IMG/VR virus record: IMGVR_UViG_3300045988_136773
Reading direction: 5' to 3' (one strand)
Source: a virus
Length of the DNA stretch: 64,000 nt
Made by a program: the position numbers and the translations under genes. Under the pieces are notes generated by a model. That model worked only from the letters and a program-made list of their open reading frames with translations, ran no database searches and had not been told where the DNA came from. The first letter of the stretch is position 1; the number at the start of each line of letters is the position of its first letter. Positions 1 through 64,000 of the stretch are shown here, piece after piece.

Positions 1-171
1 GTCACATTTGATGCATTCGATGGAACAGCAGGTATTACAATTGGTGGTGAACCGCCTATGCACATGTGTAAGCACTGTGCTACATTAGTACATAGATTGA
101 TCGATTCATTCTCTAGAGCATACAAAGCAGATGACACAGAAACAAGGTGTGACAATGGGCATTTGGACTAA
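1..171 (+). CDS. 3' end of a CDS entering from upstream of the window (hypothetical, CxxC motif)
   Basis: Frame 1 is open from base 1 to TAA at 169-171 (..GGEPPMHMCKHCATLVHRLIDSF..). It is absent from the ORF track because it has no start in the window. Confidence 0.4.
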   Translation, partial: VTFDAFDGTAGITIGGEPPMHMCKHCATLVHRLIDSFSRAYKADDTETRCDNGHLD

Positions 172-670
172 CATACGAGGTACGATATACTGTAGTCCAG
201 CAGGTGCTACTCCAGAGGAACAAGAGTACATACTAAAAACTGTATTGCGACATCTTCCAAAAGTGAATCCTTATAAAACTCGAAGAGATAATATGTTTGA
301 AACCTACATTAATCGAATTAATCAACCACAAGGATTTAGACCTTGGGATGAATTTGGAAATGATTCAAATCTAACAGATTACGACGATTACTGCTATAAG
401 GCATTCAGCTGCGACTACTCATTTGTTATTACGTTGTATGGTATGTTTCGATCGGATAATCAATCTGATGTTCTAAAGCGTTTTGAAAAATGGCTTTGCA
501 GATTTTCAAAGAGAATACTAGTCGATTATCTGAATATTGATATATGGGAATCTTGGGGAGAATCCAATAACAAAATTAGTATATCAAAATGGGAAGCATA
601 TCATGATATGTATGATTTTGAAACCAATTGGATAGATAAAATCCGTCCAGCTTACAGCTTTAACAGATAG
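155..670 (+). CDS. hypothetical protein
   Basis: ORF track 131..670. ATG at 155 is preceded by AAGGTG at suitable spacing and overlaps the upstream stop. Confidence 0.5.
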   Translation: MGIWTNIRGTIYCSPAGATPEEQEYILKTVLRHLPKVNPYKTRRDNMFETYINRINQPQGFRPWDEFGNDSNLTDYDDYCYKAFSCDYSFVITLYGMFRSDNQSDVLKRFEKWLCRFSKRILVDYLNIDIWESWGESNNKISISKWEAYHDMYDFETNWIDKIRPAYSFNR

Positions 671-684
671 GATGTGATGATCGG

Positions 685-843
685 ATGCTTGGTTTTTCAA
701 TAGGATTTTTAATAACTGGTATACTATTTAATGCACAATCACTTGATGAAAGAAGCCCAACAAAATGTATAGTATATACTGTGGCTGGCATACTCTGCAT
801 GCTACTGAGTGTAGCAATGTTTATTATACGAAATTATATTTAA
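685..843 (+). CDS. small predicted 2-TM membrane protein (52 aa, below ORF-track cutoff)
   Basis: Hand translation gives MLGFSIGFLITGILFNAQSLDERSPTKCIVYTVAGILCMLLSVAMFIIRNYI*, with two hydrophobic stretches. The RBS is weak. Confidence 0.3.
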   Translation: MLGFSIGFLITGILFNAQSLDERSPTKCIVYTVAGILCMLLSVAMFIIRNYI

Positions 844-859
844 TAAAGGGTGATTTTCG

Positions 860-1027
860 ATGATTTCAATCGTACAAGCACTTGCAATTTTAGGTGTTAT
901 GATTTTCTACGGTGGAATGCTTGCAAAATCAGAAAAGAAATCCATGATAGGTTTCTTTTTCGGAGCATTACTGCTAGGTCTGTCGATAATCATGATTTCA
1001 TTCCATATTGGAGGGTGTAATGTATAA
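860..1027 (+). CDS. small predicted 2-TM membrane protein (55 aa, below ORF-track cutoff)
   Basis: Hand translation gives MISIVQALAILGVMIFYGGMLAKSEKKSMIGFFFGALLLGLSIIMISFHIGGCNV*. AAGGGTGA lies 6 nt upstream of the ATG. Confidence 0.4.
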   Translation: MISIVQALAILGVMIFYGGMLAKSEKKSMIGFFFGALLLGLSIIMISFHIGGCNV

Positions 1028-1214
1028 CAATGGAAAAAGATTGTGTATTCGATGTGGTGACATATCACATAATTTTAGGATACCAATACAACTATTGAAA
1101 ACTGTGATATCAGCACCAATCTGCGATAAATGTTATAATGCACTTAGTCATGATTTAGTTGCATATCTTAATTTTACAAATCAAATAGACTTAGTTTTAT
1201 TTGATAAAAATTGA
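1020..1214 (+). CDS. small zinc-ribbon-like protein (CxxC..CxxC)
   Basis: ORF track 1008..1214. An in-frame ATG at 1020 follows GGAGGG. Motifs CIRCG and CDKC are present. Confidence 0.45.
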   Translation: MYNNGKRLCIRCGDISHNFRIPIQLLKTVISAPICDKCYNALSHDLVAYLNFTNQIDLVLFDKN

Positions 1215-1234
1215 TAAATAAAGGAGATAAAACT

Positions 1235-1531
1235 ATGAGAAAATTCAAATCCGCATATGTAAAACTTGCTGCTACATTATTAGCAATCCCTATGTTATTT
1301 ACAGGTTGCACAGCATCGTGTAGCCGAGAATGGACAGATATGAAATCTGATTTTTGTGGTGGTCTTAATCGTACTATCACAGTATACACTGCTGATGGGG
1401 AAGTGATTGCTACATACAGCGGTAAAATCGATATTGATACCAATGATGGTGGTTATGTAAAATTTGATTTAGACGGAAAGCGATACATCTACTACAACTG
1501 TTTTGTAGAATCTATTGCAGACATTGACTAA
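1235..1531 (+). CDS. putative lipoprotein
   Basis: ATG at 1235 follows AAGGAG. The N-terminus MRKFKSAYVKLAATLLAIPMLFTGC has a signal peptide and lipobox-like LFTGC. Confidence 0.55.
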   Translation: MRKFKSAYVKLAATLLAIPMLFTGCTASCSREWTDMKSDFCGGLNRTITVYTADGEVIATYSGKIDIDTNDGGYVKFDLDGKRYIYYNCFVESIADID

Positions 1532-1547
1532 CAAGAGGAGTATTGAA

Positions 1548-2318
1548 ATGAAAGTAGTGTTATTAGCACATACCCCCACGCCGGAACAGACCGTTGCCGC
1601 TGCGGCACGGCTATGTTATTCTGACACCGATGTAGAGGCTCTGCGGGAGTCCATTTCGCAGGAGCGTGCAGAACAGTTTGTGGAAATGCTGGCGGGATTT
1701 GGTCACGAAAGCCCCGTGGAACATGTGACATTTACATTTGGGATCGAGGGCGTTTCCCGTTCGTTTCTGGCACAGGTGACCCGTCACCGCATTGCTTCGT
1801 TCTCTGTGCAGAGCCAGCGGTATGTGCGGCAGGATCACTTTGTCTTTGTAACACCGCCGGCAATTGCTGCCGAGCCGGAACTGCTGCGGGAATACGAAAA
1901 TGCCATGCAGCAGTCCATTGACAGCTACAACCGGCTGGCGGACGCGTTGGCGGCGAAATATGTGCCGGAATTTCTGGCACAGGGCTGCACCGAAAAGGCA
2001 GCCAGCACCAAGGCGGAGAAAAAGGCGATCGAGGACGCACGGTATGTGCTGCCCAACGCCTGTGAAACCAAAATGATCCTGACCATGAATGTCCGCAGTC
2101 TGCGGAACTTTTTCCGGCTGCGGTGCTGCAATCGGGCACAGTGGGAGATTCGGGAAGTGGCAACGGAAATGCTCCGGCTCTGCTGTGAGGTTTCTCCTGC
2201 CATGTTCCGCACCGCCGGTCCGTCCTGCTACTGCGGCGGCTGTACCGAGGGCAAGATGAGCTGCGGCAAGGCGAAGGAAGTGCGGAAAAAGTTTGAAACT
2301 ATACACAATACTAAATAA
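1548..2318 (+). CDS. thyX: flavin-dependent thymidylate synthase ThyX
   Basis: It carries the RHR-x7-S signature (RHRIASFSVQS) and a typical N-terminus MKVVLLAHTPTPE. ATG at 1548 follows AGGAG. The CDS is GC-rich. Confidence 0.9.
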   Translation: MKVVLLAHTPTPEQTVAAAARLCYSDTDVEALRESISQERAEQFVEMLAGFGHESPVEHVTFTFGIEGVSRSFLAQVTRHRIASFSVQSQRYVRQDHFVFVTPPAIAAEPELLREYENAMQQSIDSYNRLADALAAKYVPEFLAQGCTEKAASTKAEKKAIEDARYVLPNACETKMILTMNVRSLRNFFRLRCCNRAQWEIREVATEMLRLCCEVSPAMFRTAGPSCYCGGCTEGKMSCGKAKEVRKKFETIHNTK

Positions 2319-2337
2319 GAAAATTCAATACTAAGAG

Positions 2338-2378
2338 TAAATAACCTACTAGACGGAAAATCTAGTAGGTTATTTTTT
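2338..2378 (+). terminator. rho-independent terminator after thyX
   Basis: A 13-bp perfect stem (ataacctactaga / tctagtaggttat at 2341-2353 / 2361-2373) with a 7-nt loop is followed by a T6 run. Confidence 0.8.
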
Positions 2379-2380
2379 GT

Positions 2381-2395
2381 AACCTTGTATACAAT
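2381..2395 (+). promoter_or_regulatory. conserved phage motif AACCTTGTATACAAT (copy 1 of 5, promoter-like)
   Basis: An identical 15-mer recurs at 10206-10220, with close variants at 43926, 54564 and 61883. All five are intergenic and on the + strand. Confidence 0.45.
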
Positions 2396-2684
2396 TGATG
2401 TATTTGTTTGGTGGTGGTTTGAAGTGTGTTCATGTGATACTTGCAATTGTTCTGAGAAGTGTATGTGTGTTGAAATCCCAAATGCAGATACTTGTATTCA
2501 TCCAGAAGATATTGTAAAGCTTGGTAGATTTTCTCATGAAAAGTGGATTGTTAAGTATGGATGGTATACCTGGGGAGGAAACAGACCAGTTATTGGGTGG
2601 TATCTTACTGGATTTGATGATACATCCAGATTGAAACCTCTTCAAAAAACGGATATAGATGATATCTACATTATCGAAAGATAG
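2385..2684 (+). CDS. hypothetical Cys-rich small protein (start uncertain; GTG at 2424 after GGTGG is plausible)
   Basis: ORF track. First gene after the thyX terminator. Confidence 0.45.
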   Translation: MYTIDVFVWWWFEVCSCDTCNCSEKCMCVEIPNADTCIHPEDIVKLGRFSHEKWIVKYGWYTWGGNRPVIGWYLTGFDDTSRLKPLQKTDIDDIYIIER

Positions 2685-2696
2685 GTGTGATTGTGA

Positions 2697-3476
2697 TTGG
2701 AATATATTGTAATCCCTGAAAGTGGTGAAAAAATCACAGTAGGGGCAGTTGTACAAATATCTGAGGAGTCAGATACAAAATATGTCCTGCTAAATGGGAT
2801 ATACATATATGACGGTACACAGGCTACAGGTCTATTTTTCTCGTCTATTCCAGATCGTATAACTGTACCAATAGATAATGTAGATCTATCAAAACTTATT
2901 GTAATATCCGATGGGACAGGTGGATGTTCATGCCCATGTGAACCACATCCGAATCCACCGCCACCACATAGAGCATATAACTGTGTAGAAGAATATGTGG
3001 AGAATATTGCGTATCATACTGGACAACTTATATGGTTAAATCATGGAGAAATATATCAAGCGACATGTGATTTTGTTTCGTCAAAATCAGAATCTACAGT
3101 AGAAGCAAATTTTAGTGCTGACGTTGAATCTAGTTATCTGGTTCCAATTTCAGAAAAAATATCTAGTTCAGTTGGATTAGCGTATGCACTTGATTTTGAA
3201 CAAGAATTTCAAACTTCTGAACCGACAAAAGCACAAGCAGATGTATTTTTATCAAAACTAAATCCGCCGATACCTCCTGCACCTGGTATTACGCTTGTGA
3301 ATATAAATCCAGTGTCTGCTACGTTTACAATATCATTTATGTATTGTAAATCTGGAGATGAACTTATATTTGTTCAAATCGATGATAGCATACGGGAAAC
3401 TATTTCTGATATTGAAAATAGGATAGTTGATATTCAACCTATATCTAATATCGAGTTAGAGCAAATGCTAACATGA
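2697..3476 (+). CDS. hypothetical structural-module protein (Pro-rich HPNPPPPH linker)
   Basis: ORF track. Tightly coupled to the downstream fibre-like genes. Confidence 0.45.
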   Translation: MEYIVIPESGEKITVGAVVQISEESDTKYVLLNGIYIYDGTQATGLFFSSIPDRITVPIDNVDLSKLIVISDGTGGCSCPCEPHPNPPPPHRAYNCVEEYVENIAYHTGQLIWLNHGEIYQATCDFVSSKSESTVEANFSADVESSYLVPISEKISSSVGLAYALDFEQEFQTSEPTKAQADVFLSKLNPPIPPAPGITLVNINPVSATFTISFMYCKSGDELIFVQIDDSIRETISDIENRIVDIQPISNIELEQMLT

Positions 3477-3486
3477 GGTGATTTTA

Positions 3487-4134
3487 GTGGGTAAATTTTT
3501 AGATGATAACGGTGTCCTGTACTTATGGAACAAGATCAAATCGATGTTTGTGCAAAAAGAAGATGGAAAGGGACTATCTTCAAATGATTTTACAGATGCA
3601 GAGAAAACAAAACTATTTGGAATTGAAGCTGGAGCAAATAAATATGTGCATCCTACAACCGACGGAAACAAGCATATTCCTACAGGTGGTTCCGATGGAC
3701 AAGTACTAAAATATGGTGGTTCATCCGGTACAGCTGCATGGGCGAACCCAGAAGTGATTGCTGTAGATGATGCACTTTCTAGTACATCAACAAATCCAGT
3801 TCAAAATAAGGTTGTTAATACTGCACTAGGTAATAAGATAGGCACGTCTGCCAGAGGTGCGAAGAATGGTGTTGCTTCCCTCGATGCAAATGGACTTGTC
3901 CCCAGCTCTCAGTTGCCGTCCTATGTAGATGATGTCATTGAAGGCTATTATTCTAATGGAGCATTTTATAAAGAAGCAACGCATAAAACTGTGATTACTG
4001 GTGAAACTGGTAAGATTTATGTAGATTTAACAACAAATATGTCTTATCGATATGGCGGCACAGAATATGTAAAAATCACATCATCTGATATGGTCGCTAT
4101 TACAAATGCAGAACTGGATACGATTTGCGTATAA
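3487..4134 (+). CDS. tail-fibre-like protein
   Basis: GTG at 3487 lies 5 nt after GAGGTGA. It has the LSSNDFTDAEKTKL repeat motif common in phage fibre proteins. The N-terminal YLWNKIK is shared with the next gene. Confidence 0.5.
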   Translation: MGKFLDDNGVLYLWNKIKSMFVQKEDGKGLSSNDFTDAEKTKLFGIEAGANKYVHPTTDGNKHIPTGGSDGQVLKYGGSSGTAAWANPEVIAVDDALSSTSTNPVQNKVVNTALGNKIGTSARGAKNGVASLDANGLVPSSQLPSYVDDVIEGYYSNGAFYKEATHKTVITGETGKIYVDLTTNMSYRYGGTEYVKITSSDMVAITNAELDTICV

Positions 4135-4149
4135 GGCAGGTGACTATAG

Positions 4150-6126
4150 GTGGGTATATATTTAAGCAAAGACGGAATCTCATATCTATGGTCTAAAATC
4201 AAGAATAAGTTTTATATCAAGCCCTCTACAGGCATTCCGAAATCTGACCTAGCTTCATCTGTACAGACAAGTCTGGGAAAAGCAGATACAGCACTGCAAA
4301 AGCATCAAGATATTTCCGGAAAGGTTGATAATACTGCAGCAGGGGCAGATTCACTGCTATCAAAAATAACAAGTAGCTGGACTGCAGCTCCTACGGATAA
4401 TACATATTTCATTAGACAAGATACGTCAAGTAAAAATGAATTCGGTCGAGTCAAATTTTCTACTTTATGGAGCTATATAAAGTCAAAAGTTGAATCACTA
4501 GGCTATACTAAAAATACTGGTACTATCACAGGCATAAAAATGAACGGTGCAAGCAAGGGTACTAGCGGCGTAGTTGATCTGGGTACGGTTATTACAGCAC
4601 ATCAAGACATCTCCGGTAAACAAGACAAGTCTACGGCTGTAACACATAGTGCAAACACAGCGGTTGGTTCTTCTACGAAACCTGTTTATATTGCTAAGAA
4701 TGGTGTCGCCACGGCTATATCTCATTCTATTAATGCTGATGTCCCTGCAAATGCGAAGTTCACTGATACCACCTACAGCGATGCCACACAGTCTGCACAC
4801 GGTCTGATGACTGCGGCGGATAAGAAGAAACTGGACGGAATGGATTTGTCGAAGTACCTTCCAAAGTCCGGCGGGGTGATGACTGGTGACATCGATATGC
4901 AGACCAATAAACGGGATATATTGGTAGGGACGCATAAAGCGAATACATCTAACGGAACGGCGGTTGCTGGCGGGATAATTGAAAAACGTGCAAATATGAC
5001 GAGTACTCTTCCTGAGATGCGATCATTTGTTGGTATGTTTCATAACACGGATATCGATAGATTTTATAATTTAATATCAGTTAGACACCGAAATGGTTAT
5101 AGCGATGGAAATTTATATGGTATGTACATTTTTAGCGAATCGACAACGGCTTCCGCTGACTTGAAATGGGGAAAGCAAACTAAAGCCTCTGGATGGACAA
5201 ACGATTTTACATTATTAGACAGTAGAAACTATACAAACTACGCCCTAGCCAAAGACGGAACGGCGGTTAAGGCTAATGCTCTGAGTGCTGGGCATATGAA
5301 ATTTGGGTATATAACCAATGCTGACGCTACCGCAAACGATGGCTATTTATGGGCGAGGGCAGGGTATTGTGTGAGTGGCACTGGTTACGATACTATAACA
5401 TTAACATTACTGGTAATGAACGGTTATGCTGGTGCCGGGTTGTTCTCATTATTTTTCCGAAACAGTTCCGACGGCAAATCATGTGATAATATAGGTGTAG
5501 AACAGATATGTACGAACAAGCCTAGTTATATTAGCAACGATCAAATCAAATTCATTGCCGTGTACACTGGTACCGAAGTTAGATATGAATTGTGGTACAA
5601 AATAACATCCAGATGGTCAGCGTTACAATTCATTTGCGTTGGCGAACAGCGTTATGCTGGAGCTAACAGTAACTCTTGGGTATTTGAGAAACGTACCGGA
5701 TCAACATTTCAGAAAGGGCCGGCATCTGGAAATAAAGAGGCTACATATTCGAACAATGGCGTAGTAGCTACTGCCACCACTCTCACTGATTCTGGGTGGT
5801 CGAGTGTTACTACTTATGTTGTTGATAAGAGCAAGTTTAATAATATAAGCACAGAGTTCCGAAGGATCGGTCAGATTGCGTGGGTTAAATGCAGTTTTAC
5901 ACCGAACGTTGCCATGACCAGAATTACAATTTGTGACGTGACTAAAGTTGATCCGTTTGTTGTTGTTACTCCGGCTAATACTGCATACGGAGTCGGAAGT
6001 AATGGCGATGGAACTGAAAACTTTATAGCGCATATATCTTATAGCCCAGACAGTAAATTGTATTTAAGAGGTAATTTTAAGCCGTCCACCAGTTACAGAC
6101 TAATGTTTTCGTATCCGGTAACCTAA
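4150..6126 (+). CDS. tail fibre protein
   Basis: 658 aa, with an N-terminal YLWSKIK adaptor-like motif and the fibre motif GLMTAADKKKLDG. GTG at 4150 follows AGGTGA. Confidence 0.6.
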   Translation: MGIYLSKDGISYLWSKIKNKFYIKPSTGIPKSDLASSVQTSLGKADTALQKHQDISGKVDNTAAGADSLLSKITSSWTAAPTDNTYFIRQDTSSKNEFGRVKFSTLWSYIKSKVESLGYTKNTGTITGIKMNGASKGTSGVVDLGTVITAHQDISGKQDKSTAVTHSANTAVGSSTKPVYIAKNGVATAISHSINADVPANAKFTDTTYSDATQSAHGLMTAADKKKLDGMDLSKYLPKSGGVMTGDIDMQTNKRDILVGTHKANTSNGTAVAGGIIEKRANMTSTLPEMRSFVGMFHNTDIDRFYNLISVRHRNGYSDGNLYGMYIFSESTTASADLKWGKQTKASGWTNDFTLLDSRNYTNYALAKDGTAVKANALSAGHMKFGYITNADATANDGYLWARAGYCVSGTGYDTITLTLLVMNGYAGAGLFSLFFRNSSDGKSCDNIGVEQICTNKPSYISNDQIKFIAVYTGTEVRYELWYKITSRWSALQFICVGEQRYAGANSNSWVFEKRTGSTFQKGPASGNKEATYSNNGVVATATTLTDSGWSSVTTYVVDKSKFNNISTEFRRIGQIAWVKCSFTPNVAMTRITICDVTKVDPFVVVTPANTAYGVGSNGDGTENFIAHISYSPDSKLYLRGNFKPSTSYRLMFSYPVT

Positions 6127-6140
6127 GGAGGTAATTAAAA

Positions 6141-9100
6141 ATGGCAAAGACACTTTGGAATGAAGGACGAGTTGTTGGATATTCAGCATATGAGCTATAT
6201 GTAAGACATGCAATCGCGACAGATCCGGAGCATCCACCAGTAGATGAAAAAACATGGCTTTCATCTATGCTTGGAATGGGAAACTCTATGGTGTTACATA
6301 TAGGGACAGATGAAGTTCAAGGTATGCACTATCGAGATTTCTCATTACCAGAATCATCTAGACTATGTGCAGCATCTACAATCATAGCCTCAGTATTTTT
6401 AGGGGCTGGAAGAAATGGTGATACAGATTTCAAAAGTGCAGAATCCGGATGGGCCACGTCTATTTCAGATTACGGAATTCTAATCAACAATACTAGTTCA
6501 AGTTCTCCTACTGGAACTGTAGATTCTAGCAGTGCTATACCACCAAGTACAATTTCAAATGTATCAGAATCAGAATATACTACATATGTATCAGAATACT
6601 CAAAAATCGTAGATGGCATAGTGATTCAGCCAGGAGCATGGTCAGATAATACAGAAAAACCACCAGAAAAGGCACTTGCTCCTAATATGACAGTTGTACC
6701 AACTTTGAGGATTGCATTTGCTGATCAAATCACACACCCATTTTATATTATATTGACAGGTTTTTTAAATCGATCTATTATAAGCACATTATCGAAAAGT
6801 ACATCGAATAATTCTGAAGATGGTGACTTTTTAGGTCCAGCAGAATTCCCATGGTCTTCTAAAATCGTATTTCAAACGCCAGCAGCATATGCATCTTTGT
6901 ATGCAAGTACGGATTATATCCGATCGCTTCCAAAACAAAATGACGCAGTCCATGTGACAACTGACAGTGTTATTGACACAGAAACCACGAATCCGATTGA
7001 TTTTTATGCACAAAATAGCCCAGTGTCTACGATCGATATAAATGTACAGAAACTAAAGACTGTAAAAGACGGTGCTTCTGTACTTGCAACATATTCAGCT
7101 TCAGATGATCTCCCACCTGCACTATATGGCATGCGACTAAAATCCGCAGTATCTAACTCAAATAATCCATATATCACATCTGTTGAATCACCGGTTTATG
7201 GATTATTTCACGGAGATGAATCTGACGCGTCGAAACTGGATTACACTATGTCAGATTCTGACTGGAATACATTATCACTGGTATCAAAAAATAAAAAAGA
7301 CGCTGGGTACACAATATCTAAGACCGTATTGAAGTCGATATGGAATGAACTGTGTCAAGATAGCTATAAGTATTCATATGCTAAAAACTTGTTTTATATA
7401 AACATGCAAGATGATTGTGCATTTAGTTTATTTCCTGCATCTGAAATTCAAACGCTAACCCAATATATTCGGCTGCTGAAAACTCCAGATTCAACATTTG
7501 CAACATATAAATTTCATTTTGATACCCCAGTATCAATCAAAAACAAATTGTACTATAACTTTACAATTGGTTGCCACCCAAGCATAGATTCTGTATTTTG
7601 GCTAACCCTCGGTGTATCATCAGATGATATTGCATTGCCAAACGCAATGTGTCCAATAGATACAACAGCACCAGGCACAGTAAAGCTATACACAGATCAA
7701 GATACTGCAAAAACATTAGAAGATAGCTATCCAAGTAATACCGCACTTATTCGTGATTCTGACTATGTAATACATCAGCTGAATCAGTATCAAGATATTG
7801 TGCCTGTATCTAAAGTAGAAACATCTTCAATTTTGAATGATTTATATGTATACAATCTAAGCATGATTAATCCATACTTAGTAGTTGACGGAAATTCTCC
7901 CAGAAACGGTGTTACTGTAAATGCACTATCTGGATATGATGCAAGTAAATCTGTTTGGGATAATGAACCGAATACATATACAATTACTTACAATGAAGAA
8001 ACATTGTCTGGTACATACCTGCAATCACACCCAGAAGAAAAACTAAAATACAATGAACCCGTTGTTATAGTAAAAAAGCGTATTGTTGGCTATCTGTCAG
8101 ATAAAATCAAAAATCTCTGTGGATATGAGTACGATCCAGATACTAAGAAATTAAAATCTGGAGGATACTGGGATAATGCGGTCCTCATATTATCGACTAT
8201 TCCAGAATCCAGAAGAACTGATTACTACTATATTGTACCGTCTACACGCTCAGACACTACAAGAACTCAGGATACGTTTGCTTGGCCAGTTCGTAAATCG
8301 GACAATTATGTAGATGTTACAGTACAGTATAGAATACGCATATTTGTTACAAAAACCACAAACTCTGGTGTAATTTCCTCTGAATACAAAATTCCGTCCA
8401 TGTCAAATACAGTACAGCTGTCTGATGGAACAGCAACACAAAGTGGTTTACTTGGAAGCATGTGGAATAATGGATCTAGTTCAGATGGTCTAACATACAA
8501 TCACGGATGGGCATATATTCACACAGATGATCAAGTGCACACCATATTAAAAGATGCAATGACACCTCTGAATGGTCAAAACAGCTGTATCTACGAAGGT
8601 GATACTCTGTTGCCGATGTATAATCTGTATCACACTAATATGACAGCAAGCGATGTGTTCGGGGTACAGTCCATGACAAACGCAGGGATTTTATCAAAAT
8701 TTCGAAGTATGTCCTTGCACGACTTCTTAGTAACTGCAATCACTACAGACATGGGTACAGGCCAAACCTTAAATAATAACATATCCGCGCATCGTGAAAA
8801 CCTGATACAGTCTGTATCATTTTATACAAATGGAAAGCACGAATCAGGTGCATTTACAAGTGCTGGTGATTTGCTGTTTACGTTGCAAAATAAAGTATCT
8901 ACTGATACCGTGGAAAAAACCATGTTATTATCAGTACCAAGCATGTATCAAGATAGTGCAGGAAATGCACCGCAATGTGCTATGATACAGACAGGTAATT
9001 TAAAATCTAGGGTTTTATCGCTTTCAGATCATGAAAATTCCCCTTATGGACTATATGGTGCATCTGGAACTATACAAAGTAACTCTGTTGGTAAGCTAAC

Positions 9101-9248
9101 GTGGATGCAACTTTTGAACGCCTTAGCTGGTGATAAAACACTAGACTTGCTAACAGACCAGATTCGGCAGCTTATTTCTGCACTATCTACTTGTGGAGAC
9201 GGTGAGTGGAAAATAAAAATCGAAAATGGAAAAATAGCACTCGTTTGA
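6141..9248 (+). CDS. large virion-associated protein (1035 aa, function unknown)
   Basis: Long ORF with a strong RBS (AAGGAGG), sitting within the fibre cluster. Confidence 0.5.
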   Translation: MAKTLWNEGRVVGYSAYELYVRHAIATDPEHPPVDEKTWLSSMLGMGNSMVLHIGTDEVQGMHYRDFSLPESSRLCAASTIIASVFLGAGRNGDTDFKSAESGWATSISDYGILINNTSSSSPTGTVDSSSAIPPSTISNVSESEYTTYVSEYSKIVDGIVIQPGAWSDNTEKPPEKALAPNMTVVPTLRIAFADQITHPFYIILTGFLNRSIISTLSKSTSNNSEDGDFLGPAEFPWSSKIVFQTPAAYASLYASTDYIRSLPKQNDAVHVTTDSVIDTETTNPIDFYAQNSPVSTIDINVQKLKTVKDGASVLATYSASDDLPPALYGMRLKSAVSNSNNPYITSVESPVYGLFHGDESDASKLDYTMSDSDWNTLSLVSKNKKDAGYTISKTVLKSIWNELCQDSYKYSYAKNLFYINMQDDCAFSLFPASEIQTLTQYIRLLKTPDSTFATYKFHFDTPVSIKNKLYYNFTIGCHPSIDSVFWLTLGVSSDDIALPNAMCPIDTTAPGTVKLYTDQDTAKTLEDSYPSNTALIRDSDYVIHQLNQYQDIVPVSKVETSSILNDLYVYNLSMINPYLVVDGNSPRNGVTVNALSGYDASKSVWDNEPNTYTITYNEETLSGTYLQSHPEEKLKYNEPVVIVKKRIVGYLSDKIKNLCGYEYDPDTKKLKSGGYWDNAVLILSTIPESRRTDYYYIVPSTRSDTTRTQDTFAWPVRKSDNYVDVTVQYRIRIFVTKTTNSGVISSEYKIPSMSNTVQLSDGTATQSGLLGSMWNNGSSSDGLTYNHGWAYIHTDDQVHTILKDAMTPLNGQNSCIYEGDTLLPMYNLYHTNMTASDVFGVQSMTNAGILSKFRSMSLHDFLVTAITTDMGTGQTLNNNISAHRENLIQSVSFYTNGKHESGAFTSAGDLLFTLQNKVSTDTVEKTMLLSVPSMYQDSAGNAPQCAMIQTGNLKSRVLSLSDHENSPYGLYGASGTIQSNSVGKLTWMQLLNALAGDKTLDLLTDQIRQLISALSTCGDGEWKIKIENGKIALV

Positions 9249-9261
9249 TAGGTGGTGTCTA

Positions 9262-9675
9262 ATGCTATTGTATAAAGTATACTCAGCGTCAAACAAAAAT
9301 CAATCAAAGATATCAGCAAGCCAAATAGTAAATAGACTTGGAAAGTATTTATATAACCATCTGGACGGTGCATTTCAGTATAAAAAATCCGGTAATACTT
9401 TTGATGTGTACACAACTTTGCTGTACGAATTAAAAGAAGAATTTGGTGGAATCAAAAATGACGTTCAAGAGATGACACTAAATATAAGTATAACTACATA
9501 TCAAAATAAGATTCGAGTAAATACAATTGAAGTATCCCCAGATGAAAGAACACTTGGGTATGATTTACTAAAGCCTGAGCTGTTAAATGATCTAGATACC
9601 GCAAAATCTGTGATTATGCAAAAAGTTCACAAACGGATTGATAAGGCATATGATCACCATATCACATTATATTGA
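9262..9675 (+). CDS. hypothetical protein
   Basis: ORF track. RBS is AGGTGGTG. Confidence 0.5.
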   Translation: MLLYKVYSASNKNQSKISASQIVNRLGKYLYNHLDGAFQYKKSGNTFDVYTTLLYELKEEFGGIKNDVQEMTLNISITTYQNKIRVNTIEVSPDERTLGYDLLKPELLNDLDTAKSVIMQKVHKRIDKAYDHHITLY

Positions 9676-9711
9676 CATCTTCAAAATTTCTTTCATTTTA
9701 TACCTCCAAAA

Positions 9712-9748
9712 CAAGAGCGTCGTATTAAGCCAAAATACGACGCTCTTG
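9712..9748. terminator. 13-bp perfect hairpin at the end of the fibre block
   Basis: Stem caagagcgtcgta / tacgacgctcttg with an 11-nt loop. There is no T-run on the + strand; a short T-run follows on the - strand. Confidence 0.45.
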
Positions 9749-9832
9749 CATGTTCTGATCCGACGCTCGTTAGTATAATTGTAGGAAACACTAAAACTCT
9801 ACAAATTACAAATAAATTGTGAGGTACTTATC

Positions 9833-10204
9833 ATGCAGAATGAAAATCAAACAACCAAGGAAATCAATGTATATGATGTTGTTTATACAATCCAGAAGCT
9901 TGGTATTTCATCAAACCTTTTCGGATTTAACTACATTCGATACGCAATCGAACTCATTGCAAAAGATGAATCCTATATGCATTCCATCACAAAACGCCTT
10001 TATCCGGAGATTGCAAGAGCATTTAATTCCACTAGTCAGCGAGTAGAGCGTGCAATTCGTCATGCAATCGATGTGAGTATGTATCGTGTGAATCATGAGT
10101 ATTGGGATATGATATTTGATGGAATTTGTACACTTGATGATGTACGTCCTACAAATTCAGAATTCCTTGCTACACTATACATATACTTAAAGTACAGATG
10201 CTGA
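9833..10204 (+). CDS. Spo0A C-terminal (DNA-binding) domain-only protein
   Basis: SITKRLYPEIARAFNSTSQRVERAIRHAIDV matches the Spo0A_C signature (ITK.LYP.IA....T..RVERAIRHAI). At 123 aa there is no receiver domain. Confidence 0.7.
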   Translation: MQNENQTTKEINVYDVVYTIQKLGISSNLFGFNYIRYAIELIAKDESYMHSITKRLYPEIARAFNSTSQRVERAIRHAIDVSMYRVNHEYWDMIFDGICTLDDVRPTNSEFLATLYIYLKYRC

Positions 10205-10205
10205 T

Positions 10206-10220
10206 AACCTTGTATACAAT
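10206..10220 (+). promoter_or_regulatory. conserved phage motif AACCTTGTATACAAT (copy 2)
   Basis: An exact 15-mer repeat of 2381-2395, located directly after the stop of the Spo0A-like gene. Confidence 0.45.
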
Positions 10221-10223
10221 CGG

Positions 10224-10784
10224 GTGATAATTTTGACATTTCGAAAACACCGCGTTTTTGGTACAACTGTGTACTATAGTGATTGCTATGAAAACTATCG
10301 AATCGTTTGCAAATCTGACAGATATTATGTCCAAAAAGACGATCACTATGTTACTGACAATCTACTAGAAAAAGGATTTCATACAGTTCAATCCGCAGAA
10401 AACTGGATTAAGCTAGATACTATGCCAGATATACTGTGTGCTACATTCATTTCAAGTTCAGCAAGACAAAAAGTATATGCTGCCTTAAACACCTCTAACT
10501 TTTCAAACAACCTAAGCAGAGTGAAATCTTCAAATATTTGGTCAATCGGGCTGAATATCAAAAATCGAAAAGATAAAACAGGAGATTTGCTTGTGCAGTT
10601 TAAATCAAAAAATGGTGGCCCTGGTGATGTATACATGTTCTACGATGTTCCACCTACATTATATCGAAAATGGCAATCAGCACCTAGTAAAGGTCACTTT
10701 TTCTGGAAATATATCAGAAACTACTACAAATACTCTAAGCTAACTGGGGATAAGCATGGAAAGCTACCAAATGCAGTTAGCTAG
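10224..10784 (+). CDS. KTSC-domain protein
   Basis: The C-terminal SSNIWSIGLN..VYMFYDVPPTLYRKWQSAPSKGHFFWKYIRNYYKY follows the KTSC domain pattern. The start could instead be TTG at 10233. Confidence 0.5.
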   Translation: MIILTFRKHRVFGTTVYYSDCYENYRIVCKSDRYYVQKDDHYVTDNLLEKGFHTVQSAENWIKLDTMPDILCATFISSSARQKVYAALNTSNFSNNLSRVKSSNIWSIGLNIKNRKDKTGDLLVQFKSKNGGPGDVYMFYDVPPTLYRKWQSAPSKGHFFWKYIRNYYKYSKLTGDKHGKLPNAVS

Positions 10785-11508
10785 TGTAATCATTTGATTT
10801 TAGTCTTCTATACAGCACTTCCATAGCTTTTGGAAGTGCTGTTTTTAGTGTCATATAATCAATAGTATATAGATCTGCCAACTCAATTAATTTGGCATCA
10901 GATAGTTTAGATTCAGTTTCAATCATTTCCTGAATCAATAGTTCTTCTACACTGTCATAATTATCAGTCTGGTAATAATCGATTCCATGTTTGTGTTCTG
11001 GGGCTTCTAAGAATAGCTCGTATTCAGATAAGTCTGCTGGATACGGTGCACCCAAAACGGCTTTCAGTGCAATCATATCGTTTGCAGGCAGATTTACTTT
11101 TTCAAGATCATCATATGTAACAGCACTCCATTCTTTTCCCAACTGTTTTGCAGCTTTTAAGCACAAACTACGACGTGTAGAGTATCCTACTGGGCTTAGA
11201 TAGCGTCTGATTTCTTCAGAAATTCTAGGCTTAAAGAATACACCAAATGATAGATCCGCACGATATTTTGGTGTCCACTTGTACTTCCACCACATCCCTA
11301 AGAATGAACACAGTGCTGTTTGAAATTTATCCTCATATGTGGTGTTATCTACATAAGTGCTAGAAGCAATGTATCCAAAAAACGTATAGTTTAATTGTAT
11401 GATTTCATCTCGAATATCTGTACATGCTTTTCTGGATTCCAAATCGTGTGGCAGAGAATCATACAATTCTTGTGTTCTCTGCTTTATATACTCGTGGTTC
11501 TTAGACAT
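10777..11508 (-). CDS. sigma-70 family sigma factor-like protein
   Basis: ATG at 11508 lies 8 nt after GAAGGAGG. The layout is region-2-like (RDEIIQLNYTFFGYIAS..YEDKFQTALCSFLGMWWKY..FKPRISEEIRRYL) with a C-terminal HTH-like segment. Confidence 0.5.
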   Translation of the reverse strand: MSKNHEYIKQRTQELYDSLPHDLESRKACTDIRDEIIQLNYTFFGYIASSTYVDNTTYEDKFQTALCSFLGMWWKYKWTPKYRADLSFGVFFKPRISEEIRRYLSPVGYSTRRSLCLKAAKQLGKEWSAVTYDDLEKVNLPANDMIALKAVLGAPYPADLSEYELFLEAPEHKHGIDYYQTDNYDSVEELLIQEMIETESKLSDAKLIELADLYTIDYMTLKTALPKAMEVLYRRLKSNDYTS

Positions 11509-11562
11509 TATCGCATCCTCCTTCAAACAAATGCGTCATGATTCGTCAATATTCTATAAAAG

Positions 11563-11602
11563 GTTTTACCCCATGCAGATATATTTCTACATGGGGTAAA
11601 AC
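11563..11602. terminator. bidirectional-looking terminator hairpin
   Basis: A 13-bp perfect stem (gttttaccccatg / catggggtaaaac) flanked by A/T runs, downstream of the minus-strand Bro gene. Confidence 0.65.
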
Positions 11603-11710
11603 TTTATTTTATGTCGAAAAGACTTACTTACAAACAAATCCGCAGACTTCCCAGCCAATCCACATCATGAATACCGCCAGTGCTGCCAACATAATAATGT
11701 ACTTTCTCAA

Positions 11711-12499
11711 TCAAAACTCTCTTTCCATAATCGGCAGAATGCCATCTTCCTTCAACAAATCGTAAATGAACAACCGCCCTTTCTGTGTCCAGTGGGTATG
11801 CGGAACAACATGACCATGACCGTTTGCATCATCATAGTAATATGTCTTAGTTGAAGTCAATCCCATTTCCGCATACTTCTGGTATAACAACCAGATCTTA
11901 CCACCCTGCTTGTACTGCACACCTTTTTCACGAAGTACTTGATTCATGTGGTTTGCAGACCAGCCATAGTCCTTAGCAATTATGGAGATAGGAACCAGAT
12001 CATTGCATTCCAGAACCTTATCGTAGTAGCTTGCCTTGGGCTGCAGTTCTGCAATCTGCTGTGTTTGTACTGCAACTGTCTGTTCCAGCGTATTTGTCTT
12101 TGCACGTTCTTCCTTCAATTCGAGCAGAGCGTTGATCAGCATGTCCGGATCGTTCAGCACATCGTCAATTGCATACATACCGTGCTTACGAATAGCGGGG
12201 AGTACTTCGGATGTTACCCACTTCTTAAACTTCTTGGCATTTGGCATCTTACTTGACAAAACGAGGCTATAAAGACCAGACTCATTGATGATTGTCAAAT
12301 CCTGCATGCCGCCAGGGGTGTCACATTTTGTTACACCCTTGTCATCATCATCGACATGGTCAGAAATTGCCTTTCGTGTGTTGCTATACCCAAGCACTTC
12401 AGCAATATCCTTTGCAATGAACCACGGTTCACCATTCATCTGAACTGTACGAACAGTCGAACCCTCGAATACCCATACTTCTACATTTTCGTTTGTCAT
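11711..12499 (-). CDS. Bro-N / KilA-C type antirepressor-like protein
   Basis: The N-terminus VWVFEGSTVRTVQMNGEPWFIAKDIAEVLGYSNTRKAISDHVDDDDKG is a typical Bro-N domain. RBS is GGAGG. Confidence 0.75.
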   Translation of the reverse strand: MTNENVEVWVFEGSTVRTVQMNGEPWFIAKDIAEVLGYSNTRKAISDHVDDDDKGVTKCDTPGGMQDLTIINESGLYSLVLSSKMPNAKKFKKWVTSEVLPAIRKHGMYAIDDVLNDPDMLINALLELKEERAKTNTLEQTVAVQTQQIAELQPKASYYDKVLECNDLVPISIIAKDYGWSANHMNQVLREKGVQYKQGGKIWLLYQKYAEMGLTSTKTYYYDDANGHGHVVPHTHWTQKGRLFIYDLLKEDGILPIMEREF

Positions 12500-12564
12500 T
12501 TTGAAATTCCTCCAATTTTAGAATTATTTTATGAAAACGTGCGGAAATACGTTTTTAACTTAGA

Positions 12565-13401
12565 TTAGTACAACTGCACGTCCATAACCTTTAGGTCGAT
12601 AGCCGCATCGAACGGAACAAAATAATCCCGCTTTGCACCAAAGAACTTATAATATGTAACGCCGTGCAGTTCCTCATTTTCTCCATAGTAAACAGTGAGA
12701 TCACCATTTGCCATTTCTACGACAGCAGATTCTACATAATCCCCAGCGTTGATTACGGAATAGAACCGCATAGTGTTATCATCACAATACTGTGGTCTGA
12801 ACTTGATAAATGTTCTACGCAGTTGCTTGATAATTTCAATCTTCTGCTTCTTTTTGATGTACTTGGGCAGCTTTGTACGTCCGAGCAAGCTGTAGATCAC
12901 CTCACGCACTTCCGGTGTGGCATTCTGAATAATGCTCCAGAATTCCTTATCAGCGATTGCGTCCGCAATGTCAGAGGATTCAGAGTCTACACATGTATCA
13001 AACCGATCCAGCTGTTCGCCGTCAGATGTAACACAGTACTGTGGAACTTCCACAGCAAAACGCTTCTGCGGTACAACGTTTCTACGCGGTGCTGCCATGC
13101 AGTTATAGGCAATGCGATAGATGTAAGCACCATTGTACTTTTTGATAGTCATCTTATCTACGTTCTTCTGGAGATACTGGAGCAGGAAAGACAGCAAATC
13201 CTCATCAGGGATATACTCAGATGTGGACTTTACCAGTGCAGTCATAATCTCCGGATAAAACTGCACATACAGTGCAGCAGCCTTCAAGGATTCGGGGATA
13301 GTCAGCCAGATTGCGTAGCTGATTTCCTCGCCGGGTGCTACATAGTAGCTGAGTGCGTCTGCGAAACGGATTCTTGCATCTGTAAATACCTTTGTGTTCA
13401 T
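12565..13401 (-). CDS. ECF-sigma-like protein, paralogue of 13501..14148
   Basis: ATG at 13401 follows GAAAGGAAG. It shares LKAAALYVQFYPEI, LLQYLQKNV and YIYRIAYNCM with the neighbour; the last resembles sigma region 2. Confidence 0.45.
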   Translation of the reverse strand: MNTKVFTDARIRFADALSYYVAPGEEISYAIWLTIPESLKAAALYVQFYPEIMTALVKSTSEYIPDEDLLSFLLQYLQKNVDKMTIKKYNGAYIYRIAYNCMAAPRRNVVPQKRFAVEVPQYCVTSDGEQLDRFDTCVDSESSDIADAIADKEFWSIIQNATPEVREVIYSLLGRTKLPKYIKKKQKIEIIKQLRRTFIKFRPQYCDDNTMRFYSVINAGDYVESAVVEMANGDLTVYYGENEELHGVTYYKFFGAKRDYFVPFDAAIDLKVMDVQLY

Positions 13402-13500
13402 AAGTATACTTCCTTTCAAAATTAACAGTTTATTTTTATTTAGCCTTGTATGTCTTACGCTTTATATAACGATGGAACGCCATGTAGACGAAATGTATTT

Positions 13501-14148
13501 TTATACCAGCGTCGAGATAAAAATTTTTATAGAAGCAATCACTTCCTCGACACGCTTACGCTCATACATCTTTCTGGGTTTCTTGCCGCTGAGCAGAATA
13601 TCTCGCACAGTTTCGTATACCGGATCACGCTTTGCCATAGCATCAACATAATCCCAAACCTGCTTAGCGGCTACAAAATCTTCCACAGATCTGGTATCAA
13701 TCAGCCGTTCGATATAACGTGGCTTGTTGTCAGAGCACTCCATGATGTCGTCAATGGATTCATCATCGCGAATCTTTTCGAGCGTACTAGCACGGTTCTG
13801 ATACCATCTCCGAACGTCGTTCACATGTCCGAGTGAGTACATGCACTTATATGCCACTGTGTAGATGTACTGCGGCTTGAATCGCTGAGGGTGTTCCTTG
13901 ATGATGTTGACGTTCTTCATCAGATACTGCAACAGTGTAGATACTGCTGTGCACTCATCTACCCACGGATACATGCTGTAGATCTTGTTCCAAGCCATTG
14001 CGATTTCCGGATAGAATGCTACGTACAGTGCAGTTGCTTTCAGTTCGTCAGAAAGCTGTAACCAACCACGAACCTCTGTGTAATCTGTGTCAGTAGCAGA
14101 ATCCAGAGCAGACTTGAACAGCTTGTATGTTTCCTTAAATTCTCTCAT
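13501..14148 (-). CDS. ECF-sigma-like protein, paralogue of 12565..13401
   Basis: Contains LKATALYVAFYPEI, LLQYLMKNV and YIYTVAYKCM. RBS is GGAGG. Confidence 0.45.
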   Translation of the reverse strand: MREFKETYKLFKSALDSATDTDYTEVRGWLQLSDELKATALYVAFYPEIAMAWNKIYSMYPWVDECTAVSTLLQYLMKNVNIIKEHPQRFKPQYIYTVAYKCMYSLGHVNDVRRWYQNRASTLEKIRDDESIDDIMECSDNKPRYIERLIDTRSVEDFVAAKQVWDYVDAMAKRDPVYETVRDILLSGKKPRKMYERKRVEEVIASIKIFISTLV

Positions 14149-14420
14149 AGTAAATTACCTCCATTTGATTATACTAGTAAATTTTACCAGTTACATTTGA
14201 AAAAAGAAAATGTAGCGGTACTCCCACGGATTTTCTTTTTATAAAATTTTTAACTAATGTTTATCATCTCCAATCGAAGAAAATGTGATTTTGGAATCTG
14301 TTATGCTGGATACATAGTGGAATCAGCTCACTTTCTGAAACTGCAATTTGTTATTGAATATGTATTTCATAAACACTGTTGCTTATACACAGTTTATTGT
14401 GTATATACGCAATACGCTTT

Positions 14421-14557
14421 GTTCACTATCGTGAACTGTATATAGTATACACGATAGTGAACAAAAATGCAATTGACAATATGACCAAAATTTGCGATAT
14501 ATTTTTGTACAGTATCGTGTACTATTTTGTATTGACTTTTATGTCACTATCGTGTAT
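14421..14557. promoter_or_regulatory. four copies of a 16-bp operator-like palindrome GT(T/A)CA(C/G)TATCGTG(A/T)AC
   Basis: The copies are 14421-14436 GTTCACTATCGTGAAC, 14447-14462 (reverse) GTTCACTATCGTGTAT, 14507-14522 GTACAGTATCGTGTAC and 14542-14557 TGTCACTATCGTGTAT. Copies 1 and 2 form a 13-bp perfect inverted repeat. Confidence 0.6.
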
Positions 14558-14560
14558 AAT
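14532..14560 (+). promoter_or_regulatory. sigma-A type promoter TTGACT-17-TATAAT for the XRE gene
   Basis: -35 at 14532-14537 and -10 at 14555-14560. The fourth operator copy fills the spacer. Confidence 0.65.
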
Positions 14561-14583
14561 AGAACTTATTGGAGGCGATTAAA

Positions 14584-14811
14584 ATGTCAATTTTGTATGG
14601 GAAACTATTTGAAATCATGCAGCAAAAGGGCGTTAGAAAAACAGATCTACGATCTAACGGGATACATCCAGCAGTAATTAAAAAGATTATGGACGGTGGA
14701 ACTATTACAACTGAAACCATTGATAGACTGTGTGCATTGCTAGATTGTCAGCCAGGGGACATCATTGAATTTGAGAGATCAGATGATTCTAAAGAATCCA
14801 TTGTAAATTGA
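14584..14811 (+). CDS. small XRE-family HTH regulator (75 aa)
   Basis: ATG at 14584 lies 8 nt after GGAGG. HTH segment: GVRKTDLRSNGIHPAVIKKIMDGGTITTETIDRLCALLDCQPGDII. Confidence 0.75.
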   Translation: MSILYGKLFEIMQQKGVRKTDLRSNGIHPAVIKKIMDGGTITTETIDRLCALLDCQPGDIIEFERSDDSKESIVN

Positions 14812-14915
14812 CAACTCTATAACTGATACCTCAACATCAACCTAAGTCATATCTGAAATATTTGTCTTGTAAAATCAATAACGAACAAATTTACGAAAAT
14901 ATATGTCATATTTTG

Positions 14916-14944
14916 TTGAAATACGCTTCTATTTATGGTATACT
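14916..14944 (+). promoter_or_regulatory. promoter TTGAAA-17-(TGg)TATACT upstream of the Mrr-like gene
   Basis: -35 at 14916-14921, a 17-nt spacer ending in TGG (extended -10), and -10 at 14939-14944. Confidence 0.55.
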
Positions 14945-14964
14945 ATAATGTAGGAGTGATAATT

Positions 14965-15834
14965 ATGACAAAACGAAAATCCAGTTTAGTGCCAGATTAC
15001 ATTGATTTAATCAATCCGACATTTACTGTAATCAAAAATTTAGGCGGAACTGCAACAAACAATCAAATTCATGATGGTGTTGTTGAGCTTTTACGTTTAT
15101 CAAAAGCTGCTGTATCAGAAAAGCATATAAATAAAAATGAAACCGAACTGATCTACAGATTGAGATGGGTAAGAACCGCAATGAAGAAGTCTGGTGTTCT
15201 AATTAATCAAGAGAGATCAATCTGGACCATACTTCCTGGATATAGGATGCTAGATGCTTTTGATCAGGAACAGCTAGATTTCATCATGAAACAGAAACAA
15301 GTAGTAAGTTCTGTTCCTGTCGCAGTTGAACTTAGCAACGTTACAATTAGTGATGTTATCAACAATGACCCAGATGAAACACCATGGGTAACACAGCTGA
15401 GAGATGTTTTAATGGCTATGAATCCATATAGCTTTGAAACGCTCTGCAAGCTTATTTTAGAAAAATGCGGTATCACTGATGTGTCAACAACAAAGAAATC
15501 AAAAGATGGTGGTATTGACGGATACGGCAGATTGAAACTGAATACAATATTTTCGGTAAATATTGCGTTTCAATGCAAACACTATGGTGGAAAAATTAGT
15601 GCACCTGCTATCCGAAATTTTCGTGGAGCAATGTCACCAAATATTGAAATGGGATTATTCATAACAACCTCTGAATTTACACAAGCGGCAATAGATGAAG
15701 CAAATCGAGTAGATCAGAAAATGATACACATCATGGATGGTGAACAAATTATACAGTATCTACTCGACTGCCAAATTGGATGTACGAAACAGGAAGTCTA
15801 TATCATAGACGAAGACTTCTTCAAAAACTTATGA
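14965..15834 (+). CDS. mrr: Mrr-like type IV restriction endonuclease (Mrr_N winged helix + Mrr catalytic domain)
   Basis: ATG at 14965 follows AGGAG. The catalytic region SKDGGIDGYGRL..IAFQCKHYGGKISAPAIRNFRGA fits the D..(Q/E)xK Mrr core. Confidence 0.75.
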   Translation: MTKRKSSLVPDYIDLINPTFTVIKNLGGTATNNQIHDGVVELLRLSKAAVSEKHINKNETELIYRLRWVRTAMKKSGVLINQERSIWTILPGYRMLDAFDQEQLDFIMKQKQVVSSVPVAVELSNVTISDVINNDPDETPWVTQLRDVLMAMNPYSFETLCKLILEKCGITDVSTTKKSKDGGIDGYGRLKLNTIFSVNIAFQCKHYGGKISAPAIRNFRGAMSPNIEMGLFITTSEFTQAAIDEANRVDQKMIHIMDGEQIIQYLLDCQIGCTKQEVYIIDEDFFKNL

Positions 15835-16185
15835 TTAGTCATCTATAAACTGTCTCCAGGTAGATGGTGCAATGTTGTTTTTGCAAATATGATTGATTCT
15901 TTCCTCAAGCTCATATGCTACATCCACAACATCATCTGCCTCCCAGATGTCGTAATCCACATCTTCGAGAAGATCACAAGCACAATCGATGATCATTACA
16001 TCCTTTGCACGGCTGTTGCGAAATTCTGACTTTGTGTAGATGAAAGAACGCCACATACTATTGATGTTTCTCAGCTGATTGAGAAGCTGATTGATTCTCT
16101 CTACATTTCTGTGAAACTCAGATCTTGTAACCTGATTTTTCACAATTCGCATTCCGTCCGGTCTTCTGTTTTCATTGAATTTCAT
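15835..16185 (-). CDS. hypothetical protein, leftward gene of switch module 1
   Basis: ORF track. RBS is GAAAGGA. It is driven by the minus-strand promoter at 16300-16328. Confidence 0.5.
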   Translation of the reverse strand: MKFNENRRPDGMRIVKNQVTRSEFHRNVERINQLLNQLRNINSMWRSFIYTKSEFRNSRAKDVMIIDCACDLLEDVDYDIWEADDVVDVAYELEERINHICKNNIAPSTWRQFIDD

Positions 16186-16272
16186 AAGATCATATCCTTT
16201 CGATATTTTTAGTATTGAAAACGCTCTGTTTTCAAGAATGGTTCTGTTCAGGGGTTTTGAGTTTTAGCATTT

Positions 16273-16447
16273 ACGCATCTTTGCGTTTGCTATAATTATA
16301 TTATACGCTCGTTTGCGTGTGATGTCAACTGATTTCACACTAAATTATACACAAACTTGCGTAGCCACTTCTATGCAATCTGCACAAATGCGGATATTAA
16401 AAAGATTTTATGCCAATTTACTATTGACAGTGTACGCAAAAGTGCGT
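16273..16447. promoter_or_regulatory. three operators ACGC-N6-GCGT (module 1)
   Basis: The sites are 16273-16286 ACGCATCTTTGCGT, 16305-16318 ACGCTCGTTTGCGT and 16434-16447 ACGCAAAAGTGCGT. The last two sit in promoter spacers. Confidence 0.6.
16300..16328 (-). promoter_or_regulatory. minus-strand promoter TTGACA-17-TATAAT (module 1, leftward)
   Basis: The reverse complement of 16323-16328 is TTGACA and of 16300-16305 is TATAAT. The spacer is 17 nt. Confidence 0.6.
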
Positions 16448-16452
16448 ATAAT
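16424..16452 (+). promoter_or_regulatory. promoter TTGACA-17-TATAAT (module 1, rightward)
   Basis: -35 at 16424-16429 and -10 at 16447-16452, with a palindromic operator in the spacer. Confidence 0.7.
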
Positions 16453-16476
16453 GATATTTGGAAAGAGGTGATTCAC

Positions 16477-16827
16477 TTGTTACAAGACAACTTAAAGAAA
16501 CTAAGGGAAGAACGTGGCTTGACAAAGCGAGAACTGTGTGAAAAAGCAGGCATCTCTGAACGTGCTTACCTTACATATGAATTCGGAGAGCGTGAACCTA
16601 AAATTGGCGTGATTCAAAAGCTCGCTGACTTCTATAATATTTCTACGGACTGCATGCTTGGCAGACAAACAGCAGATGCCCCAACAAGCCCATTACAGCA
16701 ACTCATAGATAAATTTCAACTTACTAAAGATCAAGCCGCTTTACTCGTAGCATACTTAAACATGAATGAATCAGATCGAGAAAATTTGATTAGATGTATT
16801 AAGGTGCTCGCCCGTGGAATACAGTAA
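16477..16827 (+). CDS. XRE-family HTH regulator (module 1)
   Basis: TTG at 16477 follows AAAGAGGTG and lies downstream of the promoter, so the track start at 16357 is unlikely. HTH segment: LTKRELCEKAGISERAYLTYEFGEREP. Confidence 0.7.
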   Translation: MLQDNLKKLREERGLTKRELCEKAGISERAYLTYEFGEREPKIGVIQKLADFYNISTDCMLGRQTADAPTSPLQQLIDKFQLTKDQAALLVAYLNMNESDRENLIRCIKVLARGIQ

Positions 16828-16883
16828 TACTTCGAGTTTCGATAGATTTCATAATAATAACTTCCTTTCATGGTTTTAATTTA

Positions 16884-17056
16884 AGGACGTATCGTCCTTT
16901 GCAATATGATTATAGCACATATCGTCCTATGATGTCAACCGATTTCTAACAAAATCATACACAAAATGTCCTAATGCAATTTATGCAAATCTATGAATCG
17001 TCCTATTTCATGCTTGAATTTTAAAAATGCTATTGACACATAGGACAAAACGTGCT
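16884..17056. promoter_or_regulatory. three operators AGGAC-N5-GTCCT (module 2)
   Basis: The sites are 16884-16898 AGGACGTATCGTCCT, 16914-16928 AGCACATATCGTCCT and 17042-17056 AGGACAAAACGTGCT. Their positions parallel those in module 1. Confidence 0.55.
16909..16938 (-). promoter_or_regulatory. minus-strand promoter TTGACA-18-TATAAT (module 2, leftward)
   Basis: The reverse complement of 16933-16938 is TTGACA and of 16909-16914 is TATAAT. It points into the 3' end of the module 1 XRE gene. Confidence 0.5.
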
Positions 17057-17061
17057 ATCCT
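17033..17061 (+). promoter_or_regulatory. promoter TTGACA-17-TATCCT (module 2, rightward)
   Basis: -35 at 17033-17038 and a weaker -10 at 17056-17061. The backbone aligns with the module 1 promoter. Confidence 0.5.
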
Positions 17062-17079
17062 TTATAAGGTGGTGATTAG

Positions 17080-17352
17080 ATGAATACAGATAATTTGAAA
17101 GCTATCCGGAAAAAGTCCGGAAAGACTCAAAAAGAGGTTGCAGAAGGAATTGGTATTGGTCAAGGCACATACAAAAATTATGAAACTGGTGCAAGAGAAC
17201 CTAATAATGCTACCCTAGTCGCAATCGCAAATTATTTTGATGTAACAACAGACTACTTACTAGGACGAGAACAAACAGCATCTACTGAATCATTAAGGTT
17301 AAGCAAAATCAAGGAACATATCGATGCTATCAATGATATTCTGAATGACTGA
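17080..17352 (+). CDS. XRE-family HTH regulator (module 2)
   Basis: RBS is AAGGTGGTG. HTH segment: KTQKEVAEGIGIGQGTYKNYETGAREP. Confidence 0.75.
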   Translation: MNTDNLKAIRKKSGKTQKEVAEGIGIGQGTYKNYETGAREPNNATLVAIANYFDVTTDYLLGREQTASTESLRLSKIKEHIDAINDILND

Positions 17353-17365
17353 GGAGTTGATTCTT

Positions 17366-17818
17366 GTGAAAATTTACATTAGAGGCTTTGCAGAAATGCA
17401 AAGAGAAGTCGAAAGAACACTATCTGCACACACCGGAGAAGTTATAGAGCATATGTTAAAATGCTATCTAATGCCAGATCATCCAGCTGTGAATCACTGG
17501 AAATCTGAAATTGCAAATCAAATTTGTAGTGTTAATAAGTTGAAAAATACTAAAAAGTATCCTACTGCAAATAAGATTTATGCGTGGACATACGAACAAA
17601 ATTGTGCAATACTAACAAATTATACTAAATTTTCTAATTTCGTCCGTGAAATTTGCAATGACTATAGTATTGAGACAATTGAACCAGTAAAGGACATTAT
17701 GGATGACTTCAACAAAATTTGTAAAGAGTATTTTAGCTGGCTTGCTAATATGCTAAGCACATCTGGAAAAGCCGCTAGCACTGATATATACGATAAATTA
17801 GATGAATTATTTCGATAG
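17366..17818 (+). CDS. hypothetical helical protein (possibly DUF29-like), paralogue of 17842..18312
   Basis: GTG at 17366 follows GAGGAG. It shares layout with the neighbour (W.SEIA.., YAWTY / YKWTY, YFSWLA / YFHWLT, DKLDELF / EKLDELL). Confidence 0.5.
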   Translation: MKIYIRGFAEMQREVERTLSAHTGEVIEHMLKCYLMPDHPAVNHWKSEIANQICSVNKLKNTKKYPTANKIYAWTYEQNCAILTNYTKFSNFVREICNDYSIETIEPVKDIMDDFNKICKEYFSWLANMLSTSGKAASTDIYDKLDELFR

Positions 17819-17841
17819 TACGAATTAGAGGTGAAACAGAA

Positions 17842-18312
17842 ATGAGGATATTTGTAACAGAACGTGCAGATTTGCTACGTGATCTGGAAAGAGAATTATC
17901 GCCTCGTACAGATAAGATAATTGATACAATTATACAGCTATACTTGTTTCCGGAGAATGCTGACGCAAAGAAATGGAAATTTGAAATTGCTCGTAATCTA
18001 AATTCTGTATCTGTGATTAAAAAGAAGTTGCCTACAGCAAAACAACTTTATAAATGGACATATTATAAAAAGTGGGATCTTGTAACAGACATAGCATGGA
18101 TGAGTGTTACCATGCGTGACATAAAATATAAATGTCATGCAAAGGTTACTGAACCAGTTGAAACTGTCTGTAAAGACGTAGATGATATTTGTTGTAAATA
18201 TTTTCACTGGCTTACTCATGAGCTAAGTACCTACGGGTGTGTTGCAAACGCTCAAATTGATGAAAAATTGGATGAGCTTCTTAGAGATAAAGGACGGTTT
18301 AGTAATATGTGA
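17842..18312 (+). CDS. hypothetical helical protein, paralogue of 17366..17818
   Basis: RBS is AGAGGTGA. Alignable by eye to the preceding gene. Confidence 0.5.
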   Translation: MRIFVTERADLLRDLERELSPRTDKIIDTIIQLYLFPENADAKKWKFEIARNLNSVSVIKKKLPTAKQLYKWTYYKKWDLVTDIAWMSVTMRDIKYKCHAKVTEPVETVCKDVDDICCKYFHWLTHELSTYGCVANAQIDEKLDELLRDKGRFSNM

Positions 18313-18317
18313 GATTT

Positions 18318-18842
18318 TTACAGGGTGTTGACTATCATGAAAATCCGTAAAAGAAAACGATATATCAAAAGCAGTAGTAACGTAAACACATTGGAGTTTG
18401 AGATTGTTGTACTTGCAGATGTACTCGTAGACGTTTCTACAGATAATTCGTCATCTACTTTGTGATTGATGGAACTTACAATTATAAGCGATACAAGAAT
18501 ACTGATTACAACTATGACAGCTGTTATGGTAATTCCGAGAATCAGTTTTTTGTTATGTATATGATTTGAATGACATTCTGGTGAATCTAGCTTTGCACTT
18601 GATACTACATCTGCGTTTGTATGTTCACTCTCTAGGTTTTGTTGCGGTTCTTGCACTTTTGTTCCACAAACAGGACAAATACCTGTTTGCATATCAATAG
18701 GGTTCCCACAATTCCAGCACAGCCTGCTGTCATTCGATTTTACGTCTGTTGAATGTACTGCATCTTGATCTATACAAAATCCACATAGATAACAATCTTT
18801 TGCATTATCATCAAGTTCTGTACCACAATTCGGGCATAGCAT
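18318..18842 (-). CDS. double zinc-ribbon protein with C-terminal TM helix
   Basis: Four CxxC pairs are present (CPNCG..CYLCG and CWNCG..CPVCG), plus the TM segment LILGITITAVIVVISILVSLIIV. RBS is GAGGTGA. Confidence 0.6.
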   Translation of the reverse strand: MLCPNCGTELDDNAKDCYLCGFCIDQDAVHSTDVKSNDSRLCWNCGNPIDMQTGICPVCGTKVQEPQQNLESEHTNADVVSSAKLDSPECHSNHIHNKKLILGITITAVIVVISILVSLIIVSSINHKVDDELSVETSTSTSASTTISNSNVFTLLLLLIYRFLLRIFMIVNTL

Positions 18843-18857
18843 AGTAATTCACCTCTG

Positions 18858-20108
18858 TCAGTTTTTCGTTTTTGGTAGCTTTACATTATGATATATTATA
18901 AGTCCTACTATTGCAGTTAAACAGAATGATGCTAATATTAAGAAAAATCCAATTCCGAGTATAGATTTCAATTTCACACCATCTTCAATGATGAATGTTT
19001 GAAATAGATGTTTTAAATCTATAAACGTGACAACTTCTCCGATGATGCCTATTATAGGAGCTCCTACAGCAATGTACTTTTTGTATTTACCTAATGGTTT
19101 TATATAATTCATGATGATGATTAGTATTGGAACTAAAAATATGAGTATGCTGAAAATCGACTTGTTATCCCCTAATTTAAGTTCTTTTATTCCAACTAAA
19201 GTACTAAATACACTTGCAGTAATTCTATTTCCAGTATCTTCTGCGGACTTAGCATAAAAACTTGCAAACGGAAAAAATGTAAATACTAGAGTTATTATTG
19301 AACATATCGTCATAATGTGATTTCTGACAAATTTGTTTTTTATCGGGATATTTTCAAAATTTTCATCATGTGGTTGTGCGGCAGCAGCAGATTTTAATGT
19401 ATTAACTGCTTTTGATGCTATGTGACTTATGGATTGTGACGCTTCAGATCCTGATACTACATACTGATTTGAATTTGATTCCGCAGGCTTAGATACTGGA
19501 TTTGATGCAACTTGTATATGATTAGATTTATTTTGCATCTTTGCAATTTCCGTATCACGATATAACACATCAACGCTATTTGGGCAGCTGTCGATTAACA
19601 ATTGCATAAATTCAAGGTTTCCAATGAAATATACTTCGTAAATATCTGTACCAATGTAATCTGTAAGCTCTTGAAAAATTCCCTTCCACTGCAAATCCCT
19701 GATTTGAATTGAGTTTATCCATTCGTCAATTGATCGATTTTGAATTCTAGTCGTATCGAATGCATGTCCATTTATAGTAATTTTAGTTACAAATGGATTT
19801 TCGCTATACAGAATTGTTACTGTGTTATTTGAACTTATAAGATTTACAGGTGAATCTTTCAGTGCATATTTCACCATTTCAAATGATGCGGCATCACTTT
19901 CAAACAACAGTGTATAATCAGGTTTTCCGGTAAATGACCTTAATTCTTCATATAGGCCTTTCCATTTTACTCCCTTTGAACTCAATGGAAATAGCCATTG
20001 TTCTATCGGGAAATCTCTGATACATTTTGTATCAAGTGTTTTATCATCATAAGATATTTTCAGTGTATCTTTTTCTCTATCGTACACTATCTTTACAATA
20101 GGTTTCAT
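18858..20108 (-). CDS. membrane protein: two tandem copies of a ~85-aa soluble domain plus about 4 TM helices
   Basis: Internal repeat (..EQWLFPLSSKGVKWKGLYEELRSFTG.. versus ..DEWINSIQIRDLQWKGIFQELTDYIG..) with four hydrophobic helices at the C-terminus. RBS is GAGGTGA. Confidence 0.6.
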   Translation of the reverse strand: MKPIVKIVYDREKDTLKISYDDKTLDTKCIRDFPIEQWLFPLSSKGVKWKGLYEELRSFTGKPDYTLLFESDAASFEMVKYALKDSPVNLISSNNTVTILYSENPFVTKITINGHAFDTTRIQNRSIDEWINSIQIRDLQWKGIFQELTDYIGTDIYEVYFIGNLEFMQLLIDSCPNSVDVLYRDTEIAKMQNKSNHIQVASNPVSKPAESNSNQYVVSGSEASQSISHIASKAVNTLKSAAAAQPHDENFENIPIKNKFVRNHIMTICSIITLVFTFFPFASFYAKSAEDTGNRITASVFSTLVGIKELKLGDNKSIFSILIFLVPILIIIMNYIKPLGKYKKYIAVGAPIIGIIGEVVTFIDLKHLFQTFIIEDGVKLKSILGIGFFLILASFCLTAIVGLIIYHNVKLPKTKN

Positions 20109-20121
20109 AGTTTTGTCACCT

Positions 20122-21117
20122 CTATACAGTAAATGTCTTTGCGATTTTATTCTGAATATCCATAGAAAACATAGGAATCTGTATATTCAACAGTTCGTCT
20201 AAATCAAGTTTTGCAATAGTTACTCCAGATTTGCAATTGTTCAGTTCATACTGTCCACATTCGCTTTCTAAAAATGCCTTTACATAATATGGATTTACCT
20301 TGTCTGCGTCTAGTTCTAAAACATACATTCTTCCAACAGCGATTACATTTGCATCTTCAAAGTCGGCAATCTGCGTTTTTGATGTATCTCCGAATTTGGG
20401 AATAATCAAACTCTTATTCGGAATTTTATGATTTAGATAAGAATCTGATTCTTTTAGATATTTGAGTGCAGATGTTTTAGCGTTCGAATTGAGATCATTA
20501 GTGCTAAACGCATACATACTTGTTTCAGATTTAGATATTGCATTTTTCAAGTCTGTTGGATTCATCTCAATTCCACAAATCACTTTCTTTGTAATGCTTT
20601 TGAGTGTCACAGGATTTTCAAAGTTCAAGTTGTGATCGAAATAGCGTACAGGATATAACTGATAGTTTAATGATATGATTTCATCTTTGGATACACAGCG
20701 GCTTATATCTGTATTCGATTTGCATGCTGTTGCAATCTTAGAAATATCGTCATCAGACAGAATCTTATGATTTTCGTTTGTATGATAAGCATCTGTAGCA
20801 TCAACCATATACACGCTACCATCAGATTTACCAAGTACGAGCATAGCAATTTGTGCATTTGTTGTATGCAACAAGCCAGGTTTAAGCGATACGACAGCCT
20901 TTAGTCGATTGTTTTCAATCAGATCTTTTCGGACTGTCTGATATGCTTTTCGATCATCAAATACTCCACCGTTCAAAATGAATACAACTGAATTAGTATC
21001 AGCTGTGTTTACTAAATCCGAAATTGTCATGACATCAGTTTGCGTTGATGGCTTTTTAGAAATTGATTCTTCCAATTCCTTCAAAGAATCCGTTAATTTC
21101 AACTTGATTTGTTTCAT
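20122..21117 (-). CDS. N6-adenine methylase C-terminal remnant fused to an HsdS-type target recognition domain (no motif I or IV seen)
   Basis: Three segments match by eye: FILNGGVFDDRKAYQTVRKDLIENNRLKAVVSLKPGLLHTTNAQIAMLVLGK, then LSDDDISKI..VSKDEIISLNYQLYPVRYF, then a TRD ending LDLDELLNIQIPMFSMDIQNKIAKTF. Confidence 0.55.
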   Translation of the reverse strand: MKQIKLKLTDSLKELEESISKKPSTQTDVMTISDLVNTADTNSVVFILNGGVFDDRKAYQTVRKDLIENNRLKAVVSLKPGLLHTTNAQIAMLVLGKSDGSVYMVDATDAYHTNENHKILSDDDISKIATACKSNTDISRCVSKDEIISLNYQLYPVRYFDHNLNFENPVTLKSITKKVICGIEMNPTDLKNAISKSETSMYAFSTNDLNSNAKTSALKYLKESDSYLNHKIPNKSLIIPKFGDTSKTQIADFEDANVIAVGRMYVLELDADKVNPYYVKAFLESECGQYELNNCKSGVTIAKLDLDELLNIQIPMFSMDIQNKIAKTFTV

Positions 21118-21158
21118 TTTACGCCCCCCAAATTGGAATAAATAATTTTTACAAATAC

Positions 21159-21167
21159 ATTATATCA
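21159..21167 (-). promoter_or_regulatory. extended -10 element TGaTATAAT on the minus strand upstream of 21117
   Basis: The reverse complement of 21159-21167 is TGATATAAT. It lies in the 143-nt gap between the ImmA-like gene and the methylase-remnant gene. Confidence 0.4.
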
Positions 21168-21260
21168 CATTTCACGACATTGTTCTATTTGCAAATTGTA
21201 CAAATTTTAAAGTGTGTACTGTGTGCAATTTGACGAAAATCATATTGATATACGCATCTG

Positions 21261-21773
21261 TCATTTGTTTATTTTACCAAAGATATAGTTTTGAAACTGC
21301 GTATACAAACGAATATCATCATGCTGGACACCGTTCCGCTTATAATTTTGTATACACACTATCTGCTTCTTTGCTGCGGATAATGGAATACTGCATAGTT
21401 TTACAAGCTGATACACATCATCTACGTTGATAGCCGACAAGACTGGAATCGGGGCTAATAGATTTAATCCAAATCGGTATGCTTCTTCATCAGATAGTTG
21501 GATTCCAGTGAATACACGACCTATTTCGCATGCTATTAAAAGCCTTTGATTTTCGATTGAAGTAGAATCATCTATTAATATACACATCTGTCCGTCAATT
21601 TTAATCAACCCACCAATGATATTTATACGATCTTGTCGTTTTGTTATATCACTCAGTTTTATAATCTTCACTTGAAACACTTTGCAAATTTTTCGAAGTT
21701 TAACAGGCAATGCTGTAATATTGCATTGAATTAAGCATGCTGTACTTTGTTCTATCATATTATAAGATTTCAT
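21261..21773 (-). CDS. ImmA/IrrE (COG2856)-like protein with degenerate metal site
   Basis: QRLLIACEIGRVF..EEAYRFGLNLLAPIPVL aligns by eye to the rFtlaHElgH..E..An.FA..lLmP pattern, with HExxH replaced by CEIGR. It is adjacent to an XRE gene. Confidence 0.5.
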   Translation of the reverse strand: MKSYNMIEQSTACLIQCNITALPVKLRKICKVFQVKIIKLSDITKRQDRINIIGGLIKIDGQMCILIDDSTSIENQRLLIACEIGRVFTGIQLSDEEAYRFGLNLLAPIPVLSAINVDDVYQLVKLCSIPLSAAKKQIVCIQNYKRNGVQHDDIRLYTQFQNYIFGKINK

Positions 21774-21809
21774 AAGACCACCTCATGAGTATTATGCTGT
21801 AATTCCGCA

Positions 21810-22268
21810 TCAATATTCATCTGATGAATCTTTTGCATTTTTCAAAGCATTTATGTCAATCCCAGACTGCTCAGATTCGCCTGTATTGGCTTTTGTTGCG
21901 GTGTGACTATAGTTTTCCTCTTGGTTTCGTAGCATCGATTCTAGGGAATCCTGACGCTTGTTCTCATACATCTGCTCTAGCCTGCCAATTATTTTTATCT
22001 GATCTCGATCTGAGAATTTTCGATATATGTGCAACACTTCAATTTCATTCTCAGATAGATTATTTTCAGATTCTTTTCCGGTCAGAATATATTCTGGAGA
22101 TGTACCTAGAAACTCTGCGATTGCAACAATTTTATCCGAAGATGGATTTGTTCCGTGTGTTTTCCAGTCAGATATAGCGGCAGTTGAGATTCCTGTGTAC
22201 GCAGCTAGTTCTTTCTGCATCTTCCCTTTCGATTTTAGCAGCTGAAAAATTCTTTGTGAAATTGTCAT
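21810..22268 (-). CDS. XRE-family HTH regulator (152 aa, cI-like size)
   Basis: HTH segment: KMQKELAAYTGISTAAISDWKTHGTNPSSDKIVAIAEFLGTSPEYILTG. RBS is GAGAGGAG. Confidence 0.75.
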   Translation of the reverse strand: MTISQRIFQLLKSKGKMQKELAAYTGISTAAISDWKTHGTNPSSDKIVAIAEFLGTSPEYILTGKESENNLSENEIEVLHIYRKFSDRDQIKIIGRLEQMYENKRQDSLESMLRNQEENYSHTATKANTGESEQSGIDINALKNAKDSSDEY

Positions 22269-22328
22269 AATTCTGTCTCCTCTCTTTTAGATATATTCAC
22301 AAATAATTCAGTAATCCGTATTTATGTA

Positions 22329-22357
22329 TTGACAAATACGTATATACGAATTACAAT
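22329..22357 (+). promoter_or_regulatory. promoter TTGACA-17-TACAAT with palindrome CGTATATACG in the spacer
   Basis: -35 at 22329-22334, -10 at 22352-22357, palindrome at 22339-22348. It is divergent from the XRE gene. Confidence 0.55.
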
Positions 22358-22506
22358 ATGAATATAGCAAGTGCTATCAGTAAATATGGCTGATACATAT
22401 AGGGGATTTTTACAGTCGAGTTTTGCAGTATTTCTTATAGTATAATTTTTTCTTGATGATTTGTCAATAGTATCATTCTGTGAAACCGATTTCATATAGT
22501 AAAAAT

Positions 22507-22548
22507 ATAGCCTGTACTATTCAGAATCAGCTGACTAGTACAGGCTAT
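22507..22548. terminator. 12-bp stem hairpin terminator
   Basis: Stem atagcctgtact / agtacaggctat. T-rich tracts follow on both strands. It lies just downstream of the minus-strand gene ending at 22566. Confidence 0.65.
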
Positions 22549-22565
22549 GTTTAGTTTATGATGAT

Positions 22566-23180
22566 TTAGCTTCGGAAAGCAGATTTCACTCGATTGACAA
22601 TATAGCTTAACGCTTGACGATATGTCTGGAATTTGTGTCCGCTCACAATGATTTCAAGACTATCGTATTGTAGGTCATCTGGGTTCTTTTCATTCAAATC
22701 ACGGTAATTTTCAAGTTCCCTAGCATAGTATTCATTTCTAGCATCAAATCTATCCCAATTTTTATTATTGCCCTTATGCTTTGTCAGACGATGATCTGAA
22801 ATTCTAAGATTTAGAATGATTTTCACATTCAGTGCCTCATACTCATCCTCTTTGCAGAGTACAAAATAACATGACTTACTATTATTTCGGTTACTGAAAT
22901 TCGAACCTTCTAATGTTTCAAAGCCAATAGCTTTTAGATTAATTGCAACAGAATTCATGAATGCGTAGTAATGCTCTTCTGCGGTTTCTTCTATTACATC
23001 GTCTAATTCAGAATCTGTCAAATTTGGATTGAATGCTGCCGTAATGCCATCGTTGAATGAGTATATGAGAACAGTTGTGGCAGCTGAATTGACTACCACA
23101 CAGGTAACTACTACAGAAACAACCAGTATGACTACTACAACCGCAGAAACTACTACAACAAATCTCATTGACTTAAACAA
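22566..23180 (-). CDS. hypothetical protein (true start uncertain; N-terminal poly-Val segment overlaps the next gene in antisense)
   Basis: ORF track. The C-terminal ~130 aa look like genuine coding sequence and are followed by a terminator. No clear RBS precedes any candidate start. Confidence 0.45.
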   Translation of the reverse strand: MFKSMRFVVVVSAVVVVILVVSVVVTCVVVNSAATTVLIYSFNDGITAAFNPNLTDSELDDVIEETAEEHYYAFMNSVAINLKAIGFETLEGSNFSNRNNSKSCYFVLCKEDEYEALNVKIILNLRISDHRLTKHKGNNKNWDRFDARNEYYARELENYRDLNEKNPDDLQYDSLEIIVSGHKFQTYRQALSYIVNRVKSAFRS

Positions 23181-23865
23181 TTATATTGGTTTTTGGCATA
23201 GCTCTGATTTTGGAAACGCTAGAGAATTAACAATATCAAACGTATCTGACAAAACACTAGTGTTTACTCTATGGTACTATCGTTTAAGCTCAATTGATGA
23301 TGTTTCAGCATTGATAGAAGGTAATATTGCTAAGTTTGATACTGGAGATGTGAGTGGATATTTAAAATTTGATGAATCTGCTATAACTGTTGTAATTGAA
23401 AGATCATCATTGGCTTACATGAATGCAGAACAAGTGAAATTTGATGGTAAACATAATCAATCATGGGAAAATGGATCGCCTGATGATACAACTACTGAGG
23501 CTGACACATTTATGCCGTATGAAATCCAAATCAAAAATCCAAAATTAAACATATATGATAAACCAAGCTATAGTGGCAATATCGTAGGAACAATTACAGA
23601 TCAACAATACTACACCATTGTCGAAGAGTACATGGAACCAGGTCATACTTCAAATTTAGATGTTTGGGGAAAATTGAAATCTGGAATGGGCTGGATAAAC
23701 CTATATGATGCTGAACTAGAGGAAGATTCTAGTTACATGGATGAATCTGCAAATGTTTATTGCCCAAGCTGCGGTTATGGATGGTTTACAACTGGCGTTG
23801 GCGATGATGGGTTCACTTGTCCTAGTTGTGGATTTAAATGGAATCCATATGTATATGGATTTTGA
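23029..23865 (+). CDS. SH3b-like domain protein with Thr-rich linker and C-terminal zinc ribbon (start uncertain)
   Basis: NIYDKPSYSGNIVGTITDQQYYTIVEE..WGKLKSGMGWINLYD resembles a bacterial SH3 domain. CPSCG..CPSCG lies at the C-terminus. A terminator follows. Confidence 0.55.
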   Translation: MNAAVMPSLNEYMRTVVAAELTTTQVTTTETTSMTTTTAETTTTNLIDLNNYIGFWHSSDFGNARELTISNVSDKTLVFTLWYYRLSSIDDVSALIEGNIAKFDTGDVSGYLKFDESAITVVIERSSLAYMNAEQVKFDGKHNQSWENGSPDDTTTEADTFMPYEIQIKNPKLNIYDKPSYSGNIVGTITDQQYYTIVEEYMEPGHTSNLDVWGKLKSGMGWINLYDAELEEDSSYMDESANVYCPSCGYGWFTTGVGDDGFTCPSCGFKWNPYVYGF

Positions 23866-23884
23866 TTAATTTAATACTTGAAGT

Positions 23885-23928
23885 AAAAGCCACATATATC
23901 ATGCATTTGTATGATATATGTGGCTTTT
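23885..23928. terminator. bidirectional terminator between convergent genes
   Basis: An 18-bp perfect stem (aaaagccacatatatcat / atgatatatgtggctttt) with an 8-nt loop, flanked by A and T runs. Confidence 0.8.
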
Positions 23929-23929
23929 C

Positions 23930-24307
23930 TTATTTCAGTGCAGGCGTTAATGAGAAATCACGTCTATATAATTCGTAATCCCCAGGTTGCAGTGCATCTG
24001 GATCAACTCTGGCTTTGTAATAGTCACAACAGTCGATAGCAACCTTGCTGTTCATAGCGTAAAAATTGTAGAACTGGGCATCTGTGTAAATGTGCTGTAT
24101 ACCAGCCCATGTCACGACTGATTTGTATCTCAATTCCCGTCGTAGAGGTGGACCATCAAGATAGCATTCACGGTATGTGACTATGCCGTAATCTTGGTAA
24201 TGATCTTCTTTGTAAGTGTATTCAGATGCAGGTGTGCTAACACAGCCACCACATAGCAATATAGTGCTGGTTGTGAGCGTATAAACAAAATACCTGAAGA
24301 ATTTCAT
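23930..24307 (-). CDS. putative secreted protein or lipoprotein
   Basis: ATG at 24307 gives MKFFRYFVYTLTTSTILLCGGCVSTP, a signal-like sequence with Cys residues. RBS is AGGAT. Confidence 0.5.
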   Translation of the reverse strand: MKFFRYFVYTLTTSTILLCGGCVSTPASEYTYKEDHYQDYGIVTYRECYLDGPPLRRELRYKSVVTWAGIQHIYTDAQFYNFYAMNSKVAIDCCDYYKARVDPDALQPGDYELYRRDFSLTPALK

Positions 24308-24444
24308 AATATCGCATCCTAACAAGACTATCCTCATCTAGAGGGTGGTCTTTTTTTTGTTTTAATATTAACTCCTGCCATGTTTTAGTGCCTACTAATA
24401 GACTGGAAATCTATTAGCATGAAAAATAGCTTTTTGCAATCATT

Positions 24445-24480
24445 ATAGTAAGTAGGGGTAATATAGTAAGTAGGGGTAAT
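24445..24480. repeat. perfect 18-bp tandem duplication ATAGTAAGTAGGGGTAAT x2
   Basis: Read directly at 24445-24462 and 24463-24480, in an intergenic gap. Confidence 0.9.
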
Positions 24481-24498
24481 TATCAATGATTCAACAAG

Positions 24499-25275
24499 TC
24501 ATGCATCAATGTCTACCCCAAGTTCTTGTAAGAGTCGTTTTTCACCAAATGGAGTAATCAGTGTCTGCGTGTACAGCAAATAGCCGGTTTCTGAAAGCCG
24601 ACGCTTTACGACAAACCACCCTGCATTTGCATACTTCTCGGTAGGGTAATTTCTGTGATCTCTGTCACTGTACAGAAATCCGTTTTCTCTCAACCATGCA
24701 AACATGCCCTTACGCCCAAATGTTACGCCGTAGTAATCCCTCAGCTTTCTGGTAAATGTGTAAACGTCAATTCCAATTGGTTCAAACGATTTAGAATTAT
24801 CAGATTTAGCATCATACGTTTTGGCATCTGACTTGAACGTCTTGCACGTTTCCAATTGTCTGGTCATGCTCTGAATCGTATCTGATTGTGATTTGATGAT
24901 GTCGTACAAGTATTTTACATCTGGTGCTGTAGATTCATTTAGGATACGACTTCGAATGTCTGGAAGTACTTCTGACGTAATCCAACGCTTGAATAGAAGT
25001 CTGCTGTACAAGTCACTGAAGTTGACAAGACTGTAGAAGCCACCCTCATTGATGACTGGCACGGGTTGAATCTCGCCACCAATATTACAATTCACCATGC
25101 ACTTATCCCCACAATCTACATGCTTGACCATGGCTTCTCTTGGGTTGCTGTATCCGAGTGCAGTTGCAATATCTTTTGTGAAGAAGTATGGTGTGCTATT
25201 GATGATCAATGTGCGAACTTCTCCGAAATGCTCGTTAGAGTAATGTGTGACTGCATATGTAGTTTCTTTCATCAT
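24499..25275 (-). CDS. Bro-N domain antirepressor-like protein
   Basis: The start MMKETTY at 25275 follows GAAAGGAAA. Bro-N domain: HFGEVRTLIINSTPYFFTKDIATALGYSNPREAMVKHVD. Confidence 0.7.
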   Translation of the reverse strand: MMKETTYAVTHYSNEHFGEVRTLIINSTPYFFTKDIATALGYSNPREAMVKHVDCGDKCMVNCNIGGEIQPVPVINEGGFYSLVNFSDLYSRLLFKRWITSEVLPDIRSRILNESTAPDVKYLYDIIKSQSDTIQSMTRQLETCKTFKSDAKTYDAKSDNSKSFEPIGIDVYTFTRKLRDYYGVTFGRKGMFAWLRENGFLYSDRDHRNYPTEKYANAGWFVVKRRLSETGYLLYTQTLITPFGEKRLLQELGVDIDA

Positions 25276-25545
25276 AATTTTCCTTTCAGATTTTTGACTA
25301 TCAACTTTTGTTTCGCAGTGTGCGTTTTTGCTTCTAAAACATATAACGAGGGACACCGCAAGAAGTGAAAATATGGTGATGGATTTTCAAGTGTTCAGTA
25401 CAGTTTGCATGATGATTCAAGCATTACGAACACGGGGCATGGAATCTGTTTATGACTTAAACATGATTTAAAATCCATATTATAGTCACAGCGAATATGA
25501 GAATATGCTACTCAAACTATGCAAATTAGACGTTTAGCTAGTCAT

Positions 25546-25600
25546 AAATTTGCAATTTAGCGAGTTTTTCAAGATTTTTGAAAAGTCAAATTGCAAATTT
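25546..25600. repeat. 13-bp perfect inverted repeat AAATTTGCAATTT / AAATTGCAAATTT enclosing a second palindrome TTTTCAA..TTGAAAA
   Basis: Arms at 25546-25558 and 25588-25600, with the nested inverted repeat at about 25566-25585. Confidence 0.85.
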
Positions 25601-25659
25601 TCACACCGTTAAATTGAAAATATCGTGCAGAGATTCAGGTATATACTATATTATATAAT

Positions 25660-25702
25660 AATAAAATATAATAAAATATAATAAAACCTCTCTAATAAAA
25701 CC
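25660..25702. repeat. 10-bp phased A-tract tandem repeats (AATAAAATAT x2, then AATAAAACC x2)
   Basis: Read directly at 25660-25669, 25670-25679, 25680-25688 and 25694-25702. Confidence 0.85.
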
Positions 25703-25855
25703 TAATGAAATTTAAGGGAGATTAGAATTGGGGGCAATTTCCTTAAACAATGAACAAAATAGATTTTTTATGAAAGCCGATTTTGAGTTCATCGTTAGGG
25801 TTTAATGTCAGGGTGATGCCCTACAAATCCACAAAACAGATATGGAGGAATATCT

Positions 25856-26653
25856 ATGAGACGAATTGAAAGTGCAGTTGCAAGTGCAGATCGAGTACTA
25901 GCTTATGCCAAAGAGCAAGCAAATAAAAAATCGACAACCATGTATGACAACACAATGGATCAAACTGCACACATCATCAAAGCCTGTGATGAAGCAATTA
26001 AAATCCTAACCAGACGGATGACTTCTGCTATACCGAGAAACTATGTACCTGATACACAGGATAAACCGTCCTTTTCTAGAATCAATCACTTGTATGCAAA
26101 AACACTCGACGCATTTCAGTATTACCCGATACCAATTCCAGCAATTTCTCAGTGTGCTTATTATCTTTCCAGATGGTTTCATATCCGGATTTTGACTAAG
26201 TATACAGGTAAAGATTTAAAACTCCACTGCAAGTATTATCGGAATTTAATCCCATCATTAGTAATTTCTTATGGATATTATCTAGAGCATGGGCAACTTA
26301 ATGCGTTTCATGATGCATTTCAGAAATTTGAATCTGATTTGAAATCTGGGGATTGCAGATATGCACTTCCGTTTAATGCATTTCAGATTGCCAAGTCCAA
26401 CGCAGGACTATACGGTAATTTTGCTTCTCAGCTGATTTTTGACTACCTGTGGGACTATGGTTTGGATCGCCTTTCATTTTGTGAACCTAAGTATGATTCA
26501 AACTTTCGGGCGTGCGGATTGCGAAAAAATATCATAACTGAGAAACTTATGGATTCAAATATCCCTGAACTAGATGCATACGATGGTGATTATGAGTCAA
26601 ATCTTTCGTATCTTAGTCAGTTTTCAGTTGTTGGAGGAGAGTTGAGTGAGTAA
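25856..26653 (+). CDS. hypothetical protein, first gene of the replication block
   Basis: ORF track. RBS is GGAGG. Confidence 0.55.
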   Translation: MRRIESAVASADRVLAYAKEQANKKSTTMYDNTMDQTAHIIKACDEAIKILTRRMTSAIPRNYVPDTQDKPSFSRINHLYAKTLDAFQYYPIPIPAISQCAYYLSRWFHIRILTKYTGKDLKLHCKYYRNLIPSLVISYGYYLEHGQLNAFHDAFQKFESDLKSGDCRYALPFNAFQIAKSNAGLYGNFASQLIFDYLWDYGLDRLSFCEPKYDSNFRACGLRKNIITEKLMDSNIPELDAYDGDYESNLSYLSQFSVVGGELSE

Positions 26654-27773
26654 GATTAAGTTTACACAGATTCCAGATAAGTTCAAGTATCCGGCAAAGT
26701 GTAAAGGTGCTTTATCTACAAAGCATTCTGAGATTGTGACCTATGTTGTTGACCACTTTCGGAATTCTATAAAATACAAAAACCAAGTTATAACTGCTCT
26801 GAACACAGCGAGTTATTATGCAGTTTCTGATGACACCTGGCCAGAATCATGGAATTTGAATGATCCCTTTCAGTCTATGCCAGTTGTTCCAGACGACTCC
26901 ATATTCGACGTGTTGGGTAGCTTGTATTTAAATCTTGCAGATATCGAATGGGATGTTGTAGAATCCAATTCTTCAATTGATTTCCAGGAAACAATAGAAT
27001 CGACATCATCAATGGTGACTTGTAAATCTAGCACCATGCGTCAAGCAACACCGACACCGAAAGAAGATCTGTATATTCGACCACCAATGATTCCACAATT
27101 CGACGTAACAAAACCGTGGTTGCAGGAAGTTGTAAATGGTCAGGAGTATGTGATTTATACATCCCTTCCAGTTATTCCAGAAAATCAAAGTCAGATCTCA
27201 GTGACTACAGATATCTCGAAAATGAAATCATCCGATTTGCTTAATCTGTTTCCAAACCGCTGTATACATACTAGAGCCGCTGTTATGTATGAGCCATATG
27301 GTGATCTTGCTTTTGATGAGAACCTTGGGGTTATATTTCCAATCGAAGGATTTACACATGATGAAGTGAGAGATAACATTATCCGATATCCCCACCTGTA
27401 CAAGCTAATGCGTGTTGTTGATGGAAAATTTGTAAGCTTCTACCAAAATATAGAACTAAACGGAGAGCTGCATGACGTTTTGCAGGTGTGGAATGAGCTT
27501 CCAGACAGCAAGTACATCCCAAAGTCCACGGAATACATCAAGGAATATGTTGTACGGCGTTTCCTACTTGAACGTGACAAATTACATACCCAAACTAAAT
27601 GGGCGTTATACGGGACGCTAGAGCCATTTCTGACGCTTTTCATGGAATCCGAAAAATATGCCACTTATGGCTATGCAGATTCTTTAGCTCTTGCATCTCA
27701 ATGTGTAAAATCTCGTGTTTCATATAAACAATCTAGAAATCCAATTTTGAGGGCGGTGAACTACGCTAAATGA
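26646..27773 (+). CDS. hypothetical protein
   Basis: ORF track. GTG start after GGAGGAG, with translational coupling to both neighbours. Confidence 0.55.
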   Translation: MSKIKFTQIPDKFKYPAKCKGALSTKHSEIVTYVVDHFRNSIKYKNQVITALNTASYYAVSDDTWPESWNLNDPFQSMPVVPDDSIFDVLGSLYLNLADIEWDVVESNSSIDFQETIESTSSMVTCKSSTMRQATPTPKEDLYIRPPMIPQFDVTKPWLQEVVNGQEYVIYTSLPVIPENQSQISVTTDISKMKSSDLLNLFPNRCIHTRAAVMYEPYGDLAFDENLGVIFPIEGFTHDEVRDNIIRYPHLYKLMRVVDGKFVSFYQNIELNGELHDVLQVWNELPDSKYIPKSTEYIKEYVVRRFLLERDKLHTQTKWALYGTLEPFLTLFMESEKYATYGYADSLALASQCVKSRVSYKQSRNPILRAVNYAK

Positions 27774-28360
27774 GATCTTGTATTTTCAGTGCTCATTGCA
27801 CTGAACCAGTTTGTGACTTAGCATGCCCGTCACTAGTAGAAACAACATACTTGCTAGAGCGAAATCACATTGACATGCAAAATTCGGTTTATAACACATC
27901 TCGAAAAATACTGGATCGAGTATGCGATATACTAGATCATGCTGAAAATAAGCTTTGTACTGTTGAGACAAATGACACTATAGCGTCGTCTAACTTGCTT
28001 ACATACTGTGCTATATGCAAACATTGGAAAGGTAATAGATTACACTGTAACGTGTATCATTTGAGCTTTTCATCATATCTGGATGATATTCAAAAAAGCT
28101 GGTCCGCAAAAGATACTCCAGAAGATTTGGAATACGCACAGATATGGTCTAGCACTGCAAAAGTTTTGGTCATCTCAAATATTGACTATGTGCAGTTTAA
28201 GGATTTTCAAGCACAGACTTTGTTGAACTTAATTCATAACCGACAGGCTAGCAATTTGACAACTATCATTGTATCCCCAAAAGTGAGCAGTTTGATTGGT
28301 AGTGGTCTATTTTTCAACAAACTTCAATCTGTACTTAGAGGGGCGGTGATGTCAGCGTGA
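27770..28360 (+). CDS. hypothetical protein (possible degenerate DnaC-like helicase loader)
   Basis: ATGA overlap with the upstream gene. KVLVISNIDY and TTIIVSP resemble Walker B and sensor I, but no Walker A was seen. It sits directly upstream of the helicase. Confidence 0.3.
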   Translation: MRSCIFSAHCTEPVCDLACPSLVETTYLLERNHIDMQNSVYNTSRKILDRVCDILDHAENKLCTVETNDTIASSNLLTYCAICKHWKGNRLHCNVYHLSFSSYLDDIQKSWSAKDTPEDLEYAQIWSSTAKVLVISNIDYVQFKDFQAQTLLNLIHNRQASNLTTIIVSPKVSSLIGSGLFFNKLQSVLRGAVMSA

Positions 28361-29688
28361 ATGGTTCCATTGAATTGCAAATGATATCGAAAATTTTGAC
28401 TTGTGATTCACAATCTGACGTTGAAAAACTCTGTGAATTTGACGAAAGCTATTATTCAATCTTCAGACCACATATCCAGTTTATCATGCGGCATCGTGAT
28501 AAATATGGAGAGGTTCCGGATGTTTTCACATTTCAGTCGGAATTTGAGGATGTTGCACTAGTTCGCGTAGATGAACCGATTGAGTACTTAATTCATGAAA
28601 TAAATAAAAACAAGCAGCGCATCATGCTTGTTGAAACTTTTAACAAGCTAAAAGACTTAGGATCTGCTGATGTTACAGAAGCATGGGAGTACTTATCAAA
28701 CCAGTGCGAGAGAGTGGCTATGCTTGATTCATCTCAACCAATGGATTTGGTGAAGGATTCAGAACAGAGAAGCGATCAAGTTTTAGAATATAGTCAGCAA
28801 GAACGAATTCCTACAGGGTTTGACGAAATCGATAAGTGTATGTATGGTGGTTTGTCTACTGTAGAGGAACTTGTAATTCTAGTTGCTCGTACAAATACTG
28901 GTAAGTCATGGGTTGGCACAAGAATGATGGAATCTGCACAAGGTCATGGATTTCCAGTTTTATATTATTCACCGGAAATGCAGGCTAGTTTTCTCGGAAC
29001 TCGATTTGATACATGGCGTGGAAAATTTCAAAATAACCTGCTGTTTCAAGGTCAATATACAGAGCAATATCATGCTTATTTGAAAGATCTTGCATCACAG
29101 ACAACTAGTGCATACGTTTTGGAGGACAAAGATGCTCCAGACGAAGTTGTGAATGTACCATTTTTGAAAAAGCTTGTGAAAAAACATAAGATCAAGCTTT
29201 TAGTCATAGACGGTCTGTCATATATGTCTGATACTGAGAAATCTGATAAAGATTACACCAAGTATAAAAATCTATGTGCGGATCTGTTCCGGCTCAGTAA
29301 ACAATGTGGATGTGCTGTAGTAGTTATGATGCAGGCAAATCGTGAATCCAGAAACAACAAGGATGATAAAGGGGAAGTGTTTCCAAACATTTACAACATC
29401 GAAGGATCTGACCATCCTGCCAGAATTGCTACTCAGGTGTTTGCTATGCGACAGATATTCGATAAACATGTTCTGGACATACGCTTAGAGAAAGCAAGAA
29501 ATGCAAATAATCAGAAACCAGAGTTTTCCTATGCATGGGATATCAATACTGGCAATATGAAATATCTCCCAAGTGCTGATACTATGCCGGCTACAATTGC
29601 TCCAAAGGTTGATCTTAGCGGTACTGTAAGTGTCAATCAACCAGATACGAGCATTGTATTAGAGGATTCTGAGGATGTTGAATTTTAA
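28357..29688 (+). CDS. DnaB-like replicative helicase
   Basis: PTGFDEIDKCMYGGLSTVEELVILVARTNTGKSW (Walker A), LLVIDGLSYM (Walker B) and MMQANRE match DnaB C-terminal domain motifs. Confidence 0.8.
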   Translation: MNGSIELQMISKILTCDSQSDVEKLCEFDESYYSIFRPHIQFIMRHRDKYGEVPDVFTFQSEFEDVALVRVDEPIEYLIHEINKNKQRIMLVETFNKLKDLGSADVTEAWEYLSNQCERVAMLDSSQPMDLVKDSEQRSDQVLEYSQQERIPTGFDEIDKCMYGGLSTVEELVILVARTNTGKSWVGTRMMESAQGHGFPVLYYSPEMQASFLGTRFDTWRGKFQNNLLFQGQYTEQYHAYLKDLASQTTSAYVLEDKDAPDEVVNVPFLKKLVKKHKIKLLVIDGLSYMSDTEKSDKDYTKYKNLCADLFRLSKQCGCAVVVMMQANRESRNNKDDKGEVFPNIYNIEGSDHPARIATQVFAMRQIFDKHVLDIRLEKARNANNQKPEFSYAWDINTGNMKYLPSADTMPATIAPKVDLSGTVSVNQPDTSIVLEDSEDVEF

Positions 29689-29705
29689 TCAGTTGAGGTG
29701 TAAGT

Positions 29706-30701
29706 ATGCTTGATATTATATCCGTTTTAGATAAGCTAGAATCCATGAAACTCATCCGGACAAGCCGTAAAGTGGGTAACTATATGCAGATATATTGCCC
29801 GTTTCATTCTGATGGTAAGGAACGTAAACCATCATGTGGTGTTCTGATTTCAGATGAGTACAGAAATGGTCATCGCTATCCAGCAGGGTTTTGTCATTGT
29901 TTTGCATGCCAGTATGCACACACTTTGGATGAGATGATTTCAGATCTTCTGAAATTACATAATATTTCAAAATCCGGATTAGACTGGCTGAAAGAAAACA
30001 TTCCTGGATTTGATGATGATTTAGCGTCATTTGACTTTTTGCTGGATGGAGATACTGTAACATCACTCGTAAACCAGTACGCTATCGATTACTTGAAAAT
30101 ACATTCAAAGACAGAACAAACTTATGTTTCAGAAGAAGAACTTTCAAAGTATCGATATACTGTTCCATATATGTATGATCGTAAACTGACTGATGCTATT
30201 ATAGAAAAGTTTGATATAGGGTATGACGGAAATTGGATTGCTCCCGGCAGAAAAAAGCCTACACCATGCATTACGTTTCCTGTTCGTGATAAATCCGGTC
30301 ATACGTTATTTTTCTGTCGTCGATCTATTGCAGGCAAATTTTTTAATTACCCAACAGGTGTTACAAAGCCTGTATATGGATTATATGAACTTCCTGCTAA
30401 TTGTAAATCTGTTATTGTCTGCGAAAGCTGTTTCAATGCACTAACATGTTGGGTGTATGAGAAACCTGCTGTTGCTTTGCTTGGAACTGGAAACTCATAT
30501 CAAATTCAACAGTTAAAGGAACTTGGTGTAAATGAGTTTGTTCTAGCATTTGATCCAGACGAGGCAGGGCGTAAGGCTACAGAAAAATTAAAACGTGCAT
30601 TGCATAGCGTTGCAATTGTATGGTCTTACGCAAATATTCCTGCTGGTAAGGATATAAATGATCTTACAAAAGATGAGTTTGATAACTTATACGTCGAGTA
30701 A
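29706..30701 (+). CDS. DNA primase (CHC2 zinc finger + Toprim)
   Basis: CPFHSDGKERKPSCGV..CFAC forms the zinc finger. VIVCESCFNALT and AFDPDEAGRKA match Toprim. Confidence 0.8.
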   Translation: MLDIISVLDKLESMKLIRTSRKVGNYMQIYCPFHSDGKERKPSCGVLISDEYRNGHRYPAGFCHCFACQYAHTLDEMISDLLKLHNISKSGLDWLKENIPGFDDDLASFDFLLDGDTVTSLVNQYAIDYLKIHSKTEQTYVSEEELSKYRYTVPYMYDRKLTDAIIEKFDIGYDGNWIAPGRKKPTPCITFPVRDKSGHTLFFCRRSIAGKFFNYPTGVTKPVYGLYELPANCKSVIVCESCFNALTCWVYEKPAVALLGTGNSYQIQQLKELGVNEFVLAFDPDEAGRKATEKLKRALHSVAIVWSYANIPAGKDINDLTKDEFDNLYVE

Positions 30702-30720
30702 AATTGCGAGGTGAAACATA

Positions 30721-31098
30721 ATGGCAAAAACTGTGAAGCATAAAAACTCTACAGATCTTGAATCTGTATTGCGTTATTTTAGAGAAACCGTTTTACAGCA
30801 TGATCACGCAAAAGAATCTGTTTCTATCCATGATAAAAAGACAAATGATTTTAATCATGCACTAGAACTCGAAGATTTGAATTATGCAGATCGAGCTAGA
30901 TTAGCCACAAAGCAGATGGAAAACTTAAAGAAAAGACGAGCAGCCAAGGATTATGTGTACGAGTGTCAAGCTCTCGTAGATGTGCTAAGCAGTCCAGAGG
31001 GCATTCGGTTTATAAATAAGTTAAATGAGGCTTTAGGTGCTATGAGAAAACAGGAAAAGCAACATGAATCTCGAGTATACAAGAAGAGATTTCAATGA
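30721..31098 (+). CDS. hypothetical protein
   Basis: ORF track. RBS is GAGGTGA. Confidence 0.5.
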   Translation: MAKTVKHKNSTDLESVLRYFRETVLQHDHAKESVSIHDKKTNDFNHALELEDLNYADRARLATKQMENLKKRRAAKDYVYECQALVDVLSSPEGIRFINKLNEALGAMRKQEKQHESRVYKKRFQ

Positions 31099-31181
31099 CA
31101 TTTCAGTTCACTCGTTATATATAGTAGCAGGAGGTCAGACTGCAAATTAAACATATCGAAATAAAACTGGAGGAATTCTAA

Positions 31182-31904
31182 ATGGGATTTAAGACAGCAA
31201 ATCAGTATGAAGAAGAAAAATATGCAGGTAAGTTTCGGCTTGCCGATGATGGAGATATGGCAGATGTGATTCCGCTGTATCAGAGTAAGAATGATGTGCT
31301 CATTGCTGATGTACACTACATCAAGAGTGCAGATTATTCAGGTTATGTGCATTGTTGCGGTACAGGATGCCCCGCATGCAGTAGAGGTATTCGTAGACAG
31401 ACAAAGTTGTTCATTCCGCTTTACAATGTAGTAGAAAATGAAATTCAGTTCTGGGATCGTACACAGAAGTTTCTGCCACAAGTTCATAAGGACTTTTTTG
31501 GAAATGATCGATATCCGAATCCGTCTGAGTTCGTGTATCGAATCACCAGAAACGGTGCAGCAGGGGATATGGCTACCCGATACATCATCATGGTTGTCGG
31601 TAAGAATACAACGTTGCCGTATGATATGATTCTGTCTAATAACAAGGCAGTTATGCCTGACTATTACGAACATATCTGCAAGGAAGTAGATGCCGGAACT
31701 CTATCTACATGGATTGACAGCGCGTCATCTGGAAATAGTTATGGAGATTCAAGTAACATTCCAGAGTATGTTCCGGTACCGAGAGCTTATGCATCATCTG
31801 GAGAGAATACAGCAACCACTCCGACTAATGAAGATTTTAGTGAGTTACCTGATTCGTCTATGGCTGATGTTATGGAACTCGATGATTCAGATGTTCCGTT
31901 TTAA
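31182..31904 (+). CDS. ssDNA-binding protein-like (Cys cluster, acidic tail ending DSDVPF)
   Basis: The acidic C-terminal tail ..MELDDSDVPF resembles the SSB DDDIPF tip. HCCGTGCPAC is a putative Zn site. It sits in the replication block. Confidence 0.5.
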   Translation: MGFKTANQYEEEKYAGKFRLADDGDMADVIPLYQSKNDVLIADVHYIKSADYSGYVHCCGTGCPACSRGIRRQTKLFIPLYNVVENEIQFWDRTQKFLPQVHKDFFGNDRYPNPSEFVYRITRNGAAGDMATRYIIMVVGKNTTLPYDMILSNNKAVMPDYYEHICKEVDAGTLSTWIDSASSGNSYGDSSNIPEYVPVPRAYASSGENTATTPTNEDFSELPDSSMADVMELDDSDVPF

Positions 31905-31986
31905 TTTAATCCGATTCAATCCGTATAAATGACAAATGCCCTCTTTGAGAATTCATAGAGGGCATCTTGATAGAGGTGATAATCTC

Positions 31987-33348
31987 ATGGGACTATTTAA
32001 TGCTGCTCAGATGTCGCAGATAAAAGCGGCAGCTGTAAAAAGCAATAATGCTCTAACTGTTCCAGCAAAACGGAAAACAGTGTCTAAGAGCATCACATCA
32101 GACCTTGAAGAAATTTCACGAAACGTGGAAGAGTATTTCAAGGATTCTAATGCTATCCTCATTACGTCAAAAGCACAGCTACATGATTACGTTACAGAAC
32201 TTATAAAGACTGGCTACGCTGCAATTGATACAGAAACTACAGGTCTGGATCGGTTAAATGACACAATTGTTGGATCATCTTTATACTATCCTGGTGGTGT
32301 AGAGTGTTATATTCCAAATAAACACATTGTACCTATTTTTGATGAACCGTATGCAAATCAGCTTACATACGAAGATGTGACAGAAGAATATCAAAGAATA
32401 GCAGATAGCGATGTAAGACTGATTTTCGCAAATGCTGATTTCGACCTTGCTATGATCTACAAAGACCTCAAAGTAGATTTTATTAAGAGCTGCTACTATG
32501 ATTGTATCACTGCATGGCGCTGTCTGAAGGAAAATGAGAAAGATAACTCATTGAAGGGGTTGTATTGTAAATATGTATTGCGAGGTAAGGGAGATCCGAT
32601 GAAATTTCGAGATTTCTTTACGCCTGCACAGTTTCCATATTGTCGTCCTGAAATTGCAAAATTGTACGCTGCACATGATGCTAAGATTACCTATGAGTTA
32701 TTTATGTGGCAGTTGCCCTATTTACTGAAAGATAATCCAAAGTGCAAAAAACATGGATTTGAAGCAATTGCAGATTTGGTATGGAATGTAGAATTTCCCA
32801 TGATTGCAATTTGTCAGAATATGCACAGACGAGGCATTTATCTGGAAAAGTCGATGGCAAAGATGCTGCATGCGAAGTATATCCCAACACTGGAAAAAGA
32901 ACGTAGCAAGCTTCGTGATATGGTTCAGGAATTGATAGATGATCCAAAATATGTTACTAATACCAGATGCCCATTTAATTCAAGCGTTGATTTCAATGAA
33001 TGCTCATCAAAGCATGTTACATGGATTGTGTATGACCTATTACGTCTTGGTGATCCAAAACATAGAGGTACTGATAAATCAATTCTTAGTACATTTAATG
33101 TTCCGGTTGTCAATCAGATATTGAAGTGTCGGAGCTTGGTAACTTTGATTTCTACGTTTGTAGAAAAATTGCCAAATGCAACTTCTCCGGATAGCAGAAT
33201 TCATTGTGAGTTCCGAGCAATAGGAGCTGATACTGGGCGCATGTCATCCAAGTCACCAAACATGCAGAACATTCCTAGTAAGCATAATGATATTCGGCAT
33301 ATGTTCCGTGCAACTCCTGGATATGTACTTTTATCGTCAGACTTCAGT
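31987..33348 (+). CDS. polA: family A DNA polymerase, exon 1 (3'-5' exonuclease and start of the pol domain, ending inside motif A ..LLSSDFS)
   Basis: ATG at 31987 follows AGAGGTGA. The ExoI motif AIDTETTGL is present. The frame continues 17 nt into the intron to a TGA at 33364-33366. Confidence 0.85.
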
Positions 33349-33711
33349 TTACGGAAAGTTGGCTGAAGTAAAACTCTGTTAATTCGGGGAATGCCTATGA
33401 GATGTGGTTCACTTATGGGTTAATCCCGAGCAAGGTGCTATAGTACCGTGTGTAGAGATCATCGAAAGCTAGAAATTGACATTTGTAGAAATACATAAAT
33501 ATGAGTTTTCAATCATAGGTCAGTTGAGATAACCAAGTTAGTAGAGTACAGCTCAGGCGAGTTAGTGTTTAGGTGATATTACCCTATTGTAAATCTATTA
33601 AATGGAAATTCAGAGATTTGTGTATATGTGGTAACAGCTATGCACATTTAAGAGTTGATCCGACACCCTTAGTAATAAGGGAAGCGTTTAGCGAACGCAT
33701 AACCGATAAAG
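33349..33711 (+). ncRNA. group I intron (363 nt, no ORF) splitting polA motif A
   Basis: The exon junction restores DFS|QQEPK. The 5' exon ends in U and the intron ends in G. P1 pairs CUUCAGU (33342-33348) with GCUGAAG (33362-33368), with a U:G pair at the splice site. A 4-bp P10 joins 33358-33361 to 33712-33715. Confidence 0.75.
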
Positions 33712-35928
33712 CAGCAAGAACCAAAATTGACCGCATTTGTCAGTCAGGACGAAAATATGATCCGGTCTTTTCAGGAGAACAAGGATATTTATAGTTTCAT
33801 TGCGTCTATCGCATTTAATATGAGCTATGAAGATTGCCTTGAATTCAATCCTACTACCGGAGCTTATCAACCAGAAGGAAAAGCAAGACGTTCAGAATCT
33901 AAAAGTGTGGTACTTGGAATTTTATATGGACGTTCTATTAACACGATTGCAGACCAGCTATATAGTCATATGGATTGGTCTGATGAGAAGAAATTAAAAC
34001 AAGCACAGTATGTGTACGACTCAGTTCTGAATGCGTTTCCTGCACTCCGGAAACTGATGATTAATGCACAGAGATGCGCAAAAGAAAAGGGGTATGTTGA
34101 AACCATCCTTGGAAGAAGGCGGCATATTCCAGAAATGCAACTTCCAGAATTTGAATTTAAACCTTTGAAGGGTTATGTGAATCCGGACATTGATCCACTT
34201 GATGCGTCTACTTTGGATGTAACAGATGACATTCCAGATAGAGTAAAAGTCGCATTATATCGTGAATTAAAGTCTTATAAGTATTTTGGACAAGTTGCAA
34301 AACGTATCAGAGCACTTGCCGAAGAAGATCATATCAAGGTTATTAATAATAACCGCAAAATTGCTGATGGATCGAGACAGTGTGTAAACTGTGTTGATAC
34401 TGAGACAGAGATACTGACAACTTCCGGTTGGAAACGATACAATCAAGTTTCTGTAGGAGATTCTATTTTGAGTTATTCTATGAATCTGAATTGCATCACA
34501 CATGATAAAGTACAAGCAGTGCATATTTACCCCGGTGAACATGAAGTATTTGAGTTTAAGTCAAACGCATTCTCTGCGGTTTCCACTCCAAATCACAGAT
34601 GGGTTTGTCAAGCTGGGAATAAGGGGGCAAAGTTTGTTACTACAGAACACATCATGAATATTAAATGGGTTGATCCACCTATATTGCGGATGAGCGATAA
34701 CAATATTCCAGAATCATCATATAGCGATGATTTTATAAAATTGATTGGCTGGATTGCAACTGATGGGACCATTTCATCTAAGCATTATTGTGTAAGATTG
34801 TATCAAGACACTAAACGTGCTAAAGGTGCAGGTGTTTATCAAGATATGATTTCTGTGTTGCACCGTTTAGGTATCAAGTATACTGATAATGTTAGAAATA
34901 ACACTTATCATGATATATATTTGTATAAATGTGATGTGACACTGGATGTTTTAAATTTGCTAGAAAACCGAACATTGAAATATGAGTTTGTTTCAAGTTT
35001 ATCTGAACGGCAAGCAAATATTTTAATTAGTGCTATGATTCAGGGTGATGGTTGGACGAGTGGTAGTCAAACTTGCTATACTTGCAATTCTGCTGAAAAA
35101 GCTGATATATTTCAGTATTTGTGTGTGATTGGGGGTCATGTATCTCATATGTATAAAATCGATCCTACTGAATCATCTATTCACTATGGGAATGTTTCCA
35201 ATCCATCAGGGTATATAAATACAAAAAATCCGTATTATCTTGTTTATATAAATAAACGTAAACGAGCTCATATATATCCAGATCATAAATCTGCATCAGT
35301 GGTTGATACCGTTTGGTGCGTTACAACTGGAAATGGTACTTGGATTGCTCGACGAAATGGTAGTGTGTATATCACAGGAAACTCAATTATTCAAGGAAGT
35401 GCTGCTGATTTAACAAAATTAGCCATGCTGAAAGTAGAGAATAACCCAGAATGGAATAAGATTGGTGGTAGAGTCCTTGTTCCAGTTCATGATGAGCTGA
35501 TTGCAGAAGTTCCTATCGACAAGTGGAAAGAGGGTGGAGAGATTTTGAGTAGTTCTATGTGCTCTGCTGCAAATTTCCTACCATTTTCCATCAAATGTGA
35601 TGTCACAACAACATATCGCTGGTATGGTCTGGAATATCCATGTCGCTATAAACAGCCATTCACTGTACACCCTACAGAGAAGGATGAAATCGCCTGGATT
35701 CAGTATCATCTATTTGAAGTTGGGTATGATCTTCCTGTGTATAAAACAGCAGATGGGGGAAAGCCTGAAGGTGATGAAGCCCTTGGGGTAAATGGTGTAT
35801 GGAGTGACACCGTAGAATCCGATATGTTAGACTATTGCAATCGTTATAATATTACAGAGGGTGAGTTCCTAGAACACATCCATACAAAAGTGCATACTGG
35901 ATATGCACCCGGTGAAAAACACGTATAA
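33712..35928 (+). CDS. polA: family A DNA polymerase, exon 2 (motifs A-end, B, C), including an in-frame intein
   Basis: QQEPKLTAFVSQDENMIRSFQENKDIY, SKSVVLGILYG (motif B), GYVETILGRRRH, IIQGSAADL and VPVHDEL (motif C) are all present. Confidence 0.85.
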   Translation, partial: QQEPKLTAFVSQDENMIRSFQENKDIYSFIASIAFNMSYEDCLEFNPTTGAYQPEGKARRSESKSVVLGILYGRSINTIADQLYSHMDWSDEKKLKQAQYVYDSVLNAFPALRKLMINAQRCAKEKGYVETILGRRRHIPEMQLPEFEFKPLKGYVNPDIDPLDASTLDVTDDIPDRVKVALYRELKSYKYFGQVAKRIRALAEEDHIKVINNNRKIADGSRQCVNCVDTETEILTTSGWKRYNQVSVGDSILSYSMNLNCITHDKVQAVHIYPGEHEVFEFKSNAFSAVSTPNHRWVCQAGNKGAKFVTTEHIMNIKWVDPPILRMSDNNIPESSYSDDFIKLIGWIATDGTISSKHYCVRLYQDTKRAKGAGVYQDMISVLHRLGIKYTDNVRNNTYHDIYLYKCDVTLDVLNLLENRTLKYEFVSSLSERQANILISAMIQGDGWTSGSQTCYTCNSAEKADIFQYLCVIGGHVSHMYKIDPTESSIHYGNVSNPSGYINTKNPYYLVYINKRKRAHIYPDHKSASVVDTVWCVTTGNGTWIARRNGSVYITGNSIIQGSAADLTKLAMLKVENNPEWNKIGGRVLVPVHDELIAEVPIDKWKEGGEILSSSMCSAANFLPFSIKCDVTTTYRWYGLEYPCRYKQPFTVHPTEKDEIAWIQYHLFEVGYDLPVYKTADGGKPEGDEALGVNGVWSDTVESDMLDYCNRYNITEGEFLEHIHTKVHTGYAPGEKHV
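34390..35382 (+). mobile_element. intein (331 aa) with LAGLIDADG homing-endonuclease domain
   Basis: It starts with Cys (CVDTETEILTTSGW), has block B TPNHRW, two LAGLIDADG-like motifs (LIGWIATDG and LISAMIQGDGW), and ends ..VYITGN followed by Ser (SIIQGSAADL). Confidence 0.8.
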
Positions 35929-35948
35929 CTTAGGAGGTTTGTTTTATC

Positions 35949-37052
35949 ATGAAGTTTTCCGTAAGTACAAAGCCACTGATTAGTGGTGTAAATCTGGCTA
36001 TTGTAGATGCCAATATCACAAGATACTATCCGAAAAGCAGTGTTGTATACATTTCAGCGTCCAATACAACACTGACAATTCATCACGATGGTGAATTTGT
36101 GTCTACCAGCATCAATTTTAAGGGATCTGGCGATGGTGCTGATTCATCTGTATATGTGGATGCAGCTTTATTCAAAAAGCTTGTAGGAACACTTTCTGGT
36201 TCAGATCGAGTTGTGTTTGAATTCACAGGAGACTGCCTTATTCTGCATAGCGGCAGTTCTAAGTATATGCTTCAAAAGGCAGCATCTACGATGGATTTCA
36301 TTCCGAATGTTATTTCAGAGATTACAAGTGCAGAACTTGATAAGGCAATTACTATTGATGTTTCTGACTGGAAAGCAATCAAATCTAGTCAGTTGTATGT
36401 GAAGTCTGACGCGTCCAGTAATGTACTTTATACACTTGTTTATGTTTCTTCTGATGGTGATGCACTTGTTTGCGATATGGATAACAGTCTGCTTACACAC
36501 AGTTCCATTTCTGGAATTGAAGAAACATGTATGATTCAGGATACAGTTGTAAATGTTCTGGCTAGCATTACATCTGGTGTACTTGTAAAGCGTGATGACA
36601 AATTTGTAGTGGCATCTATTACAGATGCGTATGAATGCCTTGCAAGTTTTGCACCAATTTATGAATCCGACGAAGTTGGCAGCTATAATGCTGATATGAT
36701 TATTGGTTTGATGCAGTCTAATAATGATACAAGCATGCTTGCAAAAACTGCTGATTTGAAAAAGGCAATGTCTCAGGCATCGATGCTTGCTCCAAGAGGT
36801 TACACAATCAATTGTGATTTCACTGGGGAGTACATCGATTTTAAGACACCTACTATGGAATGTAAGATTCCTGTTGTAAATGGTCCAGTGAATTCATACA
36901 CACTGAAGTTTAATCCAGACTTGTTTGGTAAAGTGGTATCTCACCTTCCAAGTGATGATGTTACAATCCGACCTACATATAATGGAGATGAAATTGTTGG
37001 AATTACCTGCGAGTGTGATTATCTCACAGTTGTTCTTGGAGCGTGTGAGTGA
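35949..37052 (+). CDS. DNA polymerase sliding clamp (DnaN-like)
   Basis: 367 aa, beta-clamp size. The N-terminus MKFSVSTKPLISGVNLA.. resembles DnaN. It is adjacent to clamp-loader genes. Confidence 0.55.
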   Translation: MKFSVSTKPLISGVNLAIVDANITRYYPKSSVVYISASNTTLTIHHDGEFVSTSINFKGSGDGADSSVYVDAALFKKLVGTLSGSDRVVFEFTGDCLILHSGSSKYMLQKAASTMDFIPNVISEITSAELDKAITIDVSDWKAIKSSQLYVKSDASSNVLYTLVYVSSDGDALVCDMDNSLLTHSSISGIEETCMIQDTVVNVLASITSGVLVKRDDKFVVASITDAYECLASFAPIYESDEVGSYNADMIIGLMQSNNDTSMLAKTADLKKAMSQASMLAPRGYTINCDFTGEYIDFKTPTMECKIPVVNGPVNSYTLKFNPDLFGKVVSHLPSDDVTIRPTYNGDEIVGITCECDYLTVVLGACE

Positions 37053-37825
37053 TGGGCTTTAAGACCGCTAACATGGCGGCGGTTGTCCGATTTAATTCTG
37101 CCAATAGCAGCAACTTTTTGGATGCTTACGAGATGTATCTGCATGACACTGTACAGAGCAGTCTTAATAGACCTAAATCGAGGACATTTGCACCGTCCAG
37201 CTTTCGATGTGCTAGGAAGAATTGGTTTCGGTTGCGTGGAACAACTCCTGATGTTGTTCAGGTTCCAGATTTAAGCCTACAGCACACAGCAGAGGTTGGA
37301 ACTGCTAGACATACTGCAATTCAATCAAAGTTATCTAAAATGCTTGGACAAGACTGGATTGATGTAGAAACATATCTTTCTGGCATTCCAGATTATCCAT
37401 ATGACTACACCATTCAAAAAGCTGGATTTGAATCTAGAATATCTATTCAATATCCACCGATTAAATTTGCGTGTGATGGTATTGTTCGGTGGAACAACAA
37501 ACTATATCTTCTGGAGATCAAAACTTCAGAGTATAATAGTTGGGAAGAATTGACAGATCCAAAATCAGTGCATATGGATCAGGTGATGTGCTATAGTACA
37601 TTACTACAACTTCCAGATGTCTTAATGCTTTATGAAGATAGACAATATGGTGGTATGAAATGCTACGAAGAACATTTCAGCATTGATGATATGATACATG
37701 TGAAAAACAAATTTGATTATATCATGGAGATGGTTGACCACAATCTAGCTCCAGAGAAACTACCGCATGCTGATTATATGTGTAGAAATTGCGAGTATCA
37801 AAAGAAATGCACAGAGTGGGGGTGA
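37052..37825 (+). CDS. Cas4/RecB-family PD-(D/E)xK exonuclease with a 4-Cys cluster
   Basis: N-terminal Cys (FRCARKNWF), D..ExK (CDGIVRW..LYLLEIKTS), QxxxY (DQVMCY) and C-terminal CRNCEYQKKC are all present. Confidence 0.7.
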   Translation: MGFKTANMAAVVRFNSANSSNFLDAYEMYLHDTVQSSLNRPKSRTFAPSSFRCARKNWFRLRGTTPDVVQVPDLSLQHTAEVGTARHTAIQSKLSKMLGQDWIDVETYLSGIPDYPYDYTIQKAGFESRISIQYPPIKFACDGIVRWNNKLYLLEIKTSEYNSWEELTDPKSVHMDQVMCYSTLLQLPDVLMLYEDRQYGGMKCYEEHFSIDDMIHVKNKFDYIMEMVDHNLAPEKLPHADYMCRNCEYQKKCTEWG

Positions 37826-37829
37826 TACT

Positions 37830-38861
37830 TTGTCATTAGCAAATAAATATAGACCTACATCATGGGATGATGTTGTAGCACAGCCATTTGTTGTGGATAT
37901 GCTAAGAAACATATGCTGTCATGAATTATCAAACAGAAACTTTCTGTTGATAGGTCCTGCTGGTACAGGTAAAACTACTATGGCTCGTATTATCGCATCA
38001 TCATTGAATGGCGAAGATGGTAATGTCATTGAACTGGATGCTGCGTCAAATAATGGTGTTGATATCATTCGAGACCTTATTCAACAAGCAAAGTTGTACC
38101 CAGTAGGGCAAAAGTACAAGGTGTTCATTATAGATGAATGCCATTCATTGACAAATTCAAGTTGGCAAGCACTTCTCAAAACCATTGAGGATGTACCAGC
38201 CATGAGCATTTTTATTTTTTGTACAACAAATCCGGAAAAAATTCCGGAAACTATATTGTCACGAGTTCAGACATTTCAGCTATCAAAATTAAGCGTAACT
38301 GAAATTAAGGATCGTCTTGAATATGTTATCTCCAGAGAAAATTCAGATTCTTCTAATATCACATATACAGAGGATGCAATTTCCTATATTGCAAAACTTG
38401 CAAATGGTGGTATGCGAGACGCACTTACGCTCCTTGATAAAGCATTGACTTACAGCAATAATATTACATCAGAATCTTTGTCTATTGCTTTAGGGCTTCC
38501 AGACTATGATGATTATTTTGCCTTGCTGAGCGCTATTACAAAGCATGATAATGCAAAGATAACATCAATGATTAATCATGTCTATAATAGCGGCAAGAAT
38601 TTTGTAAAGTGGTTTGAATCATTTCATTCATTTGTTATGAACATTGTAAAATATGTGTTCATGCAAGATATTGATGCTACGATGATACCATCTCACTATG
38701 CTGATAAAATATCTTTGTATACAACTGCTCATGCATCAGTATGTTTGAAGCTCTCAAACATCCTTATTAAGATGCTTCGAGAACTTAGAACTACTTCATA
38801 TCAGCAGGAAATTGCATTAACATTTCTCTGTATGCCACCAAGGAAGAAGGCGAGTGGATGA
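37830..38861 (+). CDS. dnaX: clamp loader ATPase (DNA polymerase III gamma/tau-like)
   Basis: TTG at 37830 follows GGGGGTGA. Motifs KYRPTSWDDVVAQ, GPAGTGKTT, FIIDECHSL and SRVQTFQL are present. Confidence 0.8.
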   Translation: MSLANKYRPTSWDDVVAQPFVVDMLRNICCHELSNRNFLLIGPAGTGKTTMARIIASSLNGEDGNVIELDAASNNGVDIIRDLIQQAKLYPVGQKYKVFIIDECHSLTNSSWQALLKTIEDVPAMSIFIFCTTNPEKIPETILSRVQTFQLSKLSVTEIKDRLEYVISRENSDSSNITYTEDAISYIAKLANGGMRDALTLLDKALTYSNNITSESLSIALGLPDYDDYFALLSAITKHDNAKITSMINHVYNSGKNFVKWFESFHSFVMNIVKYVFMQDIDATMIPSHYADKISLYTTAHASVCLKLSNILIKMLRELRTTSYQQEIALTFLCMPPRKKASG

Positions 38862-39397
38862 TTGATTTAAATTCTGTGATGTCTGAGAACACTAAGGATA
38901 TTGAATCAGTTGTGTCATGGTGTAGTGAGATTTATGATGAGAAATTCGCTGAATATTTTTTAAATGCACGAGTTTTATTTGAACGTGTGCAATCAAAAAC
39001 ACATCCGATTACAGACGATGAACTTAGCCAGATTTTAATTGATTTACCAATGAAACTGTTTGATGTTTCAGAGGTTTTGAATCAGTTTCGGCTCAGTTAT
39101 GAGGTTGTAAAGCTTAGAAATAAGCAAAAAGAATCGGATTTGATAAAATCATCATCTGAAACTACTGCACCAAAACGAAAATCTGACGCAGAGTTACAAA
39201 TGATTCCTGATAAGTTGCTTGTAACTGCATTTGATTCTGTGATTACACGAGTAGAGAATGAAATTTCATTCTGTCGTGAGTTGATTATGAGTTCAAAGAA
39301 GATTTGGGATGCAAGACGAAAGACAGAACAAGTGAATCCAATAAGTGAAGTGTCAGATCTTCCAGACTATAATGTAAAGTCCTATATCAAGGGGTGA
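38858..39397 (+). CDS. hypothetical protein
   Basis: ORF track. ATGA overlap with dnaX. Confidence 0.5.
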   Translation: MIDLNSVMSENTKDIESVVSWCSEIYDEKFAEYFLNARVLFERVQSKTHPITDDELSQILIDLPMKLFDVSEVLNQFRLSYEVVKLRNKQKESDLIKSSSETTAPKRKSDAELQMIPDKLLVTAFDSVITRVENEISFCRELIMSSKKIWDARRKTEQVNPISEVSDLPDYNVKSYIKG

Positions 39398-39402
39398 TTT
39401 TC

Positions 39403-40596
39403 ATGACATTTGATGACATTATCAACAAAAAGAAAAAAGAGTGGAATTGTAGTGACTTGATGAATACTGCTAACATTACACATGGTGAAAAATTACCGTT
39501 TTCATCACCATTAATGAACTGGTGTACATATGGTGGTATTCCTCGTGATAAAATTACTGAGTTTTTTGGTGAATTTAGTGGTGGAAAAACTACCACTGCT
39601 GTTGATATTTGCAAAAATGCAATTGAGATATTCAAACAAGAATATATGGAGCATATTGAGCTATTAAGTTCTAGAATTACATCTGGAGATAAGTCTGCTC
39701 GCTCTGAATTGGAAGATTTTGAATGTGTTGGACCTAAAAAAGTGACATATATTGATTTAGAGCATACGTTTGATCTTGATTGGTCTGAAAAATTAGGTAT
39801 TGCACATACTGATATCAAACTTATGCAACCACCTGATGTTCCGGCAGAGGATATACTTCAAACTATAGAGGATTTGATTTGTACTGGTGAAATTGGACTT
39901 CTTGTACTGGATTCTATTCCATCTTTGGTTACAGGAAAAGAACTTGAAAAGAAATATGGAGAGCGAACTGTAGCTCCTTTGGCCGGATTACTAACCATAT
40001 TCTTTAGAAAAATTGTTCCTAAACTATCAAGATATCATTGTACACTGCTTACAATTAATCAAATTCGAGATAACCTTGATAATCCATATGTAGTGAATAC
40101 ACCTGGTGGTAAAGCCGCAAAATTTTACGCTGGTCTGCGAGTTCAGTTCCGAATCGGAGCTCCTGTCGATTTTCTTGGAAATGAACTTCCTACAAAAACT
40201 GAGAATCCAGCAGGATATATTATCAATGCTAAAATTGTTAAGCAGAAAACTGCACCTTATGACCGAAAGCAGGGAAGTTACTTTTTGATGTGCCAGTCTG
40301 GTATTCGGCCAGACTTCGACTATGCTTCACTTGCAATTAAGCGGTATGGAGTTATCCATAAAGCGGGTGCATGGTTCACAATTTGTGATCCATACACTGG
40401 AGAGGTGCTAGAAACTGCTGATGGTAAACCGATTAAGCTGAATGGATTATCTAAGGTGTATGAGTATCTGGCAACCAATACTGAATACTACGAGCGATTA
40501 AAGAAGTTCATTACAGATGACATCAATGGAATCACTACAGATGCAGGAACGGAGGATGAAAATGGATCAGAATCCAACCAAACACTACAGCTGTAA
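39403..40596 (+). CDS. recA: RecA-family recombinase
   Basis: GGIPRDKITEFFGEFSGGKTTTAVD (Walker A) and LLVLDSIPSL (Walker B) are present. ATG at 39403 follows AGGGGTGA. Confidence 0.75.
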   Translation: MTFDDIINKKKKEWNCSDLMNTANITHGEKLPFSSPLMNWCTYGGIPRDKITEFFGEFSGGKTTTAVDICKNAIEIFKQEYMEHIELLSSRITSGDKSARSELEDFECVGPKKVTYIDLEHTFDLDWSEKLGIAHTDIKLMQPPDVPAEDILQTIEDLICTGEIGLLVLDSIPSLVTGKELEKKYGERTVAPLAGLLTIFFRKIVPKLSRYHCTLLTINQIRDNLDNPYVVNTPGGKAAKFYAGLRVQFRIGAPVDFLGNELPTKTENPAGYIINAKIVKQKTAPYDRKQGSYFLMCQSGIRPDFDYASLAIKRYGVIHKAGAWFTICDPYTGEVLETADGKPIKLNGLSKVYEYLATNTEYYERLKKFITDDINGITTDAGTEDENGSESNQTLQL

Positions 40597-41065
40597 ACAG
40601 GAGCATATGATCGCCGAATATTTAGGATGGGATGTTGTACCTGGTAGCGGTGCCAGAGATTTTCATCCAGGCGATATTCGGTCTGACTGCCATTTAGGTG
40701 AGTGCAAAACGCATACAAAGACTGTGAATGACATCAAATTTTACAGCCGCGTTTGGAATAAGATTCAACATGAGGCTGAATCTGAAATGCGTTGCCCCAT
40801 TTTATTTGCCGATAATGGAACCCAGAAAATTGAAAATACATGGTGTATGCTGCCAAAACGATGCGTGAATATACTTACATTGGAGTGTGTTCATAACCCA
40901 GATATTAAGTGCAATAAATCTGGAATTGTCATTAAACACAAGTATATGAAGGACACATTGCATTATTCATATGCTATTATTGTTTCAGACTTTCCAGATG
41001 TATCATATCCGGTTATGATTGTGTCACTTCCGACATTTAAAGGTATTTTGGATGGTGATCTGTAA
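40562..41065 (+). CDS. putative PD-(D/E)xK nuclease (possible junction resolvase)
   Basis: GDIRSDCHLGECKTH is a D..ExK-like motif. ATG at 40562 follows GGAGG. It follows recA. Confidence 0.35.
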   Translation: MDQNPTKHYSCKQEHMIAEYLGWDVVPGSGARDFHPGDIRSDCHLGECKTHTKTVNDIKFYSRVWNKIQHEAESEMRCPILFADNGTQKIENTWCMLPKRCVNILTLECVHNPDIKCNKSGIVIKHKYMKDTLHYSYAIIVSDFPDVSYPVMIVSLPTFKGILDGDL

Positions 41066-41979
41066 TGCTGATTCAGGATGCAGGAAAGCAAATACTATCA
41101 AAAAATCCTGGAAAGATCTATATCTTCTGCGGCGATGACTATGGAATCAAGCATAAATATATTCGTATATTGAAGTCAATATATAAAGTTTCTATAGAGT
41201 GTGATACTGTCGAGGACGTAATCAAACGTTCTAAGACTAAATCGCTCTTACCAGAACCTCAGAAACTGTATATTGTTCGATATGATGATGGTTTTTTGAA
41301 TTCACTGAATGATGATTCTATAGCTGAACTATCGAATGTAAGTATCAATGGTACGCTTGTATGTATATATCAAAGTGACAAAGCGACTGCAAAGTGTATG
41401 AAATATCTTTCTGACTTTGCAGTTGAAATCAATCGTGTAAACAAAAATCTTGTGTATAAGTACATTTTGTCAGATTATCCAGATTTACCAGAATCAATTT
41501 TGCAGATAGTTGCTACATATACATATGATTATAGTACTGCATATCATGTATGTGCATGTATATCAAAATGTTCTATGATATCACAGTTTGATAGTGATAA
41601 TATTCAGCAAATTTTTCATTGTCAAAATGAAACAGATGACTTAGAGCTTCGTACTGCAATTGCATCTCGAAACTTTCGATACATCATGCAGCTAATTGAT
41701 ACATATCCGGGTGACTTGAATCAGGTGTTTTATATGATGCTGAGTACAATGCTTGAATTGGACAAACTTCATAAAAACAAGTTCTATAAATCACCTTATC
41801 GAAAATATGTTGACCGTTGGACTGATCTAGACATATATAATATGTTTACTAGCGTGTACTACAAATTATCTGATTTGCGGACTGACAATATCAATGTATA
41901 TGATACACTTGTGTATTTGATAGTGTTGACACAGTTTGAACACATTCCAGATTCCAATTTATTTTCTTGCGAGGTATAA
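41065..41979 (+). CDS. possible clamp-loader delta subunit (HolA-like)
   Basis: The size (304 aa) and position among clamp-loader genes fit. No strong motif was recognised. Confidence 0.3.
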   Translation: MLIQDAGKQILSKNPGKIYIFCGDDYGIKHKYIRILKSIYKVSIECDTVEDVIKRSKTKSLLPEPQKLYIVRYDDGFLNSLNDDSIAELSNVSINGTLVCIYQSDKATAKCMKYLSDFAVEINRVNKNLVYKYILSDYPDLPESILQIVATYTYDYSTAYHVCACISKCSMISQFDSDNIQQIFHCQNETDDLELRTAIASRNFRYIMQLIDTYPGDLNQVFYMMLSTMLELDKLHKNKFYKSPYRKYVDRWTDLDIYNMFTSVYYKLSDLRTDNINVYDTLVYLIVLTQFEHIPDSNLFSCEV

Positions 41980-41980
41980 T

Positions 41981-43111
41981 ATGAATAAGAAAACTTTAAG
42001 CGAAATTCGGAGACATTTCTCTGAAGATGATGACCTGTTTACATTAAATACTGTGACTACGGCGTTTATCGATAGCGAGCATGCAGTTCGGTGCGTGAAT
42101 ACCAAAAGTGCATATACACTATCTGAACCGGAGTACTCCTGTATCATTAAGGCATTGAAGAGATCAATCAGAGGGTCCATTGGTAAGAATCTGCATGAGT
42201 ATCCATTTTTAGATCCTGTAAAAGATTCTGATCCTGTTGTAACCAACATTCGGTCACTTGTAAACACTAAACTGCTGGATACAGACGCTGTATCTGAGTT
42301 TCTTTCAAACGTAGCAGAAAACGGTATGCTGATGTCAACTTATGCAGTTCTGATTGGTCATTGTACATACACAGTGTTCCATAAGCATAAAGATGATACC
42401 GAAAACGAATCAGATTATTCAGATTTCAATTTTATTGTTACTGCATTTTGTCCCGTAGAACTTCGAGAAGATGGTCTGATTTATAATGAGTCTGATAACA
42501 CAATTGAAAAGAAAAATGCTTATGACAGAATTGTATCTCAGACACCTACAGACGGTTTCATGTATCCTGTGTTTACAGATCGAAGCGCAGACGTAAATCA
42601 TATTATCTATATGACAAGTAAGCCATCTGAGATCAATACGAATCTTGTAAGTCAAGTATTGCATTGTAAGTGCGGAATCCCATATGTGATGCAGAGATCT
42701 ATTTTCAGCGAAATGCTTGATAATATACTTGATGAGCATTTGACTTATTCTGTATGGCTTGATGTTGTAAATCGTATTAATGTTCTTGCAGCTGAGCATG
42801 AACATGATTCATCCCCATTTGTGCTTGACGCGTTTACAATGAAGTCTATTTTATCAGAATTAAATATGCCACAGACTATTATTGACCGTGTGGATGAATT
42901 ATTTGAATGTTATTGCGTATCTGACAATATTTTAGTGTCAAATCTTACAGACAAGAAACTTGCAATTAAGACAGGTAGAGCTGATATTGCATTGAGCATG
43001 GGTAATTGCGATACGCTTCATACATATCACAAAGACGGTAGAAAATATATTTTGATCGATGTTGATGGTGCAGAAATCAATGTCAACGGTCAAGTTGTAG
43101 ATATCAGGTGA
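41981..43111 (+). CDS. hypothetical protein (DUF4317-like N-terminus MNKKTLSEIRRHF)
   Basis: ATG at 41981 follows GAGGT. Family assignment is from memory only. Confidence 0.35.
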   Translation: MNKKTLSEIRRHFSEDDDLFTLNTVTTAFIDSEHAVRCVNTKSAYTLSEPEYSCIIKALKRSIRGSIGKNLHEYPFLDPVKDSDPVVTNIRSLVNTKLLDTDAVSEFLSNVAENGMLMSTYAVLIGHCTYTVFHKHKDDTENESDYSDFNFIVTAFCPVELREDGLIYNESDNTIEKKNAYDRIVSQTPTDGFMYPVFTDRSADVNHIIYMTSKPSEINTNLVSQVLHCKCGIPYVMQRSIFSEMLDNILDEHLTYSVWLDVVNRINVLAAEHEHDSSPFVLDAFTMKSILSELNMPQTIIDRVDELFECYCVSDNILVSNLTDKKLAIKTGRADIALSMGNCDTLHTYHKDGRKYILIDVDGAEINVNGQVVDIR

Positions 43112-43116
43112 TAACT

Positions 43117-43887
43117 ATGGTACTATCCTGCCAATCTGCTGTACTGAGCCAATTGCAAACTTATGCAGACTCTAACATTCACAGCATTTTGATATGCAGC
43201 CCATATAGCTGCGGAAAGACCTATATGGCAAAGCAATATTCTAATATGATTCACACAGACGATTTCAAGGTAGTTCAACCTAAAATGTCTGAGGTAAAGG
43301 AAACTGTAGATTATTGCAGACAACTAGCAACTAGTATTACTATATGTTTTGAGAACATAGATGCTGGAGTGATAGGTGTTTCAAATGCGGTTTTGAAGCT
43401 GTTAGAGGAACCTCCTAAAAATGTATATATCATAGTGACTTGTAAAAATGTATCAAATGTACTACCAACTATCATAAGCAGATGTATGGTCACAGAGTGT
43501 ACAGCACCAACAACAAATGATGTCAAGATTTATGCAGATAGTATAGACTTTGACATTCGTAGTTGTTCATCAATTCGAGGGTGCTTGCATGACTTTCGTG
43601 ATGTTGATATAGCGTCGAAATTTACACAAGTTCAACTAGATCATTTTTCAGACATTATGAATTGTATGTATTCTAGTGATTCTGTATCTACTAAGATGTG
43701 GAAGATGCAAAAGTTTCCGGATGGGACTCAGATACCGATTGATTTTCTGCTAAACTATATCGTAACTACGGTATCAAATCCAACAATAAAACGGATTGGG
43801 TACAACTGCATACGAGATTTAGCATCTGGAAAAATCCCTTCGCATGTTATACTTGCAAAATTTTTGTTTGATATTTCTATGATTTAA
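43117..43887 (+). CDS. clamp-loader delta' subunit (HolB-like)
   Basis: SPYSCGKTYMAK, LKLLEEPPKNVYIIVTC and LPTIISRC match the delta' pattern. Confidence 0.65.
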   Translation: MVLSCQSAVLSQLQTYADSNIHSILICSPYSCGKTYMAKQYSNMIHTDDFKVVQPKMSEVKETVDYCRQLATSITICFENIDAGVIGVSNAVLKLLEEPPKNVYIIVTCKNVSNVLPTIISRCMVTECTAPTTNDVKIYADSIDFDIRSCSSIRGCLHDFRDVDIASKFTQVQLDHFSDIMNCMYSSDSVSTKMWKMQKFPDGTQIPIDFLLNYIVTTVSNPTIKRIGYNCIRDLASGKIPSHVILAKFLFDISMI

Positions 43888-43892
43888 CCATT

Positions 43893-43922
43893 GTGGGTAT
43901 CCGTTTGGATACTCACTTTTTT
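43893..43922 (+). terminator. rho-independent terminator closing the replication block
   Basis: A 10-bp stem (gtgggtatcc / ggatactcac, with one G:U pair), a 4-nt loop and a T6 run. Confidence 0.7.
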
Positions 43923-43925
43923 CGT

Positions 43926-43940
43926 AACCTTATATAGCAT
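43926..43940 (+). promoter_or_regulatory. conserved phage motif AACCTTATATAGCAT (copy 3)
   Basis: Lies immediately after the terminator, 32 nt upstream of the ATG at 43973. Confidence 0.45.
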
Positions 43941-43972
43941 AGATGTATTAATTCTTTCGAGGAGGGACAACT

Positions 43973-44269
43973 ATGATTGCACCAAAAGATTTAAGTACAC
44001 TGTTATCTGCATCTGAGGCATTGAAATCTGCAAAAGAATCTGTAGATTCTCGTTTAGAATGTGCTGTTGCACGAGCGATAAACTATGCAGCAAATACAAG
44101 CGACGATGGAAATATTGTAGCAGATTGGAATCAACCGCTCACAGATGCTTTAATTACAAAGCTAGAATCATTAGGCTATACTGTAAAGCACAAGCTAGAC
44201 GCATATGGTAATCAGATTCAGAATTTTTATGTAATTTCGGCGTATAGTGGTGATGCACATGAATCATGA
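43973..44269 (+). CDS. hypothetical protein
   Basis: ORF track. RBS is GAGGAGGG. Confidence 0.55.
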   Translation: MIAPKDLSTLLSASEALKSAKESVDSRLECAVARAINYAANTSDDGNIVADWNQPLTDALITKLESLGYTVKHKLDAYGNQIQNFYVISAYSGDAHES

Positions 44270-44657
44270 GTATAACCGTTTTGATTTATATCCGTACTAT
44301 GACGCATTATCTAATACCACTGTAATCAATAAAAACGGGATTGAATTTTATATATGGCTGAAACTTCCAGATGATACATGTAATCAACTATCACTATTTG
44401 AGGTTATTGATTTCAATTATGCATCTGGTCCAAAGAATATAGACTTTTCTACAAAACTGTTTCGAGAAAACCATCGTCCTTGGATTCGTTTAGAGTCATC
44501 TATGCTGAATCTTGACGTTGGATATCACATTTTCAGATTTCGTTTCGTAGATATTGATCTAGATGACTATATATCTTTCTATTTTTCATATGTGGTACAA
44601 GATGACAATCCAGATAAGCCATATATGTATATGACACGAGATGAGGTGATTTCGTGA
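44259..44657 (+). CDS. hypothetical protein
   Basis: ORF track 44247..44657. ATG at 44259 follows GGTGA. Confidence 0.5.
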   Translation: MNHEYNRFDLYPYYDALSNTTVINKNGIEFYIWLKLPDDTCNQLSLFEVIDFNYASGPKNIDFSTKLFRENHRPWIRLESSMLNLDVGYHIFRFRFVDIDLDDYISFYFSYVVQDDNPDKPYMYMTRDEVIS

Positions 44658-45361
44658 TATCTATTTATGCTTCAAAAATGTTCAAATCTAGCAAGCACCA
44701 AGAAAAAGTGCTTGCAGCATTATGTGCATTTGAAAACGCTGAGCTTGTTAAGCAACTTGAAGAGTATTTGGATGATGAATACAAGCCTATGGACGATTGT
44801 AAACCATCTGAATCAGATGACACAAGTTCTGACAATGCTGTAAATCATGACAAACCTGAATCCACAAATCCATCTCCTATTAGACCTGTATCTAAAAAAT
44901 CTAATTTGAGTTCTAAAATCTCAGATTTAGATAGTGAGTTGAATCCAGATTCTGAAGATGATTCTGGCCCCGCATCTGATACTGCTGTAGAAGATTCATC
45001 TATAGATTCAAGTTCTATTACATCTCAAAAATCTGTAACTGCAAATACTACATTACAGAATCCACTTATTGTGACTCAAAACTTGTACAGCAGTCTTGTT
45101 GGTGAATTGAAAGGTACACTCAATGCACGATCCGAAACATCCGGTGTATCACGAATTGCTATAAAGTCAGAAGAACTATGGATTTATTATAATGATGATG
45201 TAAATCTAAATTCTATGATGCCAAATGTCATCGACGTTCTAAATGCGGCTAACTATTACTACTTGGTATTTAATCGACTTGCAAGAACAGATAATGCTAT
45301 TGTATTTGACTTAACAACTACAGATACAAATAATTCTGTGGATGGTGTACAGAATGACTGA
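44654..45361 (+). CDS. hypothetical acidic Ser/Asp-rich protein (scaffold-like composition)
   Basis: ORF track. GTG start after GAGGTGA. Confidence 0.45.
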   Translation: MISIYASKMFKSSKHQEKVLAALCAFENAELVKQLEEYLDDEYKPMDDCKPSESDDTSSDNAVNHDKPESTNPSPIRPVSKKSNLSSKISDLDSELNPDSEDDSGPASDTAVEDSSIDSSSITSQKSVTANTTLQNPLIVTQNLYSSLVGELKGTLNARSETSGVSRIAIKSEELWIYYNDDVNLNSMMPNVIDVLNAANYYYLVFNRLARTDNAIVFDLTTTDTNNSVDGVQND

Positions 45362-45674
45362 TAAATCACTTCCACTTGTAGAAGATATCGATTTTCATTA
45401 CTTACTAGGTTTGCTTCCTCCACTTGAAAACATTCCGGAATTTGCATGGCTACCAGAGTTATTTTCAATTATTGGGGCAGAAAGTCTGATAACTTTATCA
45501 AAATATGCAGGTGGAGAAACTATTAAGATTCCTACCATAGCACAATTATCAAACAGTATTTTAGCATTACAGTATTTTTACGATTGCTATATATCAAATA
45601 AGATCCAGGCATCTGAAATACCAGATTCTATGCACAGTACCGTTGCAAAAATAAAGGAAATATACGATGCTTGA
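45354..45674 (+). CDS. hypothetical protein
   Basis: ORF track 45342..45674. ATG at 45354 overlaps the upstream stop. Confidence 0.5.
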   Translation: MTDKSLPLVEDIDFHYLLGLLPPLENIPEFAWLPELFSIIGAESLITLSKYAGGETIKIPTIAQLSNSILALQYFYDCYISNKIQASEIPDSMHSTVAKIKEIYDA

Positions 45675-45873
45675 AACAATATCTGAAATGACGAAGTCCG
45701 ATGCGATTCCATTTTACGATTATTATTCTAAGTATATGTCAGATGTGCAAGACAGCGATATAGATTTAGAGTTACATCGACTTCAAACAGTTAATAATCT
45801 TACAACTAATTCTATGATACAACTTGTAAATAGAATGGTTTTTGGTGGTGATGAAAATGATCCCTGCATCTAA
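45667..45873 (+). CDS. hypothetical protein
   Basis: ORF track. Coupled to its neighbours. Confidence 0.45.
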   Translation: MLETISEMTKSDAIPFYDYYSKYMSDVQDSDIDLELHRLQTVNNLTTNSMIQLVNRMVFGGDENDPCI

Positions 45874-46165
45874 ATTACAAAATAGTTATGTGAGCATATA
45901 TGCTTGCATGCGTAATTATATTTGGGATTTTCAAACAGTTGAAGCTCTTGCAGATTTAGAGATTGAAACCTATAAGAGATTTCCTAATCTTGATGTACTT
46001 GCTAGTGATTTTATAAAGTTGAAATCTCTGGTTGGATCAACAGATGTATATCACGATGACGATGAGTTTCAAAAAAGTTTTGAAAAATATGAGAATCTTT
46101 TAAATGATACTGATTCTATATATGCAAATCTGAAAACTTTCAGAAAGGTGGTAGTTGTAGCATGA
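45857..46165 (+). CDS. hypothetical protein
   Basis: ORF track 45842..46165. ATG at 45857 follows GGTGGTGA. Confidence 0.5.
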   Translation: MIPASKLQNSYVSIYACMRNYIWDFQTVEALADLEIETYKRFPNLDVLASDFIKLKSLVGSTDVYHDDDEFQKSFEKYENLLNDTDSIYANLKTFRKVVVVA

Positions 46166-46359
46166 GTATTAAGGTGAAAAAGACAAAGAAGCAGACTATT
46201 TCAGCGTCAAAATCTACTAAAAACTCAGGCAAATACACTGATGCGACAGATTCTATTACTGCTGCTATCTATGCACTCGGTGATAGTGCAAAATCTGGTG
46301 ATATTCTTGCACGAGAATCTATTGCAAATTTAAGTGTTATTTTGTTTGAACTTCAGTAA
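46162..46359 (+). CDS. hypothetical small basic protein
   Basis: ORF track. ATGA overlap with the upstream gene. Confidence 0.45.
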   Translation: MSIKVKKTKKQTISASKSTKNSGKYTDATDSITAAIYALGDSAKSGDILARESIANLSVILFELQ

Positions 46360-46366
46360 CTGACTG

Positions 46367-46897
46367 GTGGTGAATACATTGAGCATCAAAACCGTTGATG
46401 ACAATACTGTTCTGAATCCGCTGTATCAACGACAGAAAGAGGATGTGTGCAAAATGCGTACATCCTTATTGGCATGTACAGATGCCAATGGTGGATCTAC
46501 TAGACAGGCGCTTCAAAATATAACCGCTATGCGTGTATATCACCAGCTTATGAGGATCATTCGATACACAGAACTTATGGACAAGCTAGAGGATAAATTG
46601 TATAGTTGCATCGATTCTGCAATTGATTCTGCATCCAGTTCTGATCCTACAACGTGGATGATGCTTCTAAAAATACAAGAGAAACTACAGAAAAGTATGA
46701 TTGAATCTCATAAGTTGCTACAGCCATATCTTGATATTAAAGAATTTACTGTAGTAGAGCTTGCTCCAGACGATACAGATAGTTCAAAATCTGATAGTTT
46801 GCTGAGCCCAGAAGAGCGAGATAGTGTACGTTCAAAGGCACAATCACTCATGCTAGAATTAAAGAATCTAGATGCAGGCGGTGATTCAGATGGATGA
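46367..46897 (+). CDS. hypothetical protein directly upstream of terL (possible small terminase; start may be TTG at 46379)
   Basis: Assigned by position only. Confidence 0.3.
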   Translation: MVNTLSIKTVDDNTVLNPLYQRQKEDVCKMRTSLLACTDANGGSTRQALQNITAMRVYHQLMRIIRYTELMDKLEDKLYSCIDSAIDSASSSDPTTWMMLLKIQEKLQKSMIESHKLLQPYLDIKEFTVVELAPDDTDSSKSDSLLSPEERDSVRSKAQSLMLELKNLDAGGDSDG

Positions 46898-48812
46898 TGT
46901 CGCTTGTAATGATATTTTAGATCGTATTCGCGGAATATACTCTAGTTCTACACCAGAGGAAAAATCATATTTGCGTAAAATATTGGAGGAAATATCCGAT
47001 ACCGGATATTCTCCAACATATGAGCAAATTTGGTTAGAGGATTTCAAAGAGATTCCTGTTACAATTGATACTTTTATAGAATCCGAAACGTATCTTGGAA
47101 AAACCAATAGATGCGGTAAAGCAGTATATCCATTTTGGAGAAAAGAACTTCGGCGGATGTTTGACGCTGGAAACAAGTATCATGAATGGGTTTTAACTGG
47201 TGCTACTCGTATCGGTAAATCATCCACAGCGATTACAGGTACAGCATACATGCTATATCGATTAATGTGTTTGAGAGATCCACAAAAATTCTTTGGTAAG
47301 AAAGATATTTCTAAATTTTCGATTCTGTTTTTTAACATTACAAAGGATCTTGCAAAGGGTGTAGCATTCCGTGAGTTCAACGATACGTTGAAAGCCAGTC
47401 CATGGTTTAACGCTCATGGTACATTTTCAAGAAGTGATAGAGATTTCTACTATATCCCAGAGGGTGGAAAAATTGTAATCGATTATGGTTCTGATGCGTC
47501 ACATGCACTTGGTCAGCAGGTTTTTGTTGGATTTTGCGATGAAATAAACTTCTCACAGGCTGGCGTAAAGGATGTAAACAAAGCAAAAGCACACATGCGA
47601 GAGACCTATAATACGATATCAGCTCGTGTGAAAGGCACGTTCAAACATGGCGGTGAAGTTTTCGGAAAACTGTTTGCTGTCAGTTCCAAACGTAGTGATA
47701 GCGACTTCATGGAGTCCTATGTACAAGAGCAGTTAGCTGCTGGGGCAGGAGATCATATGATGATAACTGACGCTCCACAGTGGGAAGTATTGCCACCAGA
47801 AACATTCTCAAAAGAAAAATTCTACATTGCTGTAGGGGATAGGCATCATCGAGGATTTGTTATACCAGACAATCAATGCTTTCCAGAAGCATTAGATGAT
47901 TTAAAGCAACAAGGGTATACCATTTTAACACCACCTGTTGATATGAGATCTGATTTTCTAGCAGATTTTGAAATTGCACTACGAGATTTAGCTGGTATTG
48001 CAAACGTCGGAGCATTGTCATTTATTACACAGGAATCTTTAACCTTGTGTATAAATAAGAATCGAAGAAATCCATTTTATAATGATATTCTTCAAATTGG
48101 TGTACATGATGCTTACACCATCGAAGAGTTTTTTCATGAAGATGCTGTTCTCCCAGAATTCAAGCATACATCTATCTATATTCATCTTGACTTGTCATTG
48201 AATGGAGATAGAACTGGTATATCTGGATGTGGTATTACAAACAGAAAAGATGTTACTGGAAAAGACGGTAGTAGAGTGTCACTCCCATTTTTAACACATA
48301 TGTTCTCTGTCGCAATTGAGGCACCAAGAGGAGATAAAATTCCATATAGTAAGATACTTGCTTTTATATGTTGGCTTAGAGATCGTGGCTACGATATTCC
48401 TATTGTATCTCGTGACCAGTTTCAGAGTGAATACATAGGTCAACAGTTGGAACAAGAGGGATTTGATTCTCCCAAAATATCATTAGATAGAACACCAGAC
48501 GGCTATATAGCACTTCGAGACATTTTGATAGATCAAAGAGTCGATATGTTAGACAGTACTCTCTTACAAGATGAACTTGTACATCTACAAAGAGATAGTG
48601 TTACAGGAAAGGTGGACCACCCGGTTGGTGGAGGAAAGGATCTGGCCGATTCCTTTGCCGGATGCATTTGGGACGCTATCTTACAGAATCCTGGAACATC
48701 TATTCCTATTCAATCTATTGGACCAGCAATTCTTGGTGTAAATAAATCTAACCGATCTAATCATTACGGCAACTCGGTAATGAGTACGCTTGCAAGCATG
48801 TATAAAAGATAA
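46890..48812 (+). CDS. terL: terminase large subunit
   Basis: Walker A LTGATRIGKS, Walker B VFVGFCDEINF and the nuclease-domain acidic motif HLDLSLNGDRTG are present. Confidence 0.85.
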   Translation: MDDVACNDILDRIRGIYSSSTPEEKSYLRKILEEISDTGYSPTYEQIWLEDFKEIPVTIDTFIESETYLGKTNRCGKAVYPFWRKELRRMFDAGNKYHEWVLTGATRIGKSSTAITGTAYMLYRLMCLRDPQKFFGKKDISKFSILFFNITKDLAKGVAFREFNDTLKASPWFNAHGTFSRSDRDFYYIPEGGKIVIDYGSDASHALGQQVFVGFCDEINFSQAGVKDVNKAKAHMRETYNTISARVKGTFKHGGEVFGKLFAVSSKRSDSDFMESYVQEQLAAGAGDHMMITDAPQWEVLPPETFSKEKFYIAVGDRHHRGFVIPDNQCFPEALDDLKQQGYTILTPPVDMRSDFLADFEIALRDLAGIANVGALSFITQESLTLCINKNRRNPFYNDILQIGVHDAYTIEEFFHEDAVLPEFKHTSIYIHLDLSLNGDRTGISGCGITNRKDVTGKDGSRVSLPFLTHMFSVAIEAPRGDKIPYSKILAFICWLRDRGYDIPIVSRDQFQSEYIGQQLEQEGFDSPKISLDRTPDGYIALRDILIDQRVDMLDSTLLQDELVHLQRDSVTGKVDHPVGGGKDLADSFAGCIWDAILQNPGTSIPIQSIGPAILGVNKSNRSNHYGNSVMSTLASMYKR

Positions 48813-48835
48813 TATTTTCTGAAAGGTGAATGACT

Positions 48836-50404
48836 ATGTATAAGAGAAACCTTCTCAAACCTGGAGATTATGTATTAGCTGTTCCAGTCGGCTTACATTT
48901 GACACTAGAGTATAATACATCCGGAAATCTAGCTCGTGTATATAAGGGCTTTAATTTAGATAAGCAAGATGTTACATCAAAACTGATGATGCCTTTACTT
49001 GCTAGCAATACTGTTCCAGGGAAGATTCATATTACATCTGGAAAAACATGGGTAACAGGTGTTTTATATACTGGAACTCAGTTTTCTGCATCTGGGGATC
49101 TTCCACAGGCTGTGTATGATTCACTTGTTGATTCATATTTGAAATACCCAGACAAGTTTAACTTTTTCGCTGCTACTGCCGAAAGTACAATTGTACCATT
49201 AAAGGGTGCAAATCAAATGCGTTCTACATTAATGATAGATAATTTTCATTTGTTGCCAGCATGGGTTGCACCTGCAAATGTATCAGATGATGCATTCACA
49301 AAGTGGATTAATAGCGATAGATTTCCATTCAATGATCCGATTATATCTGACTGTATTATTTTTAGAGGATCAGATATTTTATATGAGTCTTTACAATTGA
49401 AACAATTCACTGTGGATCATATCGAAAAATATGTGGATGATAATGGGTACATTAAAGCAAGAGTATATAATACTGATAATAATGTCCCGATAGCATACGA
49501 TTATTCCGACATTGTACGATGGAGCATTGGTACAAACTCCTTATTGGTGTTGGATTCTGATAATCAGCCAGTGCATTCAAAGTATATTGGTAGATGGAAG
49601 GCTGAAAAAAGAAGCAATACGCTAACTTGCTCATTTTGTGGAAAAGCTTTTTCTGTACCATCTAGTGGATATGTACAATGTTCTGATCCACATTGTACGT
49701 CTAAACTACTGAGCAAAGTCACACACTTTCTTTCAGTTCTCCGGATGGATGTTCCGAAGAGTACAACGATTCTTGCTTTGATAAAAAGTCACACCTTGAC
49801 TTGTATTCCAGATTTATTTCTTTTGGACACTTATGCAAATAAAAGGGTAGAGACCACACTTGCATGCATTTTACGAGCATTTATTCCTGTAAAGCTCATT
49901 ACAAATGATGATGTGTTTACATTGTTTGCAAACGCTTGCAATAACAATATTAAAACATTCCTCTATTATGCCCAGAATACAGATTGTATAGCATCTGATC
50001 TAGGTATAAAGCATCCGGATCTAAATAAATTGATAATGTGGTTCCATGATCCTTGTAATCTATCTGATCTTACCACTGTTGTCACGAGTGTACAAATTAT
50101 TTTTCATAACCAGGACAAGCGATTCAATGGAGCACCTATTTTCCGAGGTAAAACAATTTGTCTGACAGGCGATTTTGTGCATGGTAGTATCACAGATGTA
50201 TCAGCTATTCTAAGTAGTTATGCTGCACACGTCACCACACACTTTACATCTGACGTAGATTGTGTAATTACCGGATCTGTTCGAGAGAATATTGATAGCA
50301 AAGTTGTATCAAGTGCTAGATCCTATAATATTCCTATATTTGACGAAACCTCATTCTTTGCTGAATATGAAATAGATACAGATTTGCAATCTGTAATGTC
50401 ATAA
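48836..50404 (+). CDS. NAD-dependent DNA ligase (LigA)-like protein, apparently lacking the KxDG adenylation lysine
   Basis: A LigA-type zinc finger (CSFCGKAF..CSDPHC) and a BRCT-like end (FRGKTICLTGDF..DCVITGS..YNIPIFDE) are present. The motif I position reads AVPVGLHLTLEY. Confidence 0.5.
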   Translation: MYKRNLLKPGDYVLAVPVGLHLTLEYNTSGNLARVYKGFNLDKQDVTSKLMMPLLASNTVPGKIHITSGKTWVTGVLYTGTQFSASGDLPQAVYDSLVDSYLKYPDKFNFFAATAESTIVPLKGANQMRSTLMIDNFHLLPAWVAPANVSDDAFTKWINSDRFPFNDPIISDCIIFRGSDILYESLQLKQFTVDHIEKYVDDNGYIKARVYNTDNNVPIAYDYSDIVRWSIGTNSLLVLDSDNQPVHSKYIGRWKAEKRSNTLTCSFCGKAFSVPSSGYVQCSDPHCTSKLLSKVTHFLSVLRMDVPKSTTILALIKSHTLTCIPDLFLLDTYANKRVETTLACILRAFIPVKLITNDDVFTLFANACNNNIKTFLYYAQNTDCIASDLGIKHPDLNKLIMWFHDPCNLSDLTTVVTSVQIIFHNQDKRFNGAPIFRGKTICLTGDFVHGSITDVSAILSSYAAHVTTHFTSDVDCVITGSVRENIDSKVVSSARSYNIPIFDETSFFAEYEIDTDLQSVMS

Positions 50405-50416
50405 TGGGGTGATACC

Positions 50417-51898
50417 GTGAGTAGATTACTTGATAAACTAAATAAGAGCATAACTAAGCATGATGCTGTTTCTTATATAAGATCTATTGTTACCGGGTCT
50501 GTATTTCGGACGACTGATACAAGAGGTAATACTAGCATAACCGATATTAAATCTAAAATTGATACAATGCGAGGTCTTGCAAGGGATTCTCAAATTGCGA
50601 CAGCATTGTCCTATTATGCTACAGATGCTACTACAACGAATACATCTGGGCAAATTTTATGGGCTACATCTGATAACAAACAGTTAGCTGATATCATAAA
50701 TGGTCTTTTCAAGAAATGGAATATCAATTCTTACGCAAGAGACCATATTTTAGAACTTGCAACTATTGGTAACTTATATATACCAACAACAGATATGTAT
50801 AAGGAGTCCACTTATTCTACAAAACAGATTGGTATAGCCTTAGACAATAATACTATTCCAAACAGAGATTTTGATATTATTCCATCATATAAAATCCCTC
50901 CAGAAGATGTTCTGCATTTGTGGTATCAGGGACAACCATGCGGTTATATGTACGCACCAGATGATGATTTTAGCGGACACATTCGCTATCCTGAATCATC
51001 GATCATACACTTCTCTTTGGGTGGAATATTAGGTGACTACACAATTGACACCAAACAAGCTGATGGATCTGTAAAGACATGGGATATCATGTTTGCTGAA
51101 CCACTTATGAGCAATGCAATTTCACCTACACAGACATTAAATTTGTTAGAGGATGCAACACTACTTTCATCTTTGAGTCGTGTAGTGCGCTTTGTAAATG
51201 TAGACTGCGGTGATTCAAATGACGAAGAGGCTGTTACCGCATATTTGCAACAAATTAAAGATGCGATTGAGCAAAATCTGTCTATCAATACGTCTACTGG
51301 AGACGTTCAAAGCTTTGTAAATCCACAAAGCCCGAATAATTTAATTTACCTTCCAAAACGTAAAGGTCAAGATATTGTATCTATAACAGATTTGAACATG
51401 GCTGACTTTACAGAGGCTGATAATAACTTGTTGGAATATTATCAAAACAAGAAACTATCTGTTCTCGGTGTGCCAAAAGAAGCAATGAACTTTTCATCTA
51501 ATGAGGGTTTAGGCGGTGCTGGTTCTGTTATGTCACAGCGTTCTGCTCTATACGCTAATATTCTGACAAGAATAGAAACTGCATACAAAGCAGGGTGGAC
51601 GAGTGCATTGAATACATATTTCAAGTCAAATAATATGAGTGCATATGCTGATAACTTTGAGCTACACATGAATCCGATCATTACAACTCAATCTACAATT
51701 CAGTTTGACAGACGTGATTCTGCACTGAGTCAAGCGGATACATTTGTAAATGTTCTAAAGAATTTAGGTGTCACAAAATCAGATGCATACAGAGAAGGAC
51801 TATCTGAGATCCTCACAGAGGGATTTCCTCAAATGGGATCAGACGCTAATGGTTGGCGGTTAAATTTGGAAGAAGGAGATGATACAAGTGAACTCTAA
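50417..51898 (+). CDS. portal protein
   Basis: 493 aa, near terL. GTG start after GGGGTGA. No specific motif was verified. Confidence 0.55.
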   Translation: MSRLLDKLNKSITKHDAVSYIRSIVTGSVFRTTDTRGNTSITDIKSKIDTMRGLARDSQIATALSYYATDATTTNTSGQILWATSDNKQLADIINGLFKKWNINSYARDHILELATIGNLYIPTTDMYKESTYSTKQIGIALDNNTIPNRDFDIIPSYKIPPEDVLHLWYQGQPCGYMYAPDDDFSGHIRYPESSIIHFSLGGILGDYTIDTKQADGSVKTWDIMFAEPLMSNAISPTQTLNLLEDATLLSSLSRVVRFVNVDCGDSNDEEAVTAYLQQIKDAIEQNLSINTSTGDVQSFVNPQSPNNLIYLPKRKGQDIVSITDLNMADFTEADNNLLEYYQNKKLSVLGVPKEAMNFSSNEGLGGAGSVMSQRSALYANILTRIETAYKAGWTSALNTYFKSNNMSAYADNFELHMNPIITTQSTIQFDRRDSALSQADTFVNVLKNLGVTKSDAYREGLSEILTEGFPQMGSDANGWRLNLEEGDDTSEL

Positions 51899-52223
51899 TC
51901 AAGCATCTATATCAAATCTATTTTTCCATGATTTGAAGTTGTACAATAGCACAAATTTCAGAACATTGTGCAGATCTGATTTGACATCAGTTACACCAGA
52001 AACTGTAAAAGCGTTCAGTAGTGTAATTACACGATATTTTATTTTCGCTGAAAAGCATCCTGAAATTTCTGATTTACAACTGAGAATGTTGTACTTCCAG
52101 TTAAAGCTTGATATGATTGGACGGTATTTTGCAAATTATCCGAATGTAAACTCAGATGATCTAATTGCATTTCAGACAGAGCTAAAATACTACGTTGCAG
52201 AAGATGGTGATTCTGATGTCTGA
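51888..52223 (+). CDS. hypothetical protein
   Basis: ORF track 51879..52223. GTG at 51888 lies 9 nt after AGGAG. Confidence 0.45.
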   Translation: MNSNQASISNLFFHDLKLYNSTNFRTLCRSDLTSVTPETVKAFSSVITRYFIFAEKHPEISDLQLRMLYFQLKLDMIGRYFANYPNVNSDDLIAFQTELKYYVAEDGDSDV

Positions 52224-52833
52224 GCCTTTACGATATAATATTTCAGATTGGCACCAATTATCTGGATGCCAATCCAATAATAGCCGTGATTTACGAATAT
52301 TTGTATCTGATTTTATTCAGGATAGTCGTCTTGTAGGACTTCGTATTCAGATATGTCATGCAGATTTTGGAATCCTATTCTCGTGCATTTTGAATGCGCG
52401 TGGCAGTCTTGTATCTAAACTTGGAAGTCAGATTGCTTATGAACTATCAACAGATACGATTCTTTCGATATTGAGCAAGTATGGATTTCTTATCACATTC
52501 AATCCTAAAGCACATTTACCACAAGATCAGTTAGCTTATCTGAAATCTATACAAGCATTTGGATTTGATAAGATTCGCGTAATATCAGTTCCAAGTTTTG
52601 AGAACAGCATAAAAATCTCAAAATCTCATATTGTGGCATTTAATGTTGACAAGAATCCGAAATGGATAGATAACTTGTACTCTCCATCATACAAAGAGTT
52701 TCGTGTAAGCCTTGAAACTGGAAGTACAATTATTTTATCAAGAATTTCTGATACAAATAAATGGTCTTGGGGTTGGTTAGATTATGTAGCGTCAATCGAT
52801 GATATTCTAAAAGATAATATGGATGGTGAATAA
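52216..52833 (+). CDS. hypothetical protein
   Basis: ORF track 52195..52833. ATG at 52216 overlaps the upstream stop. Confidence 0.5.
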   Translation: MSEPLRYNISDWHQLSGCQSNNSRDLRIFVSDFIQDSRLVGLRIQICHADFGILFSCILNARGSLVSKLGSQIAYELSTDTILSILSKYGFLITFNPKAHLPQDQLAYLKSIQAFGFDKIRVISVPSFENSIKISKSHIVAFNVDKNPKWIDNLYSPSYKEFRVSLETGSTIILSRISDTNKWSWGWLDYVASIDDILKDNMDGE

Positions 52834-52835
52834 TT

Positions 52836-53078
52836 GTGGATAACAAAGCAATTGCAATTGTAACTGAATATGTTAAGAGTCATTTAGATGTAACAGATGG
52901 TAACATTGATTTTGGAGTGTATACAGTATGGAAATGCAAAGCACTTCAGAATTGGAAGTATCTGTTGTCTACCACATTGTTCGATGGTATGTACTATGAA
53001 CTGACATATAATGGTGACAAGCACGAGTGGTACCTTGACGCTTACAAGAAGTTTGAGAACAAAGTGATTACAGAGTGA
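52836..53078 (+). CDS. hypothetical protein
   Basis: ORF track. GTG start after GGTGA. Confidence 0.5.
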   Translation: MDNKAIAIVTEYVKSHLDVTDGNIDFGVYTVWKCKALQNWKYLLSTTLFDGMYYELTYNGDKHEWYLDAYKKFENKVITE

Positions 53079-53091
53079 TAGGAGTTAAATT

Positions 53092-53385
53092 ATGAAAAAG
53101 CTATTCATTTCACAGCCGATGCGTGGTAAATCCGACGAACAGATCATTGCAGAACGACGTACTGCAATTCAGACTGCAATGCATTATTTGAATGAAGATG
53201 TAGAAGTCATTGACAGTTTCTTTAAAGCTGCACCACATGACGCAAAGCCATTGTGGTTCCTTGGCAAGTCATTAGAACTTTTGTCCACTGCTGATGTAGT
53301 ATATTTCGCTGACGGATGGCAGGATTATAGGGGATGTAAAATTGAGCATGATTGTGCTGAAGCCTATGGTATCAAAATTTTATAA
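53092..53385 (+). CDS. DUF4406 / nucleoside 2-deoxyribosyltransferase-fold-like protein
   Basis: MKKLFISQPMRGKS.. and ADVVYFADGWQDYRGCKIEHDCAEAYGIKI fit the DUF4406 pattern as remembered. Confidence 0.4.
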   Translation: MKKLFISQPMRGKSDEQIIAERRTAIQTAMHYLNEDVEVIDSFFKAAPHDAKPLWFLGKSLELLSTADVVYFADGWQDYRGCKIEHDCAEAYGIKIL

Positions 53386-53400
53386 TTCTGGTGATGTACT

Positions 53401-53937
53401 ATGCAAAATAATCTTATAGGTCCTGACATACAGCTGATGCGTGATCGCTATGACGAAGCTCTAATCTTACAAGGAATCCAATGTAAATATCAATATCCTT
53501 TATTTGCAGATTCCAATGCACAAGGTGAGTCTGTTATAGATAGCTATTCAGAAATGATTCACACACAGATATTTTTTGACGGAAATCCAAAGGTCAAAAC
53601 ATATAAACGACTCGGATGGGTAGTTGAAAATGATAAGGACTTGCCATTTTTGGTACATTGCAGCTTTAATTTACAAAACTTGCAAAAAGACTGCTTATTT
53701 CATATATCCGGTCAGTATACTGGTATGCCAGATCGAACATTCCGTGTTACAGAGTTGACATGTGATATACAAGCACCGGATCATATGATTGCACAAGTAA
53801 TTCCTGTATATGATAAACAGACTGTAGGACGTACCAGAAAAGAAATTGCAAAGACATTTGATAAATCAAATTATTTCCTACAAGATCCGATAGATTATCG
53901 AGGAACTTATGTATCAGAGTTGCCAGGTGATAGATAA
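53401..53937 (+). CDS. hypothetical virion (neck or tail-completion region) protein
   Basis: Assigned by position upstream of the sheath gene. Confidence 0.4.
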   Translation: MQNNLIGPDIQLMRDRYDEALILQGIQCKYQYPLFADSNAQGESVIDSYSEMIHTQIFFDGNPKVKTYKRLGWVVENDKDLPFLVHCSFNLQNLQKDCLFHISGQYTGMPDRTFRVTELTCDIQAPDHMIAQVIPVYDKQTVGRTRKEIAKTFDKSNYFLQDPIDYRGTYVSELPGDR

Positions 53938-53949
53938 GGTGGTGAATTT

Positions 53950-54564
53950 GTGCTATACCTATATGATAATGCAATTGTGGACGATTTGATGCGTAGCTTT
54001 AACCCAAATCATGTAGAAAATCCAGTTGTTAAAGTGATTTCTCCAGAACAGATTATAGGACTAGCTGCACAAATTCAAGATGACAGTGTATCATTTCCAA
54101 TTGTAGCACTAGATCGAGATGATAATACATCCATTGACGCAGATCGAATGAATTTTACACGAGCACATTTTGGGGTATCTTCAGTTTTAGATACTGAAAC
54201 TAATAATTTATACTATGAGAAAGCAATACCAGTTAAGCTATCTTATGGTTTAACTCTGTTGACTACAAACACAGCAGACAGAGATGAGTTATTAAAGGAA
54301 CTGATGTTCAAATACATGAATATGTATTATTTGACTATACAGTTGCCGTACTACTGTAAACGTAAGATTCGATTTGGTGTAACAATTGACACTAATTCTG
54401 AGATTCAGCATTCCTCTGGAAGTTTTGACTATCTGGAAAGTGGTAAATTGTATCAAACGATACTACCATTGCAGTGTGAAGGGTGCGTGCTTGTAAGCTA
54501 TACTCCTGTGAAATTAAAACGAGTTACACATTCTGTAAATGCTGAACTAATCGATAAATCGTAA
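53950..54564 (+). CDS. hypothetical virion (neck or tail-completion region) protein
   Basis: Assigned by position upstream of the sheath gene. GTG start after AAGGTGGTGA. Confidence 0.4.
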   Translation: MLYLYDNAIVDDLMRSFNPNHVENPVVKVISPEQIIGLAAQIQDDSVSFPIVALDRDDNTSIDADRMNFTRAHFGVSSVLDTETNNLYYEKAIPVKLSYGLTLLTTNTADRDELLKELMFKYMNMYYLTIQLPYYCKRKIRFGVTIDTNSEIQHSSGSFDYLESGKLYQTILPLQCEGCVLVSYTPVKLKRVTHSVNAELIDKS

Positions 54565-54578
54565 ACCTTATATATCGT
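54564..54578 (+). promoter_or_regulatory. conserved phage motif AACCTTATATATCGT (copy 4)
   Basis: Starts at the last base of the preceding stop codon, 16 nt upstream of the GTG at 54595. Confidence 0.45.
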
Positions 54579-54594
54579 CATGTGAGGTGATATT

Positions 54595-54828
54595 GTGATC
54601 TACAAAAACCTATCTCGCACTACAAAAACTTTTTATGGTGTAACATTCAAGCCAGGTTCATCTCATGAAGTATCTGGTTATATAACAAATCCAGATTTTA
54701 TCGCAGTTTCCTGTGCAGACGAGACATCTAATGCAAAGAAACAGGCTACTGCGAAAAAGCAAGTCGTACAAAAAGAAAAAGCACAAAAAGGGGATGAGTT
54801 AACCAGTGGCACAGATTGTAATAAATGA
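54595..54828 (+). CDS. hypothetical small Lys-rich protein
   Basis: ORF track. RBS is GAGGTGA. Confidence 0.45.
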   Translation: MIYKNLSRTTKTFYGVTFKPGSSHEVSGYITNPDFIAVSCADETSNAKKQATAKKQVVQKEKAQKGDELTSGTDCNK

Positions 54829-56668
54829 GATTTCTCAAAACTATTCGTATAATATCGGTACTACATCTTATGCAACTGTAGCGATGCCGATTACTGCCAT
54901 GTGGGGACCATGCTATGGTGATCCGGAGTCCATTGTAGGCGATAATGGTACAGTTGATGATGTTTTAGAGCAGACATCATTCCAGCATTTTACAGCAACG
55001 CAATCCGGACTAGAAGCATTTACATCTACGTATCGTGGACCTGCATCGAATTACAGATTAGCAAAGGACTATAGTTATCAAATGGCAGTAACCCTACTTA
55101 CTGCTGGCTATGATGTTCTTGTTTGTCGCGTTTGTCCTGGTGCAAAGGCATCCAAAACAGTAGATGCTTATGCCCCATCCGGCACAAAGCCACACATTAC
55201 ATTTACAGCAAAATATCCTGGTACTTTTGGTAACAGATTAAAGATATCACTTACTAAAGCATCTAACGGGAAATACTGGAATCTAATTACATATGTAGTA
55301 GACGCATCTGGTGTTACTACAGCTGTTGAAAATTTGATTTTTGTATTCGATGCAAACGCTGCAACGGATATTATCCCTCATGTTAGTGAAGTCGAATCAG
55401 ATTTTATTGACATTAGTACAGATATTTCAGTTGACACTCATGCTTTTGATTCCAATGGTTCTACAACTGTAGTTCAGCAGCTATCCGGTGGTTCTGACAC
55501 TATGACATCTGATTCAACTGCTTCTACAGCATGGGAATCAGCAAAAACACTTGCTGAAACAAGATATAAATCTGCGGGTTATACAGAAACATCCAGTTGT
55601 AAGTATATTTCCGCATTTGACACAGCACCAACTGATTCATTAGTGGCAAATACTCAGAAATACAAAGAATGGATATATAATGCAGCGTATACTGTATATG
55701 ATCTGCTACAGGATAAACTAAACTACAATCCAAATCGCATTATCAGTCCTGGTTGGGACGATCAGAATATTTGTGAACTTACAAATTCATCCGAATCTGT
55801 TCAGCTTACTGAGGTTTCTCCATTGCATAAAAAGATAATGGAAACTGCGTTTACAAGTCGTTGTGCTACAGGATTTATTGATATTCCGAAGTCAGAATCA
55901 AGACAGTATGTGTCAAATGATGATTCCAAAAAGCTTGGATATGCTCAGATGCTTTCTAAAGTAGGAACCGATGTACTTACTACAGATGCAAATGCGGCTT
56001 TATATGCGTCGCATTCTGCATTGTTTGCACCATGGGGATCTTACAAGTATGTAGGAGCATCAAAAGCTTTTACTGCATCTCCGTCATTTCTTGCATTAAT
56101 GCTGCAAAGAGCAATGATTTTAAATCAATCCTTACAGTATGAGTGGGCATTACCTACAAATCGTAAGCACAATCTTACTGTTGGTAAGATGGATTACAAG
56201 GTATCTAAGCATTTTCTTGACATCTGGCAAAAGCTTGATGGGGTTAGCCTGAATGCAATTACCGAGATACCAGAACTTGGTTTGAACGTGTGGGGCAACT
56301 CGACATTATATGATGTGCTACCTGCTACATACCAGGCACTTGCAAATCTATCTACAAGATTTTTGATAAATGCTGTAGAGGATGTTGTGTATAAGTGCGG
56401 TATTGCAATTACGTTCCAATATAATAATCAGCAAGCTTATGACAAATTCTATGCTGGGGTAACACCAACATTGGATACTATGAAGAATGTGGGTGCTATC
56501 GAAGATTACTATGTAACTATGGCTGCTGATATTAACGGCTTGGATCAAGTAAACGCCAATACTGTAATTGGTAAAATCTATCTTGTAGTCAATGGCGTAG
56601 TGAACGACATTAAGGTTGATCTGATTGCACTTCCTCCTGGGAGTGATTTAAATCAATATAAGTCTTGA
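54806..56668 (+). CDS. tail sheath protein
   Basis: 620 aa. The N-terminus IVINEISQNYS..AMPITAMWGP and the ..YDVLVCRV segment follow the T4 gp18-like sheath layout. The tube gene follows. Confidence 0.7.
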   Translation: MAQIVINEISQNYSYNIGTTSYATVAMPITAMWGPCYGDPESIVGDNGTVDDVLEQTSFQHFTATQSGLEAFTSTYRGPASNYRLAKDYSYQMAVTLLTAGYDVLVCRVCPGAKASKTVDAYAPSGTKPHITFTAKYPGTFGNRLKISLTKASNGKYWNLITYVVDASGVTTAVENLIFVFDANAATDIIPHVSEVESDFIDISTDISVDTHAFDSNGSTTVVQQLSGGSDTMTSDSTASTAWESAKTLAETRYKSAGYTETSSCKYISAFDTAPTDSLVANTQKYKEWIYNAAYTVYDLLQDKLNYNPNRIISPGWDDQNICELTNSSESVQLTEVSPLHKKIMETAFTSRCATGFIDIPKSESRQYVSNDDSKKLGYAQMLSKVGTDVLTTDANAALYASHSALFAPWGSYKYVGASKAFTASPSFLALMLQRAMILNQSLQYEWALPTNRKHNLTVGKMDYKVSKHFLDIWQKLDGVSLNAITEIPELGLNVWGNSTLYDVLPATYQALANLSTRFLINAVEDVVYKCGIAITFQYNNQQAYDKFYAGVTPTLDTMKNVGAIEDYYVTMAADINGLDQVNANTVIGKIYLVVNGVVNDIKVDLIALPPGSDLNQYKS

Positions 56669-56684
56669 TCGGTGGTGATGTGAT

Positions 56685-57230
56685 ATGTTTACACCTTTAT
56701 ACATGGGTACAAATCATATGCTAGGAATTGACAATTTTGTTCCATTAACTACAAATAACTTTGAAATCCGTATCTATAATATGGACGGTTCCACTCCAAC
56801 TGAAAACGCAGATCTGTTGACGTTGTCTACCGATGAGGTTGGTTCCGTACAAGAACAACAAGATAGCATTGTTGTCCATTATGGGAATGGTGTCATTAAG
56901 TTTCCGTCTAAGGTTACATTTGCTGATGTTGACTGGACACTGAACTGTTATTGTGAACCGAATGTACTTGACGCTTTACGTGCATGGCGTAAGCAAGTAT
57001 ATGATTCCGAAACTGAAAAGATGGGATTACCGTCTGAGTACATGAAGCAGGTATATTTCATTAAGTATGACGGACAAGGCCGTGCAAGAGATGTTATCAA
57101 GTGTCCTGGAACATGGATCGGTGCACTTGATAATGGTAGTGGCAATCAGACAGGCGGCGATATTGTTAAGGTAAAAGTTCCGTTTGTCATTTCTCGTGCA
57201 ATTTACTTGAAACCAGAAGATATTCGCTGA
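56685..57230 (+). CDS. tail tube protein
   Basis: 181 aa, immediately after the sheath gene. Confidence 0.6.
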   Translation: MFTPLYMGTNHMLGIDNFVPLTTNNFEIRIYNMDGSTPTENADLLTLSTDEVGSVQEQQDSIVVHYGNGVIKFPSKVTFADVDWTLNCYCEPNVLDALRAWRKQVYDSETEKMGLPSEYMKQVYFIKYDGQGRARDVIKCPGTWIGALDNGSGNQTGGDIVKVKVPFVISRAIYLKPEDIR

Positions 57231-57267
57231 TTTTAATTCACCTTAAAACCTTTGAGGAGTGTTTCAC

Positions 57268-58101
57268 ATGGCAATGATTTCAGAAAAGATCGAACTGCTT
57301 GGTAAGAATTTATATACTGATATTCCGGGTACACTGACATTAAAAAGCATTCCAACAGCATCTGAATTGGAGTATGTTGGTAGTGAAGATTTTGTAGGTA
57401 CCATGCTGGATAGCATTCTTCCAGAGGCAGTAGATGAAAATTTAAATTTCCATAATCTTTTGGAAGTAGATTACTATTGGATTTGTAGATGCCTTAGAAT
57501 TTTGAATTATGGACCATACTACACAACTAATGCTGTGTACTGTCGTTCATGTGGAAAGGTTTCATACGGAGAATTTCGAGTAAATTTGAAAACTATCAAT
57601 TGCATTCCTATTCCTGATGATTTTTCAAATGACATCGTGGTTTCAAAAGATGAATTTTTGGATTTCAGCGGTGATGTGCATTTAGCACTGCCTACAATTC
57701 AGCAGATTATCAATTGTAGAAACGATAAGGCATTTCAAACACCTGACGGTAATCTTGACAGTGATCTTGCAAGAATCTGCTATATGGTTACGTCAATTGG
57801 CGGAAAGTCTAATTTAACTCCGATTGAAATCAAATATAAAATTAAGAATGATTTGAGTGCAGCTGATTATATCATACTGCGAGATCGTATTTCAGAGCTG
57901 TCTGATTTTGGATTGCGTAATGGTGGCACAGCACAGTGTCCGAAATGTCATAGTAATGACGCTTCATTTGTTGCATTGGTTAATGATAAGTTTTTTCGCC
58001 CGTCCCTGGGAGATCTCCGGCAATGGAAACACGATCGAAGTGCAGGGGAAAATAAAAACATATCAAGAAGTGCGACAGCAACTATACGAAAACATAATTG
58101 A
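57268..58101 (+). CDS. tail assembly chaperone, short (unshifted) form
   Basis: It lies between the tube and tape measure genes. ATG at 57268 lies 8 nt after GAGGAG. Cys pairs CRSCG and CPKCH are present. Confidence 0.55.
   Translation: MAMISEKIELLGKNLYTDIPGTLTLKSIPTASELEYVGSEDFVGTMLDSILPEAVDENLNFHNLLEVDYYWICRCLRILNYGPYYTTNAVYCRSCGKVSYGEFRVNLKTINCIPIPDDFSNDIVVSKDEFLDFSGDVHLALPTIQQIINCRNDKAFQTPDGNLDSDLARICYMVTSIGGKSNLTPIEIKYKIKNDLSAADYIILRDRISELSDFGLRNGGTAQCPKCHSNDASFVALVNDKFFRPSLGDLRQWKHDRSAGENKNISRSATATIRKHN
57988..57999 (+). promoter_or_regulatory. candidate +1 slippery site AAG UUU UUU CGC
   Basis: The T6 run at 57991-57996 is followed by CGC. tRNA-Phe could re-pair from UUU to UUC. Confidence 0.4.
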
Positions 58102-58246
58102 TGAAACAATTTTTATTGCACGAGCATCTGAAGGTGCTGTGTCAACAGAATGGCTTATGCAGCAACCGATTTTTATTCGGAAAAAGTATGTAGATTCCTT
58201 TACTGCTGAATTGAAATCTAGAGAGGCTGCTTTGAAAAAGAAATAA
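57998..58246 (+). CDS. C-terminal extension of the tail chaperone, reached by a putative +1 frameshift
   Basis: The overlapping ORF (track 57857..58246) is in the +1 frame relative to 57268..58101. The join would be 57268..57996 + 57998..58246. Confidence 0.45.
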   Translation, partial: ARPWEISGNGNTIEVQGKIKTYQEVRQQLYENIIDETIFIARASEGAVSTEWLMQQPIFIRKKYVDSFTAELKSREAALKKK

Positions 58247-58253
58247 TTGAAAT

Positions 58254-58290
58254 AAGGGATAAGGTTAAGGAATCTTATCCCTTGTTTTAT
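58254..58290 (+). terminator. hairpin terminator between chaperone and tape measure genes
   Basis: A 10-bp perfect stem (aagggataag / cttatccctt) with a 10-nt loop, followed by GTTTTAT. Confidence 0.6.
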
Positions 58291-58307
58291 GCATAGGTGG
58301 TGGTTTT

Positions 58308-61300
58308 ATGCCTACAAATAATAATGACATAATTTCTGAGATTAATGGCAGCGATCAGTCAAATTCCAAGAACTTCAGCAATTTTGAAGTTAAAGAATTA
58401 TATATACTTGAATCTATTGACAAAACTGTAAAAGATATTTTGAAATCAAGTGGGCAATCTTCACAGTCCAATGCATTCAATACCTTATCTGGTAGTAGAT
58501 CATTTCGAGATAAATCAAAATCAAATATATCAGCCGGAAAGGGATTTTCTCGTGGTGCTACAAATGATTTTGCAGATGCTTTTAAGAAATCAATCTTTGA
58601 AGCACTTATCGGTTCTGATTTTAAGGAGCAAATTCAAAGTGTATTTTCAGATTTAGCAGACGGGTTAGGCGTAGAAATAGGTGATATTCCAAAAACTCTT
58701 GGTGCAGAACTTGGAAAAACTGTGATGTCTGCATTTAAGGGTTCCGCGATTGGAAAAGAATTAACTGGTAAATTAGATGACGCGAAATCTAAATTTGTTA
58801 GTAATTTAAGATCTACTATACTTGGCACTAGCCAGCAATCTGCAAATGCTAAAAATGAGAAGTCTAAAGGTTCTCAATCTCAGCAAGCTGACGGAGATTC
58901 TATATTTAGAAAATCTACTAAAAGCAATGTAGTATCTGACATACAGAATATTGTAATTCATGCACAAAGTGTTACAGTACAACAGTCTGATATTTCTAAT
59001 CTTGCATCCGGTATATCAGAGGAACCCGCTGAACAGATTAAAAACATCATTTCAAGCAATCTTGGGGGAGATGCACTAGCTAAGTTCAAAGAAGCGGATT
59101 TGGGTACGATAAAAGATTTCATATCAAAGGGCGATAAATCCAGTATTGCAAACATGTTTACTAGTGCATTTGGTGAATCTGGAGAAGTGTCATCCACTAT
59201 TCAGGCTCTAACAGGTATGATGAGTACCAGCGGTGCTGAACTAGTCGGATCTTCCGAATTGGCAATAGGTGCAATAGGAGGATTAACCGGTGCTGCTGTA
59301 GTAGCAGGTGCTGCGATGGTTGCAGTGACAGCTGCTATGTGGGCATTGTCCCCTGCAATCGAAGCTACTACAAAACTAATAAAGAAAGCATCAGAAACCG
59401 CAGATAGATATGCTACATCTAGACAAAATCAAATTAAAACTGAAACAGATCGGTTAAAAGCAGACGTAGAAACAATGGTTAAAGCCCCATTTGACATTCT
59501 AAAGCAGGCTGCTGAAGAAATGTATAATGTGTGGGACACTAATCTCAGAAAAATAAATGGTACACAAGGATATAGTAAAGATGACTTACAAGATTTGATT
59601 GCGTCATTTGCAGATAGACTGCGTTCTGAGGGTTTAACAAAAGTTGTCAGTGCAAGCTCTATTACAGATAATCTTGCAAAGGTGTTGGATTCTGGACTAA
59701 GTGGTAAAGTTGCAGAAGAATTTGCGTATATTGCAACAAAGCTTAATGCCGCAATTCCGACACAAGATTTCTTTTCATATGCAAGTACTTATTCTTCTAT
59801 TGCCGCAAATGCAATCCGACAAGGCAAGTCACAATCTGACGCTATCGACGAGGCCAATCGACAGTTAGAAGGATTTGCAAATAATATTTTATATGCAAGT
59901 CGCGAAGTTGCAGGTGGTTTTACAACTGGTTTAAAGGACGCAGAGAATCTATTCACAGAGTCTGTACAGATTGCACAAGCGTCTAAAACTGGAAATGCTA
60001 CTCAGATTTCCGCAGTGATGACTGCTGTTTCTGCTATTACAGGAGCAATTGCACCAGATTTAGCACAGTCTATGACTGACGCTATTTACAAGGCGGCGAC
60101 TGGTGGTAATAGCTCAGAGATTGTGGCACTACGTTCACTAGCAGGAATCAATGCGTCAAATACTGAATTTCTGAAGCAACTAGCGCAAGATCCACAGAAG
60201 GTGTTTGCAAATCTGTTTTCTGAATTAGGAAAACGTCAGAATATGTCAGAAGACGCTTATATGGAAGTTGCAGAAGGACTCTCTAGTATTTTCGGCGTGT
60301 CTTCTGATGCTTTTGCAAGAGTGGATTTTTCCTACTTAGCTCAGGCTATATCATCTATGGATACAAATAGCACTGCACTGCTGGATAATATGGATCTTCT
60401 TGCATCTGGTCAAACTACCACAAATGCAGAACAGTTAAAAATGCAGCAGATCAATGAGTACATGCTCGATGAAGGATTGTCATATGTACTTGATAACGCC
60501 GCCGCTAGATCTATTCAAGAACATATGTGGGATGAACAAATTGCAAATGATTTGATGGATGCTACATATGGTGTAGAGTTGCAAGGGTCTGCACTTGAAT
60601 TTCTGGAAGGAATTCGTCATACTGTAGAAAACATTATGATACTTGTAAATCCTGCTGCTATGTTTGGAAAGATTAAAGCAGGAATTACAAATTTGATTGG
60701 ATCCGCAGTTGAAAGTTCCGCACAAAGGGCAGATGTAAAGCAACTCCTTGAACTTGGAAAAGTTGGAACCGGAAATGCTACAGCAGCTTATCAGCTGACA
60801 ACAACTGGTCAAAACCTAAATGTAACAGACGACATTATCAGTCTTATGGGTGGCATTTCAGCATATTCGACAACATCAAAAATACGGCAAAGTCTTGTAA
60901 ATACTTACACGCCATGGAATTCTTTTTACGATGCAACATCATCCAGAGGATTTACAAATCGGATGAATCAGGCATACGCTACATTATCGTCCATTGGATC
61001 TATATTTAATTCTAGTCTATCTTCTAACTATTATTGGGGGACTGTAGGCAAAAGTAGTTCTGGTATATCTTCTGCCATTACAGGATCTGATGTTTTAGGT
61101 GTATCTGCATTAAAATCACGGGAATCTCAATCTAGTAATCCAACACGAGTAACAAATAATGCAGTGCAGAAGTTTCTAGGTACAATGAGTTCTTACTTGG
61201 AAGAGAATTCTGGAAAGGATGTTTCTTATGAAGACTGGGCGAAAACTGCAACCAGATTTGGAATATCGAATTTATCTGATGCACTAACCGATGTAGGTCT

Positions 61301-61874
61301 TACAAATGAGGCAGTTCAGGGGCAATTTGAGGCATTTCAAGCAGAGGAAGGTATCAGAATTAAACAGGAACGAGAGCAACGTGAGGATCAATTTTGGGTA
61401 GATAATATCACACAGCTATCTACTAGTAACTCATGGATGGAAACTATTTATAAGAAGCAGTCTGATTTTTATGATGATTTTATACTGTTTCATGAAGATT
61501 TTCTTGCATATGGCGGCAAGGCAGGGCGATTTGAAGCATATCAAAAAGCTTTTAATGCTTATTGTACAAGCTGGACAGAGTATTACGTTAAACACACTGC
61601 ATACAGAAATGCAGTGGGATATGATAGTTCTAGTTGGGATAAGGTTAGATCTGCTGAAAATTCAAAATCAAGAGATGCTGTATATGCTCTAGCTGCTGCG
61701 TTAACAAAAAATAGTGTAGATCTGTTAGATCCTGCTGTTCAGACAAACGTATTGCTTGCAGAAATTTTGCAGATTGTAAATGCTATACTACAGACTGAAT
61801 TTTCAAACTCTGACAGTTCCGCACTACCAAATAGCCTATCTGCTTTAGCATTGGGCATAAATAACCTAAAATGA
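58308..61874 (+). CDS. tail tape measure protein
   Basis: 1188 aa, Ala/Gly/Ser-rich and helical. It has the hydrophobic segment GGLTGAAVVAGAAMVAVTAAMWAL and sits after the chaperone pair. Confidence 0.8.
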   Translation: MPTNNNDIISEINGSDQSNSKNFSNFEVKELYILESIDKTVKDILKSSGQSSQSNAFNTLSGSRSFRDKSKSNISAGKGFSRGATNDFADAFKKSIFEALIGSDFKEQIQSVFSDLADGLGVEIGDIPKTLGAELGKTVMSAFKGSAIGKELTGKLDDAKSKFVSNLRSTILGTSQQSANAKNEKSKGSQSQQADGDSIFRKSTKSNVVSDIQNIVIHAQSVTVQQSDISNLASGISEEPAEQIKNIISSNLGGDALAKFKEADLGTIKDFISKGDKSSIANMFTSAFGESGEVSSTIQALTGMMSTSGAELVGSSELAIGAIGGLTGAAVVAGAAMVAVTAAMWALSPAIEATTKLIKKASETADRYATSRQNQIKTETDRLKADVETMVKAPFDILKQAAEEMYNVWDTNLRKINGTQGYSKDDLQDLIASFADRLRSEGLTKVVSASSITDNLAKVLDSGLSGKVAEEFAYIATKLNAAIPTQDFFSYASTYSSIAANAIRQGKSQSDAIDEANRQLEGFANNILYASREVAGGFTTGLKDAENLFTESVQIAQASKTGNATQISAVMTAVSAITGAIAPDLAQSMTDAIYKAATGGNSSEIVALRSLAGINASNTEFLKQLAQDPQKVFANLFSELGKRQNMSEDAYMEVAEGLSSIFGVSSDAFARVDFSYLAQAISSMDTNSTALLDNMDLLASGQTTTNAEQLKMQQINEYMLDEGLSYVLDNAAARSIQEHMWDEQIANDLMDATYGVELQGSALEFLEGIRHTVENIMILVNPAAMFGKIKAGITNLIGSAVESSAQRADVKQLLELGKVGTGNATAAYQLTTTGQNLNVTDDIISLMGGISAYSTTSKIRQSLVNTYTPWNSFYDATSSRGFTNRMNQAYATLSSIGSIFNSSLSSNYYWGTVGKSSSGISSAITGSDVLGVSALKSRESQSSNPTRVTNNAVQKFLGTMSSYLEENSGKDVSYEDWAKTATRFGISNLSDALTDVGLTNEAVQGQFEAFQAEEGIRIKQEREQREDQFWVDNITQLSTSNSWMETIYKKQSDFYDDFILFHEDFLAYGGKAGRFEAYQKAFNAYCTSWTEYYVKHTAYRNAVGYDSSSWDKVRSAENSKSRDAVYALAAALTKNSVDLLDPAVQTNVLLAEILQIVNAILQTEFSNSDSSALPNSLSALALGINNLK

Positions 61875-61882
61875 CGTAAAGT

Positions 61883-61897
61883 GACCTTATATATGGG
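61883..61897 (+). promoter_or_regulatory. conserved phage motif GACCTTATATATGGG (copy 5)
   Basis: Lies 9 nt after the tape measure stop and 23 nt upstream of the TTG at 61921. Confidence 0.4.
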
Positions 61898-61920
61898 TAT
61901 ATTATCTAGGAGGGATATCT

Positions 61921-64000
61921 TTGGATTTTATCAAATTTCCAGTTGCTACAACAAATATTTTCCCATGTGCAAATACTACAAATGGTGGTCAACTTGTAAC
62001 AGAATTTAACTTACGCTCCAGAGAATCTGTTGCTACAGATTCTAATGTGTCCTATATGATTGGTCCGTCATATGTTCATGGTGAGTCTGATTTTGCCGTA
62101 AGCTTGATGAATGCGTCATCCCAGTACTTTGCAGATGAAACACCTACATCATCTACAATTTTAAAAATTAATGAAGGTTCTGCTGTAGTCAACGGTCATT
62201 TTATTCAGTCGCTTGTACCAATTACAATAGATTTGGTTTCTGCAAATGAAGAAGCCAGAGTAAATGGTGACGCAGAGTTGACAGGGCATCTTAGCGTAGG
62301 TCTACGTGTGATGTATAGCACTGAAGCTACTATGAGCGGATCAATTCTTACCGAATCTAAAGACACACAATATGCTGATTTGTACGAAGGTGTACAGATT
62401 GTTATTTTACCAACTACTGCATTTAAAACTCCAAGCGAAGTTCCGGATGCTCAGGAACAGGTGACTGCACATCTCTTGCTTGCAACATTCGACTATTTTA
62501 ATGGCATAGTCACAAATATTCAGCAAAATTATCCGAGGAAATGTGCAGTCATGGATGCAAGTCGGATCTCAAATGTAGATGCTATGCTGACCGACGACTA
62601 TTTGAGAAAATCCGGCTTAAACTACAAAAAGCTTTATGTATTTGCTGGGAAAGGAAAAAATCCTGACACCGGAAAAGATACATGGTGCGACGCTACAGAT
62701 ACTATGATGGTGTGGGATAAAACTCCAACACCTATGACAGATAGTGAGTTTGTGAATAATGCAGTTAATCAAGGACTAGCTATAAAATCCGGAACTTCAT
62801 CTGATGCTGTAAAAAATTTAATGAATCGGTACCCAGAAGCACTATTTGATACGCTTTCCACAGATGAAGTTGCAATGGTTGTACCTCATAAAGAAATTGA
62901 CTATCCTATTCATACATCTAGCGGTGAAGCACAATTGTATCCGCTGAAAGTGTATAAGCTTCCAGTAGCGGATTTTGTAGCAAACACACCTGGTACTGTA
63001 GATCGAGCATACACAGAACATGTGAAATCTATCACACAGAAAATCAATGACTTATATCATTTAACATCTGGAAAGCAACGATGCTACGTCGATGTTTTGA
63101 ATGATAGAGCAGATTTGCCAGCTTTAAATCAGAAATGGAATGTTGGTGATTACATTCTTGTTGGCGAGGATAACACAATTGATATATCTAATACCGAGTA
63201 TACACAACCTCCATCCTCTATGTATGTAGTAATACCTGGTATTGTATCAGCTGTAAAATATATAGGTAGTACTAAAAATTTAACTACAGCGTCAGATGAA
63301 GTTGCAGTTGGCGGAGGTCAGGTACCTCCGATGGGGGTTTTAATTCAAAGTTTAACACAGTCAGATCCCCCAAATATAACAGATGCATCTGTATATAATG
63401 CATATTTCCATTTTGACGAAAATGAATATCGTGGTGCATACGGAGTTGATTATTTTGCGATTGATACACCTGTAATAGACGAATCAACCGGTGTCCAAAA
63501 AATTGATAAGGAATCAGGATTATCCCTGTTTGATAGATACTACTATGTTGTTGACACTTCAGGTAAAAAATCTTATACAGATCCACCGATTTGGCTTACA
63601 GATGAAATTCCATTGGCTCAGACAGATCGAATTGGTGGATTTTTAAACGTACCAGACACTGCTACAGATGCAGGTTATGTCATTCGTGATGATGAAGGTC
63701 ATCTTCGCATCCTAGATTATTCTTTACTTAGATCTGGAACACTAGCATATCAACTAGGAGAGGATTTTGAAACATCATCCGGTTTGTCCATTTCAGAAAT
63801 TCAAGCACAGTTAGACGAATATGTAAATTACAGAGTTGCGTTTCCGGATGCCACACAAATGCACCGCATTCAAAATGACGGTATACCGAACGAAATCAAT
63901 GTAATTATTCATCTGTCTGCTGCCACAGATGAGGAGATTGCATCTAAGAGTACAACATTAACTATTCGGGCAATTGATTCAAGGTTTAACACTCATGTAA
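61921..64000 (+). CDS. large tail or baseplate-region protein, 3'-truncated by the window end (not in the ORF track)
   Basis: Hand translation from TTG at 61921 (6 nt after AGGAGGG) shows an uninterrupted frame to base 64000 (LDFIKFPVATTNIFPCANTTNGGQLV..). Confidence 0.6.
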   Translation, partial: MDFIKFPVATTNIFPCANTTNGGQLVTEFNLRSRESVATDSNVSYMIGPSYVHGESDFAVSLMNASSQYFADETPTSSTILKINEGSAVVNGHFIQSLVPITIDLVSANEEARVNGDAELTGHLSVGLRVMYSTEATMSGSILTESKDTQYADLYEGVQIVILPTTAFKTPSEVPDAQEQVTAHLLLATFDYFNGIVTNIQQNYPRKCAVMDASRISNVDAMLTDDYLRKSGLNYKKLYVFAGKGKNPDTGKDTWCDATDTMMVWDKTPTPMTDSEFVNNAVNQGLAIKSGTSSDAVKNLMNRYPEALFDTLSTDEVAMVVPHKEIDYPIHTSSGEAQLYPLKVYKLPVADFVANTPGTVDRAYTEHVKSITQKINDLYHLTSGKQRCYVDVLNDRADLPALNQKWNVGDYILVGEDNTIDISNTEYTQPPSSMYVVIPGIVSAVKYIGSTKNLTTASDEVAVGGGQVPPMGVLIQSLTQSDPPNITDASVYNAYFHFDENEYRGAYGVDYFAIDTPVIDESTGVQKIDKESGLSLFDRYYYVVDTSGKKSYTDPPIWLTDEIPLAQTDRIGGFLNVPDTATDAGYVIRDDEGHLRILDYSLLRSGTLAYQLGEDFETSSGLSISEIQAQLDEYVNYRVAFPDATQMHRIQNDGIPNEINVIIHLSAATDEEIASKSTTLTIRAIDSRFNTHV

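Follow-up and report, generated by a model that had tools for sequence, protein, structure and literature searches.

Do five neighbouring, co-oriented genes in a phage form one sensor-effector system, or were they inherited separately? The question is raised by a cluster at 18,318-22,268 in 64,000 nt of viral DNA (IMGVR_UViG_3300045988_136773; the whole stretch is called the window below). The first-pass annotation had proposed a new system made of all five genes or of a core of the last three. Our analysis suggests, with a probability of roughly 0.6, that the cluster is instead a mosaic, made up of three modules that were inherited separately and lie in a variable phage cargo region, and that the envelope cassette among them most likely serves exclusion or host conversion. 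The features of the locus are as follows:

21810-22268, minus strand: CI/XRE-type HTH repressor (152 aa; RBS GAGGAG)
21261-21773, minus strand: ImmA/IrrE (Peptidase_M78) homologue that lacks both zinc-binding histidines (170 aa; RBS GAGGTGG)
21118-21260, minus strand: promoter region of the 331-aa gene, with extended -10 and a palindrome at 21180-21203
20122-21117, minus strand: N6-adenine-methylase remnant plus single HsdS-type TRD (331 aa; RBS GGGGGG)
18858-20108, minus strand: tetraspan membrane protein with a duplicated cytosolic domain (416 aa; RBS GAGGTG)
18318-18842, minus strand: 5' fragment of a double-zinc-ribbon single-pass membrane protein gene (174 aa; RBS GAGGTG)
23029-23865, plus strand: detached 3' part of the double-zinc-ribbon gene (99.6% identity to aa 146-409 of L004_409)
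22566-23180, minus strand: gene for a 191-aa protein, first 24 codons missing (98.8% identity to aa 25-191 of L004_191)
18405-23073, no strand: segment inverted relative to four diverged relatives (4.67 kb; blastn against L004)
14935-15834, strand not given: Mrr nuclease, close to the five-gene cluster

Genomic setting of the cluster

All five ORFs lie on the minus strand, as first described, each with a purine-rich RBS and with small gaps of 36, 143, 13 and 15 nt in the order XRE152-170-331-416-174. The shared orientation stands, but the cluster is not one operon: it comprises two transcription units, XRE152 with the 170-aa gene, and the 331-aa gene onward under a conserved promoter of its own. 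The setting is indeed a phage accessory region with an Mrr nuclease in the vicinity; it is hypervariable and bordered by the Mrr/multi-HTH region on one side and by replication genes on the other. The phage itself, one of Ruminococcus callidus and relatives, is large, about 146 kb; its contigs (144.7-146 kb, three assemblies) encode a T4-type portal, PolA, DnaB, primase and RecA, and no integrase was seen in the annotated regions. Across all genes dN/dS is about 0.15-0.56 (mostly 0.16-0.30), which indicates purifying selection, and they are therefore functional.

A repressor and an ImmA-like protein without its metal site

The first two genes had been read as an XRE regulator and a dead ImmA-like protein, and both readings hold. 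XRE152 matches the Pfam families Phage_CI_repr (1.3e-11) and HTH_3 (6.4e-11), a DicA/RstR-like model in NCBIfam under its cut-off, and, weakly, a capH-like HTH model in PADLOC. A promoter scan assigns it a promoter of its own (TTGACA-17-TATACT at 22467-22439, 11/12), and its dN/dS is 0.16-0.56.

The 170-aa protein is negative in a direct Pfam scan, and its membership of the COG2856/Peptidase_M78 family is indirect, resting on the homologues that tblastn retrieves: 189-aa HELGH proteins (27-29% identity over 89-96% of the protein, E about 1e-7) that score as Peptidase_M78 (2e-13 and 6.7e-13) and are each preceded by an XRE gene. The 170-aa gene lies 36 nt downstream of XRE152, and the same order is repeated in L023 and L024. 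In the alignment, the HExxH site that is HELGH in the homologues reads CEIGR in this protein and SELGR in its other allele (P0136/P0137), and 14 residues after it are deleted; an AF2 model (pLDDT 50) was too poor for use. Because both metal-binding histidines are lost, repressor cleavage is no longer expected of this protein and, judged by its sequence, is very unlikely. The first module would pair a CI/XRE repressor with an ImmA/IrrE paralogue, the latter most likely acting through binding.

A methylase remnant with a single TRD and its own promoter

The predicted internal extended -10 is present as TGaTATAAT at 21167-21159 (minus strand), 44 nt before the ATG of the 331-aa gene. TGnTATAAT also occurs 42-44 nt from the ATG in L001, L004, L007, L069 and L002, the last of which encodes a protein of just 52% identity, and this promoter is kept even when the upstream gene differs.

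The reading of the product as a methylase remnant fused to a TRD is confirmed. The 331-aa protein matches only positions 157-305 of 311 in the N6_Mtase profile, together with Methylase_S (3.8e-7) and the PADLOC Specificity_I model (3e-13). Among PDB structures, aa 41-165 match HsdM (3lkd/7bst) and aa 228-322 match, weakly, the TRD of Esub1 (E=6e-4). Alignment with full-length relatives shows that the SAM-binding motif I (xDPxxGxGxF) is absent, as is, in this protein and all members of the truncated family, the catalytic motif IV (N/D-P-P-F/Y/W; NYPF/W in the nearest relatives). Compared with 570-aa relatives, the protein lacks the N-terminal domain, motifs I-IV and the C-terminal, dimerising coiled-coil helix; it has one TRD only and ends where the relatives go on with a helix of about 30 residues. 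It cannot methylate. The N-terminal methylase half and an hsdR or hsdM partner were not found anywhere in the window. The truncated architecture recurs at 28-53% identity, and dN/dS is 0.15-0.30 in both halves of the gene.

These features suggest that the 331-aa protein is likely a sequence-specific DNA-binding protein, a property that we assume for a TRD carried on half a methylase fold; the half fold may be unstable alone. The second module would be this promoter-bearing gene, encoding a C-lobe and one TRD devoid of enzymatic activity, at the head of a short operon whose downstream cargo varies between related phages.

The same features could be read as counter-defence, in which the 331-aa protein, a dead Type I M/S mimic, would either cover specific sites on the DNA of the phage or act as a poison of the host's Type I restriction complexes, and the membrane genes would be unrelated neighbours. 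Retention of the HsdM C-lobe and TRD without the chemistry, a strong promoter of its own and purifying selection all suit such a role, and restriction-related genes are close by: Mrr lies in the window and directly adjoins the 331 relative in the distant phage L032, while full-length relatives adjoin hsdM/hsdS genes. We nevertheless consider it unlikely, as the protein is without the coiled-coil region by which HsdS-type proteins assemble with their partners and has no similarity to known anti-restriction proteins in PHROGs or Pfam. Moreover, the half-HsdS-like protein Esub1 (Streptococcus pyogenes; PDB 8VSQ/8VSR), an orphan with a single TRD, gave no conclusive HsdM binding in vitro, and its authors suggest a repressor-like DNA binder (PMC11754733).

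An inversion has truncated the zinc-ribbon gene

The last gene had been described as encoding a double zinc-ribbon membrane protein. The zinc-ribbon call is correct (the 174-aa protein matches DZR/Zn_Ribbon_1), but the gene is not intact: the ORF consists of codons 1-147 of a 409-aa gene, with 99% identity to aa 1-147 of L004_409, followed by about 27 out-of-frame codons. The protein is found at full length (406-409 aa) in L001, L004, L007, L008 and L025, and its missing part is encoded at 23029-23865 on the plus strand, comprising a Thr-rich linker, an extracellular domain, an SH3b-like domain (the SH3_3 match is weak) and a CPSCG...CPSCG tail. This tail is common to the lipoproteins L002_226 and L069_227.

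Comparison with L004 by blastn explains the arrangement: 14001-18406 aligns directly, 18405-23073 is inverted at 99.06% identity, and 23070-27000 is again direct. The 191-aa gene at 22566-23180, which has a 51% homologue in L002, lost its start through the same inversion. A programmed invertible segment of the Hin/Gin/Cin type was considered and rejected, since the junctions have no inverted repeats (1-3 nt are shared, with a 2-nt duplication and a 1-2-nt loss), the window encodes no resolvase homologue that could act as invertase, and each lineage has a single orientation: contigs of the inverted form are all 100% identical to the window, and the opposite orientation occurs in diverged lineages only. 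A one-off illegitimate inversion of 18405-23073 has turned the entire unit around, with a break in the zinc-ribbon gene behind codon 147. Contigs from at least five samples (L005, L006, L009, L010, L011) carry the truncated form with 100% identity. With its fifth gene truncated, the proposed system would not be intact here.

A two-gene envelope cassette that travels without the TRD gene

The 416-aa protein, 100% identical to RUMCAL_00399 of R. callidus ATCC 27760, has the duplicated domain (aa 5-87 versus aa 96-178, E=1e-11) and the four hydrophobic helices expected of it. Two tandem cytosolic alpha/beta domains of about 90 aa are joined by a disordered linker to a 4-TM domain of claudin/TARP-like topology at the C-terminus. 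It has no Pfam or PDB sequence match, and no Pfam domain lies in the region shared by 155 homologues; two members of the family match Amastin weakly. A Foldseek search with its AF2 model (pLDDT 78) matched the TM domain only, against claudin/TARP (TM-score 0.4-0.49 on target).

The first-pass annotation had named a lack of co-occurrence of its three core genes in other genomes as grounds for refutation, and the distribution of these genes shows such a lack. The trio of 331-aa, 416-aa and zinc-ribbon genes occurs in one closely related phage group only (L001, L004-L009, L025; 80-100% protein identity) and does not co-occur in diverged genomes, and it is thus not one coherent system. In L069 the 331 relative is followed by a lipoprotein of 227 aa, a zinc-ribbon protein of 558 aa and a Panacea module; in L002 it is followed by a 226-aa lipoprotein, and in L032 by a 169-aa protein. 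The lipoprotein found as alternative cargo carries a lipobox and has its C-terminal CPSCG tail in common with the 409-aa protein. In L070/L071 the 331 gene is IS-cut and the membrane genes are absent; this deletion form, together with the persistence of the truncated form, indicates that the cargo is dispensable. The 416 family and its zinc-ribbon partner, in turn, recur in about 24 further loci, in mobile elements of Firmicutes that belong to at least eight diverged lineages; none of these loci has a 331 relative within -3/+4 kb. In about 20 of the 24, the next ORF on the same strand starts -4 to +75 nt after the stop and encodes 2-4 CxxC in its first 80 aa and one TM helix; the others are cut by contig ends or have no clear ORF. 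The pair (dN/dS 0.16-0.23) is thus a conserved two-gene cassette, usually with a divergent XRE gene upstream. Within this phage group the 331 gene always directly precedes envelope or zinc-ribbon cargo, for which reason the two may be functionally linked.

An integrated defence or abortive-infection system, in which the TRD protein would sense invading DNA and trigger membrane disruption by the two membrane proteins under control of the XRE/ImmA-like pair, had its appeal in the co-orientation, in the 13-15-nt gaps and common promoter of the last three genes, and in the retention of the trio in several phage variants. The layout also resembles lambda cI-rexA-rexB, RexB being a 4-TM protein, and a Panacea-type toxin-antitoxin-like pair is among the other cargo at the same slot. 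As the first-pass annotation had held, no named system is recognizable: PADLOC (PADLOC-DB v2) yields none for any of the five proteins and nothing significant for the 170-, 416-, 174- and 409-aa proteins, only generic Type I M/S and HTH models being matched, and the MADS MAD5 equivalog model reaches 36 bits against a cut-off of 400. We judge such a system improbable, and the least favoured of the readings weighed here, given that all three genes occur together in a single phage group only, that the membrane pair is found without the TRD gene and the TRD gene with other partners, that the truncated and all-cargo-deleted lineages both persist in several samples, and that the extracellular domains (SH3b-like, YARHG, Cys tail) face outward, away from a cytosolic trigger.

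The third module of the mosaic would be this portable cassette: a tetraspan protein and, translationally close to it, a single-pass zinc-ribbon protein whose extracellular domain varies, being SH3b-like or YARHG among the DZR relatives and SH3b-like with a Cys-rich tail in this lineage. Most probably the cassette alters or protects the envelope of the cell that carries the phage, which would amount to superinfection exclusion or host conversion and not to DNA-triggered abortive infection. The three downstream proteins have no homology to exclusion functions, and the 416-aa protein and the extracellular part of the 409-aa protein have no functional match in PADLOC, Pfam, NCBIfam, PHROGs, PDB or BFVD. 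The pair could also be a transmembrane signalling device of mobile elements (anti-sigma/RsgI-type), whose extracellular domain would sense cell-wall state and whose cytosolic zinc ribbons and tandem domains would relay it to element regulators. The order of zinc ribbon, single TM and variable extracellular domain fits, as do the divergent XRE gene, the small serine recombinase and cREC_REC protein that often accompany it, and a sigma-70 gene close by in one locus (L015). Anti-sigma domain homology was not found in Pfam or NCBIfam, however, and the partners are not conserved across lineages, so that we hold this role to be doubtful.

Comparison with known systems

The regulatory module resembles ImmR/ImmA of ICEBs1, DdrO/IrrE and CapH/CapP in that an XRE repressor gene is followed by an M78-family gene. 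The defining activity of those systems is repressor cleavage through HExxH, of which both histidines are gone here.

The closest known counterparts of the 331-aa protein are Type I R-M HsdM/HsdS and single-chain N6-methylase+TRD proteins of about 570 aa (such as P0143, P0146 and P0131), the latter being its closest full-length relatives. With these it shares the lobe after motif IV (aa ~40-165) and the TRD (aa ~180-330), about 290 residues of which 27-38% are identical; the N-terminal domain that it lacks is helical. HsdS normally has two TRDs per functional unit, with coiled coils as their spacers and as the contact to HsdM, and the 331-aa protein has neither. It is like Esub1 in having a single HsdS-type TRD coded apart from restriction genes; of the two, only Esub1 has a dimerisation helix and only the 331-aa protein has a methylase remnant.

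With claudin/TARP/PMP22-type tetraspans the 416-aa protein shares a predicted 4-TM topology whose first outer loop has short beta-strands; the matches score marginally, the tetraspans have no equivalent of the duplicated cytosolic domain of 190 aa, and no functional inference can be drawn.

Repressor-linked exclusion genes of prophages include lambda cI-rexAB and the gene for the Ltp lipoprotein of phage TP-J34. P22 SieA is a further example (PMC10883804). The cargo described here has no sequence or fold similarity to these proteins, has its own promoter, and has a putative exclusion phenotype; the likeness lies in envelope or membrane proteins that are encoded beside a phage repressor and are dispensable for growth, with a lipoprotein as the alternative cargo in this phage group.

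Gene layout and predicted transcription units

The cluster comprises five minus-strand open reading frames (ORFs), named here by their length in residues:

21810-22268, minus strand, XRE152, XRE-type regulator, 152 aa
21261-21773, minus strand, 170, ImmA-like protein, 170 aa
20122-21117, minus strand, 331, methylase remnant with an HsdS-type target recognition domain (TRD), 331 aa
18858-20108, minus strand, 416, duplicated-domain membrane protein, 416 aa
18318-18842, minus strand, 174, double zinc-ribbon (DZR) ORF, 174 aa

A purine-rich ribosome-binding site precedes each of them and the intergenic gaps are 36, 143, 13 and 15 nt, in agreement with the first-pass annotation, which had described co-oriented ORFs with the last three only 13-15 nt apart. 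The internal extended -10 promoter that it placed before these three is also present (TGaTATAAT at 21167-21159, minus strand), inside the 143-nt gap and 44 nt from the ATG of 331. The element and about 90 nt around it are kept in the related contigs L001, L004, L007, L069 and L002 at a spacing of 42-44 nt; in L002 it persists though the protein is 52% identical and the upstream gene is different. Its retention even behind another upstream gene argues for two predicted transcription units: XRE152-170, with a promoter at about 22467-22439, and 331 onward. Near-perfect long hairpins mark gene ends at 22503-22552 and 23885-23928 (arms of 22 and 21 bp). The former lies directly downstream of a 191-aa gene, ahead of the XRE promoter, and the latter is scored as a terminator.

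An inversion within the cluster

The locus occurs in two arrangements among related contigs.

Arrangements of the locus
A: L004 (ATCC 27760), L007, L008, L001, L025; HTH90>157>156>191>XRE152>170>331>416>409> <135 <Bro/ANT
B: the window, L005, L006, L009-L011; segment from within the 191-aa gene (codon 24) to within the 409-aa gene (codon ~146) flipped

In blastn comparisons with arrangement A, a 4.67-kb segment (18405-23073) is inverted, with breakpoints at 18405/18406 and 23070-23073 inside two genes; identity is 99.06% within it, against 90.6% and 92.8% on either side. The full-length 409-aa zinc-ribbon protein of arrangement A corresponds to the 174-aa ORF (aa 1-147, 99%) plus an ORF at 23029-23865 on the plus strand (aa 146-409, 99.6%), and the 191-aa protein is retained from residue 25, at 22566-23180 on the minus strand. 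The junctions lack inverted repeats and are imprecise (1-3 nt of microhomology, with slight duplication and slight loss), and neither a serine recombinase nor an invertase is encoded in the window. The inverted-form junction was not found in IMG/VR or JGI metagenome contigs. On these grounds a programmed inversion was rejected. The inverted contigs, from at least five samples, are all 100% identical to the window, and arrangement A occurs in four diverged lineages. We conclude that arrangement B probably arose by one illegitimate inversion, which makes a fragment of the fifth "gene". Of the earlier call of a double zinc-ribbon membrane protein as fifth gene, the domains stand but the completeness does not, as 174 is the 5' part of 409.

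ORFs 22566-23180 (minus strand) and 23029-23865 (plus strand) overlap at 23029-23180. Here the Thr-rich linker of the detached zinc-ribbon fragment (TTTQVTTTETTSMTTTTAETTTT) is a Val-rich hydrophobic stretch on the opposite strand, so that the beheaded 191-aa gene may have gained a transmembrane (TM)-like N-terminus (Kyte-Doolittle peak 3.47), probably a by-product of the inversion.

The phage and its cargo slot

Three assemblies contain the locus, on contigs 144.7, 146.0 and 146.1 kb long that also encode a T4-type portal, PolA, DnaB, primase, RecA and ThyX; the element is thus a phage of about 146 kb. On one side of the cluster lies an Mrr/multi-HTH/antirepressor region, on the other lie the replication genes. 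A megablast search of GenBank phages with 16000-24000 gave no match. The trio of 331, 416 and zinc-ribbon genes is confined to this phage group. Relatives carry other genes at the same place.

Gene content of the locus in relatives
L069 cargo slot, 10656-15230: 336>227-aa lipoprotein>558-aa zinc-ribbon protein>SocA_Panacea>214
L002 cargo slot: 332>226-aa lipoprotein
L032, a distant relative phage: Mrr> <117 >335>169>AntA; XRE, ImmA-like, 416 and DZR genes absent
L070/L071 cargo slot, 10656-12167: IS (DDE_Tnp_1); 331 cut at about codon 127, both membrane genes gone

Judged by these gene orders, the slot downstream of the XRE152-170 pair is a cargo hot spot, and such a hot spot can mimic an operon-encoded system when one genome alone is read.

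Several other features accompany the locus. The stretch 17080-18312 holds a small HTH gene of 90 aa and, after it, paralogous 157- and 156-aa genes (37% identity), one with a weak DUF29 match; similar HTH-plus-150-aa units recur in L001 and L069. An 18-nt unit (TATAGTAAGTAGGGGTAA) is perfectly duplicated in tandem at 24444-24479, in the gap that separates the Bro-N/ANT antirepressor gene from the 135-aa gene. The phage also encodes a Spo0A_C-domain protein (window 9833-10204) and, outside the window (contig L010, 2490-3173), a Tad3-family match, C5 DNA methylases (one with an intein) and ThyX.

A recurrent membrane-protein pair

The 416-aa protein has the same sequence as RUMCAL_00399 from Ruminococcus callidus ATCC 27760. 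Its residues 5-87 and 96-178 are duplicates (E=1e-11) and its AF2 model (pLDDT 78) contains two alpha/beta domains, a disordered linker and four TM helices, just as the first-pass description of a duplicated-domain, four-TM protein had it. Foldseek of the model against the PDB returned a weak claudin/TARP-like match to the TM part only; there was no match in BFVD, in tblastn against phages, or when 34 family members were scanned against PDB and Pfam profiles. The 174-aa protein contains a double zinc ribbon and one TM helix.

The 416 family comprises at least 155 clusters, and we inspected its neighbourhoods in L014-L022 and 24 metagenome loci. Wherever the sequence extends far enough, the 416-family gene is followed, at -4 to +75 nt, by a gene for a protein starting MxCPNCG...CxxCG with one TM helix. 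Upstream there is usually a divergent XRE gene, and a small serine recombinase is often close by. The gene immediately upstream varies (222 aa, 277 aa, Mor or none). None of these loci contains a 331 relative. The recurrence of the pair in these loci, each without 331, makes a two-gene membrane cassette the conserved unit and 331 an independent, promoter-bearing neighbour. In L014 (9578-10165) and L020 (10670-11263), a serine recombinase of about 195 aa directly downstream of the cassette is 77% identical between elements that are otherwise diverged.

The 409-aa protein and the L002 and L069 lipoproteins have a common tail, VYCPSCGYGWFTTGVGD(D/E)GF(T/V)CPSCG, and the outer domains of DZR relatives are SH3b-like or YARHG. 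Both alternative cargoes are exposed at the envelope. We infer that the cassette would act at the envelope of the cell that carries the phage, whether to exclude superinfecting phages or to convert the surface.

A methylase-TRD family without its catalytic core

The 331-aa protein matches N6_Mtase only at profile positions 157-305 of 311 and then the Methylase_S TRD, in keeping with its first description as a methylase remnant with a TRD. The HsdM structures 3lkd and 7bst align to residues 41-165, and the orphan half-HsdS protein Esub1 to residues 228-322. Among 1708 relatives from an exhaustive phmmer search, most are about 565-590 aa long and combine a complete methylase domain with a single TRD and a C-terminal helix. 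A minority have the 331 architecture from the first residues: P0130 (53% identity), P0139, P0142, P0149 and P0284 (28-37%) and the 335-aa protein of L032; an Alistipes protein (L033, 643 aa) is the 331 unit doubled in tandem. In alignments with the full-length proteins, members of the short family retain the "TPDSLxxL" helix before motif I and then pass straight to the post-motif-IV lobe, lacking the N-terminal domain, motifs I-IV and the C-terminal coiled coil.

A pseudogene or decaying remnant is ruled out by dN/dS values of 0.15-0.30 in the remnant and TRD halves alike and by the recurrent truncated architecture; the 331 remnant is, on this comparative evidence, a maintained family and not debris. 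A split methylase was also rejected, as no N-terminal half is encoded elsewhere in the window. The family appears to be a restriction-modification module turned pure DNA reader. The 331-aa protein would be a sequence-specific DNA binder, possibly a regulator of its own operon, a site occluder or a decoy. To our knowledge, few uses of HsdS-type TRDs outside restriction-modification have been described.

An Mrr-type nuclease gene and a convergent 116-aa gene adjoin the 331-family gene in L032 (4192-6795; 44%, 31% and 34% identity). In the window the same two genes (14935-16185) are 4-5 kb from 331, and Mrr is absent upstream in L002. An obligate pair of Mrr and 331 was rejected, since the two are adjacent in L032 alone; Mrr and the methylase remnant may have an ancestral link.

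The regulatory pair

XRE152 matches Phage_CI_repr (1.3e-11) and HTH_3. The 170-aa protein has no match in Pfam, NCBIfam or PADLOC, an RNF4 match in the PDB profile search was spurious, and, with only three close homologues, its AF2 model reached a pLDDT of just 50. Its link to ImmA was made through tblastn intermediates: two 189-aa proteins of GenBank phages (27-29% identity over 89-96% of the length), each preceded by an XRE gene, match Peptidase_M78 (2e-13 and 6.7e-13) with HELGH present. The call of a "dead ImmA-like" protein is correct, because CEIGR in the window protein and SELGR in the other allele replace HELGH, and fourteen residues found after the motif in the homologues are missing. 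The ImmA-like gene exists as two alleles, 55-57% identical (window 21261-21773 versus L001 7347-7859 and L007 8337-8858); in these phages its XRE neighbour keeps an identity of about 90% or more (dN about 0.05-0.06), which suggests that only the partner allele was replaced.

One system or several modules

The first-pass annotation proposed an undescribed sensor-effector system with 331, 416 and the zinc-ribbon gene as a three-gene core. A PADLOC search matched no named system, nor had the annotation recognised one. The trio does not behave as a co-occurring unit outside this one phage group, since 331 also occurs with other partners and the membrane pair occurs without 331 relatives. The sensor-effector model is disfavoured because the modules are distributed separately and truncated and deleted variants persist. 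Thus, the sequence was read accurately but the system-level interpretation is unsupported. Two enzyme folds (170 and 331) are inactivated, all genes are under purifying selection, and the modules are separately inherited.

A broader reading is that the membrane pair is an undescribed, widespread cassette for exclusion or defence at the envelope, spread among mobile elements of gut Firmicutes and, in this phage group, placed under a domesticated, dead methylase-TRD protein that gives sequence-specific control or sensing. We consider this unlikely, at roughly one chance in eight. If true, operons headed by a TRD gene and fitted with exchangeable envelope effectors, either the membrane pair or a lipoprotein that shares its Cys-rich tail, would be a new modular class of exclusion loci borne by phages. 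The locus reveals two uncharacterised, selectively maintained families on mobile elements of abundant human-gut Firmicutes, namely the core-deleted methylase-TRD family and a conserved membrane-protein pair without family assignment, the latter present in both phages and integrative elements. Each of them could represent a new function in exclusion or regulation, and the natural variants (full operon, truncated fifth gene, IS-deleted form, alternative lipoprotein cargo) provide ready-made genetic controls.

Comparison with known systems

The literature searched on inactive methylase/TRD proteins, on zinc-ribbon exclusion proteins and on phages of R. callidus contained no match. The nearest known counterparts of the 331-aa protein are the Type I M/S proteins, although it lacks both their chemistry and their assembly features, and the S. 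pyogenes protein Esub1, an orphan TRD protein whose role is not known (PMC11754733). The XRE152-170 pair is near to ImmR/ImmA-type pairs, but the protease motif is lost in the 170-aa protein. The repressor-linked exclusion genes rexAB, Ltp and SieA resemble the locus by position only.

Follow-up and report, generated by a model that had tools for sequence, protein, structure and literature searches.

Analysis of the window (the whole stretch of viral DNA under study, 64,000 nt) showed that its family A DNA polymerase gene is interrupted inside motif A by a 363-nt insertion at 33349-33711, and this insertion is very probably a group I intron of the phage IA type that carries no ORF. The insertion is exact, it belongs to a family of insertions that are specific for one site, and its RNA structure is conserved and covarying. 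A group I intron in motif A had been proposed in an earlier, sequence-only reading of this DNA, and the same-site homologues and a covarying core that includes P1, P10 and the P3/P7 pseudoknot now speak for that proposal. The parts of the gene are as follows.

31936 to 33348, plus strand: exon 1 of the family A DNA polymerase (Pfam DNA_pol_A_exo1, and DNA_pol_A positions 28-160)
33349 to 33711, plus strand: probable group I intron, ORF-less, 363 nt (alleles that lack it; seven same-site lineages; covariation; sub-threshold RF00028 match)
33711, plus strand: terminal G (omega G) at the predicted 3' splice site (G in all family members)
33712 to 35928, plus strand: exon 2, from QQEPKL.. to the stop codon, interrupted by the intein (Pfam DNA_pol_A from position 161; alignment to the related polymerase P0001)
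34390 to 35382, plus strand: intein, 331 aa, running from Cys1 to a terminal Gly-Asn and followed by Ser+1, at RQCVN/SIIQGSAAD (absent in P0001 and in the sister genome L004; here and below a slash marks an insertion site)

The upstream polymerase piece, an ORF at 31936-33366, passed through ..GYVLLSSDFS and reached a stop codon 18 nt later, and the downstream frame was open from 33703 and coded for QQEPKLTAFVSQDENMIRSFQENKDIY.. from 33712. When 33348 was joined to 33712 the frame was kept and the product read ..GYVLLSSDFSQQEPKLTAFVSQDENMIRSF.. across the junction. The Pfam profile DNA_pol_A was covered from position 28 to 160 by exon 1 and picked up at 161 by exon 2, and the exact meeting of the two protein pieces at 160/161 counts in favour of the intron boundaries. 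In the alignment to Taq polymerase, LVALDYSQIELRV stood opposite the window's LLSSDFSQQEPKL, which is motif A; LLSSDFS/QQEPKL was placed opposite LVALDYS/QIELRV of Taq, with the catalytic aspartate included. The break splits the motif between the Ser and Gln codons (D-F-S/Q-Q-E), and on the standard Klenow numbering (D705, E710) it lies between S707 and Q708 of E. coli Pol I. The frame had earlier been described as breaking after ..SSDFS, resuming at 33712 and restoring motif A when joined, and the in-frame joining and the Pfam 160/161 junction agree with this, the distance to the stop codon being 18 nt here and 17 nt in that description.

The insertion itself contained stop codons in all three frames and did not differ in G+C content from the remainder of the window. 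Exon 1 codes for the 3'-5' exonuclease domain and, as far as motif A (..SSDFS), for the N-terminal part of the polymerase domain, and the true start of the protein is probably ATG 31987 (MGLFNAAQ..) and not the listed ATG 31936, judging from relatives that begin MGLF... The exons and the intein showed zero stops and zero frameshifts. The closest polymerases were those of Clostridium, Streptococcus and Bacillus phages (35% identity or less), and megablast of the polymerase region against GenBank phages gave no match. The window comes from an uncultivated gut phage whose lineage has no cultured relative (best protein identity 35%). A T4-like portal gene was also present in the window (50405-51898).

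Alleles without the insertion were obtained by a search with the mature polymerase, from which intron and intein had been removed. Thousands of relatives were found, and the best 120 were mostly uninterrupted proteins of 855-870 aa. The polymerase P0001 (~79% identical) was uninterrupted and read ..LLSSDFSQQEPKLTAF.., the syntenic sister genome L004 (~96% DNA identity) aligned up to the junction and resumed exactly at 33712, and the IMG/VR contig L008 resumed exactly at 33712 as well, with a 99.6% aa-identical segment that contained no insertion. The insertion was missing from L004, L008 and L005; L004, L008 and P0001 read DFSQQEPK unbroken, and the sequence of the unoccupied site in L008 and L004 was ..GACTTTTCACAGCAAGAACC... 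Because L004, L008 and P0001 read straight through, the insertion can be fixed to the base at 33349-33711.

Comparison of the window with L008 over the 150-nt 5' flank showed a difference in the last four bases only, TTCA in L008 and CAGT in the window. The last two codons before the site are TTT TCA in L008 and TTC AGT in the window, a synonymous change in which the serine codon family was switched, and the four differing bases are those that pair with the guide in P1. Either a very short tract of co-conversion or selection acting on P1 pairing could account for the difference. A strict tie between the AGT serine codon and the presence of the intron was considered and rejected, as distant intron-less alleles also use AGT or AGC; the association holds within the close Phe clade only. 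Since AGT is also found in some distant alleles that have no intron, the four-base difference cannot serve as a universal marker. The contig L039 (IMGVR_UViG_3300031993_000114) contained, at ~2904-2926 on the reverse strand, the exact ligated-exon sequence GACTTCAGT/CAGCAAGAACCAAA in an intron-free, distant Pol A. It was rejected as proof of precise intron loss, being a distant relative only, and it is a naturally unoccupied site whose sequence matches the predicted ligated exons.

Both splice sites had the form expected from the first description of the insertion (363 nt, 5' exon ending in U33348, intron ending in G33711), in keeping with the intron-less alleles; the exon-terminal U and the intron-terminal G were present in 10/10 family sequences. 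The two guide pairings were as follows.

33341 to 33369, plus strand: P1, exon strand 33341-33348 (ACUUCAGU) with guide 33362-33369 (GCUGAAGU), 8/8 pairs in 10/10 sequences
33358 to 33361, plus strand: P10 guide strand GUUG, pairing with exon 2 CAGC (33712-33715), supported by covariation

The pairing of the guide at 33362-33368 with exon bases 33342-33348, with a U:G at the splice site, had been noticed before, and P1 was found to be one pair longer (A33341-U33369). The wobble U33348•G33362 at the 5' splice site was invariant (10/10 sequences), and the P1 loop (33349-33361) holds the P10 guide. Pair 8/30 of P1 was compensatory, with AU in 8 sequences and UA in 2, and it tracked the Phe/Tyr codon: Phe alleles, the window type, have CUUCAGU:GCUGAAG and Tyr alleles have CUACAGU:GCUGUAG. 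The P10 pairing of GUUG (33358-33361) with CAGC, likewise put forward earlier, was strengthened in the same way, with 95% of cells paired and 3/4 pairs changed on both sides across the family; its variants were GUUG:CAGC/CAAC, GUGU:GCAC (in alleles that have Ala-Gln at the beginning of exon 2) and GCUG:CAGC.

A three-frame check found no endonuclease ORF in the window intron. The ORF listed at 33573-33794 lies +1 relative to exon 2, overlaps conserved RNA helices and had no meaningful match in Pfam, and it is judged spurious because it is out of frame, lies on conserved helices and has no family match. The sequence-only reading had come to the same view on both points.

For the secondary structure, 10 sequences were aligned in MAFFT after removal of the ORF interiors, the exon flanks of 12 nt being retained. 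The P3-P9 core that the sequence-only reading had left to be modelled could be drawn in full, as a structure of 68 pairs in 14 helices in which 97.4% of cells were paired (31-40% when the partners were slid by 1-3 columns), and 40/68 pairs were changed on both sides (3-11 in the slid controls); because the window sequence was used in part to draw the structure, the paired fraction is biased upward, and the double-change counts are not. None of 500 shuffles matched the observed pairing values. The helices and joining segments are listed in sequence order.

33374 to 33378, plus strand: P3 5' strand CUCUG, pairing with 33611-33615 (CAGAG); 5/5 pairs changed on both sides, 100% paired
33384 to 33429, plus strand: P4 (33384-33389 with 33424-33429) and P5 (33394-33398 with 33415-33419); 100% and 97.5% paired, 3 + 3 pairs covarying
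33434 to 33447, plus strand: P6 hairpin GGUGC-UAUA-GUACC, the position of the endonuclease ORF in relatives
33455 to 33461, plus strand: P7 5' strand (G, bulged A33456, GAUCA), pairing with 33656-33661 (UGAUCC); 6/6 pairs, 100% paired
33477 to 33597, plus strand: peripheral domain between P7 and P3', with covarying helices and homology to Staphylococcus phage sequences
33477-80 with 33519-22, plus strand: P7.1; and 33484-87 with 33492-95, P7.1a, closed by a GAAA loop
33501-04 with 33513-16, plus strand: P7.1b
33542-44 with 33595-97, plus strand: P7.2 three-way junction, with hairpins at 33550-63 and 33570-86
33620 to 33645, plus strand: P8, a hairpin whose loop UGGUAACAG is invariant; covariation in its outer 4 pairs, with the paired fraction (77.5%) lowered by MAFFT slips
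33666 to 33698, plus strand: P9 (CCCUUA-GUAA-UAAGGG, GNRA loop) and P9.1 (33684-87 with 33695-98); 100% paired, 5 + 2 pairs covarying

The core helices were in canonical order and P7 formed a pseudoknot with P3. Three pair types (CG, GC and UA) occurred at one position of P7, and G33455, the bulged A33456 and the pair G33457-C33660 were invariant in the family; by analogy with other group I introns, P7 would be the guanosine-binding helix. J4/5 and J5/4 were A-rich and the P9.1 loop UAGCGAA was conserved. Distal P5, P6 and P8 vary in length, and the apparent breaks there are register slips of MAFFT. The minimum free energy fold recovered P1, P4-P6, P7.1, P8, P9 and P9.1 independently (z = -3.6), and the copy of the intron in the metagenome contig L030 carried five substitutions, all compatible with the structure (wobble to Watson-Crick or the reverse, or in loops). 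P2 was absent, with AAAA alone between P1 and P3 in all members, which is atypical for the classic IA2 introns of T4 and Twort. The covarying P7.1/P7.2 between P7 and P3' places the intron in the IA class, within which it may be of IA2 or of a P2-less, IA3-like type.

Results obtained from Rfam were weaker. No family reached its gathering threshold in the whole window, and a whole-window scan at a permissive E-value did not list Intron_gpI. A search of 551 nt matched RF00028 (Intron_gpI) at 15 bits (E = 0.27; gathering score 50), with P4-P5, P7 and P9 sensibly placed and P3' misplaced because the ~150-nt P7.1/P7.2 insertion sits between P7 and P3'. The same-site intron of the contig L023 scored 50.2 bits on Intron_gpI and meets the gathering score of 50, and because a same-site homologue reaches the threshold, the low score of the window copy is read as insensitivity of the model and not as counter-evidence. 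The Infernal search proposed in the sequence-only reading thus gave a match to RF00028, at a sub-threshold score of 15 bits; that reading had also taken a lack of any covariance-model hit, together with the lack of a spliced junction in RNA, as a sign of a truly split polymerase, a rule that would have misled because the hit is only sub-threshold.

A pattern built from the family-invariant single-stranded segments detected 5 viral and 10 metagenomic loci, human gut included, and no loci in isolate genomes; an earlier core pattern, based on the alignment with the Staphylococcus phages, had no hits in viral contigs. All of the pattern loci (15/15) lay at one Pol A site, D[FY]S/[QA]QEP. Seven lineages occupied the polymerase site, from gut, rumen and viral contigs. 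Four were ORF-less (307-363 nt) and three were ~1.1 kb long with a ~241-aa ORF in the P6 loop; L011, for example, had a 1127-nt insertion and L023 a 307-nt insertion at the same codon boundary. The ~241-aa ORF of L011, L024 and L038 is a GIY-YIG endonuclease (Pfam PF01541, E = 4e-11), and it weakly resembles the catalytic domain of I-TevI (1MK0, E = 0.005). In L024, L028 and L038 the ORF occupies the P6 loop and closes with ..YRV*, its stop codon falling within the core string CGUGUGUAGAG, and the window intron keeps this core string as UACCGUGUGUAG.

At least three independent contigs from metagenomes (L029, L030 and L033) carried copies identical or near-identical to the window intron, and a family HMM run over the window found one copy only. 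From these comparisons the intron would belong to a mobile family that targets one site, the window copy being a form without the endonuclease. A copy of this kind could move only through recombination, or with the help in trans of an endonuclease from a co-infecting relative. This is a new intron family within a well-known class of elements, and E. coli S707/Q708 is apparently a new insertion site relative to the documented Pol A sites, the later literature having been covered only in part.

In the proposed mechanism, the polymerase gene would be transcribed through the intron and the guide GCUGAAGU would pair with the last eight exon bases as P1, which would place U33348 in the U•G wobble. 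Free guanosine bound in P7 would then attack after U33348, the terminal G33711 would take the guanosine site, and P10 (GUUG:CAGC) would align exon 2. Exon ligation would give ..GAC UUC AGU CAG CAA.. and a single polymerase ORF, the predicted spliced junction being ..GACTTCAGT/CAGCAAGAAC.. (also given as GACTTCAGT/CAGCAAGAACC), and the mature polymerase would additionally require protein splicing of the intein. Splicing, catalysis, guanosine binding in P7 and homing are predictions.

Three other explanations of the insertion were weighed. It could be a group I intron that does not splice by itself and depends on a protein cofactor, either maturase-like or a host factor. The missing P2 and the unusually large peripheral domain would suit this, but the phage IA introns tested generally self-splice in vitro (PMC3428280, PMC11878797) and the ORF-less form persists without an intron-encoded protein, and such dependence is considered improbable. 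Still less probable is a decayed, non-splicing intron that would make the polymerase allele a pseudogene, for instance in a defective or satellite-dependent genome. An endonuclease that was lost or never present and the low Rfam score would agree with decay, whereas the core helices, the U•G, the terminal G and the invariant joining segments are all intact, the copies in L029, L030 and L033 differ by few substitutions with pairing preserved, the exons and intein are free of stops and frameshifts, and this is the sole polymerase seen in an otherwise intact replication module.

The least probable explanation, and one that can hardly be sustained, is a truly split polymerase of two separately translated subunits with 33349-33711 as a spacer or regulatory RNA: the in-frame stop 18 nt into the insertion, a TTG at 33727 that could start the second ORF and the Rfam score below threshold would allow it, but the break falls between the catalytic Asp-Phe-Ser and the Gln-x-Glu of motif A, a start at TTG 33727 would remove QQEPK, near-identical strains encode the unbroken protein, the spacer has a conserved group I fold with a guide that pairs, and covaries, with the ends of both exons, and the same-site relatives carry a homing endonuclease. 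The reading of 33349-33711 as an ORF-less group I intron is preferred.

Group I introns are known in the Pol A genes of several phages, namely SPO1/SP82/Bastille, Pf-WMP3, phiL7 and the T7-like PhiI/W31 (PMC3428280), and polymerase genes of Bastillevirinae hold up to three introns (PMC11878797). The published Pol A sites are at E. coli 674, 676 and 881 and the introns there encode HNH endonucleases (PMC3428280), and those tested (SPO1, Bastille and Pf-WMP3) generally self-splice in vitro (PMC3428280, PMC11878797). The window intron resembles them in its IA class, in its location in a conserved, catalytically important part of Pol A and in having mobile family members with a P6 endonuclease (PMC3428280). 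It differs in its site, 707/708 in motif A as against 674, 676 and 881, and in its endonuclease, the HNH nicking enzymes of those introns being replaced by GIY-YIG in the window's family and by none in the window copy. BLAST detected no sequence similarity between the window intron and the GenBank phage polymerase introns.

The T4 td intron with I-TevI is likewise of IA type with P7.1/P7.2, and its GIY-YIG ORF is looped out of P6 as in the window's family; in contrast, it lies in a thymidylate synthase gene and has a P2, and the window copy is ORF-less. The similarity between I-TevI and the family endonuclease is weak and confined to the catalytic domain.

BLAST of the intron against GenBank phages gave matches of 70-80 nt only (78-87% identity), and these fell in unannotated gaps in recA of Silviavirus qdsa001 and in terL of the jumbo phages PALS_2 and Machias.

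L001 (qdsa001), 2256 to 2642: gap in a recA-like gene
L002 and L003 (PALS_2 and Machias), ~2481 to 2725: gap in terL

The qdsa001 recA gap scored 42 bits on Rfam Intron_gpI, and all three gaps behave as group I introns. The segment in common with the window intron spans the P7.2 three-way junction and also P3', and one hairpin in it shows a compensatory change, but the gaps lie in other genes and hosts, the rest of their sequence cannot be aligned by BLAST, and the recA intron has a P2.

In crAss-like gut phages of the Delta and Zeta groups, core replication genes contain several group I introns and inteins (PMC7886860), and as in the window the two kinds of element sometimes occur together in one gene. 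The nearest counterparts of the window polymerase (35%) come from phages of Clostridium, Streptococcus and Bacillus, and the portal gene is T4-like. In the crAss phages the introns were recognised by the endonuclease domains that they encode, and a search of that kind would overlook the ORF-less intron of the window.

The second element of the window polymerase lies in exon 2. Residues CVDTETEIL...VYITGN are exactly missing from P0001 and L004, which read RQCVNSIIQGSAAD at this point, and another relative, P0029, has an intein at the same site. The element has a LAGLIDADG_3 domain (25.5 bits), a weak match of its N-terminus to the intein structure 6zgq (E = 0.029) and Gly as its penultimate residue where His is usual. 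Its in-frame position, C1, terminal Asn, Ser+1 and absence in orthologues mark it as an intein. That the same gene also carries an intein had been pointed out in the sequence-only reading, and the element at 34390-35382, precisely absent from P0001, agrees with this.

Further elements were seen in related polymerase genes. The sister genome L004 (Logan ERR11594658_540; 7297-8470 and 9282-9617) has neither element of the window polymerase; it has a different intein at GAD/TGRMSS and a putative group I intron of ~336 nt after SIIQG (..CAGGGT/AAACC...GCTCG/AGTGCT..; a partial Rfam match of 23 bits), 15 nt downstream of the window's intein site. The two genomes (96% identical) thus hold four elements with none in common, which implies very fast turnover, none of the four being shared by near-identical strains. 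Mutual exclusion of neighbouring elements, suggested by the pattern in the window and L004, was rejected, since L023 and L024 fill several adjacent sites.

L030 (2587-2891) has the motif A intron and an extra insertion of ~305 nt after residue 153 of the 248-aa query segment, a site that is also interrupted in L023, L024, L026, L031, L034 and L037 and is not interrupted in the window. The polymerase of L023 (= L025, L036; 1027-3005) has at least four interruptions within 248 codons, and three of the insertions match Rfam Intron_gpI at 30-50 bits. One interruption, after SP/NMQNIP, corresponds by alignment to E. coli P674/N675, the classic SPO1/Bastille/Pf-WMP3 site. A stretch of ~173 nt in L023 (~1973-2146), between ..RATPP and PAYVMLSSDYS, shifts the frame, and its length is not divisible by three; a typical group I intron would be longer, and the stretch may be a very small intron, the result of a frameshift or an artefact of assembly.

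Four regions of the window lack long open frames and lie between same-strand genes (43888-44234, 45362-46363, 51899-52185 and 52834-53394). The first follows a clamp-loader-like ORF, and 51899-52185 and 52834-53394 flank ORFs near the portal gene (50405-51898). When other introns were sought in the gaps 43888-44234, 51899-52185 and 52834-53394, no Rfam signal and no split Pfam domains were found. The segment 23840-23940 gave a cluster of weak Rfam matches (20-29 bits) to unrelated hairpin families (trpB motif, microRNA precursors), as would be expected if a strong hairpin or palindrome lay there.

These results leave the established view of group I introns as it was. Tentatively, and at somewhat less than an even chance, the window intron may be the first representative of a separate subclass, so far uncatalogued, among the group I introns of phages. 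Such a subclass would be P2-less, with enlarged P7.1/P7.2 containing the three-way junction shared with Staphylococcus phages and a GIY-YIG gene in P6, and it would be specialised for a new target, the Ser/Gln junction of motif A. It would live in a lineage of uncultivated phages from gut and rumen whose polymerase gene, with no fewer than six or seven distinct sites for introns and inteins, is a hot spot. The site, which adjoins the catalytic aspartate, adds a position to the few documented Pol A intron sites.

To gene callers, the polymerase appears as two truncated ORFs and a spurious 73-aa ORF. The loads of divergent, ORF-less IA introns in metagenomic phages are likely underestimated, because default Rfam and endonuclease-domain searches miss the window intron, and the 10-sequence structural alignment could seed a covariance model. 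The family is a clean natural case of P1 and P10 guides that co-evolve with codon choice (Phe/Tyr, Gln/Ala), it shows the cycle of endonuclease gain and loss, and in the polymerase, a single essential gene, introns and inteins turn over rapidly between genomes that are 96% identical.
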